Below are positions 1-64,000 of a stretch of 64,000 nucleotides of DNA, one piece after another. The stretch is taken from contig JANLFQ010000003.1 in NCBI GenBank assembly GCA_024653355.1, positions 74,944-138,943 of the forward strand. The letters are read 5' to 3'. The notes beneath the pieces were generated by a model that saw nothing but the letters and a program-made list of their open reading frames with translations, did not search any database and was not told the DNA's origin. The position numbers and the translations under genes are program-made. How positions within the stretch are numbered: the first letter of the stretch is position 1; every line of letters starts with the position of its first letter. The stretch is from a candidate division WOR-3 bacterium. GTDB lineage: Bacteria > Hydrothermota > Tepidihabitantia > Tepidihabitantales > Tepidihabitantaceae.

Positions 1-1718
<1,718 letters not shown>

Positions 1719-1765
1719 CGTCAGTCTGCTTCTTCTCCTTAATTGTTTTACAATATGGAGTAAGA

Positions 1766-1885
1766 TTCCCGGCGGTGATACCGGAGGGGAAACACCTCTT
1801 CCCATTCCGAACAGAGTCGTTAAGCCCTCCAGGGCCGATGGTACTGCGCTGGTAACGGCGTGGGAGAGTAGGTCGCTGCCGGGTT
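1766..1885 (+). rRNA. rrf: 5S ribosomal RNA
   Basis: ~120 nt with 5S hallmarks (CCGGCGG 5' end, CCGAAC, GTAGT.GGG..AGAGTAGG, 3' CTGCCGGG pairing with the 5' end), followed by a T-run. Confidence 0.9.
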
Positions 1886-1907
1886 TTTTTCTTTTATAAG
1901 AATTTTC

Positions 1908-1936
1908 TTGACAAAAGGAGATTTTTTTGGTATATT
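1908..1936 (+). promoter_or_regulatory. sigma70-type promoter (TTGACA-17-TATATT) upstream of the first pilin gene
   Basis: Exact -35 TTGACA at 1908-1913, 17-nt spacer, -10 TATATT at 1931-1936. Confidence 0.5.
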
Positions 1937-2063
1937 TTTTATGAGAGCAGAGAAATGCGATGCGCTCAACTACCCTTTTTTTATTCACTCAACAAAAGGT
2001 CTGGTTGGTGCATAAGCGTTTCGTCTGGTCTCACATCCCTAAAAAGAAAGGAGGTGCAGTAAA

Positions 2064-2699
2064 ATGAAGAACCGAGGCTTTACACTGATCGAGCTACTCG
2101 TGGTGATCCTGATTATCGGTATCTTGCTCGCTTTGATCATCCCGAACTTCGTGTTGTTCCAGGAGCGTGCTCGTCGTTCTTCTGTGAAGAACAATATGCA
2201 CGTTATCCAGACCGCGCTCGAGGCTTTTGCTGTCGACCACTACGGTAACTATCCGAACGAGGATGTTTCCTGGGATCCCGGTGATGAGGCTGGTATCTGT
2301 CTGTGGTTCCCGGGTGGTGACCCAGTGGGAATCGACGGAGAACCCAAGCCGGGCAACTTCCCGGTCAATCCTTACGATGGTAAGCGCTACAACGACGAAG
2401 ACAAGGACGAGATGGACCTGAACTACGAGGACTTCTTCGGCGAACTGGAGCCGGGTCAGAACGCCCAGATTCGGGGCAACGACGAGGAGTGTCCGTACCT
2501 TGATGCCGGCGGTACACCTGAATATCCAGGTGGTATCGGTATTATGACCTATGTTCCGGGCATCGGAAACGAGACTCCTCAGGAGTACGGCATCTACGGC
2601 TTTGGTCGTGATGTCGCATATCCTATGTACGACTTGGACCCGATGGCGGACGATCCGACCGACGAAGAGTCCTGGATTTTCTTCGTCCTGCACAACTAA
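2064..2699 (+). CDS. Type IV pilin / pseudopilin-like protein with prepilin N-terminus and acidic C-terminal domain
   Basis: N-terminus MKNRGFTLIELLVVILIIGILLA (class III signal, G/F cleavage site, Glu+5); SD AAAGGAGG upstream; D/E/G/P/Y-rich C-terminal part ending FFVLHN. Confidence 0.85.
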   Translation: MKNRGFTLIELLVVILIIGILLALIIPNFVLFQERARRSSVKNNMHVIQTALEAFAVDHYGNYPNEDVSWDPGDEAGICLWFPGGDPVGIDGEPKPGNFPVNPYDGKRYNDEDKDEMDLNYEDFFGELEPGQNAQIRGNDEECPYLDAGGTPEYPGGIGIMTYVPGIGNETPQEYGIYGFGRDVAYPMYDLDPMADDPTDEESWIFFVLHN

Positions 2700-2716
2700 T
2701 ACCTCCGCAGACCTTA

Positions 2717-2748
2717 CGGGGTGGGGTTAAAGCCCCACCCCGTTTTTT
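2717..2748 (+). terminator. Intrinsic terminator after pilin gene
   Basis: Perfect 10-bp stem CGGGGTGGGG / CCCCACCCCG followed by TTTTTT. Confidence 0.75.
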
Positions 2749-2754
2749 GTTTGC

Positions 2755-2782
2755 TTGACTGGTAGATATTTGATTTTATAAT
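2755..2782 (+). promoter_or_regulatory. sigma70-type promoter (TTGACT-16-TATAAT) abutting the ABC ATPase start codon
   Basis: -35 2755-2760, -10 2777-2782; a second TATAAT at 2789-2794; ATG at 2793. Confidence 0.45.
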
Positions 2783-2792
2783 GCAGTCTATA

Positions 2793-3755
2793 ATGTCATC
2801 AGTTGTAAGAAAGCCGGTAATTGAAACGGTCCGATTGACCAAGTTTTATCGCACTGGTTTTAGGATGAAGCGGGTGCGAGCGCTGGTGGATTTAAATCTT
2901 CAAGTTGAGAAGGGGGAAATCTTCGGTTTTTTGGGACCGAATGGCGCCGGAAAGACAACAGCGATTAAAATCATCATCGGTCTCGCAAAGCCCACCCAGG
3001 GTTTTGCTACCGTCCTGGGCAAACCACCAAGAGACCACCGGGTTAAAAAGTCGGTTGGTTTTTTACCGGAGTCGCCCTATTTTTATGAATATTTGACCGC
3101 GGCAGAGTTTCTGGAATTGACCGCACAACTTTCTGGGGTGCCAAGAGGGGAATTGAAACCGCGTGTACGCGAGATGTTAAAGATGGTGCGGATGGAGCAT
3201 GCCGCCCATATTCAGATGAAGGGTTTTTCTCGGGGGATGTTGCAACGGATTGGGATTGCCCAGGCGCTAATTCACGACCCAGAGGTGGTGGTGTTGGATG
3301 AGCCAATGGGCGGGCTTGACCCGATTGGCAGGAAAGAGTTCCGGGACATTATCCTCAGCCTTAGAGACCAGGGAAAGACCGTATTTTTCTCAACCCATAT
3401 CCTCGCCGATGTGGAGATGATATGTGACCGGGTGGGTATCATTGTTGGTGGCAAGATGGTGAAGGCGGGTAGATTGAATGAAATTCTTACTTCGGAGGTG
3501 GAGGCGATTGAAGTTACGGTGAGAGGGGCGCAGGGCAAGTTCCGTAAGGCGCTGGAGCGAGTTGCACAAAAGGCATTTGATTCCGGAGAGTTTTTGATGC
3601 TTACGGTTAAGGATGATGATGATGTGGAACGGATAATGGCAATCACCCGGGAGGCCGGGGCAAAAGTTACAGCGATTGTGCCTCGTACCAAGACGCTGGA
3701 GGATTTCTTTATGAGTCAGGTAAAGTCCCTCCTTGAGGAGCGAGAAAATGTTTAA
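2793..3755 (+). CDS. ABC transporter ATP-binding protein (ABC-2/DrrA-like)
   Basis: Walker A GPNGAGKTT, ABC signature, Walker B VVVLDEPMGGLD; ORF track starts at 2781 but that ATG overlaps the -10 box, so 2793 is preferred. Confidence 0.85.
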   Translation: MSSVVRKPVIETVRLTKFYRTGFRMKRVRALVDLNLQVEKGEIFGFLGPNGAGKTTAIKIIIGLAKPTQGFATVLGKPPRDHRVKKSVGFLPESPYFYEYLTAAEFLELTAQLSGVPRGELKPRVREMLKMVRMEHAAHIQMKGFSRGMLQRIGIAQALIHDPEVVVLDEPMGGLDPIGRKEFRDIILSLRDQGKTVFFSTHILADVEMICDRVGIIVGGKMVKAGRLNEILTSEVEAIEVTVRGAQGKFRKALERVAQKAFDSGEFLMLTVKDDDDVERIMAITREAGAKVTAIVPRTKTLEDFFMSQVKSLLEERENV

Positions 3756-4515
3756 CCGGGTATTCGGTGTGGCGTTAAACACCTTTCGGGAGTCTTTGCG
3801 GGACCGGGTCCTGGTGGCTTTGATTGTTACAGCGATTGTGGTGATGGCCGGTGCAAAGGTGATTCAACCGGTGGCGATGGGTGAGGCAGATAAAATCATT
3901 AAGGATTTAGGGTTATCGGCGATTACGCTTTTCTGTGTGTTGATTGCGGTTTTGGTGGGCGGGCGAATAGTTTATCGCGAGGTGGAGAAAAGAACTATTT
4001 ACTTGATTCTGGCTCGGCCGGTAAGAAGGTTAGAGTTCATCCTGGGTAAGTATCTGGGTCTAATGGCGGTTTTGGTATTGAGTTTGTTGATAATGACCGC
4101 CGGGTTTTACCTAATCCTTTTGATTTCCCGGGTGTCGGTGACGCTTTATTTACTGTGGGCGGTTTTGATGACGGCGTTTGAGCTGGCGCTGCTCACCGCG
4201 GTGGCGGTTTTCTTTTCAACCTTTGTAACGCCGATTGCCAGTTCGGTATTTACCTTTATTATATATTTCATTGGCCATAGCACCTATTTACTTAAACAGC
4301 TGGCAGCGATGAGTCCGGTACCGGCAATAAAGTTTTTGGGCGTCGTCCTTTACTACATACTGCCCAATTTAGGAAATTTTAATATCAGGGGTGATGTTGT
4401 ATACGGTGTGCCCTTAAATCCTCAGGCTTTGGTACTTTCCGCCCTGTACGGCCTGGTCTATAGTTTGACACTTCTTTTGATTGCGGTGATGATTTTCAAC
4501 CGCAAGGATTTTTAA
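3748..4515 (+). CDS. ABC-2 family transporter permease
   Basis: Six predicted hydrophobic helices; start overlaps the ATPase stop by 8 nt. Confidence 0.75.
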   Translation: MFNRVFGVALNTFRESLRDRVLVALIVTAIVVMAGAKVIQPVAMGEADKIIKDLGLSAITLFCVLIAVLVGGRIVYREVEKRTIYLILARPVRRLEFILGKYLGLMAVLVLSLLIMTAGFYLILLISRVSVTLYLLWAVLMTAFELALLTAVAVFFSTFVTPIASSVFTFIIYFIGHSTYLLKQLAAMSPVPAIKFLGVVLYYILPNLGNFNIRGDVVYGVPLNPQALVLSALYGLVYSLTLLLIAVMIFNRKDF

Positions 4516-5406
4516 GTGAAGATTACAGAGGTTACCGCCCCGGTACCAAAGGGTCCTGGGTTGTTGATTAATATCCTGCCCGTGGTTGTGGTTGTCTGGG
4601 GGTTTGTAGGTGTCTACCTGCTTCAGTTGGCGATTGATTCCACCAGTCGAAGGCAGGGTGAAAGGTTGATGCAGGAACTTGCCTATTTTCCGTCAGGTGT
4701 GGCGTTGCGCGAGGCGGTGATTGAGTATCGGGAAATTGTTGCCGATTTTATATGGCTAACGGCGATTGACTACTACGGGCGTCATCAGGAGACGGACCGC
4801 CGTTACGAGTGGCTCGGGCACATTTTTGAGATTCTCACAACGCTTGACCCCAGGTTTGTCGGTGCCTACCACTTTGGGGCAATTACCCTTGCCTGGGATG
4901 CGCATAAACCGATTGAGGCGTTGCGGTTGCTGTTGAACGGCATGAAGGCAAATCCGCTCAACTGGCAGTTACCCTTTGATGCTGGATTCATAAATTATAT
5001 GTTGACAGGCGATTACAAGTCGGCAGCGCAACTGTTTCAGGTTGCGGCAGAGTTACCGGGTGCCTGGACCGTAGTTTCCCGGTGGGTGCCCTACATAACC
5101 GCCAAGGCGGGCGATTTTGAAACGGCACGGCAGATGTGGAAAGATTTGTATTACTCAACTGAGAACAAGAAGTTGCGGGAGTTGATAATCCGCCAGCTGC
5201 AAGTGCTGAAACTTGAAGAGGGCATCGCTCGTTTACAGGAGGCGGTTGACCAATTTTATGAAAAGGAGAAGCGACTGCCGAACAGAATTGAGGAACTGGT
5301 CAGGCAGGGGTATATCAAAGAGATTCCTGAAGAGCCCTTTGGCGGAAAGTATTTCATAGAAAACGGCAAAGTGCGTAGTACGACTCAGCCCGGTTTAATA
5401 AAATAA
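4516..5406 (+). CDS. Membrane-anchored protein with helical (TPR-like) soluble domain
   Basis: GTG start immediately after the permease stop; N-terminal TM helix LLINILPVVVVVWGFVGVYLL; no recognised catalytic motif. Confidence 0.6.
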   Translation: MKITEVTAPVPKGPGLLINILPVVVVVWGFVGVYLLQLAIDSTSRRQGERLMQELAYFPSGVALREAVIEYREIVADFIWLTAIDYYGRHQETDRRYEWLGHIFEILTTLDPRFVGAYHFGAITLAWDAHKPIEALRLLLNGMKANPLNWQLPFDAGFINYMLTGDYKSAAQLFQVAAELPGAWTVVSRWVPYITAKAGDFETARQMWKDLYYSTENKKLRELIIRQLQVLKLEEGIARLQEAVDQFYEKEKRLPNRIEELVRQGYIKEIPEEPFGGKYFIENGKVRSTTQPGLIK

Positions 5407-5428
5407 GATTGGGCGATGAAGTTTTAAC

Positions 5429-5457
5429 TTGACAAATGAGGTAAATATTTGATAATT
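5429..5457 (+). promoter_or_regulatory. sigma70-type promoter (TTGACA-17-ATAATT) for second pilin gene
   Basis: -35 5429-5434, -10 5452-5457, SD GGAG before the ATG at 5479. Confidence 0.45.
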
Positions 5458-5478
5458 ATTATCAGAACAGGAGACGAT

Positions 5479-6015
5479 ATGAACTTTAAAAATGATGGCT
5501 TTACTCTGGTTGAGCTCCTGGTAGTGATAATGATCTTAGGTGTGTTGATGGGGATGTCGGTACCGAGGTTTTCTGGTATCAGAGAGCAGGCGCGGGTTGG
5601 AGCGATGAAAATGAATCTCCACAATGTCCAGGTGGCGATTGAAACCTTTCATCAGGAGTTTGGATATTACGCCGAGGATTTCTACGAGGACGGCTATGGC
5701 TGTATTTTTCCCGGTGGGGAGTACGATGTGAGAATCGGTAAATTGCCCACTAATCCCTGGACCGGAAAAGAGATGGACCCGGATGAGTTTAATCCCGAGG
5801 AGTATGATGACATTACCGATATAAGTAATACCAGTGAATATGGTCCCAACGATGTTTCCGGTTACGACCCGGGCAATATCGTTTACAGTGTCTGGGACCC
5901 ACCGGGTTCGGCTTATCCTTTGAATTACGGGCTTGTTGGTATTGACCATAGCGGGTCTTCAATCCGCGATTATGATGCGGACGGAGATGCAATAATATTT
6001 GTGTTACACAATTAA
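5479..6015 (+). CDS. Type IV pilin / pseudopilin-like protein, acidic paralog of the 2064 gene
   Basis: MNFKNDGFTLVELLVVIMILG prepilin N-terminus; acidic D/E/Y/G-rich C-terminal region ending IIFVLHN, as in the first pilin. Confidence 0.8.
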   Translation: MNFKNDGFTLVELLVVIMILGVLMGMSVPRFSGIREQARVGAMKMNLHNVQVAIETFHQEFGYYAEDFYEDGYGCIFPGGEYDVRIGKLPTNPWTGKEMDPDEFNPEEYDDITDISNTSEYGPNDVSGYDPGNIVYSVWDPPGSAYPLNYGLVGIDHSGSSIRDYDADGDAIIFVLHN

Positions 6016-6056
6016 TGGTGGATGATATGCTTGACAGCCGATTTGATAAGTCTATA

Positions 6057-6608
6057 ATGCGTTTAGTGTTTAAGAAGGTCCGCACCGCCTCGGGTTTTAC
6101 CCTCATTGAACTTTTAGTCGTGATATCGGTCCTCGGTATCCTGATGGCTTTCTTTTTCCCGACGATGATTTCCCGGATTACAAACAACACCCGCCGTACC
6201 GCGACCATTCAGGAGATGAACGCGCTGCGCGAAGCGATTGTCGGCAATCCCGATGTGCGAGTTGGCGGGGAGATTGTTGGTACCGGTTTTAAGCAGGATG
6301 TGGGGAGACTGCCGCGGCACCTGATTGAACTTGTTACCCGTAATCCGTTTGACGGTATGTATGCGCAGGTAATGTACCTTGGCAAGGAAACACTTCCGGG
6401 CTGGGACCCGTATATTCAGAAAGGGTGGAATGGTCCTTATATTCGCGAAGACGGTCAGATGGGTTATCTTTATGATGCCTGGGGAACCCCTTATCAATAC
6501 TGGGTAGAAAACAACGAGACGCTTGGTTTAAAAAGCGCCGGTCCGGATGGTCTTTTTTATGGTCAGCCCGGAGCGGTCAAGGATGACGATATTAAGATGA
6601 GGTTTTAA
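6057..6608 (+). CDS. GspG/PulG-like pseudopilin
   Basis: Prepilin N-terminus ...SGFTLIELLVVISVLGIL; GspG-like motif DAWGTPYQY; start uncertain (ORF opens at 6015; ATG 6027 and 6057 are alternatives). Confidence 0.75.
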   Translation: MRLVFKKVRTASGFTLIELLVVISVLGILMAFFFPTMISRITNNTRRTATIQEMNALREAIVGNPDVRVGGEIVGTGFKQDVGRLPRHLIELVTRNPFDGMYAQVMYLGKETLPGWDPYIQKGWNGPYIREDGQMGYLYDAWGTPYQYWVENNETLGLKSAGPDGLFYGQPGAVKDDDIKMRF

Positions 6609-7411
6609 TGAAGAGATTGGATAAGGGCGTAACTCTCGTGGAACTTCTGGTGGTCTTGATGATTCTCAGTTTAATCTTAACGGCCGCGATTAAAACCTGG
6701 GATGTAACACTGGAAAGAGGCCGATTTGAGCAGACCCGTCAGAAACTTGACCGGCTGGCAAAAGCGATTACCGGAGACCCGGACTATGTAATTGGTGGCG
6801 TGCGCGCCGATTTCGGGTTTATTGGTGATATGGGCTGTCTACCCCGAACTCTTGCCGACCTTGCCAATCAACCGAACTGGGTTACACCCCCGGAGAGCAG
6901 CCGTTGGCGCGGACCTTATGTCAAGGCACCATTTGCCGAGTCGCCCGAGGCTTATCGAATTGACGGCTGGGGCGATTCGATTGTTTTCAACCAGGATAGT
7001 TTGTTCCTCCGCAGTTACGGTGGTGGTGGGCTTGTAACTCCAGCCCGCTGGCTCACCCGTTCTTTGGGTTACACCCGCAATGACCTTTTGTCCAATACGG
7101 TTGATGGCTGGGTGGTTGACCAAAGAGGAGAACCACCGCCCGATAGCGTGGCGCCAAGGGTAATTGTGCAACTGGAATATCCCAGAGATGGACGGACTTT
7201 CCGGGATACAACTTCAATCAGGCCGGGAACAAACGGTGCGTTTGATTTCATCGGCATTCCGCAGGGTGTGCATACATTGCGCGCGATGTTCTGGCATTAC
7301 TATCCCCCACCACCGCGTTGTGATACGGTCGTTAAGGTGCTAACGGTTTTACCGCGGGTAGGGGCAAGAGGGATTGAGGTAAGAATGAATGTAGACTGGA
7401 GTAATCCGTGA
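6608..7411 (+). CDS. Pseudopilin-like protein with C-terminal extension domain
   Basis: MKRLDKGVTLVELLVVLMIL prepilin N-terminus; ...DGWGDSIVF motif; extra ~130-aa C-terminal domain; start overlaps upstream stop (TAATG). Confidence 0.75.
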   Translation: MKRLDKGVTLVELLVVLMILSLILTAAIKTWDVTLERGRFEQTRQKLDRLAKAITGDPDYVIGGVRADFGFIGDMGCLPRTLADLANQPNWVTPPESSRWRGPYVKAPFAESPEAYRIDGWGDSIVFNQDSLFLRSYGGGGLVTPARWLTRSLGYTRNDLLSNTVDGWVVDQRGEPPPDSVAPRVIVQLEYPRDGRTFRDTTSIRPGTNGAFDFIGIPQGVHTLRAMFWHYYPPPPRCDTVVKVLTVLPRVGARGIEVRMNVDWSNP

Positions 7412-7412
7412 G

Positions 7413-8558
7413 GTGTTTATGAAAAAGCAGCACGGTTTTACTTTAATGGAACTGCTGGTGGTTTTGTTGATCATCGGCGTTTTAAGCACCGTTGCGGTCC
7501 GGACAATTGATGCGACAAGGGACCGTTCCCTTTTTGACCAGACAGCAAAGGAGATGAGGGAGCTGGTTTATGCGATGGTTGGCAACCCGGATATAATGGC
7601 TAATGGTCGGAGGGTAGATTTTGGATTTTACGGCGACATGATGCGCTTGCCGAACGATTTGAAGGAACTGGTCGAGAACACGACCGGTTCGCCTTATTGG
7701 CGTGGTCCCTATCTCCGCCGGGAGTTCTTGCAGGATACGATGGGTTATCGATTGGATGCTTGGGGAAACCCCTATACTTATGACCGGAGTACCGGTACGA
7801 TTGCCACACTGGGAAATGGCAAGTATCCGATGACGATGCGCGTTGCTGAGGCGATATCCCATTTGACTGACAACTGGGTGATGGGAAATGTTTCGGATGC
7901 CGAGAATGTTCCTCCTGGTGATAAGGCGGTAACGATTGGAATTAAGTTGTATCTCCCCAACGGCTCGTTTTATTTTACTCGACCCGACCCCGGTGGTTTT
8001 TACCAGTTTACTCCCCAGACGCACGGACCGGTGCCGATTGGCGTTCATAAAATAGTTGCCAACCGCCCCGGAGGAGATTCTATTGTGCGCTGGGTCACAG
8101 TGACGCCGCGCAGTAAAGTGATGGTGGACTTTCGGTTTACCGGTTCATTCCGCAACTACCTGGAGATGATTGGTGAGCCGCTGCTTTTCGGTGACAGTTC
8201 TGGTTTTACCATTAAGGTTGTCAACAGCGGGTCAACTGTTGACACGGTTAAATCGATAAAGTTACTTATTGCGCCGGATAGCGCCTATCTGGGTTTTTTG
8301 CGGATTTACAGCGTCACCCAGGGCGGAACGCCCCAAGAACAACAGTTTTCCCCCCGTAAGGGACAGGGGGACAGTTTAATTGTGTATCCTCCGTTTTCCA
8401 TCCAGCCCGGCAAAGCGGAGGAGGTTCAGTTCAGTTTTTACGGGTTCTGCAAGACCCCGAGTATTGCGGATTCGACGAAGGCAAACATCTACAATAAACT
8501 TTTTCGATTGAGGTTTAATGATGGTTCGGAGTTTGCCGTCACACCGGTGCGTCCGTGA
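7413..8558 (+). CDS. Pseudopilin-like protein with large C-terminal extension (candidate tip or adhesin minor pilin)
   Basis: MFMKKQHGFTLMELLVVLLIIGVL prepilin N-terminus; DAWGNPYTYD motif; ~250-aa C-terminal beta-rich extension. Confidence 0.75.
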   Translation: MFMKKQHGFTLMELLVVLLIIGVLSTVAVRTIDATRDRSLFDQTAKEMRELVYAMVGNPDIMANGRRVDFGFYGDMMRLPNDLKELVENTTGSPYWRGPYLRREFLQDTMGYRLDAWGNPYTYDRSTGTIATLGNGKYPMTMRVAEAISHLTDNWVMGNVSDAENVPPGDKAVTIGIKLYLPNGSFYFTRPDPGGFYQFTPQTHGPVPIGVHKIVANRPGGDSIVRWVTVTPRSKVMVDFRFTGSFRNYLEMIGEPLLFGDSSGFTIKVVNSGSTVDTVKSIKLLIAPDSAYLGFLRIYSVTQGGTPQEQQFSPRKGQGDSLIVYPPFSIQPGKAEEVQFSFYGFCKTPSIADSTKANIYNKLFRLRFNDGSEFAVTPVRP

Positions 8559-8579
8559 CGGCGGAAATAAGGAGGTACA

Positions 8580-10184
8580 TTGGCAACTAAGGTCTTTGGC
8601 GGGGGTGGCAAAGGCACCCTCTGTATTGATATCGGTTCCAATTCGGTAAAGTTTGTAAAGGTAGAAGGTGGCCGGGTTGTTGACTATGGTCTGAAGGAGA
8701 TCGGTGAGGCGTTTGATGTTCCCTCAATTCTCCGTGAGTTGATCAAGGATTACAAGCCGCGCGAGGTGTACACATTTGTCTCCGGTCCATCGGTCAGCGT
8801 GCGTCAGGCGCCGTTCCCCAAGATGAATCGCCGGGAATTGAAAGAGGCGATTCTTTTACGATTGGATAAATACTCGCCCTTTACCCTTGACGAGGCGATA
8901 TTCGACTTTAAGACCCTCGGACCGGTGCGCGAGGCGGGGACGATAAAAGACAACGTTATGGTTATTGCGGCCCGCAAGGACATTGTCTCCGACCACATCT
9001 CGACCCTGCGCAAGGCGGGCCTTGAACCCACGACGATCAGCGTTGTGCCGTTTGCTTTGCAGGCGGCGGTTAAGAAGTTCGGCCGGGTCAGACCGGATGA
9101 AACGGTTTGTTTGCTTGATATCGGTGCCGAGTTTACCGATATGATATTTATGAAGGGAGAACGGCTTGATTTGGCGAGGACGGTGACGACCGCGGGCAAT
9201 GCGATTACCGAAGCAATGACGGTGGCGATTACAACCGAGGAAGGGCAACTGGCACTGGACGCCTACGATGCTGAGGAGTTAAAACGCAAGTACGGAATCC
9301 CGCCGGAAGATAGTCAGGAACGGCTTCCTTCGGGCATTATGGTGAAGCGATTGTTGACCCTGCAGCGGCCCGCGCTGGAGAGATTTGTTGCCGAGATCAA
9401 CCGGTCAATTGACTATTATCGCCGGGAGTTTGGCGAACAGAAGATCGACCGTCTGCTCATCTGCGGTGGTTCGGCAGCGATGAAGGGGCTGCGGGAGTAT
9501 CTACAGACCAGTTTGGGAATTCCAACGGAGATTTTTGACCCGTTCCGGGACTTTGGCCTTTATCGCAAAGCGACCGGTCCGGAAGAGGAAATCGGCTATC
9601 GTTTGGTTGCGGCGCTGGGGTTGTACTATGACCATTCCGCGGTGGACCTTTTGCCGGTTGAAATGAAGTCCGGTCGATTCATCGCACGCGATGTACGAAT
9701 GATGACCCTGGGTGGAATAGTGTGGGTAGGCATTTTAATCCTTGGTTACATTCTGGTTGCGGGCTGGACCGGCATTTCCAGTGGCCAGGTTTCCAAGTTG
9801 CGCAACGAGATTAAAGCAACTGAGGAGCAAAACCGGGGCTATTTTGCGCTTGAGAAGGAGATTGCTGACCTTGAGGCGCGGGAGCGAGCGCTGAAGAGTG
9901 TTGTCGGCGAAGTTTTGCCGACGGTCCCGGTGCTGGGTGCCCTTTCGACGATTGTCCCGACGAATATTCAGTTGAGCAGTTTTACATTGAGCAACCGTTC
10001 CAATGTGAAAATCACCGGTGTGGTTAGCGGTGAACCGCACCTGCTTGATGTCGACCTCGCCCAGTTCTTGATTGACCTCGAACGCAGCCAGGTGTTTAAA
10101 CAGGTACAGCTGGTTTCTAAGAACCGTAGTACCCTGCAGGGGGAAGCGGTTTTAGAGTTTGAAATCCAATGTGTCACGGAGTAA
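8580..10184 (+). CDS. pilM: Type IV pilus assembly protein, PilM (actin-like ATPase) fused to PilN
   Basis: TTG start with AAGGAGG SD; N-terminal ~350 aa with PilM-like CIDIGSNSVKFV and LICGGSA motifs; then TM helix, coiled coil and a PilN-like C-terminus. Confidence 0.75.
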   Translation: MATKVFGGGGKGTLCIDIGSNSVKFVKVEGGRVVDYGLKEIGEAFDVPSILRELIKDYKPREVYTFVSGPSVSVRQAPFPKMNRRELKEAILLRLDKYSPFTLDEAIFDFKTLGPVREAGTIKDNVMVIAARKDIVSDHISTLRKAGLEPTTISVVPFALQAAVKKFGRVRPDETVCLLDIGAEFTDMIFMKGERLDLARTVTTAGNAITEAMTVAITTEEGQLALDAYDAEELKRKYGIPPEDSQERLPSGIMVKRLLTLQRPALERFVAEINRSIDYYRREFGEQKIDRLLICGGSAAMKGLREYLQTSLGIPTEIFDPFRDFGLYRKATGPEEEIGYRLVAALGLYYDHSAVDLLPVEMKSGRFIARDVRMMTLGGIVWVGILILGYILVAGWTGISSGQVSKLRNEIKATEEQNRGYFALEKEIADLEARERALKSVVGEVLPTVPVLGALSTIVPTNIQLSSFTLSNRSNVKITGVVSGEPHLLDVDLAQFLIDLERSQVFKQVQLVSKNRSTLQGEAVLEFEIQCVTE

Positions 10185-10187
10185 AAT

Positions 10188-10763
10188 ATGGGGATACTTG
10201 AAAGAAGGGTAGTTATCATTGGACTGGCAGTATATGTTGTTTTAGGTGTCGCAGCCTGGTTTTTGCTTTATCAACCGCGGATAAACGCCCGGAACAAGGC
10301 GGCGAAGGAAATCGCCGAACTGCGCAAGGAGTTGGACGATACCAAAGCCCGAATTGCCCAGATGCCGCGTTTGCGGCAGAAGAAGGCGCAACTGGAGCAG
10401 GAGATAGGTGATATCTGGGCACGCGTTGTACCTCGTTCCGAGATGTTAGGGCTTTTCCGGCGAATTTCCCAGGAGGCAGAACAGGAGCGGGTGCACTTCT
10501 TAGAGATTGTGCCGCCGGGACTGGATACACTTCTCCAGGAAGAGGGACCGAGCGCGCAGGTGAGGCCGGTGCCTTTTCTTGTGACGGTTCAGGGGCGTTA
10601 TCTTGATATCGGCCGCTACATCCAGAACCTGAACGGTTATCAGTACTTTGTGCGCGTGCCCGATGTTGACATCAATGCCCGGGATGACATAAGACCGGAG
10701 ATTGAGGCGAAACTGCTGGTGAACATCTACGTGTCCAGTCTCGCGGGTGGGGGTAATTTGTGA
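10188..10763 (+). CDS. pilO: PilO-like pilus assembly protein
   Basis: N-terminal TM helix, coiled coil, C-terminal beta domain; position directly after PilM-N. Confidence 0.6.
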   Translation: MGILERRVVIIGLAVYVVLGVAAWFLLYQPRINARNKAAKEIAELRKELDDTKARIAQMPRLRQKKAQLEQEIGDIWARVVPRSEMLGLFRRISQEAEQERVHFLEIVPPGLDTLLQEEGPSAQVRPVPFLVTVQGRYLDIGRYIQNLNGYQYFVRVPDVDINARDDIRPEIEAKLLVNIYVSSLAGGGNL

Positions 10764-11338
10764 GAAGGGTTGGTATCCTGATTGTTCTGGCCGCGGTTGT
10801 TGTGGTTGGCGGGTTTTTGCTTTTGCGTAAGCCCCAGAAGTCAACAGGGAAAAGGACGAAGAGCAAAACGGCGCAAAGTGATTCAACACAGGTTGCCGGT
10901 CAGCAAAGTGGTACGGCGGCTGTCCGCGGCGCGAAGGGAAAGACGGTTGGACGGTTGAAAGCGAAAACAAAAGAGGAGCGACTGGCAGAAAAAAAGCGGT
11001 TGCGGGAAGAAGAGAAGAAGAAGCGCCGGGAGTTGAAACGGCAAGAGCGGGAGCGGCGCCGGATGCTTAAATATGCGCGCTCAAAGCGGGGAAGCAGAAA
11101 GGCGAGCCGTAAGGGTTCCTACTATGTTGTCAAAGCGATTGTTTCGCTGGGCAGTGAAAGTTACGCTTTGATTGATAGCCGAAGGGTAAAAGTGGGCGAT
11201 GTCGTGATGGGGCGCCGAATTGTTGATATTCAACCCGACAGAATTGAGATTGAGGCTTTTGGACGAAGGAGTGTAGTCCGGGTGGGTGAGAGCATCTTAC
11301 CCACTTCCTATATTATAGAGAGGAAGCGAAGGATTTAA
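10760..11338 (+). CDS. Membrane-anchored Lys/Arg/Glu-rich protein with PilP-like C-terminal domain
   Basis: GTG start overlapping the PilO stop; TM helix, highly charged low-complexity linker, C-terminal ...IDSRRVKVGDVVMGRRIVDIQPDRIEIEA (PilP/GspC-like). Confidence 0.5.
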   Translation: MRRVGILIVLAAVVVVGGFLLLRKPQKSTGKRTKSKTAQSDSTQVAGQQSGTAAVRGAKGKTVGRLKAKTKEERLAEKKRLREEEKKKRRELKRQERERRRMLKYARSKRGSRKASRKGSYYVVKAIVSLGSESYALIDSRRVKVGDVVMGRRIVDIQPDRIEIEAFGRRSVVRVGESILPTSYIIERKRRI

Positions 11339-11354
11339 ACAGGAAAGGAGCAAC

Positions 11355-11837
11355 TTGAGCGAGAAATTTTTAGCAATTTTAGCTATCGCGGTTGTTGCCC
11401 TGGGTGGTTATACCCTGTTTTTCCGAACAAATGGTGCTGGTCCGAAGATTGCTGACGGGACGGCATACACCGAAATTTCCCATATGGCGCCGGCCGAAGT
11501 GTCGCGTTCGATGCAATCTAAAGAAAAGGTCCAAGCACCGTCATCTGCCGGGGTAACATCAGCCCAGGGCGCAGCGCTGGAAACTGCTACCAGTTATGAA
11601 GAAAATGTGGTATGGGGAAGTGACCCATTCGTGCGCGACTGGGTTTTGAGTACTGAGATTGCCAATCTGAACCTTCAGGCGATTACGGTTACCCCTCACG
11701 GTGCGAGCGCCTTAATCAATGACCAGATTGTCCAAGTCGGAGATGAAATCAATCGCAAAAAAGTGGTTGATATCAAAGAGGACCAGGTAACCCTGGAGCA
11801 GGGTGGTCGAACATTTACTTTGACACTGGGGGAGTAA
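11355..11837 (+). CDS. PilP-like protein
   Basis: TTG start after AAAGGAG; N-terminal TM helix; C-terminal ...INDQIVQVGDEINRKKVVDIKEDQVTLEQGG resembles the PilP domain. Confidence 0.5.
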   Translation: MSEKFLAILAIAVVALGGYTLFFRTNGAGPKIADGTAYTEISHMAPAEVSRSMQSKEKVQAPSSAGVTSAQGAALETATSYEENVVWGSDPFVRDWVLSTEIANLNLQAITVTPHGASALINDQIVQVGDEINRKKVVDIKEDQVTLEQGGRTFTLTLGE

Positions 11838-11840
11838 CTT

Positions 11841-13442
11841 ATGAAAAATAAAACAACAGTTTTGGTTGTCATGTTCCTTGCCCTTATGGGTCTGTTAGCA
11901 GCCCAGGAGCAAATTGTCGTAAAGGATGTCGCGGTTGAAAAGTTGCTCGATGGTGTTCGGGTAACGATTGCCTGTAGCCAGACACCCAACATCAGTTCCT
12001 ATGTTTCTTATCAACCGCCGGCGCTGGTTGTCGATGTGATGGATGCGACTTCGAAGGTGGCGCAAGAGCGTATCACTTCCCGTTTCTACCCGGTGAGTGC
12101 GGTTACGGTTAAACCGAGCGATGCGACCAGCGGTGTTCGGGTAACTGTGTTTCTGCGCGATGTCGTGCGGCACCGGATTTACAACGAAGGCGGCGTGGTA
12201 ACGATTGATTTTGGAACAACACCTTTGATGCCCGCACCCGAAATCAAGAGTCAGGACCCGTTTGAGGGCAAGCCACCGCTAACGCTACTGGTTCAGGATG
12301 CTGACATTGCCAGCGTTTTGCGGATGATTGCCCGGCAGTTTGACCTCAACCTGCTGATCAGTCAGGATGTAAAGTCGATGGTGAGTGTCCGGTTGAATGA
12401 GGTGCCGCTGCGCGTTGGTGTGGAGGCGCTTTTGAAGGCGGCGGGCTGTAATATGGTGGAAGATAAGAGCGGGGTGATAATTGTAAAGCCGCTGAAGAAG
12501 CAGATGTATGGCGAGATGCAAACGCGGGTTTTTCGCCTTGACTACCTTGAAGCCAAGGATGCCAAGGAGGCGATTGCCAAGGCACTTTCGGAAAATGGAA
12601 CGGCCGAGATTGGTTTCAGCCGGGTCGGTACCAAGGCGGCAGGCGGTGAGGAGCGAAGCGGGATACTGGTGGTAACCGATGTGCCTGAGGCGCTTGATAA
12701 CATCGCACGCATAATTTCCGAACTGGACCGGCCGATGCCCCAGATTGCGATTGAGGCAAAGTTCATTGAGACCACCTATTCAAGTGAAGACCGCTACGGC
12801 ATTGACTGGACCCCAATCGCAACATTTTCTACCGAGATGCCCAAAATTAACGATGAGGTTGCAATTCCGGTGATTGTGAAAGAGATGCTTTTTGGCAAGA
12901 TATCGTTTTCTCAGTTCAGTGCCTCACTGGAGCTGCTGATGTCGCGGGGTAAATCACGGGTTCTTGCCAATCCCAGGACGGTGACGCTGGACAATCAAAC
13001 GGCGTCGATAAGTATGGGGCTGGATGTGCCAGTACGAGAAGTCCACAAAGACCCGAACACGGGAGAGATTACTTACACCTGGCGGACGCGGTCAATTCCG
13101 ATCAAGATGGATGTTACCCCCCATGTTACTTCCGATGGGATGATTACGATGCGGGTGAAACCCAGCGTTGAGGCAATTACCGGTTGGGTTGGCTCGGCCG
13201 ACGACCGCCAGCCGATTGTTGCCAAGCGGGAAGCCGAGACCCAGGTGAAAGTTGCTGAGGATGAGGTGGTGGTGATTGGCGGTTTGGTCAAGGACGAGGA
13301 GACGAAAAATGTTGGCAAGATTCCGCTCCTCGGTGACATTCCGATTATCGGGCATTTGTTTAAGAAGACATCGGTTCAGCGGAACAAGAGCGATTTGATG
13401 ATTTTTATCATCCCCCACATACTGATGCCCGAAAACGGATAG
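11841..13442 (+). CDS. pilQ: Secretin (PilQ/GspD family outer-membrane channel)
   Basis: Signal peptide; C-terminal secretin motifs VVVIGGLVKDEETKNVGKIPLLGDIPIIGHLFK...SDLMIFIIPHIL. Confidence 0.9.
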   Translation: MKNKTTVLVVMFLALMGLLAAQEQIVVKDVAVEKLLDGVRVTIACSQTPNISSYVSYQPPALVVDVMDATSKVAQERITSRFYPVSAVTVKPSDATSGVRVTVFLRDVVRHRIYNEGGVVTIDFGTTPLMPAPEIKSQDPFEGKPPLTLLVQDADIASVLRMIARQFDLNLLISQDVKSMVSVRLNEVPLRVGVEALLKAAGCNMVEDKSGVIIVKPLKKQMYGEMQTRVFRLDYLEAKDAKEAIAKALSENGTAEIGFSRVGTKAAGGEERSGILVVTDVPEALDNIARIISELDRPMPQIAIEAKFIETTYSSEDRYGIDWTPIATFSTEMPKINDEVAIPVIVKEMLFGKISFSQFSASLELLMSRGKSRVLANPRTVTLDNQTASISMGLDVPVREVHKDPNTGEITYTWRTRSIPIKMDVTPHVTSDGMITMRVKPSVEAITGWVGSADDRQPIVAKREAETQVKVAEDEVVVIGGLVKDEETKNVGKIPLLGDIPIIGHLFKKTSVQRNKSDLMIFIIPHILMPENG

Positions 13443-13487
13443 GTTAATGAATTAGGAAAAGCAGGCGGCATTGCCTTTTGCTGATGA

Positions 13488-14624
13488 ATGAATATCGACG
13501 AACTCCTGCGCTATGCAGCAAAATACGGTGCCTCTGACCTCCATATCACTGCGGGCAATCCGCCGATAATCAGGGTTAACGGCAGACTAAAGAAAATTCC
13601 CGGACCAGCACTGACGGCAGAAGATGCCCAGTTGCTGGTCTACTCTATTCTCTCGGATGAACAGCGGGCGGCGGTTGAAAGAAAACGGGAGCTGGACCTT
13701 TCTTACACCTGGGGCGAGGCTTCGCACCATTTACCGCCGGAGGCGGTAACCCTTGATTATATCAGCCCGGAGCGGGTCCGGGCAAGGGTTAATGTATTTC
13801 TTGATTTAGGTGGGGTGGGGGCGGCATTTCGCATCATACCAGCAAAAATCCGGACGCTTGATGAGTTGCCGGCGCCCGCTTCGGTGGCGGAGCTGACGCG
13901 CAGCCATTCCGGACTGGTTCTGGTTACCGGTCCGACCGGTTGTGGGAAATCGACGACGCTGGCAAGTATGATTGACCTGATCGACCAGGAACGGGCGGTA
14001 CGGATAATCACGATTGAGGACCCGATTGAGTACATCTTTCAGCCCCGGAACTGCTTGATAAGTCAGCGGGAGATTGGCACCCATTCCCGTTCATTTGCCG
14101 CCGCGCTGCGGGCGTGTCTGCGGGAAGACCCGGATGTGATTCTGGTGGGCGAGATGCGGGATTTGGAAACTATCAGTCTCGCTTTGACCGCAGCCGAGAC
14201 CGGCCATCTGGTCCTTTCTACACTCCACACGAACAATGTTGCCCAGACTGTTGACCGGGTGATTGATGTCTTTCCTGCTGACCAGCAGGAGTATGTACGG
14301 CAGATTTTTGCCAATGTGATTCGCGGTATCATATCGCAGACCTTGTTGCCCCGGAAAGATGGTAGAGGAAGGGTGGCGGCGATGGAGGTTCTGGTTGCGA
14401 CACCGGCGGTCAAAAACCTTATTCGGGAGGCAAAGACCCACCAGATACCGTCACTGGTCCAGACCGGCTCTCAGTACGGGATGCAGACAATGGACCAGTG
14501 TTTAGAGTCGCTGATGGCAGAGGGGCTTATCGCTCCGGAGGTTGCCTATGCTGTCGCCAGCGACAAGAAACTTTTCACTCCTCCAGCCAGTCCGGTTTCA
14601 CCGCCCGGTCCGAAAGGGCAGTGA
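13488..14624 (+). CDS. pilT: Type IV pilus retraction ATPase PilT
   Basis: GASDLHIT, Walker A GPTGCGKST, Asp box, PilT signature AVKNLIREAKTHQIPSLVQTG. Confidence 0.9.
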   Translation: MNIDELLRYAAKYGASDLHITAGNPPIIRVNGRLKKIPGPALTAEDAQLLVYSILSDEQRAAVERKRELDLSYTWGEASHHLPPEAVTLDYISPERVRARVNVFLDLGGVGAAFRIIPAKIRTLDELPAPASVAELTRSHSGLVLVTGPTGCGKSTTLASMIDLIDQERAVRIITIEDPIEYIFQPRNCLISQREIGTHSRSFAAALRACLREDPDVILVGEMRDLETISLALTAAETGHLVLSTLHTNNVAQTVDRVIDVFPADQQEYVRQIFANVIRGIISQTLLPRKDGRGRVAAMEVLVATPAVKNLIREAKTHQIPSLVQTGSQYGMQTMDQCLESLMAEGLIAPEVAYAVASDKKLFTPPASPVSPPGPKGQ

Positions 14625-15421
14625 TTTACTTATTAACGCTAATTTTGGGTCTGGTTTTTGGTAGTTTTTTTAATGTTTGTATCTGGCGCATTCCGCGCGG
14701 TGAGTCAATAAATTATCCGCCTTCGCGCTGTCCGCGCTGCGGAAAACGCATCCGGTTTTACGACAACATCCCGGTAGTCAGCTTTTTAATTCTCCGGGGC
14801 CGGTGTCGGGATTGTGGTAAACCGATCGCAATTCGTTATCCACTTGTTGAACTTTTGAGCGGGCTCCTTTTCCTGTTAACCTATATCCGCTTTGGGCTCA
14901 ATCCGGCAATTCTGCGCCCGCTAACTTTTATCGGGTTTCTCGTCATTCTTGCCGGTATTGACATTGACCACAAGATACTGCCCTTCAGACTTTCGTTATC
15001 CGGCCTGATTCTGGGGATAATTTTTTCTTTCATCCCTCTGTTTCAGTTCAACATTGAAAAGGCTTTCTGGGGTGGTGTCATCGGCGCCGTGTTTGTGCTC
15101 TTTGCCTGGGCACTCTGGCGGTTTGTGCTGGCGAAGCCGTTTCGCCGTCTCGGGGTAAAAAGGGCAGAAGGGATGGGCTGGGGCGATTTGCCCTTTGCGG
15201 CGATGATTGGTGTTTATGTGGGACCAAAAGGTATGGTGGTGGCGCTGGCGGTGGCGGTGGTTAGCGGTGTGATAGCAGGGGTTTTGGGCCGCATCTGGGG
15301 CAAGACAAAGGCGGGTACTGAGGTGCCCTTTGGTCCATTTTTAGCCCTGGGCGGGCTGGTAGGGTTGTACTGGGGTGAGATGCTGTTTGACCTTTATCTG
15401 CGGGCGATAGGTTTAGCATAA
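14621..15421 (+). CDS. pilD: Prepilin peptidase (A24 family, PilD/GspO)
   Basis: Membrane protein with zinc-binding CPRCG..CRDCG pairs and A24 motifs; GTG start at 14621 overlaps the pilT stop (GTGA); the ORF-track start at 14498 is in another frame over pilT. Confidence 0.85.
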   Translation: MIYLLTLILGLVFGSFFNVCIWRIPRGESINYPPSRCPRCGKRIRFYDNIPVVSFLILRGRCRDCGKPIAIRYPLVELLSGLLFLLTYIRFGLNPAILRPLTFIGFLVILAGIDIDHKILPFRLSLSGLILGIIFSFIPLFQFNIEKAFWGGVIGAVFVLFAWALWRFVLAKPFRRLGVKRAEGMGWGDLPFAAMIGVYVGPKGMVVALAVAVVSGVIAGVLGRIWGKTKAGTEVPFGPFLALGGLVGLYWGEMLFDLYLRAIGLA

Positions 15422-15437
15422 ATGGTAGATTAATAAA

Positions 15438-15471
15438 GCCGGGGAGGCGATTTTACCTCCCCGGCTGTTTT
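15438..15471. terminator. Intrinsic terminator between convergent pilD and the OmpA-family gene
   Basis: 10-bp stem GCCGGGGAGG / CCTCCCCGGC followed by TGTTTTAT. Confidence 0.7.
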
Positions 15472-15485
15472 ATCTCAGAGCCGAT

Positions 15486-17420
15486 TTACTGGCGAATGAC
15501 AAACTCGACGCGGCGGTTGAGTTGTCTGCCTTCTTCGGTGTCGTTAGAGGCGATGGGACGCGATTCGCCGTAGCCCTTGGCGCTGAGCCGTTTCGGGTCA
15601 ATGCCACCGTACTGCACCAGGAAGTTCATCACTGAGTAGGCGCGTTTCTCGGAGAGAATCTGGTTTGCCTTTTCCGAGCCGATGTTGTCGGTATGTCCCT
15701 GAATCTCCACGATGATGTCCGGGTTGTCTTTCATAATCTGGGCGGCTTCCATCAGTGCCGGATAGGATTCGGTGCGCAGTGTCGCCTTGCCAAACTCAAA
15801 GTAGACACCTTTGAGCGTGAGCACCATACCCTTGGCAACCAGTTCAAAGGTCCGGGTGGTGGTTTCGCCTTTGGTGATTGCAAAACTGCTGGTTTGAGGC
15901 AGATAGCCCGGGACTTCAACCTTCACCTCGTAGGAGCCAACAGGCAGTTCCATCTCGAATTCGCCGGTTGTCGCATCGGTTGAAAGCGAGGGCCGTTCGC
16001 CCTGCAGGAATGAGATGGTGGCGGCTAACGGTGCGCCGCTCTGTTTATCAACAACCTTGCCTTTGAACACGCCCTTCATCTCAAGTGAGGAGAGGGCGAA
16101 GTTCAGTTTGGTCACGCCACCGTCTTCAACTTCGACCGCCCGTTCCTCCGGGAAGTAACCTTCTTTTTCCACCCGGACCACAACCAGCCCTGCCGGCACA
16201 TTGTCGGAGCGGAAAAATCCGGTTGTCGGGTTGGAGGTTACCGGTGGAATGTTGGTGGCGATAAATGAGATTGTTGCCTCAAGCGGTTTGCCGTTGTAGG
16301 CGTCAGAAACTCTGCCGGCAACCGTGCCGTAGGGCACGAGCGGCTTCAGTTTGAAGGTGTAGGTGGCATAGCCCTTATCCGGTATGACAAGGGGTACCGC
16401 TTCCGGGATATAGCCTTCGCGGGAGGCTTCAACCACGACCACACCAGCGGGCAGTTTTTCGAGGAAGAAGGTGCCGTTTTCCGGGTCGGTTTTAAGTGCT
16501 GGCAGCCGGCGCTTGATAAATCGGATTTTTGCCTCAAGTGGCATACCAGAGCGGGCGTCTTCAACTTTGCCCACCAGCCTGCCCCAAGGCTTTTCGGGCG
16601 GCTTCGGGAAAGGCGAGACGAAACTCAGCCCGAAGATACCTTCGTAGTCGGGAACCGCATCGGTTAAACCAAGTTCAACGCCGCCGTTCAGGTGCAACAC
16701 GCCCATCTTAATTCGGACACCGGGTGTGATTCGGGCGCGCGGTGTATAATCCTTACCCCAGAGTGCGGAAAATCCGGCGCTGGCGTCCGCTTCTGATGTT
16801 GCTTCTACAAACAGGTCAATGGCGTTGCTTGCCATTTCGATGCCGATGCCGGCGAAGTTCTCTTTTTCGCCCGACAGGGTCTGGCCATAGTTAAACATCA
16901 AGGTGGGTAAGGTTTTGTGCAGTTCCCAGAAGCGTAATGAGAGCAGTCCCCGCCAGGAGTTTTTATCTGATGCCAATCGGTCGAGAAAGCCGTCGGTCTC
17001 CTTGAAGTTGTAGGTACTCTTGGGCATTACCCAGGTGCCGAGCGCTGCGACCTTAACCACCGGTAGAAATGGAATTGACAGTTTTGCGCCGAGAATCTGT
17101 CCCTGCCAGTCGTAGAACAGGGCGTTGGGATTGGTGCGAAAGTCAATAACGCCAACAAGCGAGCCGAACAGTTCGCAGAACGGGTAGGGCGCATAGTTCA
17201 TCTCCATTCCGTAGAGCGGTCCCCGGTACAGGGTGACATTTTCGCCCAGATTGGCACGGAGAAACATCCAGCGGGTCGCGAACACCAGGGCACCGTCTTC
17301 TTCAACCCGGGCGTCCTGGATGCGGAAAAGACCCCGACCCCCACCGAGCGCAGGGTCGGCATACAAGCCGGTAAAGAAAACGGTTGCGAACAGGGTTAGG
17401 GAGAGGACAACTTTTTTCAT
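15486..17420 (-). CDS. OmpA-family outer-membrane protein with three CarboxypepD_reg-like repeats
   Basis: Signal peptide; three repeats of G.V.D..SG.PL.A.I.F; C-terminal OmpA domain (...NRRVEFVI). Confidence 0.85.
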   Translation of the reverse strand: MKKVVLSLTLFATVFFTGLYADPALGGGRGLFRIQDARVEEDGALVFATRWMFLRANLGENVTLYRGPLYGMEMNYAPYPFCELFGSLVGVIDFRTNPNALFYDWQGQILGAKLSIPFLPVVKVAALGTWVMPKSTYNFKETDGFLDRLASDKNSWRGLLSLRFWELHKTLPTLMFNYGQTLSGEKENFAGIGIEMASNAIDLFVEATSEADASAGFSALWGKDYTPRARITPGVRIKMGVLHLNGGVELGLTDAVPDYEGIFGLSFVSPFPKPPEKPWGRLVGKVEDARSGMPLEAKIRFIKRRLPALKTDPENGTFFLEKLPAGVVVVEASREGYIPEAVPLVIPDKGYATYTFKLKPLVPYGTVAGRVSDAYNGKPLEATISFIATNIPPVTSNPTTGFFRSDNVPAGLVVVRVEKEGYFPEERAVEVEDGGVTKLNFALSSLEMKGVFKGKVVDKQSGAPLAATISFLQGERPSLSTDATTGEFEMELPVGSYEVKVEVPGYLPQTSSFAITKGETTTRTFELVAKGMVLTLKGVYFEFGKATLRTESYPALMEAAQIMKDNPDIIVEIQGHTDNIGSEKANQILSEKRAYSVMNFLVQYGGIDPKRLSAKGYGESRPIASNDTEEGRQLNRRVEFVIRQ

Positions 17421-17565
17421 ATACTTCCTCCTCTTTTTAGTGCTTATGTTTTGCGGAGGAGTTCCTTTTTACCCCTCCGTTCCGTAAGTGCCATTATTAA
17501 AATAATATACAAATTCGGTCCGGTGTCAAACTGTTCGTTTTCTTGACAACCAAACTTAATCTCTT

Positions 17566-18300
17566 ATGGTTAGTAAATTTATGGAACAGCCAAGGGCACA
17601 AAAAAGGGTAATTTCAATTGTATTAAGCGGGTTTTTACTCATCGGCGTAATTGCCATTTTTTTGTTTTTAAACAGGTATTTGGGCCGCTACTTCCGCAAT
17701 CCTGAAGAGTTGCGTGTTCTGGTGAAAAACTGGGGGTTATGGGCGCCCTTGGGGATTGTGGTTTTACAACTTATTCAGATTGTGTTTGCACCCCTGCCTG
17801 GTAACTTGATGGCGTTTGCCGGTGGTTATGTCCTTGGTTTCTGGCCCACGATTGTCTGGCTGGTTATCGGGGTTTTAATCGGTGCCACAGTTGCCTTTTT
17901 TATTGCAAGGGTTTCGGGCCGGCAACTGCTGAAGATGTTTGTGCCCGAAGATACACTGGCGCGGTTTGACTCGCTGGTTGTGCGCAAGGGCGTTTTCTAC
18001 ATTTTTTTGTTAATCCTTGTGCCCAATCCGCTTGGCGACTGGGTTTACTATCTTGCGGGTTTGACCAAGATGCCGTTGTTCTTATTCCTTTCCCTTGTCT
18101 TTATCGCCCGGCTTCCGAGTAACATTCTGGAGTGCTGGGTTGGTGCGAGTGCGGTTAGGTTCGGGTACAGGGAGTGGGCGATTTTGGGCGTGATTGCTTT
18201 GATATTTACCGCAGTTTATCTTACAAATCAGAAACGGATTGAGAAACTTCTCCAGCGGGTGGCTGAGAAAGGGAGTAACAAAAGCGCGGCAGGAGATTGA
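17566..18300 (+). CDS. TVP38/TMEM64 (DedA-related) family membrane protein
   Basis: Multi-pass membrane protein with ...VFAPLPGNLMAFAGGYVLGFW motif; true start may be ATG 17581. Confidence 0.75.
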   Translation: MVSKFMEQPRAQKRVISIVLSGFLLIGVIAIFLFLNRYLGRYFRNPEELRVLVKNWGLWAPLGIVVLQLIQIVFAPLPGNLMAFAGGYVLGFWPTIVWLVIGVLIGATVAFFIARVSGRQLLKMFVPEDTLARFDSLVVRKGVFYIFLLILVPNPLGDWVYYLAGLTKMPLFLFLSLVFIARLPSNILECWVGASAVRFGYREWAILGVIALIFTAVYLTNQKRIEKLLQRVAEKGSNKSAAGD

Positions 18301-18811
18301 GTTGTTTATCGGTTGAACTCGCTCACCGTTTATCGCTTCTATTCTGACAGGGATAGGAGTTAACGGAAACCACCGCTGACACTGCTGAACCATAAAAAGA
18401 GAGGTGTTAGCGTCAAAAGAGTAAGCGGATTTGCTGATGATAAAGCGGTGCCTCTTCCGATAAGTCTCAGAATTTAAAGCGGATAGGGTGGGGGAAAGCG
18501 TTCAGCAGGTGAATCGATAAGCGAATCAGGGAACGACTCCCAGAGCGGTTCCCAGAGTGGCATACCGAGACCTTATCAGGGTTATGTCAGGATATAAAGC
18601 CCGATTCAAATAAGTAATGATTTTTAATAGTGTTAGCATCACAAAGATTTGGGAAATGGCGGGCGCCGATATTAACTCTGGTTGAGTCAGGCTTATCAGA
18701 ATAAAAGTTAAGTTATTTTGGGAACGAACTGCTGTGACCGGGGTTAATTATATTTTCCAGTAATCTCATCCTGTTGACAGTTGATGATAACTATTTATTC
18801 TACATAGGAAG

Positions 18812-20149
18812 ATGTTGCAGAAGGTGCTGGTTGCCAATCGGGGCGAGATTGCCCTGCGGATTGTGCGGGGTTGTGCTGACCTCGGGATAAAGAGTGTGGT
18901 TGTTTATTCGGAGGCAGACCGGGAGGCGTTGCCGGTTCTGATTGCCGAGGAGAAGATGTGCATCGGTCCGGCAGCGGCAAGCGGTTCTTATCTTAACTTC
19001 TCCCGGGTGTTATCGGTAGCCCTGGTTAAAGGTTGCGATGCGGTTCATCCCGGTTACGGTTTTCTTTCCGAAAACGCCGACTTTGCGGAGGCGGTTATCG
19101 CTTCAGGTTTGATTTTTGTGGGACCAAAACCGGATACGATCCGGCTCCTGGGCGATAAGATGATGGCGCGGCAGCGAATGAAGGCGGCAGGTGTGCCGGT
19201 TGTACCGGGTTCGGATGGTGCACTGGCGGATTTCCGTTCCGCGATTAAACTGGCAAAGGAGATTGGTTTCCCGGTTTTGCTCAAGGCAGCGGCAGGCGGT
19301 GGTGGTAAAGGGATGCGGGTCATCAACGATGAAAGCGAGATGGAAGCGGGTTGGAATTTGTGCCAGGGTGAGGCGCGGGCATCTTTTGGCGATGACCGGT
19401 TGTATCTGGAAAAGTACATCACCAACGCCCGGCATATTGAAGTGCAGATTCTTGCCGATAACAAGGGGAACTGTGTGAGTCTGGGAGAACGGGACTGTTC
19501 TGCACAGCGCCGGCATCAGAAGTTACTTGAAGAGAGTCCGGCGCCAGGGATTACGGCCGAGTTGAGGCAGAAGTTGGGTGACTGGGCAAAGCGGGCAGCA
19601 CAGGCGGCGGGTTATGTGAGCGCGGGCACGGTTGAGTTCATCTGTGATGAGTCCGGAAGCTGCTACTTTATGGAGATGAACGCCCGGCTTCAGGTTGAGC
19701 ATCCGGTGACAGAGATGGTTACCGGTGTTGATATTGTTGGTGAGCAGTTGAAAATCGCCGGGGGCGAGAGGTTACACATCAAGGAACAGCCTGATTGGCC
19801 AAGAGGTCATGCGATTGAATGCCGGATTTATGCCGAGGACCCGGATGACGATTTTAAACCTTCCCCGGGACTGGTCACCGACCTTGTCTTTCCCGGGGGT
19901 CCGGGGGTTAGAGTTGACAGTTATATCTATCCGGGTTATCGGGTGCCACCGTTTTACGACCCGCTCGTTGCCAAAATCGTTGCCTGGGGTCGGGACCGGG
20001 AGGAAGCGGTGCGACGGATGGAGCGGGCGCTGGCAGAGACAACTATTGGCGGGATTGCGACGACGATTGAGTTCCACCGGCGGTTGCTGTCAAGTCCGCG
20101 ATTCCGCAAAGGTAATTTGACAACAACATTGCTGGACGATGTTTGGTAA
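18812..20149 (+). CDS. accC: Biotin carboxylase (acetyl-CoA carboxylase subunit)
   Basis: MLQKVLVANRGEIALRIVR..., ATP-grasp motifs, 445 aa. Confidence 0.92.
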   Translation: MLQKVLVANRGEIALRIVRGCADLGIKSVVVYSEADREALPVLIAEEKMCIGPAAASGSYLNFSRVLSVALVKGCDAVHPGYGFLSENADFAEAVIASGLIFVGPKPDTIRLLGDKMMARQRMKAAGVPVVPGSDGALADFRSAIKLAKEIGFPVLLKAAAGGGGKGMRVINDESEMEAGWNLCQGEARASFGDDRLYLEKYITNARHIEVQILADNKGNCVSLGERDCSAQRRHQKLLEESPAPGITAELRQKLGDWAKRAAQAAGYVSAGTVEFICDESGSCYFMEMNARLQVEHPVTEMVTGVDIVGEQLKIAGGERLHIKEQPDWPRGHAIECRIYAEDPDDDFKPSPGLVTDLVFPGGPGVRVDSYIYPGYRVPPFYDPLVAKIVAWGRDREEAVRRMERALAETTIGGIATTIEFHRRLLSSPRFRKGNLTTTLLDDVW

Positions 20150-20243
20150 GGAAGTTGTCCGAAACCGCCGCCGGCTAATATCGTAAGATGGGGAAGGTTA
20201 ATTACATCGGCTGGTAAGAACTGCCCTTCGGTGAAGATGGTTC

Positions 20244-20271
20244 TTGACCACAATTGGGCGTTTTCTATAAT
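20244..20271 (+). promoter_or_regulatory. sigma70-type promoter (TTGACC-16-TATAAT) abutting the valS start
   Basis: -35 20244-20249, -10 20266-20271, ATG at 20280. Confidence 0.45.
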
Positions 20272-20279
20272 TGAGGATA

Positions 20280-22901
20280 ATGTCGGAAGAGAATCATACC
20301 AATTTCCCACCCCGCTATGACCCGAAACCGGTTGAGGAAAAGTGGTACCGGTTCTGGGAGGAGAACGGGTTTTTTACCGCAAATCCTGAATCACCGAAGC
20401 CAAAGTTTTCGATTGTAATTCCCCCGCCCAATGTGACCGGCTCATTGCATATGGGGCACGCCCTGGACAACACTTTGCCTGATATCCTGATTCGGCGGAA
20501 AAAGATGCAGGGGTTTGAAACGCTCTGGCTACCGGGAACCGACCATGCCGGCATCGGCACGCAGGTCAAGGTTGAGCAGATGCTGGCGAAGGAGGGCAAG
20601 ACCCGATTTGACCTCGGACGGGAGGAGTTTCTGCGGCGTGCCTGGGAGTGGAAGGAGAAGTACGGGAATGAGATTGTGAAACAGTTGCGGCGCTTGGGAT
20701 GTTGTCTTGATTGGAGCCGGTTTCGCTTCACCCTTGATGAGGTGTGTGCCCGGGCGGTGCGCGAGGCTTTTGTCCGCTATTATGAAAAGGGGTTGATCTA
20801 CCGCGGTCTGCGGATTGTTAACTGGTGTCCGCGCTGCCGGACCGCACTCTCGGATTTAGAGGTTAAGTATCAGGAGGAAAAGAGCCAGTTGTGGTATATC
20901 CGTTATCCGTATGCCGATGGCACGGGCGGTGTGACCGTCGCGACCACCCGACCGGAGACGATGCTCGGTGATACCGCGGTGGCGGTCAATCCCGAAGACA
21001 AGCGTTATCAGGCGGTGGTGGGAAAGATGCTGCGCCTTCCCTTGACAGAACGGCTGATTCCCATCGTGGCGGATGAAGCGGTAGAGATGGATTTTGGGAC
21101 CGGGGCGGTCAAGGTAACACCAGCCCATGACCCGGTTGACTTTGAAATCGGGGAACGGCACGGGCTGGCGCGGCTCAAGGTGATTGACGATGATGGTAAG
21201 ATGACAGCGCTGGTGCCGGCAAAGTATCAGGGGATGACGCGGGAAGAGTGTCGCCGGGCAGTGGTGGAAGACCTTAAAGAGCAGGGGCTGCTGGAGAAGA
21301 TTGAGGATTATGAGCATGCGGTTGGGACCTGTGACCGGTGTGGCACCGCGATTGAACCGCTGGCGAGTGAGCAGTGGTTTGTGAAAATGAAGCCGCTTGC
21401 TGAGCCGGCAATCAGGGTTGTAGAGGAGGGCAAGGTCCGTTTTTATCCGGAACGGTGGAACAAGGTTTATCTTGACTGGATGCGTAATGTTAAGGACTGG
21501 TGCATTTCCCGGCAGTTGTGGTGGGGGCATCGGATTCCGGTCTGGTACTGTGATTGCGGGAAGGTTATCGTTGCCCGCGAGGACCCGGTTGAATGTCCGG
21601 ACTGTCATAGTAAGAGTTTGCGCCAGGATGAGGATGTCCTTGACACCTGGTTTTCTTCTGCCCTCTGGCCCTTTGCCACGATGGGCTGGCCCGAAGAGAC
21701 GATTGATTATCGGACATTCTTTCCCACGGACTTTTTGACCACCGACCCGGACATCATCTTTCGCTGGGAGGCGCGGATGATTTTCTCCAGTCTGGAGTTT
21801 ACGGGTCGAATTCCATTTGTTGATGTTTACATTCACTCAACCGTTTTAGACAAAACCGGCGCCCGGATGAGCCGTTCCAAAGGAGTTGGTGTTGACCCGC
21901 TGGAGATTATTGAGCATTACGGGACCGATGCCTGTCGGTTTACCATCGCCTATCTGGAAAGTCAGTCCCAGAGTTATCGGTTGTGGAACGAACGGTTTGA
22001 ACTGGGCAGGAATTTTGCCAATAAGGTATGGAACGCATGCCGGTTAGTGGCACCGCATATCACCGGCATCAATAGCGTGTTTTTGGACCCGAACGAATTG
22101 ACGGCACTGGACAACTGGGTGGTGATGCGGTTCAACGAAACCCTGGAGCGGGTGGATAAGGGCATAGACAGTTACACATTTTCCACCGTGGCGCAAGCGC
22201 TTTACGACTTTTTCTGGCACGACCTGTGTGATTGGTATCTGGAGTTTGCCAAACGCCGTTTGAAAGCCCAAGACAACACGGTTAAAGCGGTGCTATATCA
22301 TCTCTTTCGGGGTTCGTTGCAAATGCTGCATCCGATTATGCCCTTCATTACCGAGGAGTTGTGGCACAGATTGGAGATGGGCGGCAGGTCAATTCTTGAA
22401 TCCTCCTGGCCCAAACCCCTACCGGCAAAATCGGACACGCTCTGGTTGGTGGAACGGATGCGAGATGTTATCGGTGGTATCCGGCAGGTGCGGGCGGAGA
22501 TGCGCGTGCCGGCAAAGAGCACCGTAGAGTGCATTGTGAATACCGGGAACGAAGAACTGGCGAAATTCCTTAAAGAGCAGGAGTTGTTAATCTGTGAACT
22601 GGCAAAGGTGAGCACGGTAAAGTTCGGTTCGACGCGTCCCCGAGGTTCGGCGGTGATTGTGTTTTCCGATTGTGAGATTTATGTGCCGCTTTCCGGTGTG
22701 GTTGATGTTGAGAAGGAACTGGAACGGTTAAGGCGGGAAGTTGGGGAACTCGAGAGGTTAATCGCTGAGATTGACCGGCGGCTTGGTAATCCCGATTTCC
22801 TGGAACGGGCAAAAAATGAGGTTATTGAGCGGGAGCAGGCGCGGCGGGAGGAGTTTGCGGCGCGGCGGGAGCGGCTGAAGAGGATTCTGGAGGTTTATTA
22901 A
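20280..22901 (+). CDS. valS: Valine--tRNA ligase
   Basis: Class I HMGH motif (PPPNVTGSLHMGHA), KMSKS-type motif, C-terminal coiled coil; 874 aa. Confidence 0.93.
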   Translation: MSEENHTNFPPRYDPKPVEEKWYRFWEENGFFTANPESPKPKFSIVIPPPNVTGSLHMGHALDNTLPDILIRRKKMQGFETLWLPGTDHAGIGTQVKVEQMLAKEGKTRFDLGREEFLRRAWEWKEKYGNEIVKQLRRLGCCLDWSRFRFTLDEVCARAVREAFVRYYEKGLIYRGLRIVNWCPRCRTALSDLEVKYQEEKSQLWYIRYPYADGTGGVTVATTRPETMLGDTAVAVNPEDKRYQAVVGKMLRLPLTERLIPIVADEAVEMDFGTGAVKVTPAHDPVDFEIGERHGLARLKVIDDDGKMTALVPAKYQGMTREECRRAVVEDLKEQGLLEKIEDYEHAVGTCDRCGTAIEPLASEQWFVKMKPLAEPAIRVVEEGKVRFYPERWNKVYLDWMRNVKDWCISRQLWWGHRIPVWYCDCGKVIVAREDPVECPDCHSKSLRQDEDVLDTWFSSALWPFATMGWPEETIDYRTFFPTDFLTTDPDIIFRWEARMIFSSLEFTGRIPFVDVYIHSTVLDKTGARMSRSKGVGVDPLEIIEHYGTDACRFTIAYLESQSQSYRLWNERFELGRNFANKVWNACRLVAPHITGINSVFLDPNELTALDNWVVMRFNETLERVDKGIDSYTFSTVAQALYDFFWHDLCDWYLEFAKRRLKAQDNTVKAVLYHLFRGSLQMLHPIMPFITEELWHRLEMGGRSILESSWPKPLPAKSDTLWLVERMRDVIGGIRQVRAEMRVPAKSTVECIVNTGNEELAKFLKEQELLICELAKVSTVKFGSTRPRGSAVIVFSDCEIYVPLSGVVDVEKELERLRREVGELERLIAEIDRRLGNPDFLERAKNEVIEREQARREEFAARRERLKRILEVY

Positions 22902-22902
22902 G

Positions 22903-23460
22903 ATGAGGGGGGTATTGTCCAGTTTGGGCTGGATTGCTTTTTTAGCACTGGCGGTTCTGGTTTTACTTTTCTACAATGTGAGTTATCTGCCCCAGCAAGG
23001 GCGGGTCGCACGGTTGCAACAGGAAATCAGTATGTGGACGCAACAGGTAACAGAACTCACCGACAGTCTCCAGCGCCTGACCAGCGTTTCCGATACGATT
23101 TTCAATCGAACCTTCCGCTTTGATGAACTGTTTGTCAGTGCGGAGAGTTTGGTTCTGTCTCCCCAGGGTAAGTTGCTGTTGCGTGATGTCGCACCGCAGT
23201 TGAAGGCGCTGGATGTTAATTTTGTGATTATCGGGCACACCGATGGTGCAAAGCCACCTGTTGGTTCCCCTTATCGTACGGGCTGGGAATATTCCGCCGC
23301 TGCTGCCGCGGCGGTCGCCAACGAACTAATAACCCTTGGGGTTGGCGCTGAGCGACTTCTGGTCTGTGGTGCGGGCGATACCAAACCGCTGGTGAAAAAG
23401 GGTTCGGCAGATGCGAGGTTGTTGAATCGTCGGGTGGAGATTGCGGTCCGAAGCCGATGA
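22903..23460 (+). CDS. OmpA/MotB-like domain membrane protein
   Basis: N-terminal TM helix plus coiled coil; C-terminal OmpA-like domain (...LLNRRVEIAVRS). Confidence 0.7.
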   Translation: MRGVLSSLGWIAFLALAVLVLLFYNVSYLPQQGRVARLQQEISMWTQQVTELTDSLQRLTSVSDTIFNRTFRFDELFVSAESLVLSPQGKLLLRDVAPQLKALDVNFVIIGHTDGAKPPVGSPYRTGWEYSAAAAAAVANELITLGVGAERLLVCGAGDTKPLVKKGSADARLLNRRVEIAVRSR

Positions 23461-23897
23461 CCGCGACAGTCGCCTTAATCCTGCTTGTAGCAGCACCCGA
23501 CTCTGCTTTGCCTCTGGGTCAGGATTCACTTGCAACTCATAAGGTTCTGAACAAGTCGCCGGGTCGAGCGGTACTTTACTCCTTGCTGTTGCCGGGCGGA
23601 GGGCAGATTTACACCCGAAATTACTGGAAGGCAGCGATAATCGCTCCGGCAGAGGTGGCACTCGGTTATCTTTCCTATTCAGAACATATGAAGGCAAGAG
23701 AAGGCTGGGCACGGCAGGATACAGTAGCCTATCTTCAGCACCGGGACCGGAGGAACACCTTCTTATGGTGGACCGGTGCGGTGGTCGTATTCTCAATGGC
23801 GGATGCCTATGTTTCGGCGCAGATGTTTGGGTTTGATGAGGAGATGCGGTTGAGTCTGGGCTTGAACCGTGTCGGTATCCAACTGGCAATTCGATAA
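23457..23897 (+). CDS. DUF5683-like membrane protein
   Basis: ...SLLLPGGGQIYTRNYWKAAII... and LWWTGAVVVFSMADAYVSA; ATGA overlap with the upstream gene. Confidence 0.55.
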   Translation: MTATVALILLVAAPDSALPLGQDSLATHKVLNKSPGRAVLYSLLLPGGGQIYTRNYWKAAIIAPAEVALGYLSYSEHMKAREGWARQDTVAYLQHRDRRNTFLWWTGAVVVFSMADAYVSAQMFGFDEEMRLSLGLNRVGIQLAIR

Positions 23898-24589
23898 TGG
23901 GTAACTTTTTAGCCGCGGCAGGTAGATTTGACCCTGGCTGGCTAATCTCCACGCCGTTAAGTAGTTCCGATTTGACAGGAGGCGCGGATTCTCCGGTAAC
24001 CGCCTGGGGGCTTGCTTACTGCCATGGTAATCGCTTGGAGTCGATTCGTGTTCCCAGGGGTTTTGAAATGCCAAATGAGTTTGCCCGGCTGGCGGAAATC
24101 AAGACCGATATGGCGTTGTTTTATCTCCATGAGCAGTCTGAACTTGCCAGTCCGCGACTGGTTCAACCTTTTGTGCGCCGGGAAGCAGGTTTAAACTGGG
24201 CATTCTGCCATATTGGTACGATAAGACAGCCCGAGCGCCTGTTTCGCCCGACGCGCGCTCCAGACAGTTCGGACCAGAGTGAACTCTTTTTTATGCATCT
24301 CATCGACCATTTTGTTGCTGAAGACCCGGTCGACTCAATCCAGTCGATTTTATCACATCTTACTGATGAACCAGAACTTTCTTTTGTTATGATGTCTCCG
24401 GATATGATGGTTGTCACACACTGGGTAAAAGATGCCGCACAGGACAGTTTCAAGTTGTGGCTGGGTAAAGGCGAACTGTTACGGATATTTACCTCTTTTC
24501 CGCCTTTTGAAATTCCAGGTGTCGACTGGAGTGAGTTGGCAAATCATTCGGTTACGATTATCTTTCGGGAGCGGCGTGCGGTCGGTTAG
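23897..24589 (+). CDS. Hypothetical protein
   Basis: 230-aa ORF, translationally coupled (TAATG) to the upstream gene, followed by a terminator; no motif recognised. Confidence 0.5.
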   Translation: MGNFLAAAGRFDPGWLISTPLSSSDLTGGADSPVTAWGLAYCHGNRLESIRVPRGFEMPNEFARLAEIKTDMALFYLHEQSELASPRLVQPFVRREAGLNWAFCHIGTIRQPERLFRPTRAPDSSDQSELFFMHLIDHFVAEDPVDSIQSILSHLTDEPELSFVMMSPDMMVVTHWVKDAAQDSFKLWLGKGELLRIFTSFPPFEIPGVDWSELANHSVTIIFRERRAVG

Positions 24590-24603
24590 TAATGAAAAGA
24601 GAA

Positions 24604-24645
24604 AACCCTCAGGCTGCCGGGGGAGGTTTCTGCCTGAGGGTTTCT
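24604..24645 (+). terminator. Intrinsic terminator
   Basis: Stem CCCTCAGGC / GCCTGAGGG followed by TTTCTCT. Confidence 0.6.
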
Positions 24646-24861
24646 CTCCACCCCCCTGCCTAACTGCGCCCCTCAATTGTCCCGGTTGTAAATATACACC
24701 TTTTGTGCCGCCGGCTTTTGGTTACGGACTGAGCGTTTACTACTTTGAAATACGATGGTTAAAGAGTTAGCGTTTAAACCGTGGTTTTACAAGGCGAGTG
24801 CGACAGGATAGCAAAGTAAATAAGAGCAAAGTTTAATTTATTGGAAATTAGCGAAGTTGTG

Positions 24862-25971
24862 TTACTGGTGCCGGCGGGTCTTGGTTCCGAACTCAACCAG
24901 CTCTCTAAACCCTTTGGGGTCAAACGCTGAAGAGATGGCGGTTTCGTAGGTGACCTTGCCCGCGCGGTAAAGTTCAGCCAGATAGGCGTCAAAAGAGATA
25001 CTACCTTCGGCGCTGCTGGTTTGAATGGCTGAAGGCAGGTGTTCGATTTTACGCTCCCGGATAAGGTTGCGGACCGCTGGAGTTGCCATCATCACCTCGT
25101 AACAACCGATTCGACCTTTACCCTCGGCACGGAGTAAGAGGCGCTGGGAGAAGATGGCGAGAAGGGAGATGGAGAACTGGATACGAATCTGGTCCCGGAT
25201 TTCCGGTGGGAAGATGTCGATAAACCGGGTAACGGTTTCCGGTGCGTTGGTGGTGTGGAGGGTGCCAATGACAAGGTGGCCCGATTCAGCAGCCCAGATT
25301 GTTGCTTCGGCGGTGGCGAGGTCACGAATTTCGGCAACCAGAATCACATTGGGGTTGGAACGTAACCCCTTCATAATCGCTTCCCGGAAGCTGGAAACAT
25401 CAACTCCAACCTCGCGCTGGGTGATAATACCCTTTTTGTGGTCGTGAACGAATTCAATCGGGTCTTCAATTGTCAAAACATGGCGCGGGCTTTCAAGGAT
25501 GTAATCAACAAAGGTCGCCTGAGTGGTTGTTTTTCCCATTCCCGTAGGACCGGTTACGAGAATTAAACCGTGAGGACGGTCAAGGAGCGACTTGATGCGC
25601 GGTATGAGATGGGTGGGTACAAACAGTTCTTCGAATGAGAGTATGCGCCGCGGGATGAGACGAAGGGCGAGCCCGAAATACCCCTTCTGTTTATAGACTG
25701 CAACCCGGAACCGAGCCATATTCTTAAAGTTAAGAGCAAAGTCACCACCGCCACCGTTGTCAATCTGGGCGCGCAGATGGCGCAGGTCCTTGGTGGCGAT
25801 GTTTTTGAAACTTTCCGTTTTCTCCGGAGTCAGGACCGGGTAACCTTCAATTGACTGCAGAAATCCATCGATACGAAATGTTGGCGGGCGCCCCACCGTG
25901 AGATGGAGGTCGGATGCGTTCCGGCGAATGCACTCCGCAAGGAGTGTCTCAAAGAATTCTTCGTCCGACAT
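24862..25971 (-). CDS. PilT/PilU-family twitching-motility ATPase (second copy)
   Basis: Walker A GPTGMGKTT, PilT signature AVRNLIRERKIEHLPSAIQTS; minus-strand TTGACA-16-TATAAT ends 10 nt before the ATG. Confidence 0.88.
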   Translation of the reverse strand: MSDEEFFETLLAECIRRNASDLHLTVGRPPTFRIDGFLQSIEGYPVLTPEKTESFKNIATKDLRHLRAQIDNGGGGDFALNFKNMARFRVAVYKQKGYFGLALRLIPRRILSFEELFVPTHLIPRIKSLLDRPHGLILVTGPTGMGKTTTQATFVDYILESPRHVLTIEDPIEFVHDHKKGIITQREVGVDVSSFREAIMKGLRSNPNVILVAEIRDLATAEATIWAAESGHLVIGTLHTTNAPETVTRFIDIFPPEIRDQIRIQFSISLLAIFSQRLLLRAEGKGRIGCYEVMMATPAVRNLIRERKIEHLPSAIQTSSAEGSISFDAYLAELYRAGKVTYETAISSAFDPKGFRELVEFGTKTRRHQ

Positions 25972-26100
25972 CGCTAATCGTATTATACCCCCCTGAACCC
26001 ATCTGTCAAGCAGATGTCACATTCAAATATGGGGGCAATTTTAGCCGAACGGGCATCAATTCTGATTTGATTTAAGTTGGAAAGTAATGTTAATTTGTTC

Positions 26101-26130
26101 TTGACAGGCAGGGGCGATGGTTTTATATTA
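26101..26130 (+). promoter_or_regulatory. sigma70-type promoter for tRNA-Gly
   Basis: TTGACA at 26101-26106, ~17-18 nt spacer, TATATT/ATATTA. Confidence 0.5.
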
Positions 26131-26140
26131 AAACGGGATT

Positions 26141-26211
26141 GCGGCCATAGCTCAGGGGTAGAGCCCCGGCTTCCCAAGCCGGTTACACGGGTTCGATTCC
26201 CGTTGGCCGCT
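26141..26211 (+). tRNA. tRNA-Gly (anticodon CCC)
   Basis: Cloverleaf: acceptor GCGGCCA/TGGCCGC, anticodon loop TTCCCAA, T-loop TTCGATT, discriminator U; CCA not encoded. Confidence 0.9.
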
Positions 26212-26269
26212 TTGTTTATTCAAACAGGGTTAAGCGTAATGGCAGGGTAGAAAGTGAGGTAAGAAAAAA

Positions 26270-26575
26270 ATGGTGCGTATTGTTGTTTTGCTTTTAACTC
26301 TTTTGATTGTCGGTTGTGGCAGTAAGGACCCGCTTGCTAATGTAAAAAAGGGATATCCGGGGGCGAGCGAATATCTTGTCTGGAAGAATTATCTTTTGAT
26401 TCGTTATCCATTTGACAGTACAGCAGGAGCACAGCGGGCTGTGATATTACAGAAGGTCGGTAACAACTGGACTCATCTGGCACAGAGCGAACAGGGGTTC
26501 AACAGCCTGCGTGAGGTCGTCACCTATATACCGGAAATCGACGAATCCGGAGTGGCGGCATTTAAGTTGAGGTAG
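26270..26575 (+). CDS. Small lipoprotein
   Basis: Lipobox LLIVGCGS after a hydrophobic signal; SD upstream. Confidence 0.6.
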   Translation: MVRIVVLLLTLLIVGCGSKDPLANVKKGYPGASEYLVWKNYLLIRYPFDSTAGAQRAVILQKVGNNWTHLAQSEQGFNSLREVVTYIPEIDESGVAAFKLR

Positions 26576-26579
26576 AAAC

Positions 26580-26990
26580 ATGCCCTGGTATGGTTTTATT
26601 CATCCAATAATGGCGCTGGGGACTTTTGTATACGGGCTTTTTATCGGACAGGTTAGTATGACAAAACTTGATGACTGGGATTTTCCCCTGCGTCGGGTGA
26701 AAAAGCGGACCCTGATTTATTTTGTTTTCACTGCAATCACCGGGATATGCGGGTTGATGGTCAACACGATTTTCCGAAGTCAAGGTCGTGGTGTGGTAAT
26801 TTTTGCTCATATGCCTCTGGGGATTGCGACCGTGTTAGCGGCTTTTCTCGCCGTAATTGTTACGATGGGTAAGAGAAAGCCCGGAGAACTACCCCAGAGT
26901 ATGAGGTGGCATCCGATACTGGTGGTGATAAGTCTGGCACTTATTTTGACAATGGGTTTCACCGCACTGTTAAAAGTTTTGAAAGTCTAA
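26580..26990 (+). CDS. Small integral membrane protein
   Basis: Four predicted TM helices; tightly spaced after the lipoprotein gene. Confidence 0.55.
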   Translation: MPWYGFIHPIMALGTFVYGLFIGQVSMTKLDDWDFPLRRVKKRTLIYFVFTAITGICGLMVNTIFRSQGRGVVIFAHMPLGIATVLAAFLAVIVTMGKRKPGELPQSMRWHPILVVISLALILTMGFTALLKVLKV

Positions 26991-26996
26991 CAGTTT

Positions 26997-27731
26997 TTGA
27001 ATCCAATCCGAAACCAGAAAAAAATCGCCCCAATCTTTTGGATTTTAAAAAAGGCGTATTCAGGGTTGAATGCGCCGGTTAAAAGGATGCCGGATAAGAG
27101 TCCCTGGTGGGTGCTTATCAGTGCGGTTCTTTCTACCCGGACCCGGGATAATGTAACTTTAGAAGCGGTGGAGCGGTTGCGCGTGCGGGCGCCGGATGCT
27201 CATACGCTTGGCCGATTAAGTCCGGCTGAGGTCGCCAGAGTAATCTATCCAGTGGGATTTTACCGAACGAAGGCAAAGAAACTGGTGAAACTGGCACAGA
27301 AGATTGAAGATGAACACCAGGGTCAAGTCCCCAATTCGTTTGAGGAGCTGGTAAAGTTGCCCGCTGTCGGACCCAAGGTGGCGAATATCGTACTGGCTCA
27401 GGGGTTTGGGATTCCAGCGATAGCGGTTGATACCCATGTGCACCGCATTGCAAACCGACTCGGACTGGTTCGGACAAAAAAGCCGGCGGAGACCGAAAAG
27501 CGACTGTGTGAAATAGTGCCGGTCAGGTTCTGGCGAGAATGGAACCGGTTGTTTGTCGCGCTGGGACAAACGGTCTGTTTGCCGCGTAAGCCACTTTGCC
27601 AACAATGCCCGCTGAATTCTATCTGTCTTAAGCGGGGGACCAGAGCCGGGAAAGGACAACGCGGTAGGCGGGGTGGTAATTTTCTACATAAGTTGTCGAG
27701 TGCCGAGGCGGATGCTGGGGCTGGGCGATAA
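26997..27731 (+). CDS. nth: Endonuclease III (DNA glycosylase / AP lyase)
   Basis: HhH-GPD motif (...LVKLPAVGPKVANIVL...VDTHVHRIANRLG) and 4Fe-4S cluster C-x6-C-x2-C-x5-C; basic C-terminal tail. Confidence 0.88.
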   Translation: MNPIRNQKKIAPIFWILKKAYSGLNAPVKRMPDKSPWWVLISAVLSTRTRDNVTLEAVERLRVRAPDAHTLGRLSPAEVARVIYPVGFYRTKAKKLVKLAQKIEDEHQGQVPNSFEELVKLPAVGPKVANIVLAQGFGIPAIAVDTHVHRIANRLGLVRTKKPAETEKRLCEIVPVRFWREWNRLFVALGQTVCLPRKPLCQQCPLNSICLKRGTRAGKGQRGRRGGNFLHKLSSAEADAGAGR

Positions 27732-28128
27732 TCGTTTGGAACCGCTTCGCCTCCTGGGGTAGGGCGCTCTGGCACCATTTTAAAGCGGTATGGAGTCGGG
27801 AAGTTAGCAGTTCAGGTTGTGGTGTAAAATTTTGGGCGGTATAAACCAGTGCCTGGAAAAGGCGTTCGGTTTTGGTTACTGAGCCGACAATTGAGGCAAG
27901 GTTAACCCGCACGAGCAGCCCATCAGGGTCGACCGGTTCCACTTCAGCGCCGATTTTTGCCGATACTGCAAGAGCGACTTCGCGGTAAAGGTTCTCCTGT
28001 TCTTTCTTTTTGTCGATTAAAAGGTGGCCCGGTCCAAAAACACCCTGAAAGATGAGTTTGTAGATGTCTTCGGCTTTAAGTAATGGGTAGTGGCCCAGAT
28101 GCCAGTTGAGGATATCAATCAGGTGCAT
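27628..28128 (-). CDS. Hypothetical protein
   Basis: 166-aa ORF; its 3' end overlaps the nth 3' end by ~100 bp on the opposite strand, so its true extent is uncertain. Confidence 0.4.
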   Translation of the reverse strand: MHLIDILNWHLGHYPLLKAEDIYKLIFQGVFGPGHLLIDKKKEQENLYREVALAVSAKIGAEVEPVDPDGLLVRVNLASIVGSVTKTERLFQALVYTAQNFTPQPELLTSRLHTALKWCQSALPQEAKRFQTIIAQPQHPPRHSTTYVENYHPAYRVVLSRLWSPA

Positions 28129-28130
28129 TA

Positions 28131-28697
28131 TTACGCCGGCAGGTCAAACGAACTTTTTTCAACTCTGTTCGGGAAGATAAGTTCGATGATTTCAATTAGA
28201 ATGCCAAACAGGGCACCAAATAGCGCACCGATAGTAAATTGGTAGGTAAGCAGGTTACGGTGAAACTCCTGACCGGTGTGGAACTGAAAAAGCAGGACAA
28301 CGGTTAGATGAGCCAAACCCACGACGAGTGCCATAATGAGAAATTTGCCGAGCCGGATGCGGTGAAGGAGTTTGAACAGGTAGCCGGCGATGATGAACGA
28401 TAAACCTACCGGTGTTGCCCAGAGTGCGGCACGAATCGCCGCTGCGGTGCGTAATGGTGGTGTCAGGGCGAGTTGAACGAAAAATAGTAATACGACCATC
28501 AGTAGCGCATAACTCAGACCCCGTAGTTGGACCGCGGCGTAAATTAAACCACCTGCCAAGCCCAGGATGATTAATGGAAGCATCGGGAAATTGGTAATCC
28601 GGCGGGCAGCGAGAAACATCCGACAGAGCACGCTCGCGCCGAGTCCGGCAATAATATAGGCAAAGGTCCAGAGCGTCTCCCGGGTTGCTTTTGTCAT
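28131..28697 (-). CDS. Integral membrane protein
   Basis: Five to six hydrophobic helices. Confidence 0.55.
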   Translation of the reverse strand: MTKATRETLWTFAYIIAGLGASVLCRMFLAARRITNFPMLPLIILGLAGGLIYAAVQLRGLSYALLMVVLLFFVQLALTPPLRTAAAIRAALWATPVGLSFIIAGYLFKLLHRIRLGKFLIMALVVGLAHLTVVLLFQFHTGQEFHRNLLTYQFTIGALFGALFGILIEIIELIFPNRVEKSSFDLPA

Positions 28698-28741
28698 AAA
28701 ATATCATCGGGTATTAAGCGCTGATGTCAAGAATACCGCGG

Positions 28742-28770
28742 TTGACAAATAGATGGGATTGGTCATTATA
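28742..28770 (+). promoter_or_regulatory. sigma70-type promoter (TTGACA-17-ATTATA) abutting the serpin start
   Basis: -35 28742-28747, -10 28765-28770, ATG at 28778. Confidence 0.45.
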
Positions 28771-28777
28771 TTCAGGT

Positions 28778-29974
28778 ATGAACACCATCATTTTGATTGT
28801 CAGTCTTTTCTTATCCGCTTCGCGAGGAGCGGAAACCGGGGTAATTGATGCAGAGCTGGTTTCAGCAAAGAACGAGTTTGGGTTCAAGGTTCTTTCAGCA
28901 CTTGTCAGTACAGCGCCGCAGGAAAATGTGTTTATCTCGCCTTACAGTATTGCCACTGCTTTGACAATGACCTATAATGGTGCTGCCGGTTCCACCCGTA
29001 CCGCAATGGGGGCAACGCTTGGTGTTGGTGGTTTAGAGGTTCAGCGGCTTAACACCGGAGAAAAATTTCTTGCTGCAAGATTGCAGAGTGCTAAACCGGG
29101 TCTGGAACTGTTGATTGCTAACTCGCTCTGGGCGAGGAAAGGGGTGGCGTTTAATTCCGCTTTTTTGAACACTAACAAGGAGTTTTATCAGGCGGTGGTG
29201 GCGACGATTGATTTCAATAGCCCGGATGCAGCGAAAAAGATTAACCAATGGGTAAAGGATAAGACAAAAGGGAAAATCGACAAGGTCGTTGACCGGATTA
29301 AACCTGAGGCGGTGCTCTTTTTAATCAATGCGGTTTTCTTTAAGGGCAGATGGCAGGAGAAGTTCGACCCCAGGAACAGTCAGGATGATAAATTTTATCC
29401 GGATGATGCCCAACCGGTGCTTGTGAAGATGATGATGCGTTCGGGTAAATTCCGCTATCTGGAAACCGCGGAGTTTCAGGCGGTGGAGTTGCCTTACGAT
29501 GAGGGCAAGGTTAGTATGCTGATATTTTTACCGGCCCGCGGTAAACTGGACAGTTTGATTTCCCATCTGTCATCTTCCACCTGGCAGGAGTGGTGGAGCA
29601 GATTTCGGTCACGGGAGGGAACGGTTTGGTTGCCACGCTTCAAAATGGAGTATGAGAAGAGTTTAAAAGAGGTTTTAACAGAATTGGGGATGGGCGTGGC
29701 GTTTGACCTGAATCAGGCCGATTTTTCTTTAATGGGTAAAGGCGGTCCGGGTTTTGCCATCGGTGATGTGAAGCATAAGAGTTTTGTTGAAGTCAATGAA
29801 GAGGGCACGGAGGCGGCTGCGGTGACATCGGTGGAAATGGTTCTTGCGTCGGTACCTCCGCAACCTCGTTTTGAGATGGTTATCAATCGACCTTTCCTCT
29901 TCGCAATCCAGGATAATGAAACCGGCACAATTTTATTTCTCGGTGCAATGCGAAACCCCGCAGCGCATAATTAA
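28778..29974 (+). CDS. Serpin-family serine protease inhibitor, secreted
   Basis: Signal peptide MNTIILIVSLFLSA; serpin C-terminal motifs (...FVEVNEEGTEAAAVT... reactive-centre loop, ...NRPFLFAIQDNETGTILFLGAMRNP). Confidence 0.85.
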   Translation: MNTIILIVSLFLSASRGAETGVIDAELVSAKNEFGFKVLSALVSTAPQENVFISPYSIATALTMTYNGAAGSTRTAMGATLGVGGLEVQRLNTGEKFLAARLQSAKPGLELLIANSLWARKGVAFNSAFLNTNKEFYQAVVATIDFNSPDAAKKINQWVKDKTKGKIDKVVDRIKPEAVLFLINAVFFKGRWQEKFDPRNSQDDKFYPDDAQPVLVKMMMRSGKFRYLETAEFQAVELPYDEGKVSMLIFLPARGKLDSLISHLSSSTWQEWWSRFRSREGTVWLPRFKMEYEKSLKEVLTELGMGVAFDLNQADFSLMGKGGPGFAIGDVKHKSFVEVNEEGTEAAAVTSVEMVLASVPPQPRFEMVINRPFLFAIQDNETGTILFLGAMRNPAAHN

Positions 29975-30756
29975 AGGTACATCTCAGGACGGCGGTCTAA
30001 AATAATATCGTTGCGGGCAGTGACATTTTTGTTGAGAGCCTGACCGGGGTTTATTTCGACTATTTTTAAAGCTTCCTTATCGGCACTGGCACGGTATAAC
30101 AGGGTGCCGTCGGGTGCGACAATCTGACTTTGACCCGTAAATTGCATCTTTTTGGCGCCGAGTTGTTCTACACCGATTCGGTTGGCAAGGAGCCAGAACA
30201 TCCGATTTTCTTGAGCGCGAGTTACGGTCATTGTCTGGGCGTAGTTGAGGATAAGATTTGCCGGATGACACACAATCTGGGCACCGCGCAGGGCAAGGGT
30301 GCGGGCGCTTTCCGGAAAGAAGTAGTCAAAACAGACCAGCATACCGATTCGCACACTACCAAGATTGAACACCGGGAAAGGAAGGTCACCAGGGTCAAAG
30401 AGGTCTTTCTCGTCCGCAAAGAGGTGAACCTTACGATATATGTGGACATTGCCGCTCTCGGTAACAAGCAGTGCTGAGTTGTAGATTTTGCTACCCGCGG
30501 CTTCAGCAATTCCCAGGACGATGTTGATGCTGTGTTGCAAACAGAAGTTGATGATTTTGTTACAGGAGGGGCCATTCGGTACTGGTTCGGCAAACCGGGC
30601 GAGCTGCTCGCGGCTGGAAAAGAGATAGCCAGTTAGACAAAGTTCGGGCAGCACAATGAGGTCTGCCTTGATGCGGCTGAGACGGTGGAAAATTCGTGCC
30701 AAATTCGTTTCGACCAACAAATGCTCAGGGGAAAATTGGTAGATTCCAACGCGCAT
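29971..30756 (-). CDS. Carbon-nitrogen hydrolase (nitrilase superfamily)
   Basis: E-K-C triad context including ...GMLVCFDYFFPE... Confidence 0.8.
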   Translation of the reverse strand: MRVGIYQFSPEHLLVETNLARIFHRLSRIKADLIVLPELCLTGYLFSSREQLARFAEPVPNGPSCNKIINFCLQHSINIVLGIAEAAGSKIYNSALLVTESGNVHIYRKVHLFADEKDLFDPGDLPFPVFNLGSVRIGMLVCFDYFFPESARTLALRGAQIVCHPANLILNYAQTMTVTRAQENRMFWLLANRIGVEQLGAKKMQFTGQSQIVAPDGTLLYRASADKEALKIVEINPGQALNKNVTARNDIILDRRPEMYL

Positions 30757-30917
30757 CAGATTATTTAGTGCTACAATAAGAGAGTACTTTTTTCCTTTGC
30801 CCTGTCAAGAAACCCTTGCCCTGGTAGTAGTTTTATAAAATAATCCAATCAATTTATAACTGTTAATATTACAGAAAGATAGGCAACTGTCGCAGTGAAT
30901 AAAGGGTTGTCGCACAT

Positions 30918-30946
30918 TTGACTGATATTACTATTTTTGCTATAAT
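30918..30946 (+). promoter_or_regulatory. sigma70-type promoter (TTGACT-17-TATAAT) abutting the kinase/EBP start
   Basis: -35 30918-30923, -10 30941-30946, ATG at 30954; direct repeat TGTCGCA at 30888 and 30908 just upstream. Confidence 0.5.
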
Positions 30947-30953
30947 TCACACA

Positions 30954-33900
30954 ATGACGCAGCGGGGAAGTGGTGAAAATTTACAATTTTCTCAACCCGT
31001 TGGTGACCGGTATTACATTGAAGAAATCCTTGGTGGAGGAGAAACTACTGAGGTTTATCGGGTTCGCGACATTGTTACGGGCCGGTACCTCGCGCTGAAA
31101 ACGGTACGTAGCGGGTGTCCTGAAGAAGAAAATGTAAGATTAAGCCGGGAATTTTTTTACCTTTCCCAAATTTCTCATCCCGGTGTGGTGGCGGTTCACG
31201 ACTATGGCAGAATTACGGATGGTCGAGCCTATTTCACAATGGAGTATATCCCCGGAGTGCCGATAACCCGCTATTTTGGTGGTGGTTACGACCCGCGCTT
31301 AAACGATGTCATTGTGCAGATTCTTTTGGCACTGGATGCAATCCACGCCCAGGGAATGATACACTGCGATTTAAAACCCGAGCATATTCTGGTTGTTGAG
31401 GACGAGGGGAAATTCAGCGTCAAACTGCTCGATTTTGGGTTTGCCGAGGATTTTTGTATCGTAGGTCCGAAAAATGGAAAAGGCACACCTGGTTATGTAG
31501 CACCCGAGATACTGAAAGGGGTTGATTCTGATGTGCGGGCTGACCTTTACGCATTAGGGATGGTTATTTACGAGACATTAACGGGTATTGGTCCAGGAAG
31601 AGGGGCGGACCTTCTTGATTGGCTGAGGAAACAGCAACAAGGTGATTTTGCACCCCCTCGTTCCTTCAATTCTGATATCCCGGATAAACTGGACCGACTG
31701 GTGATGAAACTGATTAGCCCGCGTCCGGAGCAGCGACCGGCATCGGCACAAGCGGCCATTGAGGAGTTGATTGGCGAGAACTTGTCTAATGTTGCATTGC
31801 CGGCGTTGCGGCGGGACATAATGGCTTCCGGGTTTGTTGCCCGGGAAGAGATTCTTCAAAAGTTAAAAGAGATTTTGCGATTTGTTGCTGATGGTCAGTC
31901 GAGTGTGGTTTGTATTTCCGGTGACCGGGGTGTGGGTAAGAGCCGGCTGCTTGCTGAGTTCAAATTTTATGCAGAAATGGAGGGAGCATCGGTATTCTCT
32001 TTCGAGCCCGTGTCGCTCAACGCCCGTTCTCAGTCGCTTATCGAGGCGCTGGTTGGGCTCTTGCGTAGCTACGGCCATACCGGAGCACCATTAATTTCGG
32101 TGGATGCGGGCAGGGAGAGTAACTACCGTTTGTTTGAGTGGGTAACTCAACGATTGAAACTGGTGGCAAACTCCCATCGGATAAAACACAGTTTGGTAAT
32201 TATTGTGGATGACTTTGAACTTTTTGACCCGACAAGTCTGGATTTACTCCGTTACCTGGCGTTGGGGGTTGATACGGAACGGGTGATGCTCGTGGTGACC
32301 GGGCTGAAAGAAAAACGCTTTCTGGATACGATTGATGGGATTAAGCACCGTGCTAATTTTCAACACATCGTTATTCCACCTTTTAAACGGGATGAGGTTA
32401 AAGAACTGGTGCTTTCCATATTAGGAAAGGTGCAGGATGTTGAACCTTTGATAGACTGGCTGTTTGAATTTACCGGCGGTAACCCGCTCTGGGTGGTGGA
32501 AACAATTTATGAGTTGATTGAAGATAAAATTTTGGTTAGAGAAATGTCGGGATGGAATCTGGCTAAAGACCGGCTGGCGGCTTTCCGCCCGCCACCATCA
32601 ATTAGTGATACAATCCGCCAGCGCGTTGAATCGTTAACCCCGGAGGAAAAATCGGTCCTGGAGATTGCGGCAGCGGCTGCAGGGCCTTTTACTCTTAAGT
32701 TGGTGCGGGCGGCGCTTAACCTTGAAGAGAAGGTTTTATTTAAGGCGATTAACCGACTCAAGGGGCTTGGTTTTCTCAGGGCGTTCCGTGCCGCATGCCC
32801 GGAAGACAAATTCAGTTTTTCTCCGGGCTGGGTTCTCTCAAGTAAGATTCTCGAAAGCGTAATAGTTGAACGGCTGTCGGTTGAGGAACGGCGTGAGAAC
32901 CATCGTAAAGTGGCGCTGGCTCTGGAGTTGCTTTATCCAGAACGAGTACCGGAGATGGTTTTTGACCTGGCACACCACTGGACACTTGCTGGTGTGCGGG
33001 ACCGGGCTTATGACTACTCACTTCGCGCCGGGGCAAGAGCTAGGGAGTGGTTGCTCTTCGAGCAGGCGCTGGCGTTTTATGAAAACGCACTCAGCCTTTC
33101 AGCCGGTTTGATTACGGCGCGGGAGCGTGTTGGTTTGTTGGAGAAGGTTGGTGAACTGCGGGAACTGACCGGCAGATTTGCTGAGGCGATTGACATATAT
33201 CGTCAGGGTATGGGGCTGGCGGTTGCTGAATCGGAACTTGCCCGGGATAAAAAGTTTCTTGCCCGATTTCTGCGTCGGCTCGGGCTGGTGTATCAAAAAC
33301 AGGGGCTGGTAGCGGATGCGATAAACCTTTTGAATCAATCGCTTCATTTATTATCGGAAGACAGTTTGGAGCGGGCACGGCTTCTTGCCGACCTTGGTTG
33401 GTCCTATTGCGGGTCAGGAGATTTTAGCCATGCGGAGGAGGTTTTGACCACTGCTCTGCAACTGGCAGAAAAATTGAAGTCAACTGTGACCGTTGAAGCC
33501 AATCGGCTGGTGGGTTTGATACTTTACTACTTTGCGGTTCTTGCCTGGGCAAAATACGATTTTGTGCTGGCATTGCAGCTGGCGGAGCGAGCGCTGGATG
33601 TTTTTGAGCGTTTAGAAGAAGAGATAATGAAAGCAACGGTGAGTCAGTTTATAGCAACGCTTTACACTCGCCGGGGAGAAGCGGAAAAGGCAAAGGAGTT
33701 TTATCAGCGGGCTGTTGCGTGCCAGCGCCGGGCGGGTGCGGTTTATTATCTGCTTACATCGTTACAGGGGTTAGGTTTACTGTCTCTTGATGAGGGCGAG
33801 TGGAACCAGGCAGAGCAGTATTTCAAAGAGGCGCTGAAGATCGCGGAGCAAGTAGGCAACCTATCCGACCAAGTTAATCTCTATACGATGCTGGGTGGAG

Positions 33901-36203
33901 TATATGATGTCAAAGGTTTATGGTCTTTAGCACACGATTTTTATGGACGAGCCCGGACAATTGTTGAACAAGATGAAGGTAAGATTGGCTTTCGCACCCG
34001 ATTTGCTCTTCTGTGCAATATCGCTTTGCTACGGGCTAAACAGGGTGAACTTGGAGCGGCAGAAGAGTATATCGCCCAGGCAGCAAAGGTAATTGAAGGG
34101 GTTGACGATTCGTATTTACAATTTAATCTGTTGGTAAACCAGGCTGAGGTTGCTTTACGGGCAGAGCGGTTGGAACGGGCAAAGGGATTCCTTGTCAGAG
34201 CATTCTGGATTGTGGCCAGGGAGCCGGACTGGCGCAAACTGGCAAAACTGTACATCCTTTCAAGCCGGCTCCGTCTTGCTGCCGGTGACAGTCATCGGGC
34301 GCACTATGCGGCAAGCAGGGCGCTAACCTTGCTTCGGGACTATCCATCTTCACTGGAGTTCGCCATCGCCCTACGGTGTTCGGGATTGGCAAAGTGCAAA
34401 CTTGACCAGATGGAAAAGGGGCAGGCGGAGTTGAGACGCAGTATTGAAATCCTTCGGCAGTTAGGTGTTAAGTATGAACTGGCGCTTTCGCTGAGTGCGC
34501 CGGCTAAGAGTTTGACTGGGGAAAGCCGCGTCTCGGGTTTGAAGGTGCCGATTACCAGTCGGCAGGTTTCCCGGGAGGAGTTCAACGAGATAAAGTTGAA
34601 TTTGAAGGAGGCGATTGGGTATTTTCAGGAGTTGGGAGCGAAGCCAGAGGCACAGGAGTGCGAACAACTTCTGGATACGCTGGATCAGGCGTTTGGCGTT
34701 TTGCAGTTAAAGGCGCAGGAGCGGAGTGAGTACCTGAAGGTCTTTTACCAGTTGAGTGAACTTTTAAATCTGGGATTGAGTCGTGAAGACTTCCTTGACC
34801 GGGTACTTGATTTAGTGCTTTCAGTTACCAAGGCAGAGAGGGGATTAATATTTTTTATCCATGGTAACCGGCTAATCCCGGTTGCAGCCCGGGATATTGA
34901 CCATCGGACCCTTGAGGATGCAACCGCGGTTTCGCAAACGGTTTTACGCAAGGTCAAGCGGCGGGGTGAACCTTTAATCAGTGCCGATGCGCTTGCTGAC
35001 CCGAGACTCAACAGTTTTAACAGCGTTCTATTAAACAAAATTCGCTCGCTTCTGTGTGTGCCGCTTATCGTAGAAGGTAAGGTGATTGGTACAATCTACC
35101 TTGACTCCCGAATTACATCCCATCTATTTTTAGAAGAGGACCGAAGTTTGCTGCTGGCGGTGGCGAATCTCCTGGCTGCAACGATTGACCGCTCAACAAC
35201 CTTCCGGGAACTGCAGGAACAGATTTCAGATATTCGTGAAGGCATTTTAGTTGACGCGGCAACCGGTTTATTTCTGGGTAGGTCTAAAGCAATGCGACAG
35301 GTTTATCAGGTTATTGACCGGATTGCACCGACAGATTGCACGGTGTTACTGACCGGTGAGACTGGCACCGGCAAGGGTGTTCTGGCACGGCTGATTCATC
35401 AACGGAGCGGGCGTAAAGACAACAAGTTTGTTGCGGTGAACTGCGGAACTTTGCCCGAGACTTTGTTTGAATCTGAACTGTTCGGTCATGCCCGGGGTAG
35501 TTTTACCGGTGCGGTCAAGGATAAGGTCGGTATTTTTGAAACCGCACATGGGGGAACGATTTTCCTCGACGAGATTACCAACACCACCCTGACAATCCAG
35601 GCGAAACTTCTGCAGGTGCTGGAGGAAAAGGTGATTCGGCGGGTAGGCGAAACCGAACCCCGAATGGTTGATGTCCGTCTGATTTGTGCTACAAATAAAA
35701 ACCTTGCCGAAGAGGTAAAAGCGGGTAGATTTCGAGAAGACCTCTACTATCGGATGAATGTTGTGGCGATAGAGGTGCCGCCGCTCAGGGAAAGGGTCGG
35801 CGACATACCTCACCTTGCCGACTATTTTCTGCACAGTTATGCGACACAGTTGAATAAACCTATACTGGGGTTTGAAGATGATGTGATTGCCGCCTTTACT
35901 CAGTACCACTGGCCCGGTAATGTCCGGGAACTTCAAAATACGATTGAAAGGGCGGTGATAATGACCCAGAACCGCCGAATTTCGCTTGCCGATGTGGGCA
36001 AACCATTCACCGATATGCAGATTACCCCAGAGTTTCCCGGAAATAAGAAACGGACAATTGACAAGGAGCAGGTGGTCAACGCATTAAAAGAAACAAACGG
36101 GAACATCACTCGAGCCGCGGAACGCCTTTCAACCCACAGGCGCCAACTCCAAAGGCTTATAAAACGATACAAAATAGACCTTGACAGCCTGCGGCAGGCG
36201 TAG
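30954..36203 (+). CDS. Multidomain regulator: Ser/Thr protein kinase, STAND/AAA NTPase, TPR repeats, GAF, sigma54-interaction AAA+ domain and Fis-type HTH
   Basis: Kinase motifs (GGGETTEVYRV, ALK, HCDLKPEH, DFGFA, GTPGYVAPE); P-loop GDRGVGKSRLL with Walker B IIVDDFELFD; long TPR region; GAF; EBP motifs GETGTGKG, ESELFGHARGSFTGA, C-terminal HTH; one uninterrupted ORF. Confidence 0.85.
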   Translation: MTQRGSGENLQFSQPVGDRYYIEEILGGGETTEVYRVRDIVTGRYLALKTVRSGCPEEENVRLSREFFYLSQISHPGVVAVHDYGRITDGRAYFTMEYIPGVPITRYFGGGYDPRLNDVIVQILLALDAIHAQGMIHCDLKPEHILVVEDEGKFSVKLLDFGFAEDFCIVGPKNGKGTPGYVAPEILKGVDSDVRADLYALGMVIYETLTGIGPGRGADLLDWLRKQQQGDFAPPRSFNSDIPDKLDRLVMKLISPRPEQRPASAQAAIEELIGENLSNVALPALRRDIMASGFVAREEILQKLKEILRFVADGQSSVVCISGDRGVGKSRLLAEFKFYAEMEGASVFSFEPVSLNARSQSLIEALVGLLRSYGHTGAPLISVDAGRESNYRLFEWVTQRLKLVANSHRIKHSLVIIVDDFELFDPTSLDLLRYLALGVDTERVMLVVTGLKEKRFLDTIDGIKHRANFQHIVIPPFKRDEVKELVLSILGKVQDVEPLIDWLFEFTGGNPLWVVETIYELIEDKILVREMSGWNLAKDRLAAFRPPPSISDTIRQRVESLTPEEKSVLEIAAAAAGPFTLKLVRAALNLEEKVLFKAINRLKGLGFLRAFRAACPEDKFSFSPGWVLSSKILESVIVERLSVEERRENHRKVALALELLYPERVPEMVFDLAHHWTLAGVRDRAYDYSLRAGARAREWLLFEQALAFYENALSLSAGLITARERVGLLEKVGELRELTGRFAEAIDIYRQGMGLAVAESELARDKKFLARFLRRLGLVYQKQGLVADAINLLNQSLHLLSEDSLERARLLADLGWSYCGSGDFSHAEEVLTTALQLAEKLKSTVTVEANRLVGLILYYFAVLAWAKYDFVLALQLAERALDVFERLEEEIMKATVSQFIATLYTRRGEAEKAKEFYQRAVACQRRAGAVYYLLTSLQGLGLLSLDEGEWNQAEQYFKEALKIAEQVGNLSDQVNLYTMLGGVYDVKGLWSLAHDFYGRARTIVEQDEGKIGFRTRFALLCNIALLRAKQGELGAAEEYIAQAAKVIEGVDDSYLQFNLLVNQAEVALRAERLERAKGFLVRAFWIVAREPDWRKLAKLYILSSRLRLAAGDSHRAHYAASRALTLLRDYPSSLEFAIALRCSGLAKCKLDQMEKGQAELRRSIEILRQLGVKYELALSLSAPAKSLTGESRVSGLKVPITSRQVSREEFNEIKLNLKEAIGYFQELGAKPEAQECEQLLDTLDQAFGVLQLKAQERSEYLKVFYQLSELLNLGLSREDFLDRVLDLVLSVTKAERGLIFFIHGNRLIPVAARDIDHRTLEDATAVSQTVLRKVKRRGEPLISADALADPRLNSFNSVLLNKIRSLLCVPLIVEGKVIGTIYLDSRITSHLFLEEDRSLLLAVANLLAATIDRSTTFRELQEQISDIREGILVDAATGLFLGRSKAMRQVYQVIDRIAPTDCTVLLTGETGTGKGVLARLIHQRSGRKDNKFVAVNCGTLPETLFESELFGHARGSFTGAVKDKVGIFETAHGGTIFLDEITNTTLTIQAKLLQVLEEKVIRRVGETEPRMVDVRLICATNKNLAEEVKAGRFREDLYYRMNVVAIEVPPLRERVGDIPHLADYFLHSYATQLNKPILGFEDDVIAAFTQYHWPGNVRELQNTIERAVIMTQNRRISLADVGKPFTDMQITPEFPGNKKRTIDKEQVVNALKETNGNITRAAERLSTHRRQLQRLIKRYKIDLDSLRQA

Positions 36204-36358
36204 CCGTCTTACCCCAATTTCTAAGTTATTATTTTTTGAATAGTTGTAGGGTTGAATTCAAAAGGTGCGACAATTTTGTTTTGTCATTGTTGTGAATAAA
36301 AAGCTGGGTGGATATTATAAGTTACAATTCTGCGATAGTTATAATAAGCATAAAAATG

Positions 36359-36374
36359 TGGCATTGTTATTGCA
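36359..36374 (+). promoter_or_regulatory. sigma54 (RpoN) -24/-12 promoter
   Basis: TGGCAT-N5-TTGCA, with GG and GC 12 nt apart as in the consensus TGGCAC-N5-TTGCA; located ~150 bp downstream of the EBP gene. Confidence 0.65.
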
Positions 36375-36432
36375 ATTATAAAAGTTAGTTTGGATTAATT
36401 AGGTCAGGTTCTTTATATAAAAAGGAGGAAGC

Positions 36433-36489
36433 AATGGACGGCATCGTTCCGATTCTCCCACCCCCGCGGCCTGCGCCACCGGTGAAGTA
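36433..36489 (+). CDS. Small ORF, 18 aa, proline-rich (MDGIVPILPPPRPAPPVK)
   Basis: AAGGAGG 5 nt upstream of the ATG; polyproline stretch; below the ORF-track length cutoff. Confidence 0.35.
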
Positions 36490-36509
36490 GGTGCACAGGC
36501 GTTAAATTG

Positions 36510-36545
36510 TCCTCAGCCCGCAATGCGGGCTGAGGATTTTATTTA
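36510..36545 (+). terminator. Intrinsic terminator
   Basis: 11-bp stem CCTCAGCCCGC / GCGGGCTGAGG, loop AAT, followed by ATTTTATTTAT. Confidence 0.75.
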
Positions 36546-37469
36546 TCGGGATTCGTAAAATGTTTTTCCCCAGAAGGCGACCTTTTTTATCAAACCTTCT
36601 TTGACCATTTTTTCGAGTACCGGCTTTATCTCACGGGCAGGAATTCCGAGGGAACGGCAGAGGTCTTCTTCGGTTACAGGTCTATTCTGCACTACGGCAA
36701 GGACCGCTTTCTGGCTGTTGCCGTGGAATTTTCTCTGTCTCTTTTTAATCGGTGAGAAGGCGATTTCGGCTTCAGGTCCAAAGAGCAGTTTCACCTGGTT
36801 CAGGTCGTCCATTGTTAGGGGCAGGGCGTCTTTTTCTGCTGGCGGCCGCACCACAGTGTTCAGGTGGACCCGGTCCGGCTTTATTTCATAGGCAAGCCGG
36901 CGAAGTTTCATCAGATGTTCAGGAGAGTCGTTAACTCCTTTTACCAGCATAATTTCCAGCCACAACTTTCCTTTATAGTAACGACGAAATGTCTTGAGCC
37001 CCTGAACAATTTTTTCAACCTTTAAGTCTGGATGACACCGGTTAACGCGATGAAATGTTTTCTGGTCTGCGGCATCAAGGCTGGGAACGACCAAGTCCGC
37101 CGGGTACAGGTCGTGGCGGACCTTCGGGTCCAACAAAAGGGTTGAATTGGTGATGACCGCTACCGGGATTTTGAACTCGGCTTTGAGAAGGCGGATGAGT
37201 TTTCCAATGTCTTTGTTTAGGGTGGGTTCGCCTTCGCCGGAAAAGGTGAGATAGTCAATCCGATGTTGAGCAACTGCGGTGCGCACTTCCTTGAGAATTT
37301 CATCTATCGGGTAGAATGAGCGGCGTGCTAAGGTGAGTTTAGTTGTTCTGCCACACTGGCAGTAGATGCAGTTCAGGGTGCAGGTTTTCTTCGGGATAAT
37401 GTTTAATCCCAAAGAAAGCCCGAGACGTCGGGAAGGTACCGGGCCATAAACATAATTTTTGATTATCAT
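36543..37469 (-). CDS. Radical SAM domain protein with C-terminal winged-helix-like region
   Basis: N-terminus YGPVPSRRLGLSLGLNI...CTLNCIYCQCG (CxxxCxxC cluster); C-terminal ~80 aa helical. Confidence 0.8.
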   Translation of the reverse strand: MIIKNYVYGPVPSRRLGLSLGLNIIPKKTCTLNCIYCQCGRTTKLTLARRSFYPIDEILKEVRTAVAQHRIDYLTFSGEGEPTLNKDIGKLIRLLKAEFKIPVAVITNSTLLLDPKVRHDLYPADLVVPSLDAADQKTFHRVNRCHPDLKVEKIVQGLKTFRRYYKGKLWLEIMLVKGVNDSPEHLMKLRRLAYEIKPDRVHLNTVVRPPAEKDALPLTMDDLNQVKLLFGPEAEIAFSPIKKRQRKFHGNSQKAVLAVVQNRPVTEEDLCRSLGIPAREIKPVLEKMVKEGLIKKVAFWGKTFYESR

Positions 37470-40400
37470 CTTTTGACCAGTTTACAGGTATTTTTTGTCC
37501 TGGGCAAGTGGGGTGCGGCACCGGTCGTAAGATGAATGAAGTAGATGCCAGGAGGCAAGGTATTGCCCTGTGTGTCGGTCCCGTCCCAAGTACAGGCATA
37601 CCAGCCGGCGGGTTGCTTTTCTTGCACGATTGTTTTAATCTTCCTGCCACTGACATCAAAAAGAGTTAAAGAGACATCGGAATTTTGAGCAATGGAGTAG
37701 AAAATGGTGGTGCGGTTCCGGCAGGGGTTTGGGAAAACGCGAAGCAGATGTGCCGAATCCGGAGCAGGATGGGTGAGTGATTCAACGGTTGTGACCTGGA
37801 TGTCATCAAGGTAAAAACCCTCGCCGGTTTTGCCGTCACCGTCGGAGACAAAGAGAAATTTAATCTGAACCGATTCGCCGGCAGGATATGAGGAAAGGTC
37901 GAAACTTTCTTTAAGCCAGGTTGAGGTCAAACCCATTTTTTCTTCAGATAGGGCACCACCAGTTCCGATAAAGTAAAGGGTGTCTTCCCGGTTAGGGGTA
38001 ATTAATATGACATACAAACCATCCACACCGTAAATCGGCAATGAGAACCATCGGTAGAATGTCAAAGCGGCAAATGGGGGCAAAGCAAAGCGGGGTGAGA
38101 GTAACCAGTACGAGGCGCGGTCAGGATAAGTGCCGGTTTCATTACCTGCATAGCAGGCAAAAGATGGGCTGTGGAATCTCCGGGTTGAGAGTGACCAGGA
38201 CCCGTTCTCACCACCGGTTGTCCAGGTGCCGAAACCGGAATCAAAATCGGTATAGATGCCAAGGGTATTGGAGGCGATTGTCAATGTGTCACTGGTAAGG
38301 TGCCGATTTGCGGTGATGTTTACACCAAGTTGAAACCGACCGGTGCCGACAAACCGGGCCGGGGTTAAAGACCAGACAGTTTCTCCGGGCGCGATATCGG
38401 GAAAGATTAAACCCGGGGTTATTATTTGGGGCAACAGGGTTTCGGGTCGAGGCAGAAAAATGGTTCCAGATGGCTGGGTTGCAGATGCCAAACCCGAGTT
38501 GGTAAGTTTAATAAACAGGTTAACGGTGTCCGGATAGGAGATGGTTGTTAAGTAGCTGACAAGTCGCAGTACAGGTGTACCGATTTGCAGGGTGAGCGGC
38601 AGGGAAAGGCGGAAACCGATGGGTTCGGTAAATGTCAGGATGCAGGGAACAGTTTGACCGTTGCGGCTAAGGGTGCTACAGCGGAAGCTGAATGAGGTTA
38701 AGACCGTTTCGCTTTGCGGTTGCAGGGCAGGGATAGAAACGGCTTTGTTTGTAAAGATAACAAAGGGTGAGGTTGTTGAAATTGAACAGCGGACCGGATT
38801 GGTTTGCAGAGTGCCGGTGTTGGCGATGGTCAGATGAAGGCGATAGGTTTGACCCGGTGAAAGGAATTGGGTGGTTTCGGCTTCAGGAGTGATAAGTCGG
38901 TAACCGGTAACCGAAAGGGTAGGTTGGCTAAATACCGGAATGGAATCTTCAAGCGGCAGGTGATTGGATGCGGTGATGATAATGCGGACAGTTGAGGTGC
39001 TGGAGAGTGTAATTGGCAGACAAAGGGTGCCTGCGGTTGAAGTTCTGCCCCGGGCAAGGAGCGTAGAGTTCTGGATAACTGTGACCCGGGCACCGGTAAC
39101 CGGTCCCGCAGGGTCTTGAACTGCAAGCCAGACAGAGTTTTCACCCACGGTCAGATGGGAAGGTTTGCTTACAGTCAGCGGAATCGGGGTGGCGGTGAAG
39201 ATGAGCATTGCCGGGTCACCTAAGAGGTTAAGGCAGTACTGATGCCAGCGATAAACATTGGGTTCAAAACTGTAAGGAGCAAAGAAAAGTTTGGTGCGGG
39301 CAAGAATTTCACCGATACGAGGCTCGGCGTGGCCGAACAGCTCCTTAAAGAATCGGAAATCAAACCGGTCCGAGTAACCGAATCCCGGGTTACCAGGCGA
39401 ACCCCAACCATACGAGGAGTTACCGATGAACGCTACCGCACCGCCCTGCGGATTACGGATAAAATGTTCTGCGATGGCGTCAAGGTCAAAGGCGTTGGTC
39501 CAGCACCCGATTGAGTAGCCGATGCCGGCACGGCTGAAGTTGATGAGCCCATCAACATCCTGGTTGCGCAGGGTGGCACCGCGGGCAAGGCTCAGGGCGT
39601 TGAACCAGCCGTGACCGCAGTGGTTGAAGAAGTTAAAACCACTGTTGAGCAGGGCACAGGCGGTATCAACGGTAACCGTCATCCGGGACTCGTACAGTTT
39701 GTGAATCGGTCCGTATCCAACGGGAAGTGCCTGAGCAGCGATTCGTTCTTTGGCAATGGCTTCGTCGGTATAAGGCTCATCCCAGAGGATTGCAGCGGAG
39801 AAAAGCGTGCGGGTTTGATAGTCGTATGTCCTGCCCAACTCATAGGCGATTAGTTTGTCCACATAGGCGCGTGCCTGCTCCGGGGTGTTTACCGGCACCC
39901 TGCCAACATAGATATCAGGATAAAGGTCAACGCTGTCTTCGGTTTCACCGAACACGCCGTCGCCATCCGCGTCCCAGTTGCCATCAAGGCAGGAGTAGTA
40001 AAAGTCACAGGGCAACGAGTCTTCGCGGGGATGAAGCCCGGCTGAGCAAGCCAGCGCAAACGCCTTGCGTACCGGGACAATGTCAACATCTCCGCCCAGC
40101 AAGAGGTATTTTAAGCCGGAGTCCTGGGCGCACTGTTGCAAATAGTTCCTTAATTTTTCTGCCGGGTCCTGGCCCTGATAAACTGAGGTTATCCATTCAA
40201 TTGCTCGACAGCCGGTGTTGAAGCCTGTTTGCTGACGCCAGCGGGCAAGAGGCGCAAAAACGGTGTCCATTGTTTGGGAGGTGACGATGAGGTACTCCAG
40301 GGGTCCGGTTTCTGCCCATTCCGCAGTCGATTGGAACTTGTGTTCAAAGGCGAGATTCACCTTTTTGATGAGCCGGACCCGGTTTTGTTCGGGTAACAGT

Positions 40401-40846
40401 TGCAAAGGGAAGATAAGGAGCGAGGCAACTGGTTTACCCCGCATATACCCCTGATTCGTAATAACGCAGACCGATTCCGGATAGGGGTTTGAAAAATCGA
40501 TAAGGGGCGGTTTCCCACTTAATTTTTGTGCCGGTAGAGAAAGGATGTTCGGGGGTGGAACATAAGCAAGATTAAAACTACCGGGCAAAGTTTCGTATTC
40601 AACACTAACCGTTTTAATACCGGCGAGACGGGTGTTAGGAGGCAGCAAAATGTTAATTGGCTTTACGGGCAGGGCAGGGTTATTGGGTGGAGTCGCAATC
40701 TCAGCATCGGGCAGGTTGAACAAAGTTCCGTTCTCGGTGATGGACAATTGCAAATCGGCATGGGAAAAAGTGAAGGTGTGGACAACGGTTTGTGCGGTTG
40801 TGTCAATGAAGAGGCAAAAAAGAAGAAGGAGAAGGTGAGCCGCCAT
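37466..40846 (-). CDS. Large secreted peptidase C25 (gingipain)-like protein with T9SS C-terminal sorting domain
   Basis: Signal peptide; candidate catalytic His/Cys context (FFNHCGHGWF, GYSIGCWTNAF); C-terminal ...LTLFDVSGRKIKTIV...PPGIYFIHL typical of a T9SS CTD; family assignment tentative. Confidence 0.6.
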   Translation of the reverse strand: MAAHLLLLLFCLFIDTTAQTVVHTFTFSHADLQLSITENGTLFNLPDAEIATPPNNPALPVKPINILLPPNTRLAGIKTVSVEYETLPGSFNLAYVPPPNILSLPAQKLSGKPPLIDFSNPYPESVCVITNQGYMRGKPVASLLIFPLQLLPEQNRVRLIKKVNLAFEHKFQSTAEWAETGPLEYLIVTSQTMDTVFAPLARWRQQTGFNTGCRAIEWITSVYQGQDPAEKLRNYLQQCAQDSGLKYLLLGGDVDIVPVRKAFALACSAGLHPREDSLPCDFYYSCLDGNWDADGDGVFGETEDSVDLYPDIYVGRVPVNTPEQARAYVDKLIAYELGRTYDYQTRTLFSAAILWDEPYTDEAIAKERIAAQALPVGYGPIHKLYESRMTVTVDTACALLNSGFNFFNHCGHGWFNALSLARGATLRNQDVDGLINFSRAGIGYSIGCWTNAFDLDAIAEHFIRNPQGGAVAFIGNSSYGWGSPGNPGFGYSDRFDFRFFKELFGHAEPRIGEILARTKLFFAPYSFEPNVYRWHQYCLNLLGDPAMLIFTATPIPLTVSKPSHLTVGENSVWLAVQDPAGPVTGARVTVIQNSTLLARGRTSTAGTLCLPITLSSTSTVRIIITASNHLPLEDSIPVFSQPTLSVTGYRLITPEAETTQFLSPGQTYRLHLTIANTGTLQTNPVRCSISTTSPFVIFTNKAVSIPALQPQSETVLTSFSFRCSTLSRNGQTVPCILTFTEPIGFRLSLPLTLQIGTPVLRLVSYLTTISYPDTVNLFIKLTNSGLASATQPSGTIFLPRPETLLPQIITPGLIFPDIAPGETVWSLTPARFVGTGRFQLGVNITANRHLTSDTLTIASNTLGIYTDFDSGFGTWTTGGENGSWSLSTRRFHSPSFACYAGNETGTYPDRASYWLLSPRFALPPFAALTFYRWFSLPIYGVDGLYVILITPNREDTLYFIGTGGALSEEKMGLTSTWLKESFDLSSYPAGESVQIKFLFVSDGDGKTGEGFYLDDIQVTTVESLTHPAPDSAHLLRVFPNPCRNRTTIFYSIAQNSDVSLTLFDVSGRKIKTIVQEKQPAGWYACTWDGTDTQGNTLPPGIYFIHLTTGAAPHLPRTKNTCKLVKR

Positions 40847-40851
40847 AACCG

Positions 40852-42228
40852 TTAATTCTCTGCCTGTTGTTTCAGATAGGTCTTGAGGTACTCCAAGCCC
40901 TCTTCTTTCGTTTTGATTTTGCCTTCAACCTGCAGGTCTTCAAGTTCCTGTAAGATGACCTTAAACACCGGACCGGGCTTTAACCCGAGAGCAATCAGGT
41001 CGTCACCGGTGACCAGCCGCTTGATTTTCGCTTTGGCTTCTTCGGCGCGCTTCTGGGCAATCATTCGGGTGATGGTTGCTTCAAGATGGTTTGTCCTGCC
41101 CGCGGTTGCCCAGCCATCGGCATAACAGAGAACCATTAAGCCCAATGCTTCTTCTCCCAGGTCGCGGAAAAAACGCCGGATTGCCCGTTCCGAAAGGTCG
41201 GGTGCGGTGGCAAGAAGGTGCAGGCGCATATGCTCCTTAACCAGGGTGCGGACGATTTTGGTTTGAGCGCGGGCAAGACGCAGCCGCTCGTGACAGATTT
41301 TGACGGTCAGTTTTGCGCCCAGACTGTCGTGGCCATAAAAGTGCATCTCACCAGACTCGTTGACAAAGCGGGTGTGGGGTTTGGCGATGTCGTGGAGCAG
41401 TCCGCCCAGTTTCAGCAGTGCGGCATGAAAAGGCAGCGCGAAATATTGCTGCCACTCGGGCAGGAAACGGGAGAAGAACCCGGGCTGGGAAATCAACTCT
41501 TCGATTTTTTCCACGGTGCGGAAGGTGTGCGACTTCAACTCTTCATCTTGCAAGAGGGGCGAAAGTTCGGGCATAATCTCCTCAAGGCGGTGCAGTTCGG
41601 CAAGTTTTATCAGATAAGAAACCGAACGGTTGGCTTCCAGGATACGGAGAAACTCCATGCCGATTCTCTCCGGCGCGGTATTTTTTAATGTGATGTCCTG
41701 TGCCTGTTCATAAACAGAGGGATGAACTGTGCAGTTGAGTTCCAGCGCCAGCCGCAGGGCGCGCAGCAAGCGCAGCGGGTCAAGGGCGAGCGATTGGTTC
41801 GATACGGGCCGAATCAATTTCTGCTTGAGGTCCGCTCTGCCGCCGAAGGGGTCAATAAGGGTATTTCCCTCGGGCAGTTCACAGGCGATAGCGTTCAGGG
41901 TGAAGTCGCGGCGTTTGAGGTCGTCAATGATAGTCAAGTTGCCAATGCCGTTGAAGTCAAGAGTGATTTTCTTGCGGTAAACAACCCGGGCTTCATCGTC
42001 CTTCTCTGATAAAACGACCAGTTTCCCTCGAACGGCGCGGGCAAACTCCCGGGCAAACTCGACCCCGGAACCGGAAACGGCAAAGTCAAAGTCGGCGGGT
42101 TCTCGCCCGAGCAGCAAATCCCGAATTGCGCCACCCACCAGAAACAGCCGGCGCGCGCCTTTAACCTTCAGGAGTCGGAGATAAATACTGCCTAAATTGT
42201 GTAGCGCCGGTTTGATATCGATATCCAC
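40852..42228 (-). CDS. tRNA nucleotidyltransferase (CCA-adding) / poly(A) polymerase family protein with HD domain
   Basis: Head-domain motif LVGGAIRDLLLGREPADFDFAV; HD domain in the C-terminal half. Confidence 0.8.
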   Translation of the reverse strand: MDIDIKPALHNLGSIYLRLLKVKGARRLFLVGGAIRDLLLGREPADFDFAVSGSGVEFAREFARAVRGKLVVLSEKDDEARVVYRKKITLDFNGIGNLTIIDDLKRRDFTLNAIACELPEGNTLIDPFGGRADLKQKLIRPVSNQSLALDPLRLLRALRLALELNCTVHPSVYEQAQDITLKNTAPERIGMEFLRILEANRSVSYLIKLAELHRLEEIMPELSPLLQDEELKSHTFRTVEKIEELISQPGFFSRFLPEWQQYFALPFHAALLKLGGLLHDIAKPHTRFVNESGEMHFYGHDSLGAKLTVKICHERLRLARAQTKIVRTLVKEHMRLHLLATAPDLSERAIRRFFRDLGEEALGLMVLCYADGWATAGRTNHLEATITRMIAQKRAEEAKAKIKRLVTGDDLIALGLKPGPVFKVILQELEDLQVEGKIKTKEEGLEYLKTYLKQQAEN

Positions 42229-42281
42229 TATTTCAGCATAACAGGAGAGAATGCAGGGTCAAGTTTGCTAATCGGAATTGC

Positions 42282-42309
42282 TTGACTTGCGACCGGGCAG
42301 GGTTAATTT
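42282..42309 (+). promoter_or_regulatory. sigma70-type promoter (TTGACT-16-TAATTT)
   Basis: -35 42282-42287, -10 42304-42309; SD AAAGGAGG before ATG 42336. Confidence 0.4.
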
Positions 42310-42335
42310 TTAATCTGTTCCCGAAAGGAGGCGTT

Positions 42336-42626
42336 ATGGTATTTCAAATTTTTGCCCGCGAGGGTTGTGTGACCTGTGCTAAAGCCCAGCAGGTCCTGGC
42401 ACGGTTTGGTGTTCCCGTAGAGGTGCGCTATGTTGATGGGCCAAGCGCGACACCGGAAAACCTTGCCGATTTAGCCTATTTTGACTGGACCGACACACCG
42501 CCGCTGGTGGTTGTTACCGAAGGGGATAAGGTTTTACAGCGCTGGGACGGTAACGACATCGCCGATACGAGCCGTTCCTGGCACCAGACCGTTGAACGCT
42601 GGCTTGAATCCCAGCGTCAAAAGTAA
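42336..42626 (+). CDS. Glutaredoxin/NrdH-like thioredoxin-fold protein
   Basis: CVTC active-site motif near the N-terminus; SD AAAGGAGG; ORF-track start at 42282 is a TTG coinciding with the -35 box. Confidence 0.7.
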   Translation: MVFQIFAREGCVTCAKAQQVLARFGVPVEVRYVDGPSATPENLADLAYFDWTDTPPLVVVTEGDKVLQRWDGNDIADTSRSWHQTVERWLESQRQK

Positions 42627-42676
42627 CGGCTGCGGGTCAAAGACCTGCCAGTCCGGGCTATTTACCTCTCCGCCCG

Positions 42677-43102
42677 CTAACGGTTCAGCGAATCAAACAG
42701 CGTGGGCAGGCTGATGATGCCGAGCACGGCGAGGACGCTGATTACAATCAGCGATAGGGCAACCGCAACCAGCGAGACAATCATCATAATCCCGCTGATG
42801 ATGAAGTAGAGTTTCAGTTTGCCGGTAAATTCGGCGAGCGCCTGCGGGTCGCCTTTTTCGGCATACTCCTGCGCCTTATTGCCCGCACCGTTCAGGATAA
42901 CCCCCATCCAGATGGGCAGCCAAGCCCAGATGATACCGAACAGGGTTAACGCCTGCAGGATGCCGGCAACAATCTGGACAATGCCCAGAAGTTTGAGCCA
43001 GCCCTTCATTCCGCGGACATTTTGCTGTACGGTGTTGTTCGGAACTGCAGTTGTTACGCTACTTTCCAAGTTTCCTCCTGTTTTTACGATAAGATAAGAC
43101 AA
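42677..43102 (-). CDS. Small integral membrane protein
   Basis: Three to four TM helices; an internal TTG preceded by AGGAGG may be the true start. Confidence 0.5.
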   Translation of the reverse strand: MSYLIVKTGGNLESSVTTAVPNNTVQQNVRGMKGWLKLLGIVQIVAGILQALTLFGIIWAWLPIWMGVILNGAGNKAQEYAEKGDPQALAEFTGKLKLYFIISGIMMIVSLVAVALSLIVISVLAVLGIISLPTLFDSLNR

Positions 43103-43126
43103 AATTGTAAAGGGTCAAGCCCGACT

Positions 43127-44788
43127 TTATTTAAATCGGAACCGGCTCTTAAAATGGCGCAGGGTTAAATCCCGACCATACACCACTTCCACCGGCGGTA
43201 TTGAATCGCGGTGCTGATAGAGCAGTTTTATCGCCTCGGCAGCGGCAAACAAATCCTGGTCCTCATAGGCAAGCCGGGGCACGGCAGCACGGACGAAGTT
43301 GTTGCGCGGTGCCGGGCTGTTTTCCAGTCCAAAGGCGTAAACGCCCAGTTCACACAACCGGTGGCCCGCGACCAGAAGCAGGGCAACAAAGCCGATGCCC
43401 GGATAATCTTCGTCCCGGGCATCAGGGAAAAAGCGGTCGATATCGATATAGACCGCATGACCGCCGGCGGGCTTGAGTACCGGCACGCCATCAGCGCTCA
43501 ACCGTTCGGCAAAGCGCTGTACCTGTCCAATCCGGCTTGCAAGATAGTCCGGGTTGACAACGGTGCGCAAACCTTCGGCAACCGCTTTGAGGTCTCTGCC
43601 TGCCAGTCCACCATAGGTTGGGTGTCCTTCAACAAGAATCTGATAATCGGTGAGTTTTTCGAGGAGTTCGGGATAGCGGCGCACAAATAGACCATCAGGC
43701 CGAATCAGCAGGGCACCACCGATATTCACCAGCCCATCCTTTTTCAGGCTGATGTGAAACCCGTCAACATATTGAAACATCTCCTGGACGATTTCGGCGA
43801 TGGTTTTGCGCTCATAGCCCGGTTCACGGTTGTGAATAAAATAGGCGTTTTCGGCAAATCGGCAGGCATCGAAGAAAAACGGGATGTTGTGTTCGGCGGT
43901 CAGGGCGCGAACGGCGCGGATGTTTGCCATTGAAACCGGTTGGCCACCGCCCGTGTTGTTGGTAATTGTCAGATAGACCAGAGGGATACGTTCGGGCATT
44001 GTATCAAGGAGCAGTTTTAACTCTTCAAGGTTGATGTTGCCCCGAAAAGGAAAACTCTCGTCGTTGTTGCGGTGCTCATCACAATTAAGGTTCAGGGGGA
44101 CAAAGTTACTGTCCGCAATGTTCGCCTCGGTCGTGTCAAAATGGCCATTACTGGGGATGAGGTAACAGGGCGCGGCATTGTGCCGGCGCTCGATTCGGCT
44201 CAGGGCAACTTTGATGCGGGCAAAAAGCCCGTTTTGGTCCGGCAGACTATTCAGCACGGTAGCGAGAGGGGTGTGGTTTTCCGAAGAAAGACGACGGGCA
44301 AGGTTGGAAAAAAGTGCGTGCTCGGCGGCTCTGCCCTGGTGAAATATGAAGAGCGTCTGAATGGGCCGATTTAAATCCTGGCGCCAGACATCACCAAAGG
44401 TTTTGGCCAGTTGCTCATTCAACTGATAATAGCCCTCGTTTGAGCCGTAAGCCTCATCGCCCAGTAGCAGTTGTGCCCACTGCTCCATCGTCATCGTGGT
44501 TGTGCCCGAATCGGAAAGCAAATCACAGCCCGGTAACAGGTGCGCCGGATAGAGAAACGGGTTCAACCCGATATTAGTTACCAGTTCAGCGCGGGCTTTG
44601 ACCGAGTGGAGCGGACAGGCAGAAGTGCCAAACTGGGCTTTTGCCTCAGCACAGTGGTGGCTGGTGTTGGAGCGAAAACGGACCGCGGCGTTGCGATAGG
44701 CGCGGGGTGTAAAGTATCGGCCGGGTTGGGCTCTTTTTTTCTCGAGTTCCTCAAACAACCGGACAAAGAAAAAGAGTTTATCGGTCAT
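43127..44788 (-). CDS. Tryptophanase / tyrosine phenol-lyase family (beta-eliminating lyase, PLP-dependent)
   Basis: Family motifs ...LNPFL...LLSDSGT..., PLP-lysine context HISLKKDGLVNIGGALL, GHPTYGGLAGRD; ORF ~80 aa longer than typical, so start uncertain. Confidence 0.75.
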   Translation of the reverse strand: MTDKLFFFVRLFEELEKKRAQPGRYFTPRAYRNAAVRFRSNTSHHCAEAKAQFGTSACPLHSVKARAELVTNIGLNPFLYPAHLLPGCDLLSDSGTTTMTMEQWAQLLLGDEAYGSNEGYYQLNEQLAKTFGDVWRQDLNRPIQTLFIFHQGRAAEHALFSNLARRLSSENHTPLATVLNSLPDQNGLFARIKVALSRIERRHNAAPCYLIPSNGHFDTTEANIADSNFVPLNLNCDEHRNNDESFPFRGNINLEELKLLLDTMPERIPLVYLTITNNTGGGQPVSMANIRAVRALTAEHNIPFFFDACRFAENAYFIHNREPGYERKTIAEIVQEMFQYVDGFHISLKKDGLVNIGGALLIRPDGLFVRRYPELLEKLTDYQILVEGHPTYGGLAGRDLKAVAEGLRTVVNPDYLASRIGQVQRFAERLSADGVPVLKPAGGHAVYIDIDRFFPDARDEDYPGIGFVALLLVAGHRLCELGVYAFGLENSPAPRNNFVRAAVPRLAYEDQDLFAAAEAIKLLYQHRDSIPPVEVVYGRDLTLRHFKSRFRFK

Positions 44789-44843
44789 TGAAGAACTAAA
44801 TTACCCCACATCAGGCTAAAGTCAAGGAGAAAAGAGGTGCGGT

Positions 44844-47156
44844 TTAGCGGGTGATGAGCACCTTAACCGTCGCTTTGCCGGGCACCTCTTTCATTGGCTG
44901 GATAAAGTAGACCCCAGGTGCAAGATGCCGGATGTCATTAACACCGGGCTGGAGATTGAGCACCTTCCGGCCGGAGATGTCAAAGAGAACACCGGTCTCA
45001 TTCCCGGGTAAAGACAGAGTGTAACGCACGACGGTTGGAATTAACCGGTCCTTAGAATTGCCCGCAATCTCGGGTGCGAGTCCAACAACGGTTGTGTCAC
45101 GGATGAAACAAACAACCGAACTGTTCGGTACCGCAACATAAACCCGGCGCTGGCTCGGGCTATGGACAATTGTTGCGGGATAATGGGGCAAATCGATAAC
45201 GGTAACGACCGAATCGGCACGGCAGTCAAACACCTTGACACTCTTACCATAGCGAAATGTGCCGTAAAGATAACCGGTGAGCGAATCGTAAACGATTTGA
45301 CTCAGTCTCGAGCCAATCGGGACCGAGTCTTCAATGCGGGGCCCGCTCGGGTTAATCACATAGAACTGGCTACCGGCTCCGCAGTAAAGCCGGTTGCGAA
45401 ATTGATTGTAGAACATCAAATCCGGTCCATACGGGAGCGGCAGAAAAGAGCGGATGGTGTGGGTGGAACAGTCAACAAAAAACAGTCCGTTGAGGTTCTC
45501 AACAGCACAGGCAAGGGCATTATCTTCCGGCAGATGGCAGACCGATAACGGTTTGCCACCCAATCCAATATGGGCGATTACCCGTCGGGTAACGACATCA
45601 AGCGCCACCAGTGAATACTGGTCAAAGATGGCGGATAGGTAAAGCCGGTGCAAAATCGGGAGATAACTGAGTATGCAGGGGTCCGCGCCGGCATATACCC
45701 AATCGATGACTGAATCCCAGGCACAGTTGATTATCGCAATGTCCTCAGACAGTGCGCAAAATAGGTGGTTCAGGTCTGGCGCATAAATTGCGCTGTTCGG
45801 TGTATCGTACAACGGTATTGTCTTACGCACCGTTTCGGCAGGACAGTCAATTGACACGATGGCGGTTTCTGATGGGATGAGGGCATAGAGGCGATTGCTT
45901 TCGGTAATGGGGATGATTTCTGAAGGGGCAGCGGGCAGTTTTATCGGGTTGTGGATGGTGCCGGTTGCGGCGTTTACGGGCATAATTTCATTTTGTTCGG
46001 TGCTGGCACAATAAACCCGTTCGGTACCCGAAAGATAGGCAAGGAGGTTTACCGGGAATATGGTGGGAACCTCCTTTACCACCTCACTGGTGCGGGCGTT
46101 GTATATCACCACCTGATGGCTATTGAGTTCCGCAGCATAGATTAAGTTGGCACGCGGGTTATAGCCCAGCCCCGCAGGATAGGAGCCGGGCGTCGGAATA
46201 ATCCGCACCACCTCATTGGTGACACCGTCAACAACGGCGATGTTATCAGTGGAACTCAAGGCGATGTAAACGAGGTTGTCAAGGGAGTCAAAAGTTAGCC
46301 CCCGCTGGTTTGTATTGAGGTAAATCCAGCGGATTAAAGTGTCGGCAAGGGCGTCGTAAACGCCAAACCAGTTACCATCCCAGTCGGCACAGTAAAACTT
46401 ATTACTGACGGTGTTCAGGCACATCAACCTCGGTCCATAACCAGCAAGAAGCCAGCGAATCACGGTATCCCGGTCGCAGTCAACAACGGTGATGTCCTCA
46501 TCGTAATCCTCCGCGATGTAAAGCCGGTTGGTGAGATGGTTGTAAAGCACGCCATAAGGTCCGGCACCGGAATAAAAGGTTTTAATCACACTGTCGGTTG
46601 AACAGTCAATTACCGCCACATCATCATTCTCCATCACGCAGTAAACCTTATTCACCCGATAGGCGCAGGTGATGTTATCACTATAGTATGGGAGGGCAAT
46701 CGTTCGGATTACAACTTCGCTGTCGCAATCCACGACCCAGACCGTTCGATAACCAACACAGTATATCCGGTTGAGGTTGGGGTTGTAGGTCAGGTCATAG
46801 CCGTAACCAGGCAGTTGAACAGTTCGGAGAACACGGTTGGCAGCGGCGTCAATTACAACCAACTGATTACCGCTCAGGATGTAAAGTTTATTATCCACTG
46901 GGTTGTAGGAAAAATTTCCAGCGTTGTCCGGCAGTTGAATTGAAGCGATTTTCCGGTTGGTGGTGCCATCAAGGACGCAGATAAGTGGGCTATTACTGCC
47001 GAAGATGAATACGGTGTTGTTGTTCGGGTTGTAAAAGATTCGGTTGGGATTTGCGGGAGCGGCAAACGAATCGGGCAGATAAACGGTCTTCTCCAGCCAC
47101 TGGGCGGAAACCGGTGTCGCCATCAGGGCGATGAGACAAAAAAACCACCGGCGCAT
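44844..47156 (-). CDS. YVTN-type beta-propeller repeat protein with T9SS C-terminal sorting domain
   Basis: Signal peptide; repeated ...N.VYVA... beta-propeller blades; C-terminal ...VLFDISGRKVLNL...APGVYFIQP. Confidence 0.75.
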   Translation of the reverse strand: MRRWFFCLIALMATPVSAQWLEKTVYLPDSFAAPANPNRIFYNPNNNTVFIFGSNSPLICVLDGTTNRKIASIQLPDNAGNFSYNPVDNKLYILSGNQLVVIDAAANRVLRTVQLPGYGYDLTYNPNLNRIYCVGYRTVWVVDCDSEVVIRTIALPYYSDNITCAYRVNKVYCVMENDDVAVIDCSTDSVIKTFYSGAGPYGVLYNHLTNRLYIAEDYDEDITVVDCDRDTVIRWLLAGYGPRLMCLNTVSNKFYCADWDGNWFGVYDALADTLIRWIYLNTNQRGLTFDSLDNLVYIALSSTDNIAVVDGVTNEVVRIIPTPGSYPAGLGYNPRANLIYAAELNSHQVVIYNARTSEVVKEVPTIFPVNLLAYLSGTERVYCASTEQNEIMPVNAATGTIHNPIKLPAAPSEIIPITESNRLYALIPSETAIVSIDCPAETVRKTIPLYDTPNSAIYAPDLNHLFCALSEDIAIINCAWDSVIDWVYAGADPCILSYLPILHRLYLSAIFDQYSLVALDVVTRRVIAHIGLGGKPLSVCHLPEDNALACAVENLNGLFFVDCSTHTIRSFLPLPYGPDLMFYNQFRNRLYCGAGSQFYVINPSGPRIEDSVPIGSRLSQIVYDSLTGYLYGTFRYGKSVKVFDCRADSVVTVIDLPHYPATIVHSPSQRRVYVAVPNSSVVCFIRDTTVVGLAPEIAGNSKDRLIPTVVRYTLSLPGNETGVLFDISGRKVLNLQPGVNDIRHLAPGVYFIQPMKEVPGKATVKVLITR

Positions 47157-48038
47157 AACACCTCCTTTTTACGACCAGATTGTAAGGCGAATTCAGTTAA
47201 TTGTCAATTCGCCAGGCGCGGTTCAGGAGGCATAAACAAGTTCGGCATGGGTCAGGATATCCGGGGCAATTTTGTCCTCATAATGTCCTGTGTGTAGCAA
47301 GGGATAAGGTTGTAATAAACTATGTCCTTGATAAAACGGCACCGGTTTTAATAGAAGCCTTTGATGTGGTAGGGCGGTGTGTTTGGCGGCAACGGGCAAA
47401 AGAACAGCAGCCGGGCTGTTATACAATCAGGGTGCCGGGCACCTGTTTTGACGGTCCTGGACTGTTTTTGTCCGGTTCACTGCGGGTAAGACCACCCTGA
47501 GCCGCAGGTTTTTGCGGGTGAAGTGAAAAGATATTTTTGCGGAGCGAAATTTGGGCTGATTTTCAACTTAGTTTATATTCCTACTTCGGCCAAATAGCAA
47601 TTTTTATGTTATTAAATTTCTTACAAATATCCTTTTCATTTGCAAAACCACCTTTAGCAGTAGCAGAACCGATTTCAAAGGTTGTCATTTTTCGTCACAT
47701 CGGCGGAAAGCGCGTGAGTGTTTAAGAAATATATGTCTTTCATGGTATTCTATAAACTCCTCGTATACTCATCTTTTATCAGATACTTTGTTCCTTTGTA
47801 GCGATATAAGACACCATCACAATCCTAAAACAGTTGTCTGATTTTTTGAGGTCTATAAGTAGACAATACACACATAAGACTATTTCTTTCATACTAAATT
47901 AATACTTGTAAAAAGTCAAGATTTTTCTGACAATTGCCTGTTTTATTCTCAACGCCGGTAGTTTTGCCCGATAGCAAAAGGTGCCGGGTTGTTGGGAAGA
48001 GCATCGAAAGGTGAGGTATTGGGGTCTAATAGTGTAGT

Positions 48039-50588
48039 ATGAATATTGAAAGGTTTACAGAAAAGGCGCAACAGGCGCTATATGAGGCACAATCTCAGGC
48101 ACAGCGCCGGAATCATCCGGAGCTTGATGCCGAACATATCCTTTTGGCTCTTTTAGAGCAGGATGAGGGGTTGGTGCCGGAAATTCTTTCCCGGGTTGGC
48201 GCGAATCCGGCGCACATCCGGCAGCATATCGATGTGGCACTCGCGGAGAAGCCGCGGGTCTCTGCAGGCGGTCAGGTTTACATCTCGGCGCGGGCGCAAA
48301 AGGTGCTGGCAAAGGCGGAGGAGGAGGCGCGGCGGTTTAAGGATGAGTTTATTTCCACCGAGCATCTGCTTTTAGGGCTGCTTGATTTGCCGGATGGCGC
48401 GGTCGCAAGGGTCTTTAAGACTTTTGGCGTTGAGCGGGCGCGGGTGCTGGAGGTTTTGAAGAAGATGCGCGGTACGCAGCGGGTTACCGACCAGGCAGCA
48501 GAGGACCGTTACCAACCGCTGGAGAAGTTTGGCCGGGATTTGACCGCACTGGCACGGGAGGGAAAACTTGACCCGGTGATTGGCAGGGATGAGGAGATTC
48601 GCCGGGTGATGCAGGTTCTGTCAAGGAGGACGAAGAACAATCCGGTTTTGATTGGTGAGGCCGGGGTTGGTAAGACGGCGATTGTTGAGGGTCTGGCACA
48701 ACGGATTGTGAAGGGTGATGTACCGGAGAGTTTGAAGGAGCGCCGGATTGTGGCGCTGGATATGGGCGCTTTGATTGCCGGGGCGAAGTATCGGGGCGAG
48801 TTTGAGAGCCGGTTGAAGGCGGTCTTGAAGGAGGTCGCCGCTTCAGAGGGCAAGGTGATTCTTTTTATTGATGAGTTGCATCTCGTGGTGGGTGCGGGTA
48901 AGGCAGAGGGTGCGATTGATGCCGGTAATCTGTTGAAGCCGATGCTGGCAAGGGGTGAGTTGCGCTGTATTGGCGCGACCACGCTGGATGAGTATCGGGA
49001 GTACATTGAGAAGGACAAGGCGCTGGAACGAAGGTTTCAGCCGGTTTATGTTGACCAGCCCGATGTTGAGGAGACGATTTCGATTCTGCGCGGCTTGAAG
49101 GAGCGGTATGAGACCCATCACGGGGTGCGGATTGCCGATGCGGCGCTGGTTGCGGCGGCGGTGCTTTCGCACCGATACATTTCGGACCGGTTTTTGCCCG
49201 ACAAGGCGATTGACCTGGTGGATGAGGCGGCGGCAAAGTTGAAGATGGAGATTACTTCCAAGCCGGTAGAACTGGACGAGGTGGAGCGGAAGATTTTGCA
49301 ACTGGAGATGGAGCGGCTGTCTTTGAAGCGGGAGCAGGATGAGGCGTCACGGGCAAGGCTTGCCGAGATTGAGGAGGAGATTGCCAATTTGAAGGAGCGC
49401 CAGGCAACACTGAATGCGCAGTGGGAGGCGGAACGCAAGGAACTGGAGAAGCGGACGCGGTTGAAGGAGGAGATTGAGCGGGTGCAGCATGAGATTGAGG
49501 TGGCGAAGCGCAAGTACGATTTGAATCGGGCGGCAGAACTGGAGTACGGCGAACTGCTGCGCCTGAAAAAGGAGTTGAGCGAACTGGAAAAGGCGCAGCG
49601 GGGTCGCCGGCTGTTGCGCGAGGAGGTGACCGAAGAGGACATCGCCGAGGTGGTTTCGCGCTGGACCGGCATCCCGGTGAAGAATCTCCTGGAGTCGGAG
49701 CGGGAGAAGTTGTTGCGTTTGGAGGATGAGATTCACAAGCGGCTTGTGGACCAGGAGGAGGCGGTGAATGCGGTGGCGAATGCGATTCGCCGGGCACGCG
49801 CCGGCATCGCGGAGCGGAAGAAGCCGATTGGCTCGTTTATCTTCCTTGGACCGACCGGTGTCGGCAAGACCGAACTGGCAAAGAGTTTGGCGCAGGTGCT
49901 GTTTGACTCTGAAGAGGCGATGGTGCGGCTTGATATGTCGGAGTATATGGAGAAGCACACCGTGTCCCGGTTGATTGGTGCGCCCCCGGGCTATGTTGGT
50001 TTTGAAGAGGGGGGACAGTTGACCGAGGCGGTGCGGCGCCGGCCTTATCGGGTGGTTTTGCTGGACGAGATTGAGAAGGCGCACCCGGATGTGTTTAACA
50101 TCCTGTTGCAGATTCTGGACGACGGCAGATTGACCGATGGCCATGGCAGGGTGGTGGACTTCAAGAATACGGTGGTGATTATGACATCAAATCTGGGTAC
50201 CGAGATGGCGCAGGAAGGCAGGTTTGACCGTGATGAGTTGATGCGGCTTTTGCGCCGGAGTTTCCGGCCTGAGTTTTTGAACCGGGTGGACGAGATTGTG
50301 GTTTTCAAACCGCTGGGCAGAGCGGAAATAAGACAGATTGTGGATTTACAACTCGCCCGGTTAAAAAACCAGTTGACAGAACAGGGAATTGATGTTATAA
50401 TTAGTCCGGGCGTAGAGGATGTACTCGCGAAGGAAGGCTACGACCCGGAATTTGGGGCAAGGCCGTTAAAACGAGTAATCCAGAATCGCATTGAGAACCA
50501 ACTGGCTAAGTTGGTTCTGGAAAAAAGACCGGAAAAGGTCGTAATAAAGGTTGTTGACGGCGCAATTGTGGTTGCGCCTGAAACCTAA
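48039..50588 (+). CDS. clpB: ATP-dependent chaperone ClpB
   Basis: N-domain, two AAA+ modules ([15 protein letters not shown]; [15 protein letters not shown]), middle coiled coil; 849 aa. Confidence 0.95.
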
Positions 50589-50611
50589 AAATTGGTGTTT
50601 TAAAAGTTTTT

Positions 50612-50685
50612 GTCGGGAGCAGGTATCCCTCCTTCCCAACCCACCAAAAACCCCCTTGTTTCCCTGCTCCCGACACCATTTTTAT
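50612..50685 (+). terminator. Long-loop hairpin with T-run downstream of clpB (putative terminator)
   Basis: 12-bp perfect inverted repeat GTCGGGAGCAGG (50612-50623) / CCTGCTCCCGAC (50663-50674) around a C-rich 39-nt loop, then ACCATTTTTAT. Confidence 0.45.
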
Positions 50686-50763
50686 CCGTGGAAAACCGAT
50701 AAGCGGGCTTGCGGTCTGATTTCTAAATATCTAATTTTCAACAAGTTGGCGAAGATTAACCTG

Positions 50764-51129
50764 CTATGGCTCGCCGATGTTGAAAACCTGATACCGGATT
50801 GCGGTTAGAATGTCCGGGTTAAGGCCACGGGCGGTCCATTTGTCCAGCAGGACCTTTGCTGCCATTGCCAGGCTTCTGCCTGATATCTCCTGCTGGTTGG
50901 AAAGTTTCCACAGTTGCCGGGCAAAGTTCAGATAGGGCACATACAGTATTGAAGACACGCCGTTTTCGTTCAAAACCGCTTTGACCTCGGACTCCATCGT
51001 GGATATCTTCTCCATTACTATCTCATAGCGGCTCCTCATATCATCAATCTGCGCCTCCAGGGTCTGTTTTACCCGCTCCGGATTGGTTTTTATCCGATAG
51101 GCATTGGCACGCCTTTTCAGGTCTTTCAT
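50764..51129 (-). CDS. Hypothetical coiled-coil protein (121 aa)
   Basis: Minus-strand AAGGAGG 7 nt upstream of the ATG; no motif recognised. Confidence 0.55.
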   Translation of the reverse strand: MKDLKRRANAYRIKTNPERVKQTLEAQIDDMRSRYEIVMEKISTMESEVKAVLNENGVSSILYVPYLNFARQLWKLSNQQEISGRSLAMAAKVLLDKWTARGLNPDILTAIRYQVFNIGEP

Positions 51130-51966
51130 AGTTCACCTCCTTTTAAGGTTTACTTTTGCTCTGACAAACGATGTTGTGCGGAAAAGGGTTTGGCGAGTTG
51201 CCCGATAAGTTGCTCAGGGAACGGCTCCGGGAGCGGTTCCCAGGTTCAGGCTTAGAGCTACTTACCGAACCCTTTTCCATTCACTATTAGATACGCAAAT
51301 CCGGGGAAAATTAACAAAGATTTTTCGGGCTGATTTCTGCTTTACCTTGCCGATAGTTTCAAGGACGGTGTCCAGGGGTATAACTACTTATATATTAGCA
51401 GCTTATACACAGTCGGTTAAGATTGCGGTTGATTGGTTAACAGTTCAGATGCATTTAGTTTGAATCGATTTTGCGATTTTGGCGTCTAATATCTAATATA
51501 TAGATATAGTCTTAATAAAATCGGAGTTAAGTATCCGCTTATGCTGACGGTGCATTCCAAATTGGGCTCGGATGGCTTTGACAGGTAAGCGAAGCATGGT
51601 TTAAAAAGACACAAAGCAGGGTAAAAATCATAATTTGGTGATATGAGATAACACAATCGTTATCAATAAGTTATATCAGGGAGTCGACACTAAAAAATTG
51701 TAGGTTTTTTTAACTGACAATCTGTCGGTATATTAGGGAATTATTCTGACTTAAGGGCAAAATTCTTTAAAAAACTACTTTTTAGGTAGTTAAGTGTTAA
51801 AATATCAATGTGTTAATAGGATTTTTAATCTTCGACGAGAAAACAGTATATTTTATATATATATAGCCCGAGAAAGTGAGCCGGGTCTGGTAACAACCGG
51901 TGTTTTTGAGTTAACTTATTTAATTAGTGTAAGTTATTAGTTTTTTAAACCCAAAAAGGAGTAACT

Positions 51967-53370
51967 ATGGAACAGGTAAAAGTAAAAGCACAAGAACTGA
52001 ACCGTCAGTACCTGAAGGCACAGAGTATGCTAATCCAGGCAAAGTACCCGAATTCGGTGGTGAAGCAGATTTTCCAGTCTGGCAAGCTGTGCACAATCGA
52101 AGAGGATTTTAAAGAGGGGGTAACGGACAACTGTAAGTCAAAAGTTCTACCAAAAGAGGTTTATGAGAAGGAACTGGAGCAGGTTATTAATCAAGCAAAG
52201 CAAGATGGGGTGGTTATTCCGCTGGAGCGAATCGCCGTGGAAAATGGGCTGGAACAGGCAGAAAAAGAGTTGCTGATGTTGCTGTTTTTTGCCCAGTTTT
52301 ACAGTCGCAACCGGATAGAGGGTCGTGATTTGTTACGGTGGATATCGGCTGATGCGCTGGAGATGATGGACAATATGAGGCTGCTGTTGCCCGGAAGCAG
52401 GTTGCGCAAGAAAGGGTTGATTGTGGCAGCGCGCTCCCTGCGTCCTTCTGATGATTCGGTAGTGGAGCAGGAGTATAAAATTCCTGATGAGGTTTTCTGC
52501 GAAATCTGTGGCTTTCAAGAAGAGATGGCGCCGATTGGTGAAATAAAAAACGGGGAAATGGATAACGAGCCGACTGTAGAACTGCTCACAATTAAAGAGC
52601 CCAAATTGTCGTTTGACCAACTGGCTTTGCCTGAACCGACAATAAGGCAGATTGAGCAGGCGCTCTGGCAGTACAGGAATCAGGACCGTGCGTTCAACGA
52701 TTACGGCATCGGCGGAAAGATTCTCTATGGTAAGGGAACAACGATGGTTTTCTATGGTCCACCCGGCACCGGTAAAACCGCAACTGCGGAAGCGATTGCC
52801 CGGTCACTTAACAAAAAACTGGGTGTCGCGGACTATTCTAGCATCTATAGCCCCTTTGTGGGCGAGTCCGAGGCTAACATCAAAAATATTTTCGGGGAGG
52901 CAAGACGGGCAGACTGCGTTTTGGTTTTTGACGAGGCTGATGCCTGCTTTGGGGCCCGGGTTGAGGAAAAAAGAGCGGTGGACCGCTCCTTCAATCTGAT
53001 GACCAATATCATGATGCAGGAGATTGAGCGGTTTAACGGCATTTTGATTCTGACGACGAATCGGGAATTTGCCTTTGACCCGGCGTTTGACCGGCGGTTT
53101 TTGTATAAAGTGAAGTTTGATTTGCCGGACGAAAACCAGCGCGAGCAAATCTGGCGGATATTACTTAAAGATTGCACGAAGTTGAGTCCGGATGTTTCGT
53201 TTTGGGAACTTGCCCGATTGTATCCGCTTTCGGGCGGGCAAATCAAAAATGTGGTCTTGAAGGCGGTGATGAGGTGCAGCGCCGAAAACCGGGAGATTAC
53301 GATGTCGGACCTCAAAAATGTTGCGGCTGAAGAACTGGGCGAGAAAGAGAAAAAGAGGTTGGGGTTTTGA
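51967..53370 (+). CDS. AAA-family ATPase (classic AAA, PF00004-like) with ~230-aa N-terminal domain
   Basis: SD AAAAAGGAG; Walker A GPPGTGKT, Walker B VLVFDEAD, second region of homology ...ILTTNREFAFDPAFDRRF. Confidence 0.85.
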   Translation: MEQVKVKAQELNRQYLKAQSMLIQAKYPNSVVKQIFQSGKLCTIEEDFKEGVTDNCKSKVLPKEVYEKELEQVINQAKQDGVVIPLERIAVENGLEQAEKELLMLLFFAQFYSRNRIEGRDLLRWISADALEMMDNMRLLLPGSRLRKKGLIVAARSLRPSDDSVVEQEYKIPDEVFCEICGFQEEMAPIGEIKNGEMDNEPTVELLTIKEPKLSFDQLALPEPTIRQIEQALWQYRNQDRAFNDYGIGGKILYGKGTTMVFYGPPGTGKTATAEAIARSLNKKLGVADYSSIYSPFVGESEANIKNIFGEARRADCVLVFDEADACFGARVEEKRAVDRSFNLMTNIMMQEIERFNGILILTTNREFAFDPAFDRRFLYKVKFDLPDENQREQIWRILLKDCTKLSPDVSFWELARLYPLSGGQIKNVVLKAVMRCSAENREITMSDLKNVAAEELGEKEKKRLGF

Positions 53371-53446
53371 AAAGCCGGCAAGGAAAGACAGCGATAAAAG
53401 TGGCGCGGGCAGGGTAATGGTGCGAACGGCAATTAAACCGATTTTA

Positions 53447-54460
53447 CTACGAGATGCGGAACAGGGAGCGAAAGTAGGTGATGAAGAAGTAAACCGACCA
53501 GAAGAGGATGCCGATAATTATCAAGCCGCCAAGGGTTAAAATTATACCCGCAGCAACGCGCAGCCATGGCCCACCCTTTTCAACGCCGATGAGCTGACTG
53601 AAGACTGGTTCGGGTTCTTCTTCGAGCAGACTTAGTCCCTGGTTTAGCGCTTCAACGACTTCGTTTGCTTTGCCAAACAGGGTGACTTCTTCTTCCATTA
53701 CCGGCGTTTGGAGTCCGCATTTCGGGCAGGCAGGGAACTCCTGACGGACTTTGCCCTCGTATGCCCAACCGGCAATGAGCGGTTTGTTTTGCCTGATGAT
53801 TTCAAGGTAAAAGGGTTCGGGCAGGGTGATTTTTGTTGGGTTGATGGGTTGGTCACAGCGCGGGCAGTGGCAAGGCAGGCGGATTTTGACTTCCTCTTTG
53901 ACGGCTTCGTTTATCTCTTCGGGCAGGAGCGCATCAGGAAACAGGCGGACGAGCAGTTCGGCACCGGTGCTGGAGATGCCCTTGCCAATCAAAAGCCAGA
54001 TTTTGTTCAGTTCCGGGCTGGTAGCGGGCAGTTGTTTGAGCCGGCGCTGGCGTTCCAATTTGCGTGCCTGTTCCCGGCGCCGGCTCACCGTGCGCCAGAT
54101 TTCAAGTTCAAAGTTAGTGACCGCTTTTCTGCCGAAGCGGCGTTCAGATAGCGCTTCTTTCAGTTCTGGGTTTTTTTCCCGGTTTTTGGGCTCAAGCCAG
54201 AGGAGGAAAAGTTTGATTTCGTGTAGGGCGCTGCGGTCAAAAAAGAAAATCACAGGCCAGAGAAAGAGGTAGAGCGGCAGGCGAATAACCGTGGCGGCGA
54301 TGTCAAGGAAAAGTTCATCAGGGTTGCGAAATTCGCCCCGGATGAAGAACAGGCTTAAGTGGTAGAGGACGGTGACGAGGATGCCGACTGATAGCCAGAT
54401 GTTTATCAGGGGAATGACAATGGCGTAAAGTAGACTCATCGGTGCACCGGCGTAAGGCAT
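53447..54460 (-). CDS. Membrane protein with central zinc-ribbon-like CxxC pairs
   Basis: N- and C-terminal TM segments; central CHCPRCDQ ... CPKCG. Confidence 0.55.
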   Translation of the reverse strand: MPYAGAPMSLLYAIVIPLINIWLSVGILVTVLYHLSLFFIRGEFRNPDELFLDIAATVIRLPLYLFLWPVIFFFDRSALHEIKLFLLWLEPKNREKNPELKEALSERRFGRKAVTNFELEIWRTVSRRREQARKLERQRRLKQLPATSPELNKIWLLIGKGISSTGAELLVRLFPDALLPEEINEAVKEEVKIRLPCHCPRCDQPINPTKITLPEPFYLEIIRQNKPLIAGWAYEGKVRQEFPACPKCGLQTPVMEEEVTLFGKANEVVEALNQGLSLLEEEPEPVFSQLIGVEKGGPWLRVAAGIILTLGGLIIIGILFWSVYFFITYFRSLFRIS

Positions 54461-54598
54461 CTTTTCTCCCGGTTAAAGGATATGCCGTTGTTAACACCGT
54501 GTCAACAACACCGCCTGCGGTGGGCAGCAAAAAACTTGACAAGGGGCAAAATTGATGATGGTAGGGTGTCGGCGATGAAGCAAGGGGCGGTTAACTGA

Positions 54599-55471
54599 TT
54601 ATGTTTGGGCGGTTTCCGGTTCAACTTTTTTGAGGTAGGTGGTGGCGGCAAGGCGGGCAAGACGCCGGACCCGGGCGATGTAGTTCTGCCGTTCGGAGAC
54701 GCTGATTGCGCCCCGCGCTTCAAGGATGTTGAAGTAGTGGGAGCATTTTATGACGCAGTCGTAACCGGGATAGACAAGCCCGAGTTTGAGTAGCCGCTGT
54801 GCCTCCGCCTCAAAGCGGTCAAACAGCAGGCGGTGGAGTTCTATGTCGGCTTCTTCGAAGTTGTACTTTGAGAACTCTTCTTCGTTCTGGCGATAGACAT
54901 CACCCCAGGTTAACCGGTCGTTCCAGCGGACATCAAAGATGGAGTTGACATTTTGAATGAACATCGCAATCCGTTCCAAGCCATAGGTCAATTCTACCGG
55001 TATTATTTTGAGGTCGATTGAGCCGCACTGCTGGAAGTAGGTGAACTGGGTGATTTCAATGCCGTTGAGTTCTACCTGCCAGCCAAGACCCCAGGCGCCC
55101 AAAGTGGGCGATTCCCAGTCGTCTTCGGTGAAGCGGATGTCGTTTTTCTTCAAGTCGATGTTGATTGCTTCCAAACTTTTCAGGTAGCGGTCCTGGACAT
55201 CGTTGGGCGCCGGTTTGAGTATCACCTGGAGTTGCCAGAACTGTTGGACCCGTAATGGGTTCTGGGCGTATCTGCCGTCGCGCGGTCTTTTGGATGGTTC
55301 GCAATAGACGACATTCCAGGGTTTTGAGTCCAGGACGCGCAAAAAGGTTGCCGGGTTGAAGGTGCCGGCACCGACTTCGGAGTTGTAGGGCGAGAGAATC
55401 GCACAGCCCTGTTCTGCCCAGTAGTTCTGGAGCCGAAGGATGATTTCCTGGAAGGTGAGCGTTGAGGACAT
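54599..55471 (-). CDS. glyQ: Glycine--tRNA ligase alpha subunit
   Basis: [23 protein letters not shown]...; ~290 aa, typical of GlyQ. Confidence 0.92.
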
Positions 55472-56017
55472 TTATAAACCGAGTTGGCCCGCGATGCACT
55501 GCATCGCCTGGAGGCAGACGGTTAAAAACTCTTCAAGGGAGAGCCCGAGTGCGGAGCAGGTTTGAATCTGTTCGCGGTTGGCACCAGCAGCGAACCGCTT
55601 GTCTTTGAAGCGGCGCAGGACGAAGTCGGTGTCAACATTGGCGAGTTTTTTGGTCGGGTGCATCAGGGCGGCGGCAACAATTAGACCGGTTACCGGGTCG
55701 GTGGCGACAATCGCTTTGTCCAGAAGGGAAACCGGCGGCACATTGCCGGAATGGGCTTTCACCGCCTGGACGATTTCCGGGTCAACGCCATGGTTGGCAA
55801 GGGTCTGGGCGGCAATCAGGGAATGGCTTGTGGGGTCGCCTTTGGTCTGTTCGTAGTCAAGGTCGTGCAGGAGTCCAGCAAGTCCCCACTTTTCTTCGTC
55901 CTGGTTCAGGCGCCGGGCAAGGGCACGCAGGCAGGCTTCAGTCGCCAGCATATGCTTGATTAAGTTCTGGTTCTTCACCGAACTGGTAACCATTTGCCAG
56001 GCGGTTTCACGGTCCAA
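55472..56017 (-). CDS. HD/HDIG-domain phosphohydrolase
   Basis: H...HD motif (...LAGLLHDLDYEQTKG...) in 181 aa; stop abuts the glyQ start. Confidence 0.7.
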   Translation of the reverse strand: MDRETAWQMVTSSVKNQNLIKHMLATEACLRALARRLNQDEEKWGLAGLLHDLDYEQTKGDPTSHSLIAAQTLANHGVDPEIVQAVKAHSGNVPPVSLLDKAIVATDPVTGLIVAAALMHPTKKLANVDTDFVLRRFKDKRFAAGANREQIQTCSALGLSLEEFLTVCLQAMQCIAGQLGL

Positions 56018-56078
56018 GGTGTCCTCCTTTTTATTTTAGATTATATTGGTGGTGGTGCTGGTGTCAATTGTGCGTGTG

Positions 56079-56106
56079 TTGACAGGGAAAAAGTTTAGAT
56101 TATTAT
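56079..56106 (+). promoter_or_regulatory. sigma70-type promoter for tRNA-Asp
   Basis: TTGACA 56079-56084, 16-nt spacer, TATTAT 56101-56106. Confidence 0.45.
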
Positions 56107-56115
56107 TAGTTATTC

Positions 56116-56191
56116 GGGCCCGTAGTGTAGCCTGGTTTAACACGTCGCCCTGTCACGGCGAAGATCGCCAGTTCAAATCTGGTCGGGCCCG
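56116..56191 (+). tRNA. tRNA-Asp (anticodon GTC)
   Basis: Acceptor GGGCCCG/CGGGCCC, anticodon loop CTGTCAC, T-loop TTCAAAT, discriminator G. Confidence 0.9.
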
Positions 56192-56201
56192 TTGAATTTT
56201 G

Positions 56202-57008
56202 ATGAAGTTTTTTCTCCCCCTTTTTTTATTCACCGGACTGTTGCTGGCGGTTGAGCCCAAGCCGGAGTATCAACTGGAACTGAAGGTGCAGCAGTTTGGT
56301 GCCGGGTTGCTGAACGGTGACCATCGCACGCTTTACCGGCTGTTTGTGCCGGTGTTCCGGCGCGAAGTGGAATTCAGCCGGTTTGATTCGGCAGTTCAGG
56401 TTTGGCGCCAGGGAAGAAGGTTGGTCCGGATAAAGGGGAAGGTGATTGACACCCGCGGGCTGGGAGGGCACGCTTCAATCTATGCCTATTTTGATGGGGC
56501 GGAAGATTACGAGTATCTTTACCAGAGCTGGATTTATGCCGATTCGGGCTGGGAACTCGCCTGGGTTTCAGGGATTTTGAATCAGTCTTTTCAGTATGGC
56601 AGGAGTGAGACTTTAGCGATGCGGGCGGTGGCGCGATTGGCGCTGGAGTTTTTGCTTTCGGATGAAGGTCGGGGCTGGCTCAAACTGGGCAGGGTTGGTT
56701 TGCCGGAGACGATTGTGGTTGTGCAGCACAATCGGATTGAGGAGGCGCCGCTAAATATCAAGGGGCATACCGTTGTCTGGCAGAGTCCGGAGGCAATTAA
56801 GGAGAAGCCGGTTTTTCCATTTATGCCGCTTTACTGTGAGTTCGGGATGGTGCGGGTTTTTGGTTCGGTGGCGCTGGTGGCGCTGGATTTCAAACCCTGG
56901 CCCTATTATCAAGGGCGCCGGGTGCTGAAACAGCGCCGGGGAATGGAGATTTATTTGAAGAAACAGGGTGAAGGCTGGCAAATCCATTCGGTTGGTAAGC
57001 GCTGGTAG
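56202..57008 (+). CDS. Hypothetical secreted protein
   Basis: Signal-peptide-like N-terminus MKFFLPLFLFTGLLLA; directly after tRNA-Asp. Confidence 0.55.
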   Translation: MKFFLPLFLFTGLLLAVEPKPEYQLELKVQQFGAGLLNGDHRTLYRLFVPVFRREVEFSRFDSAVQVWRQGRRLVRIKGKVIDTRGLGGHASIYAYFDGAEDYEYLYQSWIYADSGWELAWVSGILNQSFQYGRSETLAMRAVARLALEFLLSDEGRGWLKLGRVGLPETIVVVQHNRIEEAPLNIKGHTVVWQSPEAIKEKPVFPFMPLYCEFGMVRVFGSVALVALDFKPWPYYQGRRVLKQRRGMEIYLKKQGEGWQIHSVGKRW

Positions 57009-57009
57009 G

Positions 57010-58995
57010 ATGAGGAGAAGTTTGATAGAGCGAATGAGAGCGGCGGGGCAGAGGTTGTTCTGTCGCACCGGGTTGCTGGTGCTGGCAGGTTTTTTTGTTT
57101 TTTGTCCAGGACCGGATAAGACGCCACCCAGGGTGCGTATCGGTTTTCCAACAGCAGGTGATACGGTTTCGGGCGTTGTCACGGTGACAATCTATGCGAC
57201 CGATAATCGACGGGTTGAGCAGGTTGACTTTTTTGTTGACGATTCGTTGCGGGGCACAGCGGCACGGGTCAGAGATTCGGTTTTTGCGTTTAACTGGGAT
57301 GTGTCAGATTTAGTTGCGGGTAGTGAGCATACAGTTTTTGCGGTCGGTTATGACCGGGCTGGTAATTGCGACAGTTCAGAGGTGGTTGAACTGGTAACAT
57401 ACCCCTGGTCGGGAAGGCATCATCAGGGCAGGGTTGGAAGTGACGAGGTGTGGGCAGCAGGAGACAATCCCCATTATGTTTATGGCGATTTGATGGTTGA
57501 GGCGGTGATAACGATTGAGCCCGGGGTTGAGGTTCGACTGGCACCTGATGCCCGGATTGTGGTGGGAAGTGGAACTGGTGGTGGGTTAAGAGCCGAGGCT
57601 ACGGCACGGCAGCCAATCCGGTTTTTGAACGCAGTTGAAGGCGAGCGCTGGCAGGGGCTATGGTTTTTGAACAATGCCCGGTCTGCGGACTGTATTTTAA
57701 AGAACTGTATTATTGAACAGTGCCGGGGTGCGCTGTTGACGGTGAAAGATGCACGGGTTAAGGTGGAGAACTGTTCGCTGCGTAGTTGTGATGGGGAAGG
57801 GGTGGTTGCGCAAGGAAGGGCTTTTGCCCGTTTCAGCGGTAATGTGATTACCGATTGTAGCGGTTTTCCAATGGTGGTTGATGCCTCAGCCGCCGGAACG
57901 GTCGGCGATAACAACACCTTGCTCAACAACGATTCCAATTTTGTCCAGATTCGGGGTGGCGACTTTTTAGTGTCGGGCATCTGGGCAAATCAAGGGGTGC
58001 CTTATTTTGTGACCGGCACGGTGACAGTTGCCGGTGATTCGAGCCCGATTTTGACCATCGCTCCGGGCTGTTCTTTGCTTTTTGCCGACTCGGTGCGTTT
58101 TCGTATCGGAACAGGCAAGCCGGGCAGGCTGGTTGCTGATGGCACTTATGGTTTGATTACCTTTACCGGTTTTAATGGTTACTGGCAGGGGTTTGAGTTC
58201 TGGAATGCAACCCAGAGCCAGACGCTGTTGAAGAGTTGTGTTGTTGACCGGGGAGGTAAGAATGGGGTGGCGGCGATAATCAGTTATGTGCCGATAAACA
58301 TTGTCGGTAGCAATATTACCAACAGTGCGGCAGCCGGGATTTACCTGTTCAACTGCGGGTTTAATCAGTTCGGGTTCAATACGATTACCGGTTGCGCCCT
58401 TGCGCCTTTGCGGATTGAGGCGCCTTTTGTGGGGAGTTTAGGCTCGGGTAATCGGTTTTATGAGAACGGCAATAACTGGATTGATGTGGTTGCCGGTATA
58501 ATCACAAACGATGCGGTTTGGCTCAATCATCAGGCGCCGTACCGGGTTAGCGGCATAATTGGGGTCGGTTCAAGTTTTAGCCCGATGCTGTCAATCGGAC
58601 CAGGGGTGACAGTAATTTTTGGCAGCAATTCCGGTTTGGTAATAGGTGAAGTTGGTCCCGGTAAACTGGTGGCGATTGGCGAGGGCGACTCAATACTGTT
58701 TACCGGAGACAGCGCCAAGCCCGGAGCATGGCGGGGAATTGATTTCGGGACGCTGGGCGGACAGGGTTCGATTCTGGACCGGTGCCGGATAGTTTATGGC
58801 GGTGGCGGTGGTGCGCTGGGAATTGTTACGGTGCGCAACTGCAGTCCATCGATAATCAATAACGAAATCGCCTATTCGGGGAAGTATTGTATCGCCCTGT
58901 TCAACAGTCCCTTAGACCCGGATTTTTTGCGCCGCAACAACTGGCTGCACGATTGGAACGAGGAGTGCGACGATATTTACGACAGCGGTCCGTGA
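57010..58995 (+). CDS. Right-handed parallel beta-helix repeat protein with N-terminal Ig-like domain (secreted or lipoprotein)
   Basis: Signal/lipobox ...LLVLAGFFVFC; Ig-like VTVTIYATDNRRVEQVDFFVD; repeated beta-helix N..G/I..N turns; start 57010 or 57034. Confidence 0.7.
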   Translation: MRRSLIERMRAAGQRLFCRTGLLVLAGFFVFCPGPDKTPPRVRIGFPTAGDTVSGVVTVTIYATDNRRVEQVDFFVDDSLRGTAARVRDSVFAFNWDVSDLVAGSEHTVFAVGYDRAGNCDSSEVVELVTYPWSGRHHQGRVGSDEVWAAGDNPHYVYGDLMVEAVITIEPGVEVRLAPDARIVVGSGTGGGLRAEATARQPIRFLNAVEGERWQGLWFLNNARSADCILKNCIIEQCRGALLTVKDARVKVENCSLRSCDGEGVVAQGRAFARFSGNVITDCSGFPMVVDASAAGTVGDNNTLLNNDSNFVQIRGGDFLVSGIWANQGVPYFVTGTVTVAGDSSPILTIAPGCSLLFADSVRFRIGTGKPGRLVADGTYGLITFTGFNGYWQGFEFWNATQSQTLLKSCVVDRGGKNGVAAIISYVPINIVGSNITNSAAAGIYLFNCGFNQFGFNTITGCALAPLRIEAPFVGSLGSGNRFYENGNNWIDVVAGIITNDAVWLNHQAPYRVSGIIGVGSSFSPMLSIGPGVTVIFGSNSGLVIGEVGPGKLVAIGEGDSILFTGDSAKPGAWRGIDFGTLGGQGSILDRCRIVYGGGGGALGIVTVRNCSPSIINNEIAYSGKYCIALFNSPLDPDFLRRNNWLHDWNEECDDIYDSGP

Positions 58996-60270
58996 TTACA
59001 GTTCGCCGATAATCTCTTCGTAAAGCCCGAGCAGGTCGTTTTCAATTGCCTGAATCTCTACTATGCTGCGCGCCAGTTTTTGCTGGTTTTCCATGCTGTT
59101 GAGCGGCAGATGGGCAGCGGCAATCCCTTCCAGTTTGCCGATGATTGCCCGGTTGCGTGCCATCGCTTCATCAAGGAGGGCGGTTTTTTCTGGTAGCGCC
59201 TCTTTCATATCTTCCAGGAGCCGGTTGGCGCTTTCTTTGCTGGAAATCAGGCTCCAGACCAGCCGGTAGAAATGGTTGGTGGCAATATCAGCGCCCTCGG
59301 GACACATTGGAAATTGGCTTAACTTTTTTAAGATGATGTCGTAGGCTTCAAGTCCGGAGTGCCAGCCTGAGTCGGTGGATGCCAGACCCTGTTCCAGTGC
59401 CTTGTCAAGGACAGCGGTTAACAGGTCAGCAGGGTCCGGGCTGACTTTGCCCCGACATTTTACTTCATAAACCGCCTGAACCTTTTCCAGAGTGAGCGGT
59501 TGCTCCTGACCGGTGCCGATGGTGTAGCCGTAGATTGTGGAGTCGGGGGCATTAAATCGGGCGGCAATACCCCAGAGATAAGGATTTTGCGACCAGCCTC
59601 CCCAGACAAGTACCGCTTCGCCACGATTCAGGGCGTCTTTGAGCAAAGGGAGAAGCGCAGAAGACTTCTCATCAGCGGTTTCTTTATTTTCTGCGGAACG
59701 CCAGAGCTGTTTCACCGATAGTCCGGTAAGATTTTCCAGGTCTTCAAGATAGATTTCTGCGGTACCGTTATAACCCCAGGAGGCGCAATCTTCTTCTAAT
59801 ACATTGATTGAAAAGCTTTCGGTGGTGAGTCCGGCAAGCCAGTCGTAATAGCCGGTTTGACCAAAGTGTGCCATTATGTCTTCAAGCGCTTTTGCCAGAC
59901 TGGCAGAGTAGCGCCGCGCAATGGGTATGAATTCCAGTTGGCTGGCTTTTACCTCAAGGTTGATTTCTTTGCCGTCCCGCAACACGACCAGTTTTACGGT
60001 GCCGGTCTTGTCTTTTGCTCCGGCAATAGCCTGGTTCAGGTCGCTAAGGTCCGCGATGGGGTTTTCGTCATAGCTGATGATGACATCGCCCACTTTTAAA
60101 CCAGCAAGCTGGGCACCGGTTTTCGCCGGTACTTTCCAGACTTCCGGTTTGTCCATCACTGTGTAAGTGCTGCCCAGGGGCGTACCCTGAGGAGTGGAAC
60201 GACAGCCTATTAGCAATATACCACCAGCGGCGAATATCAATAGGGTTGAGGCTAAAACTGTTTTCTTCAT
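58996..60270 (-). CDS. Lipoprotein with PDZ domain
   Basis: Lipobox LLIGC; PDZ-like ...AGLKVGDVIISYDENPIADLSDLNQAI... Confidence 0.6.
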   Translation of the reverse strand: MKKTVLASTLLIFAAGGILLIGCRSTPQGTPLGSTYTVMDKPEVWKVPAKTGAQLAGLKVGDVIISYDENPIADLSDLNQAIAGAKDKTGTVKLVVLRDGKEINLEVKASQLEFIPIARRYSASLAKALEDIMAHFGQTGYYDWLAGLTTESFSINVLEEDCASWGYNGTAEIYLEDLENLTGLSVKQLWRSAENKETADEKSSALLPLLKDALNRGEAVLVWGGWSQNPYLWGIAARFNAPDSTIYGYTIGTGQEQPLTLEKVQAVYEVKCRGKVSPDPADLLTAVLDKALEQGLASTDSGWHSGLEAYDIILKKLSQFPMCPEGADIATNHFYRLVWSLISSKESANRLLEDMKEALPEKTALLDEAMARNRAIIGKLEGIAAAHLPLNSMENQQKLARSIVEIQAIENDLLGLYEEIIGEL

Positions 60271-60285
60271 CTCGCCTCCTTTGGC

Positions 60286-61314
60286 TTATTCTGGTTTGGA
60301 CGCTGTTATGGGCTCACCGGGCACAGATGCTGCCTCAACAGTTACGGTGAGTTCTGCCAGCGCCTGCGCCAAGTCTTTTAACTGGACCGCATTCAGTCCA
60401 TCCATAGCGATGCCGGACCAGATTTTACGGGCAAATGTGCCGGCGGAATAACATATCCGAACATCGGTGAACCCGATCTCTTCAAGCGTCTGTTTCATCG
60501 TTGCGCTGGTGAAGTGTTCCAGTTCGTACCAGGAACCGCCGGTGATGCGAGACTGGTTGCGCTCGAGAAACTCCAGCCCGATTTCGGGCGCCTGGGTCGG
60601 AATGGAACCGAGCCGTTCAATCAGGTCTTTAAGGCGGCGAAACTCCTCTTTCATCTCCGGTGTGGGCGAGAATTTAACAAGGTAACTTCGTTCCCAGGGC
60701 GGGCTGGAGTGCTTTAACACATAATGATAACCAAGCGCATCATCGGTTTCACTGACAAATACGCTTTCGATTACGCCTTTGCTGTTCTCGGCGAAAGTTT
60801 CAAAATAAACCCGGAGTTTGCCGCCCGGTTTTAAGACCCGGAAGATTTCGCGTAGCGCTTGATATGGGTCCGGCGTCTGTTCAATCGCGGTGGCAGCGGT
60901 GACGCCATCAAACGATTCGTCCGGGAATTCGAGGTTAAGGGCGGACATTTTTCTCACGGTAACATTTTTTAACCCGAGCCGCTCGGCGTTGGTTTTGGCG
61001 TTGGCAACCCGGCGTTCAGCAGCGTCGATGCCGGTTACCGATTCAAAGAAGGGCGCAATACGGAGCAGAGGCCAGCCATCGCCACAACCAATGTCAAGGA
61101 CCTGACGGGCGGGGTTGATATGAACAACAAAGTCCCGGATTAACGCTTCGTCAACGAAATGGCTTTCCTGGGTAAGGTCCTGGGGAACATCAAGGACCGG
61201 TAGCGCACCGGCAACTTTTTCCAATCTTTCATAAGTCTGCTCGGCGCTGTTTGATTCAACCGGTTTTACTTCATTAACAATCCAGGTTTCAATAACAGTG
61301 TATTTTTTGGGCAT
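60286..61314 (-). CDS. Class I SAM-dependent methyltransferase
   Basis: Motif I VLDIGCGDGWPL, post-I acidic residue; N-terminal ~100-aa extra domain. Confidence 0.8.
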   Translation of the reverse strand: MPKKYTVIETWIVNEVKPVESNSAEQTYERLEKVAGALPVLDVPQDLTQESHFVDEALIRDFVVHINPARQVLDIGCGDGWPLLRIAPFFESVTGIDAAERRVANAKTNAERLGLKNVTVRKMSALNLEFPDESFDGVTAATAIEQTPDPYQALREIFRVLKPGGKLRVYFETFAENSKGVIESVFVSETDDALGYHYVLKHSSPPWERSYLVKFSPTPEMKEEFRRLKDLIERLGSIPTQAPEIGLEFLERNQSRITGGSWYELEHFTSATMKQTLEEIGFTDVRICYSAGTFARKIWSGIAMDGLNAVQLKDLAQALAELTVTVEAASVPGEPITASKPE

Positions 61315-61372
61315 AAGCGGAGTTATAATAATCTACTATCCGCTGTTGTCAAGATAATTTGACAGTGGGGTA

Positions 61373-62182
61373 TTAGCGTGGTTTGCACCGCGGCGGTAGA
61401 TAGGCGGTGTCGGAACGGACAAATACCGGAACAGCGCGTTCTACCGCCGAACCAAAAACACCCAGCCCGCCCCAGAGATGGGTTGATTCAGGCACACTTT
61501 GACCACCGGCAACTAAACCACCCGCGGCAACCCAGTTAAAGTAGTTGGTATCCAGCGCCCAGAGATGAAGGGTGCAGGGTTTGGGTGGTGAGTCCGGCGG
61601 GGGCGCAACTAGATACAAGAAGAACATCCGGGCGACTTTGACCCGGGTGGAGTCGTAGTTCGGGGCAAAGGAATCGTTGGGAACGAGCAGGTCGATGTAG
61701 AAGGTGTCGCCGAATTCAATCCGATGGAAAGCCATATAGTAACCACGACAGTGCTGACTTCGGGTCCACACCATTGAGTCGTTGATTGATACCGTGTCAC
61801 CGGGACGGGGAAAGTTAATTTCAAACCCGCCCGGAACAACGGTTCTTCCGGTAACGGTGTCAAAATCAGGATGGGTGACGGCGATGTAGAATGTGTCACC
61901 CTCGTTTACGAAGACCGCTTCCTGAGTCTGATACAGGTCTTCGTTAACATAGAAGAGTTGCCATGCGCCATTTCTGGACCAGACCCGGGCAGAGGCATTA
62001 AGGAAGATGGGATTGTAGGGCTCATTCACCTTATAGGAGCGGTTGACTTTTGCCCGGACTGGTGCTATGCCGTTATGGAGCAGGCAGTGGATGCACATCC
62101 GGGGTTCAAACTTTTCACCGGGTGGTGTTTCGCAGGCGAGAAACAGGAGAACGAAGATAAAGAGTCCGGTGCAGTAGCGCAT
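61373..62182 (-). CDS. DUF4249-like lipoprotein
   Basis: Start at MRYCTGLFIFVLLFLAC (lipobox) rather than the longer ORF-track call, whose upstream part overlaps the receptor gene; stop/start spaced 1 nt from the receptor gene. Confidence 0.55.
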   Translation of the reverse strand: MRYCTGLFIFVLLFLACETPPGEKFEPRMCIHCLLHNGIAPVRAKVNRSYKVNEPYNPIFLNASARVWSRNGAWQLFYVNEDLYQTQEAVFVNEGDTFYIAVTHPDFDTVTGRTVVPGGFEINFPRPGDTVSINDSMVWTRSQHCRGYYMAFHRIEFGDTFYIDLLVPNDSFAPNYDSTRVKVARMFFLYLVAPPPDSPPKPCTLHLWALDTNYFNWVAAGGLVAGGQSVPESTHLWGGLGVFGSAVERAVPVFVRSDTAYLPPRCKPR

Positions 62183-62183
62183 A

Positions 62184-64000
62184 TCAGAATTTTGCCTTGA
62201 ATCCAAGTGTGGGCAGGATGGGCAACATATTAACCTGATGGCGTTCCAGAAGGCCTGTAGGGGAAACATCCCAGTAGTAGAGGAGAACGTTTTTCGCATT
62301 GTAGAGGTTGATGACATCAAGGAAGAAACTGAGTTCAAATGGACCGACTCGGTTGGGCACGTTTGTTTCCAAGCCGAGGTCAAGACGGTGGTAAATCGGA
62401 TAACGGAAGGCGTCGCGTGGACCGTTGATGAATTCCCAACGCTGTTCGGTACCACCGCCTGGTTTTTCGACCTGTTTCGGGTAGTAGCCGATGATGCCGG
62501 CGTAGGGTAAACCGCTGCCCAGAGTCCAGCGGAAAGTCAGGTCGATGTGCGGTAGAACCAGAACGGTGACGACAAGGTTTAGGTTGTGGCGCCGGTCGTA
62601 ATGGGGGAAGTAGGTTGTACCTTGAGTTGAGCGCCTGGTCCACATAAAGGAGTAGGCAAGCCAGCCGCTGATGTTACCAGCGGTTTTACGCAACAGAAGT
62701 TCGGTTCCGCACGAGTAGCCGTCGGCAAAAAGAAGCGATTCCGGCGGGGTGAAGAAGTCGCCGTAGCGGGTTTCAAGGAGGTTGTTGTAATCTTTGTAAT
62801 ACGCTTCCAGCTGAATGGTGATGTTATGACTGAACCATCGTTCAATTCCGGCGATGTAGTGATAGGCAGTTGGGGTTTTACGATTTTTCGGCACCGGTAC
62901 CCACACATCGTAGATGGAGAGAACCGGTTCGGTTGAATTTAAGGTGATAAGGGGCTGGGTGAATCTACCGAGGGCGATGTTGAGAGCGGTGTTTTTCTCG
63001 GGGCGGAATTTGATGCCCAAACGGGGTTCAGGCTCAAGACGGTTGCCGTTGGAGTAGTAGGAAATGCGCCAGCCGGGTTTAAGGAAAAGTTTTTCGGGCA
63101 GGATTTCCCACTTGTCTTCAAGGTAGAGGGCGAGCGGAAACAGGGTGTCGGGGAAATTGAAGTTGAAGGTGTCAAAGCGGATGTTCATTCCCATCCGATT
63201 TGCCTGTGCCTCAAGGCCGAAATTCAGGGTGTGCCTGTCCGCCGGGTAAGCGGTGAAGTCTGCCTTTAAGGTCCAGCTGGTGAGGTCGGTTTTCATCGTG
63301 ACATCGCTCGTGTTGGCGAAGTCAACATCAAACCGGGAGAAGAAGTTGCTCCAGGCAAACATCAATTCACCGTAGATAATCGGGGTTAATATTGCGTTCC
63401 CGCGCAATGAGATGCCGCGGTTGCCCCAGGGCAGTTTTGCCTTGAAGGTGTTGGGGTTTGCTGGGTCCCAGAAAGATAGGACATCTTCGGCTGCCAGACC
63501 AGCAAGGCTAAAACGGTAATCTTCGCTCGGGAGGTAGTTAACTTTTCCCATCAGGTCATAGAAGTAGTAACCCAAGCCCTTGACATCGAAAATCTTCAAC
63601 ATTAAATCGGGCAGGTAGGTGCGCCGACCAGCGATGAGGAAGGAGCCGTGCGGAAGCGGTCCTTCGGCAAGCGCTTTGGCGGCGATGACCGAAACTGAGC
63701 CGGAACCGGTGTAATTTTTGGAGTTGCCCTCGCGGGTGGTGACATCAAGAACCGAGGAGAGTCTGCCGCCGTACTTTGCGCCAAATCCACCGGCAAGGAG
63801 GGTGACCTCAGAAACCGCTTCCGGCACAAAAGGTGAAAATATGCCAAACAGATGGGATGGGTTGTAAACGGTGATACCATCAAGGAGGATGAGGTTCTGG
63901 TCAGGTGAGCCACCGCGGATATATAGTTTGTTCGAGAAGTCAGAGACGGTGATTACACCCGGCAGAAGCTGGACGGTGCGGAATAAATCCACCTCACCGC
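62184..64000 (-). CDS. TonB-dependent receptor-like outer-membrane beta-barrel, C-terminal part (gene start beyond window end)
   Basis: Alternating beta-strand pattern with aromatic girdle, C-terminal ...LGFKAKF (terminal Phe); ORF open to the window edge. Confidence 0.7.
   Translation of the reverse strand, partial: GEVDLFRTVQLLPGVITVSDFSNKLYIRGGSPDQNLILLDGITVYNPSHLFGIFSPFVPEAVSEVTLLAGGFGAKYGGRLSSVLDVTTREGNSKNYTGSGSVSVIAAKALAEGPLPHGSFLIAGRRTYLPDLMLKIFDVKGLGYYFYDLMGKVNYLPSEDYRFSLAGLAAEDVLSFWDPANPNTFKAKLPWGNRGISLRGNAILTPIIYGELMFAWSNFFSRFDVDFANTSDVTMKTDLTSWTLKADFTAYPADRHTLNFGLEAQANRMGMNIRFDTFNFNFPDTLFPLALYLEDKWEILPEKLFLKPGWRISYYSNGNRLEPEPRLGIKFRPEKNTALNIALGRFTQPLITLNSTEPVLSIYDVWVPVPKNRKTPTAYHYIAGIERWFSHNITIQLEAYYKDYNNLLETRYGDFFTPPESLLFADGYSCGTELLLRKTAGNISGWLAYSFMWTRRSTQGTTYFPHYDRRHNLNLVVTVLVLPHIDLTFRWTLGSGLPYAGIIGYYPKQVEKPGGGTEQRWEFINGPRDAFRYPIYHRLDLGLETNVPNRVGPFELSFFLDVINLYNAKNVLLYYWDVSPTGLLERHQVNMLPILPTLGFKAKF

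What the first reader, a model, noticed from the sequence alone, without database searches (positions are those of the whole stretch)
2064..15421. Type IV pilus-like cluster with GspG-type pseudopilins, lacking the assembly ATPase and platform protein
The locus has pilins, PilM-N, PilO, two PilP-like genes, a secretin, PilT and PilD, but no PilB/GspE or PilC/GspF. Three of the five pilin-like genes carry the T2SS-type DAWG-x-PY motif. PilT (retraction) without a local extension ATPase, plus a second PilT at 24862-25971, is an unusual split. It is unclear whether this is a pilus, a T2SS-like secretion apparatus or a hybrid.
Basis: partly seen in the sequence, partly recalled or inferred. Interest (0 to 1): 0.6.

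Follow-up and report, generated by a model that had tools for sequence, protein, structure and literature searches.

The report
Type IV pilus locus of WOR-3
This is the main type IVa pilus gene cluster of an uncultured WOR-3 bacterium; its extension motor (pilB) and platform (pilC) genes are not in the locus, which is normal for this kind of pilus, so the finding is largely ordinary.

Summary
The gene inventory is real. No PilB or PilC lies in the 64-kb window, in 7.7 kb upstream or in 7.3 kb downstream. None lies within 10 kb of the cluster in 28 related WOR-3 loci.

The window is contig JBBFKS010000001.1 of GCA_037481955.1, candidate division WOR-3. The parts are type IVa pilus parts: two ATPases above the PilT family cut-off, PilM above its cut-off, PilN and PilO above Pfam cut-offs, and an AMIN-bearing secretin. 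No T2SS model reaches its cut-off. The GspG likeness of pilins 3-5 is motif-level and sub-threshold.

Type IVa pili are usually encoded in several loci, so the split is not unusual. Fused PilM-PilN clusters in other phyla do carry PilB and PilC.

I could not search the rest of the genome, so pilB/pilC "elsewhere" is inferred, not shown. Verdict: new member of a known kind, low interest. About 5% chance remains that WOR-3 truly lacks PilB/PilC.

The parts
1908..1936 (+). near-consensus sigma-70 promoter of pilin1 (TTGACA-17-TATATT with extended TG)
   Evidence: 11 of 12 matches; lies between the 5S rRNA T-run and pilin1
2064..2699 (+). pilin1, candidate major pilin (PilA-like; 5-aa leader MKNRG|FTLIELL)
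   Evidence: N_methyl 33.6 bits. Best NCBIfam hit is typeIV_PilA_Myxo, N-terminal part only. Best PDB hit is M. xanthus PilA 8tj2, E 9e-12, residues 6-67. It has its own promoter and terminator.
2716..2743 (+). strong intrinsic terminator after pilin1
   Evidence: 12-bp stem with 9 GC pairs, followed by TTTTTT
2781..3755 (+). ABC transporter ATP-binding protein (DrrA/GldA-like)
   Evidence: ABC_tran 96 bits; TIGR01188 225 bits and GldA 203 bits, both below cut-off; syntenic in about 18 WOR-3 loci
3748..4515 (+). ABC-2 type permease
   Evidence: ABC2_membrane_2 43 bits; synteny
4516..5406 (+). membrane-anchored TPR-like accessory protein
   Evidence: only a weak TPR_16 hit and no NCBIfam hit; syntenic with the ABC pair
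5479..6015 (+). pilin2, paralogue of pilin1 (39% identical, same C-terminal FVLHN)
   Evidence: N_methyl 33.4 bits; alignment
6057..6608 (+). pilin3, GspG-like minor pilin (DAWGTPYQY ... GPDG ... DDDI). The start is uncertain (6027, 6057 or 6066).
6608..7411 (+). pilin4, larger minor pilin (degenerate DGWGDS motif)
   Evidence: N_methyl 28.3 bits; conserved next to pilin3 and pilin5 in 25 loci
7419..8558 (+). pilin5, large minor pilin (DAWGNPYTY) with about 250 extra C-terminal residues
   Evidence: N_methyl 35 bits; T2SSG 18.8 bits, below cut-off; TIGR01710 38 bits, below cut-off
8580..10184 (+). PilM-PilN fusion (actin-like ATP-binding domain, TM helix, periplasmic PilN domain)
   Evidence: PilM_2 121 bits and PilN 30 bits; TIGR01175 141 bits against a cut-off of 133; 371 representative clusters at E<1e-30, and most of the top 150 match over nearly the whole query
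10188..10763 (+). PilO
   Evidence: Pfam PilO 47 bits against a cut-off of 22; T2SSM 22.8 bits, below cut-off
10760..11338 (+). PilP-like protein 1 (TM helix, K/R/E-rich linker, small beta domain)
   Evidence: no significant family hit; conserved position and sequence in 22 loci. The role is inferred.
11355..11837 (+). PilP/GspC-HR-like protein 2 (TM helix, WGxDPFVRDW motif, small beta domain)
   Evidence: of 16 orthologues, 16 weakly match T2SSB, 15 match CdsD_C and 8 match T2SSC, all below cut-off
11841..13442 (+). PilQ-type secretin (signal peptide, AMIN, N0, N1, secretin domain)
   Evidence: Secretin 156 bits, Secretin_N 34.6 bits, AMIN 27.2 bits, all above cut-off. TIGR02515 PilQ 235 bits exceeds TIGR02517 GspD 207 bits, but both are below their cut-offs.
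13488..14624 (+). PilT1 retraction ATPase
   Evidence: TIGR01420 450 bits against a cut-off of 319. PDB PilT 5zfq E 5e-103 against PilB at about 1e-28. The AVKNLIRE motif is visible in the translation.
14621..15421 (+). PilD prepilin peptidase/N-methyltransferase
   Evidence: A24_N_bact 127 bits and Peptidase_A24 53 bits; the public gene call is 266 aa
15437..15466 (.). bidirectional terminator that closes the cluster
   Evidence: 11-12 bp stem with 9 GC pairs, on both strands
24862..25971 (-). PilT2, second PilT/PilU-family ATPase, unlinked
   Evidence: TIGR01420 371 bits against a cut-off of 319. The AVRNLIRE motif is visible. About 50 listed clusters are 75% or more identical (those with an organism name are mostly WOR-3), then identity drops to 57% or less.

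Best explanation
The span 1908-15466 is the principal gene cluster of a type IVa pilus (T4aP) machine in a candidate division WOR-3 bacterium.

Proposed roles:
- pilin1 is a strongly and separately transcribed major pilin.
- PilD cleaves and methylates the five prepilins.
- Pilins 3-5 are minor pilins that prime or tip the fibre.
- The fused PilM-PilN, PilO and the two small PilP-like proteins form the inner-membrane alignment complex. This complex couples a cytoplasmic motor to the AMIN-anchored PilQ secretin.
- PilT1, and the unlinked PilT2, depolymerise the fibre to retract it.

The extension ATPase PilB and the platform protein PilC are needed by every known type IV filament machine. They are encoded at another locus of the same genome, as is usual for T4aP.

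Shown: the identity of the parts, their conservation and synteny across WOR-3, and the absence of pilB/pilC from about 79 kb around the locus.

Inferred: that pilB/pilC exist elsewhere, which pilin is the major one, the role of the PilP-like proteins, and the role of the ABC transporter trio. The last may be a PilGHI-like accessory exporter.
For: Family assignments:
- PilT1 and PilT2 both exceed the PilT/PilU family cut-off. PilT1 matches solved PilT structures at E about 1e-100 and PilB only at about 1e-28.
- PilM is above the TIGR01175 cut-off. PilN, PilO, Secretin, AMIN and both A24 domains are above their Pfam cut-offs.

Pilin1:
- Its N-terminus is closest to M. xanthus PilA.
- It has a near-consensus promoter and a strong terminator.

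Conservation:
- The whole gene order is conserved in about 18 WOR-3 species. The core pilin3-4-5-PilMN-O-P1-P2-Q-(T)-D is conserved in 28 loci, down to 53% PilMN identity. This argues for a functional, selected machine.

PilB/PilC in comparable systems:
- Fused PilM-PilN is widespread.
- In Thermodesulfobacteriota, Elusimicrobia, Omnitrophota and others, the same cluster contains a PilB of 560-595 aa and a PilC of about 405 aa. Machines of this architecture therefore do use PilB/PilC.

Literature:
- T4aP are usually encoded in multiple loci (PMC6668835).
- M. xanthus has a pilA-pilG-pilH-pilI operon with an ABC exporter next to the major pilin (PMC3546991).
- The only cultured WOR-3 strain shows pili by electron microscopy (PMC12285271).
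- NCBI already names these proteins PilM and PilT.
Against: - No pilB or pilC of this genome, or of any WOR-3 genome, was actually seen.
- They are absent from contig positions 67,268-146,257.
- They are absent from the flanks (up to 10 kb on each side) of 28 WOR-3 loci.
- They are absent from the neighbourhoods of two PilT2 orthologues.
- A PilB-profile search of the large protein database listed only its 120 best hits, none labelled WOR-3, so it says nothing either way.
- No pilin reaches a T4a-specific model cut-off. Pilins 3-5 look more GspG-like than FimU/PilV/W/X-like.
- PilP identity rests on sub-threshold hits.
- The cultured WOR-3 strain showed no motility.
Confidence: 0.75

Rival explanations
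1. It is a T2SS-like secretion apparatus derived from a T4aP. The GspG-like pilin3 would be the major pseudopilin of a short periplasmic piston. The fused PilM-PilN would act like GspL, PilO like GspM, and the small HR-like proteins like GspC/GspB. Proteins would be pushed out through the secretin.
For: - Pilin3 and pilin5 carry DAWGxPY. Pilin3 also has the ...GPDG...DDDI tail typical of GspG.
- The best Foldseek hits of the pilin3 model are GspG 3g20 and 3gn9.
- Some orthologues carry a precomputed PF08334 hit and are named 'general secretion pathway protein G' by JGI.
- A PilM-TM-PilN fusion has the domain order of GspL.
- PilO has weak T2SSM/GspM hits. PilP2 has weak T2SSB/T2SSC hits.
- The most conserved core in distant WOR-3 loci (L024-L028) has pilin3-5 but no pilin1 and no PilT.
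- The so-called T2SS of Bacteroidetes clusters with T4aP (PMC6668835).
Against: - All T2SS models are below cut-off: GspG 38-55 bits against 88.85, T2SSG 19 against 21, T2SSM 22.8 against 27.8, GspD below PilQ.
- There are two PilT retraction ATPases, one inside the operon. PilT is characteristically lost in T2SS (PMC6668835).
- The secretin has an AMIN domain, as PilQ does.
- No GspC PDZ domain and no GspH-K were detected.
- pulG-annotated pilins occur in ordinary T4P operons, for example in Thermocrinis (PMC11696919).
Confidence: 0.12
2. The machine is a bona fide T4aP, but its main job is DNA uptake (natural competence) or adhesion rather than twitching motility.
For: - The cultured WOR-3 strain has pili but no observed motility.
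- The architecture, PilMNO plus a secretin plus PilT plus several small pilins, is the one used for transformation in Thermus and Acinetobacter. This rests on established knowledge and was not tested here.
Against: - No ComEA, ComEC or DprA was seen in the Pfam scans of the larger window ORFs.
- Nothing in the sequence separates competence, adhesion and motility.
Confidence: 0.08
3. WOR-3 has no PilB/PilC at all. The conserved cluster would work with another motor. One candidate is a PilT paralogue acting in both directions, as CpaF does in Tad pili. Another is the cluster-embedded ABC transporter. Alternatively, the cluster is a relic.
For: - pilB/pilC are absent from every WOR-3 stretch examined, about 0.5 Mb in 28 loci plus 79 kb of this genome.
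- There are two divergent PilT paralogues.
- An ABC ATPase and permease are conserved next to the pilin genes.
Against: - All the stretches examined surround the same locus, so they sample under 5% of a genome.
- No type IV filament system is known without an assembly ATPase and a platform protein (PMC6668835).
- Both ATPases carry the PilT-specific AxRNLIRE motif.
- Strong conservation rules out a relic.
- M. xanthus has the ABC trio in addition to PilB/PilC.
Confidence: 0.05

Closest known systems
Myxococcus xanthus type IVa pilus cluster (pilB-T-C-S-R-A-G-H-I-D-M-N-O-P-Q)
   Same: - A major pilin whose N-terminal helix is the best PDB match of pilin1 (8tj2).
- An ABC exporter trio encoded next to the pilin (pilAGHI).
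- pilD, pilM/N/O/P, an AMIN-bearing pilQ and pilT all present in one region.
   Different: - In Myxococcus, pilB and pilC are in the same cluster, pilM and pilN are separate genes, and the minor pilins (fimU-pilVWX-pilY1) lie elsewhere.
- Here the order of the ABC genes differs, and the third component is a TM/TPR-like protein.
- Homology to PilG/H/I was not tested directly.
Pseudomonas aeruginosa T4aP (pilMNOPQ; pilBCD-pilA; pilTU; fimU-pilVWXY1E at separate loci)
   Same: - A multi-locus layout in which pilMNOPQ is separate from pilB/pilC.
- Two PilT-family ATPases.
- The same set of core functions.
   Different: - In Pseudomonas, pilD travels with pilB/pilC and pilT/pilU are adjacent to each other. 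Here pilD and pilT1 follow pilQ, and the pilins precede pilM.
- Here PilM and PilN are fused.
- No PilY1 and no GspH/I/J/K-like minor pilins were recognised.
Type II secretion system (GspC-O)
   Same: - A prepilin peptidase and a secretin.
- A GspG-like motif in three pilins.
- A GspL-like domain order in the PilM-PilN fusion.
- A PilO/GspM-like protein and HR-domain-like proteins.
   Different: - No GspE or GspF locally.
- All Gsp-specific models are below cut-off.
- PilT is present twice.
- The secretin has an AMIN domain.
- No GspC PDZ domain and no GspH-K.
Akkermansia Amuc_1098-1102 pilus-like cluster
   Same: - The PilMN fusion hits the Amuc_1101 family model (137 bits over residues 61-443).
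- The secretin hits Amuc_1098 (81 bits).
- Both are PilM-like long proteins encoded next to a secretin and pilin-like genes.
   Different: - The scores are far below the family cut-offs (650 and 750).
- No Amuc_1100-like protein was recognised.

Membership tests
Type IVa pilus (T4aP) | PilM actin-like cytoplasmic protein | tested here: met
   TIGR01175 141.4 bits against a cut-off of 133; Pfam PilM_2 121 bits
Type IVa pilus (T4aP) | PilN and PilO bitopic inner-membrane proteins | tested here: met
   PilN 30 bits against 22.8, fused to PilM; PilO 47 bits against 22
Type IVa pilus (T4aP) | PilP, the partner that binds secretin N0 | tested here: inconclusive
   There are two candidates. Only sub-threshold T2SSB/T2SSC/CdsD_C hits were found, and a profile search of the PDB found nothing.
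Type IVa pilus (T4aP) | PilQ secretin with AMIN domain(s) | tested here: met
   Secretin 156 bits and AMIN 27.2 bits against 20.5. The PilQ model scores best (235 bits) but is below its cut-off of 284.
Type IVa pilus (T4aP) | PilT retraction ATPase | tested here: met
   TIGR01420 gives 450 and 371 bits against a cut-off of 319. PDB PilT matches at E 5e-103.
Type IVa pilus (T4aP) | PilD prepilin peptidase, and pilins with a class III signal peptide | tested here: met
   A24_N_bact 127 bits and Peptidase_A24 53 bits; N_methyl is above cut-off in all five pilins
Type IVa pilus (T4aP) | Major pilin of T4a type | tested here: inconclusive
   The pilin1 leader is 5 aa. The N-terminal helix is closest to M. 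xanthus and Geobacter PilA. The globular domain matches no model, and typeIV_PilA_Myxo scores 61 bits against a cut-off of 400.
Type IVa pilus (T4aP) | PilB extension ATPase | tested here: not met
   Not in the window, 7.7 kb upstream or 7.3 kb downstream, nor in the flanks (up to 10 kb each side) of the 28 WOR-3 loci. The rest of the genome is not testable with these tools, so this result applies to the locus only.
Type IVa pilus (T4aP) | PilC platform protein | tested here: not met
   A PilC HMM built from 4 seeds finds nothing in six frames of the window or in the WOR-3 loci. The called genes of the flanking loci show no T2SSF family. The genome-wide status is not testable here.
Type II secretion system | GspG major pseudopilin | tested here: not met
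   TIGR01710 gives 38-55 bits against a cut-off of 88.85, mostly on the N-terminal helix. Pfam T2SSG gives 19.3 and 18.8 bits against 21. Foldseek to GspG gives E 0.2-0.7.
Type II secretion system | GspE ATPase and GspF platform in the operon | tested here: not met
Type II secretion system | GspL, GspM and GspC (HR plus PDZ), and the minor pseudopilins GspH-K | tested here: not met
   There is no T2SSL hit. T2SSM scores 22.8 bits against 27.8, GspM_XpsM 24 against 60, GspC_delta 18.5 against 150, and GspH/GspJ hits cover the N-terminal helix only.
Type II secretion system | Absence of a PilT retraction ATPase | tested here: not met
   There are two PilT genes, one inside the operon.

The most novel reading that the evidence does not exclude
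The WOR-3 phylum may have lost, or never had, PilB and PilC. Its conserved pilus machine would then be driven by something else. One candidate is a PilT paralogue working in both directions, as the single ATPase CpaF does in Tad pili. Another is the ABC transporter trio that is conserved next to the major pilin gene.
Probability: 0.05. Interest if true: 0.85.

Novelty: new member of a known kind. Interest (0 to 1): 0.2.

Why it matters
As it stands, this documents the type IV pilus locus of a poorly known phylum that has a single cultured isolate, in which pili are seen by electron microscopy. It shows a phylum-wide conserved layout: a fused PilM-PilN, three GspG-like minor pilins, an ABC trio next to the major pilin, and the major pilin placed directly behind the 23S-5S rRNA genes. 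That helps annotation and gives a candidate for the pili seen in strain sy37.

It would only matter broadly if a whole-genome search showed that WOR-3 has no PilB/PilC. That would overturn the view that every type IV filament machine needs a dedicated assembly ATPase and platform protein.

Tried and rejected
1. Finding pilB/pilC of this genome. A PilB profile from eight fused-PilMN clusters was searched against the 5.8-billion-protein set. Only the best 120 hits are listed, all close to the seeds and none WOR-3. This was a dead end, not evidence of absence.

2. Walking along the contig. Look-ups anchored on pilin1 and on the last window gene extended the view to contig positions 67,268-146,257.

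3. Looking beside PilT2 orthologues in other WOR-3 genomes, on the guess of a pilB-pilT-pilC arrangement. None was found.

4. Supplements of two WOR-3 genome papers were searched for pilB/pilC and their KEGG numbers. Nothing was found. A text search for the assembly and run accessions also found nothing.

5. A first related-loci scan with a 30-sequence PilMN alignment failed for lack of a conserved stretch. A 6-sequence alignment worked.

6. Profile searches of PDB sequences with PilP2 and pilin3 alignments gave nothing beyond the pilin N-terminal helix.

7. The idea that one of the two small ATPases is a short PilB or GspE was rejected. Both pass the PilT family cut-off and carry AxRNLIRE.

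8. Tad and Com systems were considered and rejected. No TadA/B/C, RcpA, Flp or ComG signatures appear, and a secretin plus PilMNO plus PilT are present.

9. A second structure prediction, for pilin1, was not run.
Full report
**What is there.** The window begins inside a 23S rRNA gene (1-1719), followed by a 5S gene (1768-1884). All the following genes are on the + strand:
- pilin1 (2064-2699)
- an ABC ATPase (2781-3755), an ABC-2 permease (3748-4515) and a membrane-anchored TPR-like protein (4516-5406)
- pilin2 (5479-6015), pilin3 (about 6057-6608), pilin4 (6608-7411) and pilin5 (7419-8558)
- a PilM-PilN fusion (8580-10184) and PilO (10188-10763)
- two small bitopic proteins (10760-11338 and 11355-11837)
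- a secretin with an AMIN domain (11841-13442)
- PilT (13488-14624) and PilD (14621-15421)

A bidirectional terminator at 15437-15466 closes the cluster. A second PilT-family gene lies at 24862-25971 on the - strand. It skipped the three ABC/TPR genes. PilD starts at 14621 rather than 14498. Only pilin3 (DAWGTPY) and pilin5 (DAWGNPY) carry the exact motif, while pilin4 has DGWGDSI.

**Absence of PilB and PilC.** Pfam scans of the larger ORFs in the rest of the window found no T2SSE beyond the two PilT proteins and no T2SSF. I built HMMs from the PilB and PilC proteins of other fused-PilMN clusters and ran them against every stop-to-stop frame of 60 aa or more in the window. Only the two PilT proteins matched, on the ATPase core, and nothing matched PilC.

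**Where the window comes from.** The window is identical to GCA_037481955.1, contig JBBFKS010000001.1 (1.43 Mb), starting near position 74,944. NCBI labels its proteins 'candidate division WOR-3 bacterium' and already names them PilM, PilT and PilT/PilU.

**The flanks of the window.** A look-up anchored on pilin1 showed what precedes the 23S gene: AlaS, a LytR_cpsA_psr protein, the Der GTPase, a small ORF and a SWIB protein. There is no pilB-pilC there. A look-up anchored on the last complete window gene showed 7 kb further downstream: a TonB-dependent receptor, DNA polymerase I and polysaccharide genes. About 79 kb around the locus is therefore free of pilB/pilC.

**What kind of machine it is.**
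- Both small ATPases exceed the curated PilT/PilU cut-off (450 and 371 bits against 319).
- PilT1 matches solved PilT structures at E about 1e-100, but PilB and GspE only at about 1e-28.
- Both carry the PilT-type AxRNLIRE motif.
- PilM passes TIGR01175. PilN, PilO, Secretin, Secretin_N, AMIN and both prepilin-peptidase domains pass their Pfam cut-offs.
- The secretin scores higher on the PilQ model than on the GspD model, though both are below their cut-offs.
- Every T2SS-specific model is sub-threshold. These are GspG, GspH, GspJ, GspM, GspC, GspD and GspE, plus Pfam T2SSG, T2SSM, T2SSB and T2SSC.
- The parts list is therefore that of a type IVa pilus, not of a T2SS.

**The pilins.**
- Pilin1 has a 5-residue leader. 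Its N-terminal helix is closest to M. xanthus PilA (8tj2, E 9e-12), then Geobacter PilA, then GspG.
- Pilin1 has its own near-consensus promoter (1908-1936) and a strong terminator (2716-2743). That is the usual signature of a major pilin gene.
- Pilin2 is a 39%-identical paralogue of pilin1.
- Pilin3 is the best-conserved pilin and has the GspG-like C-terminal pattern DAWGxPY...GPDG...DDDI.
- 'GspG-type' is thus a motif-level resemblance, not family membership. Pilins annotated pulG also sit in ordinary T4P operons, for example in Thermocrinis (PMC11696919).

**Comparative evidence.**
- The fused PilM-PilN is common. There are 371 representative clusters at E<1e-30, and most of the best 150 match over nearly the whole query.
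- A scan of species-representative genomes returned 80 loci.
- Twenty-eight of them have 53-99% PilMN identity. Most that carry an organism name are labelled WOR-3; others are 'uncultured bacterium' or 'bacterium', and one is labelled Latescibacterota.
- About 18 of the 28 keep the complete order: pilin1-ABC-ABC2-TPR-pilin2-3-4-5-PilMN-O-P1-P2-Q-PilT-PilD.
- The more distant ones keep pilin3-4-5-PilMN-O-P1-P2-Q-(PilT)-PilD.
- None of the 28 has a PilB- or PilC-like ORF in its flanks, which reach up to 10 kb on each side.
- Outside these 28 loci, PilB-size ATPases were found in 26 of the loci from other phyla (Thermodesulfobacteriota, Elusimicrobia, Omnitrophota and others). The same clusters contain a PilB of 560-595 aa and a PilC of about 405 aa.
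- Machines with this architecture therefore do use PilB/PilC. The WOR-3 lineage simply does not keep those genes next to pilMNOPQ.

[quoted passage not shown] They also treat pilD as a possible loner gene and note that T4aP pilins can lie apart from the other genes (PMC6668835). Pseudomonas is the textbook case, with pilMNOPQ, pilBCD, pilTU and the minor pilins all separate; that rests on established knowledge rather than a test here. The ABC trio beside the major pilin has a precedent in the M. xanthus pilA-pilG-pilH-pilI operon, whose ABC exporter is required for pilus biogenesis (PMC3546991). I did not test direct homology to PilG/H/I. The first cultured WOR-3 bacterium, strain sy37, shows pili by negative staining, and motility was not observed (PMC12285271).

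**What remains open.**
- I could not search the rest of the genome.
- A PilB-profile search of the large protein collection lists only its 120 best hits, none WOR-3.
- Neighbourhoods of PilT2 orthologues in two other WOR-3 genomes have no pilB/pilC.
- Two WOR-3 genome papers do not tabulate these genes.
- That pilB/pilC lie elsewhere is thus an inference. It rests on three points: every known type IV filament system requires these two components, the cluster is strongly conserved, and the same architecture in other phyla includes them. I put it at about 90-95%.

**Verdict.** This is the conserved type IVa pilus locus of a WOR-3 bacterium. It is a new member of a known kind with some lineage-specific features: the PilM-PilN fusion, GspG-like minor pilins, two PilP-like proteins, an ABC trio, and rRNA-pilin adjacency. 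Interest is low (0.2). The only high-interest reading, a phylum that builds pili without PilB/PilC, keeps about 5% probability. It can be settled by one HMM search of the full proteome.

Noticed in passing
window 1-1884; L088 1-9560: The 23S-5S rRNA pair is not preceded by a 16S gene. Upstream lie AlaS, LytR_cpsA_psr, Der, a small ORF and SWIB, then AT-rich promoter-like DNA. The rRNA operon therefore appears split. The 23S-5S to pilin1 adjacency is kept in at least 10 WOR-3 species.
   Followed up: partly
window 2064-2699 (NCBI call starts at 2325): The public gene call for pilin1 in GCA_037481955.1 is only 124 aa. It lacks the class III signal peptide and the N-terminal helix. The Logan assembly call has the full 211 aa. 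This is probably an annotation error that hides the major pilin.
   Followed up: partly
window 2781-5406: An ABC ATPase, an ABC-2 permease and a TM/TPR-like protein lie between pilin1 and pilin2. They are syntenic in about 18 WOR-3 species. The best NCBIfam hits of the ATPase are DrrA and the gliding-motility protein GldA. The composition recalls M. xanthus pilAGHI.
   Followed up: partly
window 6031-6058: A perfect consensus promoter match (TTGACA-16-TATAAT, 12 of 12) lies inside the 5' end of the long pilin3 ORF. The true pilin3 start may therefore be 6066, possibly on a nearly leaderless mRNA.
   Followed up: no
L024-L028; L089: In the more distant WOR-3 loci, PilQ is followed directly by PilD with no PilT between them. 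In L089 a PilT2 orthologue lies about 6 kb from PilD/PilQ. PilT placement is thus the variable part of the locus.
   Followed up: partly
window 15486-17420 (-): An OmpA-family outer-membrane protein with three CarboxypepD_reg domains converges on PilD. It is syntenic with the cluster in most close WOR-3 relatives, and some have a second copy.
   Followed up: no
window 30918-36203: A 1761-aa single protein combines a Ser/Thr kinase, an AAA_16 (STAND-like) ATPase, TPR repeats, a GAF domain, a sigma-54 activator domain and a Fis-type HTH.
   Followed up: no
window 28724-29974 and 37466-40846: There is a bacterial serpin (392 bits). There is also a 1126-aa C25 (gingipain-type) peptidase with a T9SS C-terminal sorting domain, so the organism also has type IX secretion cargo.
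   Followed up: no

Follow-up and report, generated by a model that had tools for sequence, protein, structure and literature searches.

Do two acidic pilin genes of one locus, whose products end in the same five residues, encode alternative major subunits, unequal partners in one filament, or unrelated proteins of similar composition? The question arises in the stretch of 64,000 nucleotides from an uncultured WOR-3 bacterium analysed here (the window), where the two genes, called pilin A and pilin B in the following, stand upstream of a pilus assembly machine. The original prediction had taken both for pilins with canonical prepilin N-termini, acidic low-complexity domains and promoters of their own, and had proposed alternative major subunits or a metal-binding or adhesive pilin type. 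Its coordinates and description of gene features for both genes proved correct.

The pilin genes and their neighbours

The following genes of the window bear on the question:

1768 to 1884, plus strand: 5S rRNA, last gene of a 23S-5S operon, immediately ahead of pilin A (Rfam RF00001, 108 bits)
2064 to 2699, plus strand: pilin A, 211 aa, acidic VLHN-type head; probable major type IV pilin
2781 to 3755, plus strand: ABC-2-type exporter ATPase, DrrA/GldA type (PF00005, E 3e-27)
3733 to 4515, plus strand: ABC-2 permease (PF12679, E 3.9e-11; conserved synteny)
4516 to 5406, plus strand: accessory protein, 296 aa, N-terminal hydrophobic (probable membrane) segment and TPR-like region
5479 to 6015, plus strand: pilin B, 178 aa, acidic A-like paralog; probable low-abundance subunit
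6057 to 6608, plus strand: pilin C, GspG-like head (N_methyl; T2SSG, 19.3 bits)
6608 to 7411, plus strand: pilin D, 267 aa, basic, pI 8.9 (N_methyl)
7413 to 8558, plus strand: pilin E, 381 aa, basic, pI 9.05 (N_methyl, 35.1 bits; weak T2SSG match)
8580 to 10184, plus strand: PilM-PilN fusion (PF11104, E 5e-35; PF05137)
10188 to 10763, plus strand: PilO (PF04350, E 3.8e-12)
11841 to 13442, plus strand: PilQ secretin with AMIN domain (PF00263, E 7e-46; PF03958, PF11741)
13488 to 14624, plus strand: PilT-family retraction ATPase (TIGR01420, 449.9 bits, cut-off 319.1)
14498 to 15421, plus strand: PilD prepilin peptidase (PF06750, E 3e-37; PF01478)

Both A and B carry a class III signal peptide, defined as a short basic leader up to a glycine, Phe at +1, Glu at +5 and about 20 hydrophobic residues. 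Pilin A begins with MKNRG/FTLIELL and ends in WIFFVLHN, and pilin B begins with MNFKNDG/FTLVELL and ends in AIIFVLHN; the cleavage contexts are MKNRG/FTLIELLVVILIIGILLALIIP and MNFKNDG/FTLVELLVVIMILGVLMGMSVP, respectively. That the N-termini are canonical was borne out by Pfam N_methyl (PF07963; 33.6 bits for A and 33.4 for B, cut-off 21.2) and by TIGR02532 (32.5 and 29.1 bits, cut-off 16.3). The acidity is unusual as well, as had been claimed. With isoelectric points of 4.05 and 4.13 and net charges of -26 and -20, A and B are the two most acidic among the 43 ORFs of the window, and their charge per residue is -0.12 and -0.11 compared with a mean of 0.004 (standard deviation 0.048) over the 43 ORFs. 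The window contains five prepilins in total, of which C, D and E have isoelectric points of 5.9 to 9.1. The pilin C ORF as listed from 6015 is probably too long, and its product carries the C-terminal signature ...DAWGTPYQY...SAGPDG...DDDIKMRF, while pilin E combines a GspG-like core with a C-terminal extension.

Genes for a prepilin peptidase and the assembly machine occupy 8580-15421 (PilD, PilM-N, PilO, PilQ and PilT), and two PilT ATPases score above the TIGR01420 cut-off; pilB and pilC are absent from the 64,000-nt window. As the PilD ORF as listed overlaps pilT, its true start is probably near 14620, and the PilD orthologue in locus L001 has 265 aa. The ABC ATPase reached 224 bits with TIGR01188 and 203 bits with GldA, both under the respective cut-offs. 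Since the -10 element of the ABC promoter overlaps the ATG at 2781, the true start of the ATPase is probably the ATG at 2794. For the 296-aa accessory protein we found no NCBIfam family or PDB relative, and in Pfam only a weak TPR_16 match.

The genome scan for A loci used an A-only alignment. The order of A, ABC ATPase, ABC-2 permease, accessory gene, B, C, D, E, PilMN and PilO is kept in L001-3, L006-L012, L014, L015 and L027. The position of the ATPase between A and B is conserved, and in orthologous loci the accessory gene is invariably found between those for the permease and B. An ABC-exporter trio is wedged between the two pilin genes in this organisation. In one genome (L026) B is an orphan, that is a stand-alone, monocistronic gene; together with the conserved promoter of B, this is as compatible with an independent filament subunit as with a minor pilin.

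Paralogy and the fold of the head

Sequence comparison confirmed A and B as true paralogs. The pairwise BLASTP alignment gave 38% identity over 122 columns (E 2e-20), with the identity concentrated mostly in the first 60 residues. The two proteins align over the entire head, where the motifs FPGG, G-x-[FL]-P-x-N-P-[YW], Y-G-[IL]-x-G and x-F-[VL]-L-H-[NS] are common to both. Both pilins end in FVLHN, and the chance of five identical C-terminal residues in two unrelated proteins is about 1 in a million. The C-terminus [FYI]-F-[VL]-L-H-[NS] is kept literally across about 220 homologues and 39 divergent clusters. The ending LHN was found in 112 of 120 A-family homologues, which share 52-98% identity with A, and H-[NS] ends 102 of 103 B-family homologues of about 177 aa; B varies little in sequence or in length (177-178 aa). 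Of the 39 divergent clusters, 35 retain N211 and 32 retain H210, and 33 have the motif as the literal C-terminus. The alignments confirm that the tail shared by both genes consists of positions conserved throughout the family and is no coincidence of composition, as conserved columns run through the whole head.

The description of the heads as low-complexity did not hold. SEG masks only the hydrophobic helix (residues 7-25 in A, 9-25 in B), and the heads are confidently folded with many invariant positions. Their composition (11-12.5% Gly, 7-10% Pro and 7-8% Tyr) reflects a general richness that pilin C has too. Beyond this richness nothing favours a chance likeness of tail and composition between unrelated low-complexity pilins, an explanation that we consider practically negligible and that is refuted by the BLASTP E-value, the head-wide conserved columns, heads without SEG low-complexity regions, pLDDT values of 88 to 93 and a motif retained in more than 200 homologues.

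Structure prediction, which had been proposed as a check, placed both confidently folded heads on the pilin plan (AF2; pLDDT 93.2 and pTM 0.84 for A, pLDDT 87.9 and pTM 0.74 for B). Both models show the alpha-beta roll, in which a long N-terminal helix packs on a four-stranded antiparallel sheet, and the predicted head includes a very large loop sub-domain, which comprises about 100 residues of A and some 70 of B. The last strands comprise residues 204-210 of A and 171-177 of B, with pLDDT above 90. The tail, written as hydrophobic-F-V-L-H-N-COOH, would be the final strand of the head sheet, stopping exactly at the C-terminus, and would be buried in the head. As the last strand of the sheet it would be a core structural element of the fold and neither a sorting signal nor a compositional accident. 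Since the final strand ends at the C-terminus, the family would be without a disulfide-bonded D-region after the sheet. A classical type IVa D-region with a conserved disulfide of the PAK/gonococcal type is absent from A and B: 69 of 93 B homologues have no head cysteine, and in the A family the only conserved cysteine, C143 (115 of 117), stands without a conserved partner.

No solved relative of the head was found in the PDB. A head-only profile had no match in the PDB at E <= 10, matches of the full-length A profile to the PDB were confined to the N-terminal helix, and Foldseek against the PDB gave no significant match (best E 0.31). In GspG-type major pseudopilins (PulG 5wda, EpsG 4lw9) the head is stapled by calcium and not by a disulfide. 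Like these, A and B are without a conserved disulfide and carry an acidic loop just before a short C-terminal strand; moreover, their N-P-[YW]-x-G recalls the D-P-W-G-x-P-Y of GspG. As whole proteins, A and B fall outside the GspG models: TIGR01710 gave 55.2 bits for A and 44.1 for B (cut-off 88.85) over residues 4-67 only, which is the N-terminal helix, and PF08334 matched neither. GspG-like heads are present in the neighbouring pilins C, D and E. A kinship between the A/B head and the GspG-like head of pilin C was rejected, with an hhalign probability of 0.9%, and the A/B heads are much larger than the head of PulG, whose solved chain totals 134 residues.

Expression signals and the probable roles of A and B

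The signals that surround the two genes are the following:

1908 to 1936, plus strand: pilin A promoter, TTGACA, 17-nt spacer, TATATT with extended TG (score 11/12)
2047 to 2056, plus strand: pilin A ribosome-binding site AAAGGAGGTG, read from the sequence, perfect
2716 to 2743, plus strand: pilin A intrinsic terminator, 12-bp GC-rich stem followed by a T-run (dG -33.2 kcal/mol, z = -6.5)
2755 to 2782, plus strand: promoter of the ABC genes, TTGACT, 16-nt spacer, TATAAT (score 11/12)
5429 to 5456, plus strand: pilin B promoter, TTGACA, 16-nt spacer, GATAAT (score 11/12)
6031 to 6058, plus strand: promoter of pilin C and downstream genes, TTGACA, 16-nt spacer, TATAAT (perfect consensus, 12/12)

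Promoter-like sites scoring at least 11/12 stand just upstream of A, B, the ABC genes and pilin C, and the region holds 16 promoter-like sites compared with 7.8 +/- 2.6 in shuffles. The prediction of a sigma70-like promoter for each of the two pilins agrees with their scores of 11/12 and with their conservation: in 12 orthologous loci CTTGACA-N16/17-TAnAAT precedes the A start codon by about 110-130 nt, and ACTTGACA-N16/17-[TG]ATAAT is kept upstream of B in 9 orthologous loci. The promoter of pilin C is kept in 9 of 9 orthologous loci, and the GTG that lies 7-8 nt past its -10 element in most of them suggests a leaderless start. A terminator of its own had also been assigned to A, and rightly so, as all 19 loci examined have a GC-rich hairpin behind the A stop codon, in most cases with a T-run; the stem sequences vary across loci and the pairing is kept. 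In most orthologous loci a CTTGAC -35 element follows this terminator. No terminator was found after B, which runs into pilin C and the pilMNOPQ genes.

Translation signals and codon usage are very unequal. The A[AG]AGGAGGTG portion of the A ribosome-binding site is identical in 11 of 11 aligned leaders, whereas the ribosome-binding site of B is ordinary. In A, the fraction of C-ending codons is 0.74, CGY makes up 0.71 of Arg and GGY 0.88 of Gly codons, which is the strongest bias among the plus-strand genes tabulated; the corresponding values for B are 0.37, 0.20 and 0.60, ordinary to poor for plus-strand genes with a C-ending fraction of about 0.37, and codon bias serves as an expression proxy only, in a window with strong strand-dependent codon skew. 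For the leader of A (about 120 nt), the idea of a conserved RNA fold was dropped, since RNAalifold returned only a 7-pair anti-SD/SD hairpin with no compensatory changes.

The order of rRNA and A is present in 12 other loci. Read-through from the rRNA operon was discarded as the cause of this linkage: in every locus the 5S 3' end is followed by a T-run, and in Latescibacterota by a hairpin terminator; moreover, every A gene has its own promoter, so that read-through is not needed. The position of the probable major pilin gene directly after 5S rRNA is a conserved arrangement.

The extreme codon bias, the perfect ribosome-binding site and the own terminator indicate that A is probably the major pilin. 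For B, ordinary codon usage and the first place in the block of minor pilins and pilMNOPQ point to a subunit that is probably A-like and of low abundance. We consider it rather likely that one retractile type IVa pilus machine uses both paralogs as subunits, A as the major and B as the scarcer pilin, where we infer both the division into major and minor roles and the co-assembly. This machine would consist of PilD, the PilM-N fusion, PilO, PilQ and the two PilT ATPases. A would be made from an insulated high-output monocistronic unit that combines promoter and terminator with a leader of about 120 nt, a perfect ribosome-binding site and optimal codons; B would be made in smaller amounts, from a promoter of its own that opens the block of minor pilins (C, D, E) and pilMNOPQ. 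Most likely B would join the A filament as an A-like subunit; it could bridge a priming complex of the neutral or basic pilins C, D and E to the A polymer, or otherwise be scattered along the shaft.

Major-like minor pilins such as PilE and FimU of Pseudomonas aeruginosa, or GspH, are thought to join the priming complex to the filament. By position and resemblance B is like them, as it resembles the major pilin A, looks weakly expressed and leads the four non-A pilins that precede pilMNOPQ. Unlike them, B exceeds the cut-off of no minor-pilin model (GspH, 25.6 bits with a cut-off of 80, N-terminal segment only), is served by a promoter of its own and occurs in one genome as an orphan.

Of the original interpretation, the paralogy stood; an alternative-major role for B is not favoured, given the unequal expression signals. 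In that role B would form a second filament type on the same machine under other conditions. In Thermus thermophilus two pilins build two filament types, the wide PilA4 and the narrow PilA5 pili (PDB 6xxd, 6xxe), and as here two pilin genes occur in one organism. The likeness does not extend to the proteins: only about 99 residues align with A and B, at 11-19% identity, the solved PilA4 chain has 125 residues, and no sequence similarity was detected beyond the N-terminal helix. The conserved promoter of B, its orphan monocistronic gene in L026 and its highly conserved sequence and length would suit a second major pilin, as would a strongly acidic surface typical of polymerising members and different from the neutral or basic pilins C, D and E. 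However, codon usage and ribosome-binding site of B are ordinary, unlike those of A, the absence of a terminator lets B run on into pilin C and pilMNOPQ, and B adjoins an A gene in syntenic loci. We regard a second filament type as unlikely, without being far-fetched.

Far less probable is a heteropolymeric pilus with A and B as co-major subunits. Streptococcus sanguinis has such a pilus, built from the two paralogous major pilins PilE1 and PilE2 (PDB 8pfb); this organism has a single cell membrane and no secretin. The closely related N-terminal helices, which hold most of the A-B identity in the first 60 residues, and the common fold and charge character are what such a filament would need. 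Yet PilE1 and PilE2 are near-equal partners, whereas the very unequal codon bias and translation signals of A and B speak against similar amounts. Moreover, Latescibacterota have two tandem A-type genes and no B, which shows that B is not needed for an A-type filament.

Returning to A as the probable major pilin, its gene neighbourhood recalls Myxococcus xanthus, where in pilA-pilG-pilH-pilI the genes of an ABC exporter (ATPase, permease and accessory factor, all required for piliation) come directly after pilA (PMC3546991, PMC3724824). Here the genes downstream of A, in conserved order, encode an ABC ATPase, an ABC-2 permease and a membrane accessory protein, which would be candidate counterparts of PilGHI (MXAN_5780-5782); the order is accessory factor, ATPase and permease in Myxococcus and ATPase, permease and accessory protein here. 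With a terminator behind it, A is transcribed separately from the ABC genes, unlike pilA in the Myxococcus operon. Myxococcus PilA is a large major pilin (208-residue chain in PDB 8tj2), and its model NF041775 was the best NCBIfam match of A; the match covered residues 2-66 only, at 60.6 bits with a cut-off of 400, and A is not a full-length PilA of the Myxococcus type.

The proposed VLHN-head family and its chain end

Judged by their sequences, the VLHN-head pilins are a small family, proposed here and without earlier description; in the literature searched, no paper describing WOR-3 pilins was found. We propose as membership features FPGG, G-x-[FL]-P-x-N-P-[YW], Y-G-[IL]-x-G and a chain end of the form hydrophobic-F-[VL]-L-H-[NS], every one of which is carried by both A and B. 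A head profile search of 1.84 billion representatives yielded only 67 clusters (50% identity) at E <= 0.001, and the named members all come from uncultured candidate groups, namely WOR-3, Latescibacterota and TA06. Many of the MAGs that carry the family are from hot springs, as judged by isolate names and one hot-spring study.

A-family members have a mean net charge of -24.7 and B-family members one of -18.7, compared with about -8 to +1 in non-pilin fusions that carry the VLHN head domain; these fusions keep the HN. Since the VLHN end occurs in nearly all members and the acidity in the polymerising ones, the VLHN end goes with the fold. Strong negative charge may be selected in the polymerising family members, where we infer a purpose for it; at about -25 charges per A subunit, the filament would have a strongly anionic surface.

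A metal-binding function had been suggested for these pilins. The C-terminal His-Asn-carboxylate would then be a putative cation-binding site, possibly with D58, H59 and the lone C143, acting as a staple in place of a disulfide or the GspG calcium site or serving a metal-binding or mineral-adhesive pilus. This concerns the function of the tail and is compatible with any assignment of roles to A and B. The candidate residues are well conserved in the A family (H210 and N211 in 115 of 117, D58 in 117 of 117, H59 in 114 of 117), C143, retained in 115 of 117, lacks a conserved partner cysteine, the family has no conserved disulfide, and the surface is very acidic. Moreover, HN closes the chain in 33 of the 39 divergent clusters, which gives the free carboxylate a fixed position. 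On the other hand, D58, H59, C143 and H210 are lost independently and not together in divergent members, and a single joint site is therefore not supported: B-type and TA06-type proteins are without DH and C143 yet keep HN, and P0229, P0260 and P0261 lose H210 and keep DH and C143. The non-pilin fusions keep HN and are not acidic, and no match to a metal-binding family or structure was found. We consider a cation site at the tail quite unlikely. Given the independent losses, two specific forms of it are not supported: a single His/His/Cys/Asp site and a cupredoxin-like His2-Cys-Met site, for which M188 is moreover not conserved outside the A family.

Slightly more doubtful still is the broader idea that the VLHN head is an unrecognised extracellular domain whose fixed His-Asn-carboxylate is a putative ligand or cation site, aided in A-type members by D58, H59 and C143. 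If this were true, the site and the roughly -25 charges per subunit would make a polyanionic metal- or mineral-binding filament of the polymerising pilins, and the same domain on zinc-ribbon/DUF4190 membrane anchors would be a non-polymerising sensor or receptor version.

The current picture of type IV pilus function is unchanged by these results. The head domain is the basis of type IV pilin classification and sets adhesion, charge, phage recognition and filament mechanics. In this respect the VLHN family is unusual, as its head has no solved relative, no disulfide staple and no recognisable GspG-type calcium site, and combines a nearly invariant His-Asn chain end with an unusually anionic surface. 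The family is a concrete target for structural work, and a VLHN-ending pilin may be a simple candidate marker for pili of these lineages in metagenomes.

Acidic pilins with a shared head domain

Exactly five prepilins (A to E) were detected by a motif scan of the 64 kb. The closest database relatives of the locus were MAGs labelled candidate division WOR-3, and one of the contigs (L006) is 97-99% identical across the pilus locus. The genes are arranged as follows:

1-1719, 23S rRNA gene, 3' part, at the window start
1768-1884, 5S rRNA gene
2064-2699 (+), pilin A
2781-3755 (+), ABC ATPase
3733-4515 (+), ABC-2 permease
4516-5406 (+), 296-aa membrane protein with a TPR-like region
5479-6015 (+), pilin B
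6015 or 6057 to 6608 (+), pilin C (prepilin)
6608-7411 (+), pilin D (prepilin)
7413-8558 (+), pilin E (prepilin)
3' of E (+), PilM-PilN fusion, PilO and two small unknown ORFs
3' of these (+), PilQ secretin with AMIN domain
3' end of the type IV pilus locus (+), PilT-family ATPase, then PilD prepilin peptidase
24862-25971 (-), second PilT-family ATPase (TIGR01420, 370.7 bits, cut-off 319.1)

The second PilT-family ATPase is separated from the pilus locus by 10 kb and lies near a bacterial serpin gene (28724-29974, +).

As stated in the original prediction, A (211 aa, MKNRG/FTLIELL) and B (178 aa, MNFKNDG/FTLVELL) have canonical prepilin N-termini, and both scored above the curated thresholds of PF07963 and TIGR02532. 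Their unusual acidity was likewise confirmed, since with a pI of 4.05 and 4.13 and a net charge of -26 and -20, respectively, they occupy the top two places for acidity among the 43 ORFs of the window, more than 2 standard deviations off the mean. In pilins C, D and E the pI is 5.9 to 9.1, so the acidity is specific to A and B and not proteome-wide.

A and B end in WIFFVLHN and AIIFVLHN. In BLASTP they were 38% identical (E 2e-20), and an alignment of the heads revealed common columns throughout (G-x-Y, F-P-G-G, G-x-[FL]-P-x-N-P-[YW], Y-G-[IL]-x-G) in addition to the terminal x-F-[VL]-L-H-[NS]. The similarity is therefore not merely compositional, and the tail proposed to be common to the two paralogs is kept family-wide. 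A search with B returned 103 relatives (51-87% identical), almost all of 177-178 aa and from WOR-3; with a single exception they end in [IVM]-F-[VL]-[LIV]-H-[NS]. The search with A yielded a larger set, whose best 120 members (52-98% identical) stem from WOR-3 and Latescibacteria; 112 of these 120 terminate in LHN. The family is small, as a profile of the head alignment matched only 67 clusters at E <= 0.001 among 1.84 billion cluster representatives.

The original prediction also described the heads as low-complexity domains, which did not hold: SEG masking was confined to the hydrophobic helix (A 7-25, B 9-25), and AlphaFold2 with family alignments gave a pLDDT of 93.2 and a pTM of 0.84 for A, and 87.9 and 0.74 for B. 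In the A model a helix (8-58) is followed by a loop sub-domain spanning about 100 residues (59-157), and then by strands at 158-163, 174-179, 189-191 and 204-210. The VLHN tail is predicted to form the final strand of the pilin sheet (pLDDT >90), and its all-hydrophobic run I-F-F-V-L suggests that this strand is buried on both faces. As nothing follows it, the model has no D-region. No conserved disulfide was found across the A- and B-family homologues. Head cysteines are absent in 69 of 93 B homologues, and C143, the single near-invariant cysteine of the A family (115/117), has no constant partner.

When the full-length A profile was searched against the PDB, pilin matches were confined to the first 60 or so residues; the head-only profile gave no PDB match at E <= 10, and Foldseek no significant structural match. 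The NCBIfam models for GspG, Myxococcus PilA and the minor pilins scored far under their cut-offs and aligned with the N-terminal helix only, and kinship of the A/B head with the clearly GspG-like head of pilin C was rejected (hhalign probability 0.9%). No paper on WOR-3 pilins was found in the literature searched. Together with the prepilin identity, the lack of a matching head model or structure indicates that A and B are genuine type IV pilins whose heads form an undescribed family.

Among 39 aligned, mutually divergent family members N102, P103 and G156 (A numbering) are invariant, Y175 is present in 37, N211 in 35 and H210 in 32, and HN is the very last residue pair in 33. The conserved D58, H59, the lone C143, H210 and N211 with its free carboxylate invite the hypothesis of a metal site. 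However, B-type and TA06-type proteins keep HN without DH and C143, and three clusters have lost H210 but keep DH and C143. Such independent losses do not support one joint site; a putative site formed by HN alone would be compatible with them. Outside the A family, M188 is not conserved either.

Gene order and regulatory signals

The A-type gene is located directly 3' of the 23S-5S rRNA operon on the same strand, 160-590 nt past the 5S gene, in the window (1-2064) and in 12 other distinct loci from WOR-3 and Latescibacterota (L004 5484-9286, L030 3726-7292, L006, L007, L008, L014, L020, L021, L022, L023, L025, L027), whose A proteins are 47-99% identical to that of the window. About ten other loci lack this arrangement. 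None of the A genes has lost its own promoter, and a T-run lies past the 5S 3' end.

The ABC ATPase, the ABC-2 permease and the 296-aa protein, which has a hydrophobic N-terminal segment ahead of its TPR-like region, are always found between A and B (2781-5406; L001-3, L006-L012, L014-L016, L027). In gene content this resembles the Myxococcus pilA-pilG-pilH-pilI operon, in which a pilin gene stands beside genes of an ABC exporter required for piliation (PMC3546991). By eye, the C-terminus of the 296-aa protein (5260-5400, RLPNRIEELVRQGYIKEIPEEPFGGKYFIENGKV) resembles the GspG-like head signature LP..L.eLv..gyl..iP.DPWG.pY; Pfam T2SSG did not match this stretch.

Between 1700 and 8700 we counted 16 promoter-like sites compared to 7.8 +/- 2.6 in shuffles, and the four best (11 or 12/12) are directly upstream of A, the ABC genes, B and C. 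Their CTTGACA-N16/17-TAnAAT elements are kept in 9 to 12 orthologous loci while the flanks drift, a phylogenetic footprint indicating that the signals are real. Accordingly, the separate promoters proposed for A and B stood, as did the terminator of A: a GC-rich hairpin, usually with a T-run, follows its stop codon in 19/19 loci examined, with stems that differ in sequence and retain pairing. A is thus an insulated monocistronic unit. No terminator was found 3' of B, where a perfect-consensus promoter is present instead. As the pilin promoters look sigma70-type, no link is implied to a 1761-aa giant regulator (30918-36203, +) with Ser/Thr kinase, AAA_16, TPR, GAF, sigma54-activator and Fis-type HTH domains.

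The leader of A comprises about 110-130 nt with an invariant ribosome-binding site, AGGAGGTG. A conserved ATCC[CT]T located 15-20 nt upstream can pair with it (2030-2056); this hairpin of 7 pairs, with zero compensatory changes in the aligned leaders, could be a small translational control element. The C promoter (6031-6058; TTGACA, 16-nt spacer, TATAAT) falls within the pilin C ORF as called and is kept in 9 loci, most with a GTG 7-8 nt past the -10. The mRNA of pilin C is probably leaderless, with translation from a GTG near 6066, and the ORF called from 6015 appears too long. A comparable case is the ABC promoter (region 2755-2800): its -10 and the ATG at 2781 overlap, which makes the ATG at 2794 the probable true start of the ABC ATPase.

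Roles of the two pilins

Codon usage of the two genes differs markedly.

Codon usage of A, B and the other plus-strand genes
C-ending share of two-fold pyrimidine-ending codons: A 0.74; B 0.37; others about 0.37 (0.22-0.51)
CGY share of Arg codons: A 0.71; B 0.20; others mostly below A (0.09-0.60)
GGY share of Gly codons: A 0.88; B 0.60; others 0.29-0.86

Over all ORFs of the window, C-ending pyrimidine codons make up about 0.5-0.78 on the minus and about 0.3-0.5 on the plus strand, so the value of 0.74 for the plus-strand gene A stands out even more. Codon bias, promoter, ribosome-binding site and terminator mark A as a putative very highly expressed structural gene, which fits a major pilin.

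B is followed by three pilins that are not acidic and by pilMNOPQ, an order kept from 99% to about 60% identity (L001-3, L006-L012, L014, L015, L027). From this position we favour B as a low-abundance A-like subunit, which could either connect the priming pilins with the A polymer or be dispersed among the subunits of the shaft. The paralogy behind the suggestion of alternative major subunits was borne out; given the unequal codon bias and the gene order, two alternative majors are less favoured than a major and a minor pilin. A separate B filament is a live rival, as B has its own promoter, retains an anionic surface (mean charge -18.7 in 93 homologues) and occurs as an orphan gene in one genome (L026). 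In Latescibacterota we found a tandem pair of A-type genes, each 53-54% identical to A (L004 9286-10657; L030 7292-8651; L020 1437-2805), with neither a B-type gene nor the ABC trio adjacent. A terminator-like hairpin lies between the tandem genes in L004.

The head outside pilins

Some proteins that lack a prepilin signal also carry the VLHN head together with the C-terminal half of the pilin helix, namely P0135 (L028 2321-3208), P0250 (L029 1525-2442), P0237, P0239, P0241, P0244, P0247, P0249, P0256, P0259 and P0273. A zinc-ribbon and a DUF4190 membrane anchor precede the head in P0135, P0250 and, from reading the sequence, P0259; other, unrelated N-terminal regions of about 190-350 residues do so in P0239, P0244, P0247, P0249 and P0273. 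Genes for small membrane proteins (DUF4190, CD225, DUF2752) and a YukD-ThiF-JAB system surround the P0135 gene.

Most of these proteins keep the terminal VLHN, and their net charge is about -8 to +1, compared to -15 to -29 in the pilin versions, so the HN terminus goes with the fold. The exception in charge is P0135, which is 65% identical to A with a head as acidic as that of A (-25). Extreme acidity thus belongs mainly to members polymerising into an exposed filament, where the charge may, among other roles, bind cations, prevent bundling, or make the filament repel or adhere to charged surfaces. We rate the interest of the VLHN-head pilins as moderate; it lies chiefly in their value as a structural target and in the genome organisation around them.

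Follow-up and report, generated by a model that had tools for sequence, protein, structure and literature searches.

Directly in front of a gene for a large kinase-EBP protein, a promoter-like motif ends only a few nucleotides before the start codon. This site (30918..30956, + strand) consists of TTGACT (30918-30923), a 17-nt spacer, the sequence TGcTATAAT with the hexamer at 30941-30946, and 7 nt up to the ATG at 30954. It lies in the analyzed window, a stretch of 64 kb from the genome of an uncultured bacterium of candidate division WOR-3 (genome GC content ~51%). The coding sequence (30954-36203, 1749 aa) combines a Ser/Thr kinase, a STAND ATPase, TPR and GAF domains, a sigma54 activator and HTH_8 (Pfam: Pkinase, AAA_16, TPR, GAF, Sigma54_activat and HTH_8). 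The promoter is kept in L136, L081 and L082, the last of these holding a 66%-identical ortholog with TTGACT-16-TATAAT-9-ATG. The codon TTG 30918, offered as a start by the ORF list, is the -35 hexamer of this promoter and was ruled out.

Promoters were scored by the number of hexamer matches out of 12 (-35 TTGACA plus -10 TATAAT), and the gap was counted from the -10 box to the start codon. The original prediction had named five genes with such promoters next to an ATG, and all five sites could be read directly in the sequence, with 10-12 of 12 matches and spacers of 16-17 nt. Besides the kinase-EBP gene these are an ABC ATPase gene (2755..2795, + strand; TTGACT 2755-2760, 16-nt spacer, TATAAT 2777-2782, 10 nt, ATG 2793), valS (20244..20282, + strand; TTGACC 20244-20249, 16-nt spacer, TATAAT 20266-20271, 8 nt, ATG 20280), a gene for a PilT-family ATPase (25969..26009, - strand; TTGACA 26009-26004, 16-nt spacer, TATAAT 25987-25982, 10 nt, ATG 25971; 12/12), and a serpin gene (28742..28780, + strand; TTGACA 28742-28747, 16-nt spacer, CATTAT 28764-28769, 8 nt, ATG 28778). 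Pfam identities were ABC_tran, T2SSE and Serpin, and that of valS was taken from its orthologs. At the serpin gene the site itself was confirmed, but the -10 box had been placed at 28765-28770 (ATTATA); we moved it one base to the left because the orthologs have CATTAT or CATCAT at this place (L082 and L086: TTGACA-16-CATCAT/CATTAT, 6 nt, ATG). The serpin product begins with the signal-peptide-like sequence MNTIILIVSLFLSA.

Six more genes of the window have a promoter abutting their start codon. A hypothetical gene of 188 aa (28695..28730, - strand; TTGACA 28730-28725, 16-nt spacer, GATGAT 28708-28703, 5 nt, ATG 28697) diverges from the serpin gene; their back-to-back promoters fill the whole 80-nt intergenic region, and that of the hypothetical gene is kept in L082 and L086. 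The others are a gene for a VTT/DedA-family membrane protein (17543..17583, + strand; TTGACA, 16-nt spacer, TATGGT 17565-17570, 10 nt, ATG 17581), the biotin carboxylase gene accC (18774..18814, + strand; TTGACA, 16-nt spacer, TATTCT 18796-18801, 10 nt, ATG 18812), a gene for a prepilin-type protein (6031..6068, + strand; TTGACA, 16-nt spacer, TATAAT 6053-6058, 7 nt, GTG 6066; 12/12), a gene of the CCA-adding enzyme/poly(A) polymerase family (42226..42262, - strand; TTGACC 42262-42257, 16-nt spacer, TGtTATGCT with the -10 at 42240-42235, 6 nt, GTG 42228), and a SAM methyltransferase gene (61312..61352, - strand; TTGACA 61352-61347, 16-nt spacer, TATTAT 61330-61325, 10 nt, ATG 61314), whose ortholog in L096 has TTGACT...TATCAT, 9 nt, ATG. 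Just beyond the window, alaS and der have the same layout. As a separate observation, clpB carries a 12/12 promoter within the gene; an Rfam search of the region downstream of it found nothing, and only a terminator-like 13-bp stem was seen.

A Shine-Dalgarno (SD) sequence had been said to be missing at all five original sites. This was correct for four of them, while valS has GAGG 3 nt before the ATG. Being too close to the ATG and missing in the orthologs, this GAGG was ruled out as an SD. Among all 11 window genes it was the sole exception in a search for SD motifs of at least 4 nt at -4 to -20, which found none in the other 10. A GGAGG-like motif 5-10 nt before the start was seen at none of the original five genes; the -10 box or the discriminator occupies those positions. 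Classic SD sites had been noted at other genes, and they are indeed found at a prepilin gene (AAGGAGG, start 2064) and an AAA ATPase gene (AAGGAG, start 51967), and further ones at 17420, 47156, 51129, 56017 and 60270. One example is the unit at 47154..47207 (- strand), in which TTGACA, a 17-nt spacer and TACAAT are followed by 22 nt containing AAGGAGG and then ATG 47156. This SD-led arrangement, in which 21-22 nt separate the -10 from the start, is also found at 4465-4518, 5429-5481, 43118-43067 and 56067-56015. As had been proposed, both layouts are found side by side: roughly 25 genes in the window come first in their transcription unit, ~11-12 of them being of the leaderless type and about ten having an AAGGAGG-type SD. 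The anti-SD of the WOR-3 16S rRNA is presumed from the AAGGAGG motifs only; when the locus was extended upstream for the anti-SD, no 16S gene was present within 6 kb upstream of the 23S-5S unit.

For the promoter counts in the window, 200 dinucleotide shuffles served as null. Matches of at least 11/12 numbered 15, compared with 0.39 in the shuffles (~40-fold), those of at least 10/12 numbered 26 compared with 6.1, and full 12/12 matches 4 compared with 0.005. A few 10/12 matches inside genes are probably noise. Coupling of the promoters to start codons was assessed by a start-agnostic binomial test, in which a match counted when, after a gap of 5-10 nt, a start codon began an open frame of 60 codons or more. 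This applied to 10 of the 26 matches of at least 10/12, the expectation being 0.5-1.8 (P from 4e-6 to 3e-11). Outside the window, 460 kb of WOR-3 loci gave 64 of 99 matches (at least 11/12) at gaps of 5-12 nt with a peak at 6-10 nt, and 14 distinct gene families in these relatives show the arrangement. The identical scan of 1.3 Mb from other phyla (77 valS loci) yielded ~6 of 88 matches and no peak at 5-12 nt, by which an artefact of the method was ruled out. When matches of at least 10/12 from the window and the WOR-3 loci were combined, the peak at 6-10 nt appeared again and the gap distribution was bimodal, gaps of 13-15 nt being absent and the whole range from 13 to 21 nt holding no more than 5 matches.

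Upstream regions of orthologs were compared for seven genes, namely pilT (32 unique regions, at least 84% amino-acid identity, 29 anchored sequences for information content), valS (14 unique WOR-3 regions, 10 sequences for information content), accC (n = 7), the VTT gene (n = 7), the hypothetical gene (n = 4), the serpin gene (n = 3) and the kinase-EBP gene (n = 3). In all of these the -35 and -10 hexamers stand at ~2 bits. Spacer and discriminator have ~0-0.6 bits. In the sequences used for information content, the pilT spacer has 0-0.8 bits and the discriminator of pilT and valS ~0.1-0.6 bits; in the smaller valS set the information in the spacer is higher, a T-rich stretch directly before the -10 being conserved as well. 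All 14 valS regions keep TTGAC(C/A/G/T)-16-TATAAT, with the ATG or GTG 7-9 nt farther on, and all seven accC regions keep the promoter at gaps of 7-10 nt. For pilT the gap to the start is 6-11 nt across the 32 regions, and among the pilT orthologs the layout changes between leaderless and SD-led. Across all footprinted orthologs the gap stays within 5-11 nt, the sole exception being the VTT gene in L081 with 14 nt and a 4-nt insertion.

The two tRNA genes of the window offer a calibration, since both are preceded by the same type of promoter. The promoter of tRNA-Asp (56079..56192, + strand) has TTGACA, a 16-nt spacer and TATTAT, with 8 nt between this box and the 5′ end of the tRNA, and that of tRNA-Gly (26101-26211) has TTGACA, a 17-nt spacer and TATATT ending 11 nt before the tRNA. 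Across the loci the distance ranges from 7 to 18 nt, being 7-12 nt in most cases, and these distances lend indirect support to a transcription start about 7 nt after the -10. The ~40-fold excess, the presence at tRNA genes and the near-invariance in orthologs together support the view that these paired hexamers act like genuine promoters of the sigma70 type.

Very probably, these genuine sigma70/sigmaA-type promoters give rise to leaderless or near-leaderless mRNAs with SD-independent initiation. From the layout we infer the exact transcription start sites and the mode of ribosome recruitment as follows. The housekeeping promoter would be placed in such a way that the 5′ end of the transcript coincides with the first base of the start codon or precedes it by 1-4 nt, so that the mRNA would be leaderless or nearly so. 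As such mRNAs offer no room for an SD, their translation would have to be SD-independent, with the ribosome initiating on a 5′-terminal or near-terminal AUG or GUG. Initiation of this kind on a 5′-terminal start has been shown experimentally in Actinobacteria and Deinococcus-Thermus. In the WOR-3 bacterium and its close relatives the layout may serve ~45% of the transcription units, mostly with housekeeping or regulatory functions. The leaderless-type set includes valS, alaS, accC, pilT and the genes for the CCA-adding enzyme and kinase-EBP, in relatives also those for LexA and SmpB. The remaining units rely on strong AAGGAGG sites, and their leader is often minimal, of ~15 nt.

How short the leaders are is the point on which a competing reading deserves most attention, namely that the promoters are real and initiation is SD-independent, and that the transcripts carry leaders of 1-5 nt and thus no strictly 5′-terminal start. 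In E. coli, the transcription start lies 6-10 nt beyond the -10, 7 nt being the commonest distance. The gap of all 11 window genes is 5-10 nt, in five of them 10 nt, and in the window and relatives together 27 of 106 leaderless-type matches have gaps of 10-12 nt; the gaps of the tRNA promoters are similar, in most cases 7-12 nt up to the 5′ end of the mature tRNA. Given the E. coli start-site range, the genes whose gap measures 10-12 nt (ABC ATPase, pilT, VTT, accC and methyltransferase) probably have leaders of 1-5 nt and not none, the leader being 3-4 nt at a gap of 10 nt. However, the other 79 of the 106 gaps are 5-9 nt, which puts the start codon 6-10 nt after the -10 and so within the normal start-site range, and the kinase-EBP gene and valS are among those with the shorter gaps. 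As a general description, short leaders are therefore plausible and clearly less probable than the preferred reading, of which they are functionally a sub-case, since no SD fits either way.

Improbable, by comparison, is an expression mainly from promoters farther upstream, which would yield leadered mRNAs and leave the abutting hexamers as secondary promoters or as AT-rich, unstructured aids to initiation. Room for such promoters does exist, as the intergenic regions measure 130-510 nt (valS, accC) and 197 nt (kinase-EBP). Yet an invariant TTGACA 16-17 nt from an invariant TATAAT in dozens of species points to recognition by RNA polymerase and not to an mRNA element, and in the ortholog comparison the sequence farther upstream of the promoters is not conserved. 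Moreover, the two back-to-back promoters take up the entire region between the serpin and hypothetical genes, and at the ABC ATPase gene an intrinsic terminator (2716-2743) lies directly upstream of the -35.

The argument also depends on the start codons. If these were mis-assigned, the true start would lie downstream in frame with an SD of its own, and the leaders would be ordinary. Gene callers do disagree on several of the genes; the rival calls, however, are longer and not shorter. NCBI annotates an ABC ATPase of 320 aa (from 2793), a VTT protein of 239 aa, a serpin of 398 aa and a prepilin of 180 aa (GTG 6066), and calls by JGI and in Logan are often longer (ABC 324, VTT 244, serpin 416, prepilin 197/193 aa), with start codons within or upstream of the promoter. 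The 244-aa VTT protein and the 197-aa prepilin (ATG 6015) are JGI calls, and the 324-aa ABC ATPase is taken by some Logan calls. The other candidate ATG codons of the ABC ATPase (2781) and VTT/DedA (17566) genes fall within the respective -10 boxes, and TTG 20271, given as a start in the ORF list, was rejected as part of the valS -10 box. For seven of the 11 genes the ORF offers no earlier start codon, or its sole earlier one falls in the promoter hexamers. Farther downstream there is no next start within 240 nt for kinase-EBP, and that of valS is more than 150 nt away. Three-base periodicity and conservation at the protein level begin at codon 2 in pilT and valS, mean information in pilT being 1.67, 1.89 and 0.90 bits at codon positions 1, 2 and 3. 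Pfam domains start at residue 1 (Biotin_carb_N, accC), 5 (pilT), 21 (Pkinase) and 28 (PolyA_pol, CCA-adding enzyme). The accC start is fixed because Biotin_carb_N is matched over residues 1-110 of 110, and with PolyA_pol starting at residue 28, use of the next start, GTG 42138, would truncate this domain of the CCA-adding enzyme. The prepilin start at GTG 6066 gives a 10-residue leader peptide ahead of G|FTLIE; a coupled longer form from ATG 6015, which overlaps the upstream stop codon (TAATG), may exist in addition. Mis-assignment is thus very improbable, and on sequence grounds the promoter-proximal start codons are correct. NCBI uses these starts, in agreement with the proposal that the pattern helps to fix start codons. 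Finally, although weak 9/12 matches are only modestly enriched in the window (72 vs 48 in the shuffles), the idea of chance hexamer matches in an AT-variable genome has a negligible probability and is refuted by the excess of matches of at least 11/12 and of 12/12 over dinucleotide shuffles, the start-agnostic positional test with P below 1e-5, and the conservation across species.

For annotation, the results mean that Prodigal-style calls extend several WOR-3 proteins into their own promoters, and that the promoter-to-ATG geometry can be used to fix N-termini, the serpin signal peptide and the prepilin leader peptide. The clean, conserved set of promoters can serve promoter modelling, the prediction of operons and heterologous expression, and the pilT orthologs form a natural series for studying the interconversion of initiation modes. 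With leaderless or near-leaderless mRNAs as the preferred reading, an uncultured mid-GC phylum would join the lineages in which leaderless mRNAs are heavily used; no paper mentioning both 'leaderless' and 'WOR-3' came up in a full-text literature search. We tentatively consider a broader picture, possible though not the likelier case, in which the WOR-3 clade has a compact architecture throughout: about half of the units would be leaderless or have leaders of at most 4 nt, including those with GUG and occasionally UUG starts, the SD-led units would have stereotyped leaders of ~15 nt with starts 21-22 nt from the -10, and tRNA 5′ leaders would measure ~1-5 nt. If true, this would be a mid-GC, full-consensus-promoter counterpart of Actinobacteria and Deinococcus, with a translation apparatus tuned to leaderless or near-leaderless initiation, unreported in this phylum.

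Compared with known systems, the WOR-3 promoters have the identical consensus of E. coli-type sigma70 promoters, and AAGGAGG is used at many WOR-3 genes as in SD-led mRNAs of that type. The WOR-3 promoter, however, abuts the start codon, and even the SD-led leaders are only ~15 nt long, whereas typical E. coli 5′ UTRs measure ~20-40 nt or more. A TANNNT box ~6-12 nt upstream of the start is known to mark leaderless genes (Zheng 2011, PMC3160421; Lomsadze 2018, PMC6028130), and in mycobacteria a 5′-terminal ATG or GTG suffices for translation (Shell 2015, PMC4633059). Aquificae and Chloroflexi resemble WOR-3 in having TAtaaT-type -10 boxes near the start in genomes of 40-60% GC (Zheng 2011, PMC3160421); they are other phyla, and neither a conserved -35 nor conservation at the level of orthologs was described in that study. 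Judged by its sequence features, the WOR-3 layout is the known leaderless 'TA-led' or GeneMarkS-2 'group C' architecture, here in a lineage from which it has not been described. Such genes are familiar from other bacterial phyla, and their presence here reveals no new mechanism. As in Mycobacterium, Streptomyces, Corynebacterium and Deinococcus-Thermus, a -10 of the TANNNT type stands ~6-12 nt before first-in-operon starts without an SD, the genes are mixed with SD-led ones (the leaderless operon share, 25-50% in those lineages, may be similar in WOR-3), both ATG and GTG serve as starts, and orthologs alternate between leaderless and leadered forms. In contrast to these lineages, among which WOR-3 has not been described, its genome is mid-GC (~51%), whereas nearly all group C genomes with code 11 are high-GC (bioRxiv 10.1101/2022.07.25.500264). 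Furthermore, it has both hexamers in full consensus (TTGACA, mostly a 16-nt spacer, TATAAT) instead of a bare TANNNT, and its gaps spread more widely (5-12 nt, peaks at 6, 8 and 10 nt) than those of M. tuberculosis, reported as 6-8 nt.

Direct reading of the sequence confirmed that promoter hexamers abut the ATG in all five genes of the original prediction, and Pfam bore out the gene identities. The gap, defined as the number of nt between the −10 hexamer and the start codon, is 10 nt for the ABC ATPase gene (−35 TTGACT 2755-2760, 16-nt spacer, −10 TATAAT 2777-2782, ATG 2793), 8 nt for valS (TTGACC 20244-20249, 16 nt, TATAAT 20266-20271, ATG 20280), and 10 nt for the second pilT on the minus strand (TTGACA 26009-26004, 16 nt, TATAAT 25987-25982, ATG 25971). 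The kinase-EBP gene, encoding 1749 aa with Pkinase, AAA_16, TPR, GAF, Sigma54_activat, and HTH_8 domains, has TTGACT (30918-30923), a 17-nt spacer, TGcTATAAT with the −10 hexamer at 30941-30946, and a 7-nt gap before ATG 30954. For serpin, a promoter is present before ATG 28778 (TTGACA 28742-28747, 16-nt spacer, 8-nt gap), but its −10 hexamer had been placed one base off; it was set to CATTAT (28764-28769) because orthologs have CATTAT or CATCAT. Directly upstream of the kinase-EBP −35 box, two direct copies of TGTCGCA lie 20 nt apart (30888-30894, 30908-30914). At metagenome locus L082, the 66%-identical ortholog has such a pair too, with 22 nt in between, and the window contains 16 occurrences of the heptamer versus 7.3 expected; it may be a regulator binding site.

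Six more window genes share this geometry: those for a VTT/DedA protein (ATG 17581, gap 10 nt), AccC (ATG 18812, gap 10 nt, Pfam Biotin_carb_N from residue 1), a hypothetical protein divergent from serpin (ATG 28697, gap 5 nt), a prepilin (GTG 6066, gap 7 nt, 12 of 12 matches to TTGACA plus TATAAT), the CCA-adding enzyme (GTG 42228, gap 6 nt, extended −10), and a methyltransferase (ATG 61314, gap 10 nt). Among about 25 genes heading transcription units in the window, 11-12 are of the leaderless type and about 10 are led by a Shine-Dalgarno (SD) site, which supports, from sequence, the predicted use of both initiation modes side by side. The 80-nt region between serpin and the hypothetical gene (28698-28777) consists of two back-to-back leaderless-type promoters and nothing else, the −35 boxes being 11 nt apart. 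At 6013-6017 (TAATG), ATG 6015 shares bases with the stop codon that ends the preceding prepilin gene and is in frame with GTG 6066 of the next one; besides the leaderless GTG form, translational coupling could give a longer isoform whose leader peptide has 27 residues.

As null model, 200 dinucleotide-preserving shuffles of the window (GC about 51%) were searched with the scanner's own promoter definition. Observed matches numbered 26 at ≥10 of 12 (shuffle mean 6.1), 15 at ≥11 (0.39), and 4 at 12 of 12 (0.005). For a positional test independent of start-codon choice, any start codon was accepted that lies 5-10 nt past the −10 hexamer and begins an ORF of 60 or more codons. Such a start was found for 10 of the 26 matches, compared with 0.5 (ATG only) or 1.8 (ATG, GTG, TTG) expected (binomial P 3e-11 to 4e-6). 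The 3′ end of clpB (48039-50588) contains a 12 of 12 promoter with extended TG (TTGACA-17-TGtTATAAT, 50373-50401, plus strand), 190 nt before the stop codon and followed by no ORF; perfect matches are expected 0.005 times per window. Downstream, at about 50611-50675, a 13-bp perfect stem and a T-run are located (z = −4.2). This could be an internal promoter for a clpB 3′-end-derived small RNA; the candidate has no Rfam match. GC skew is strong throughout the window and positive in every 4-kb bin (+0.07 to +0.23) regardless of gene orientation, consistent with a single replication arm.

By valS, the nearest relatives are metagenome-assembled genomes of candidate division WOR-3 (70-77% amino-acid identity), and identical proteins in NCBI carry a WOR-3 annotation. 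Scanning metagenomes with the PilT protein yielded about 55 loci with orthologs at ≥75% identity. The 32 unique pilT upstream regions (≥84% identity) keep the order TTGACA, 16-17 nt, TATAAT, 6-11 nt, and ATG or GTG (one TTG). The 14 unique valS regions keep these hexamers with gaps of 7-9 nt, and gaps are 7-10 nt for accC (7 regions), 6-14 nt for VTT (7 regions; the 14-nt gap is confined to L081, which has a 4-nt insertion), 5-7 nt for the hypothetical gene (4 regions), 6-8 nt for serpin (3 regions), and 7-9 nt for kinase-EBP (3 regions). In information profiles the hexamers reach about 2 bits, the pilT spacer 0-0.8 bits (the valS spacer more, in a smaller set), and the last 5 nt before the pilT start 0.03-0.3 bits, and from codon 2 on a clear 3-base periodicity appears (1.67, 1.89, and 0.90 bits at codon positions 1, 2, and 3). 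Nearly invariant hexamers, drifting flanks, and this periodicity mark the promoter as functional and the start codon as correctly placed. More distant orthologs of pilT (≤80% identity, low-GC lineages; loci L111, L112, L117, L129, L130) have 30-nt leaders or a AAGGAGAG site, so the layout switches in evolution, as described for other phyla by Zheng et al. 2011 (PMC3160421).

In 460 kb of WOR-3 loci, 64 of 99 matches at ≥11 of 12 have a long-ORF ATG or GTG at a gap of 5-12 nt, and these matches represent 14 gene families, including LexA-, SmpB-, and PurN-like proteins. In 1.3 Mb of valS loci from other phyla, about 6 of 88 matches do; the matches there are spread broadly over gaps of 20-40 nt. 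With the window and WOR-3 loci pooled at 10 of 12, gaps are bimodal: 106 of 188 fall at 5-12 nt, none at 13-15 nt, and only 5 between 13 and 21 nt, before a smaller second peak at 22 nt. The genes alaS (TTGCCT-16-TACAAT-9-ATG) and der, which lie just outside the upstream end of the window, also have the leaderless-type geometry. Among 149 strong promoters of the window and WOR-3 loci, 107 (about 70%) have a 16-nt spacer and most others one of 17 nt, the E. coli optimum.

The contrasting class with AAGGAGG-type sites proved real (prepilins, AAA ATPase, OmpA-like protein, and others), the sites lying 4-9 nt from the start. Five such units have a uniform 21-22 nt from −10 to start (4465-4518, 5429-5481, 43118-43067, 47207-47154, 56067-56015; starts 4516, 5479, 43069, 47156, 56017), implying a leader of about 15 nt that holds only the AAGGAGG site; three of them start with GTG or TTG. 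Both tRNA genes of the window (26101-26211, 56079-56192) have promoters of the same type, whose ends lie 8 and 11 nt upstream of the tRNA, and consensus promoters also precede tRNA genes at WOR-3 loci L082, L085, L087, L096, L109, and L112. The distance from the −10 end to the predicted tRNA 5′ end is in most cases only 7-12 nt, so that RNase P would have some 1-5 nt of 5′ leader to remove. The 23S-5S rRNA unit (window 1-1884; locus L160, 6392-10000) has its own promoter, TTGACT-17-TATTAT; because a SWIB-domain gene instead of the 16S gene precedes it, the 16S gene is apparently unlinked from 23S-5S.

In the reading best supported by these data, the housekeeping sigma factor would direct RNA polymerase to initiate about 6-10 nt past the −10 hexamer; in E. 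coli, position 7 is most frequently selected. At gaps of 5-9 nt (kinase-EBP 7, valS 8, serpin 8, prepilin 7, CCA-adding enzyme 6, hypothetical gene 5), the A or G of the start codon would lie inside this range and the mRNA would be truly leaderless, while a 10-nt gap (ABC ATPase, pilT, VTT, accC, methyltransferase) would more likely give a 3-4-nt leader. Since neither gap class leaves room for an SD site, initiation would have to be SD-independent, on a 5′-terminal or near-terminal AUG or GUG. We infer transcription starts at or near the start codon and an SD-independent ribosome pathway. In mycobacteria, a 5′-end ATG or GTG is necessary and sufficient for leaderless initiation (Shell et al. 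2015, PMC4633059). GTG starts are frequent among leaderless-type orthologs (8/29 pilT matches), like in mycobacteria and unlike in E. coli.

The interpretation as leaderless mRNAs is supported at the level of genomic sequence. The pattern also helps to fix start codons, as anticipated: the NCBI annotation already picks promoter-proximal starts, but JGI and Logan gene calls often do not. The NCBI PGAP pipeline uses GeneMarkS-2+. The layout is useful for gene annotation and promoter modelling in WOR-3 genomes, and a full-text literature search found no paper combining 'leaderless' and 'WOR-3'. It belongs to the 'TA-led' or leaderless class (Zheng et al. 2011, PMC3160421) and the GeneMarkS-2 'group C' genome type (PMC6028130), in which a Pribnow box lies about 6-12 nt from first-in-operon starts and 25-50% of operons are leaderless, with SD sites elsewhere. 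Compared with these, the lineage is new, GC content is intermediate in contrast to code-11 group C genomes, nearly all of which are high-GC (bioRxiv 10.1101/2022.07.25.500264), the −35 and −10 hexamers both show the full consensus and mostly stand 16 nt apart, and the gap distribution is broader. These differences are of degree, and the WOR-3 layout is not mechanistically new.
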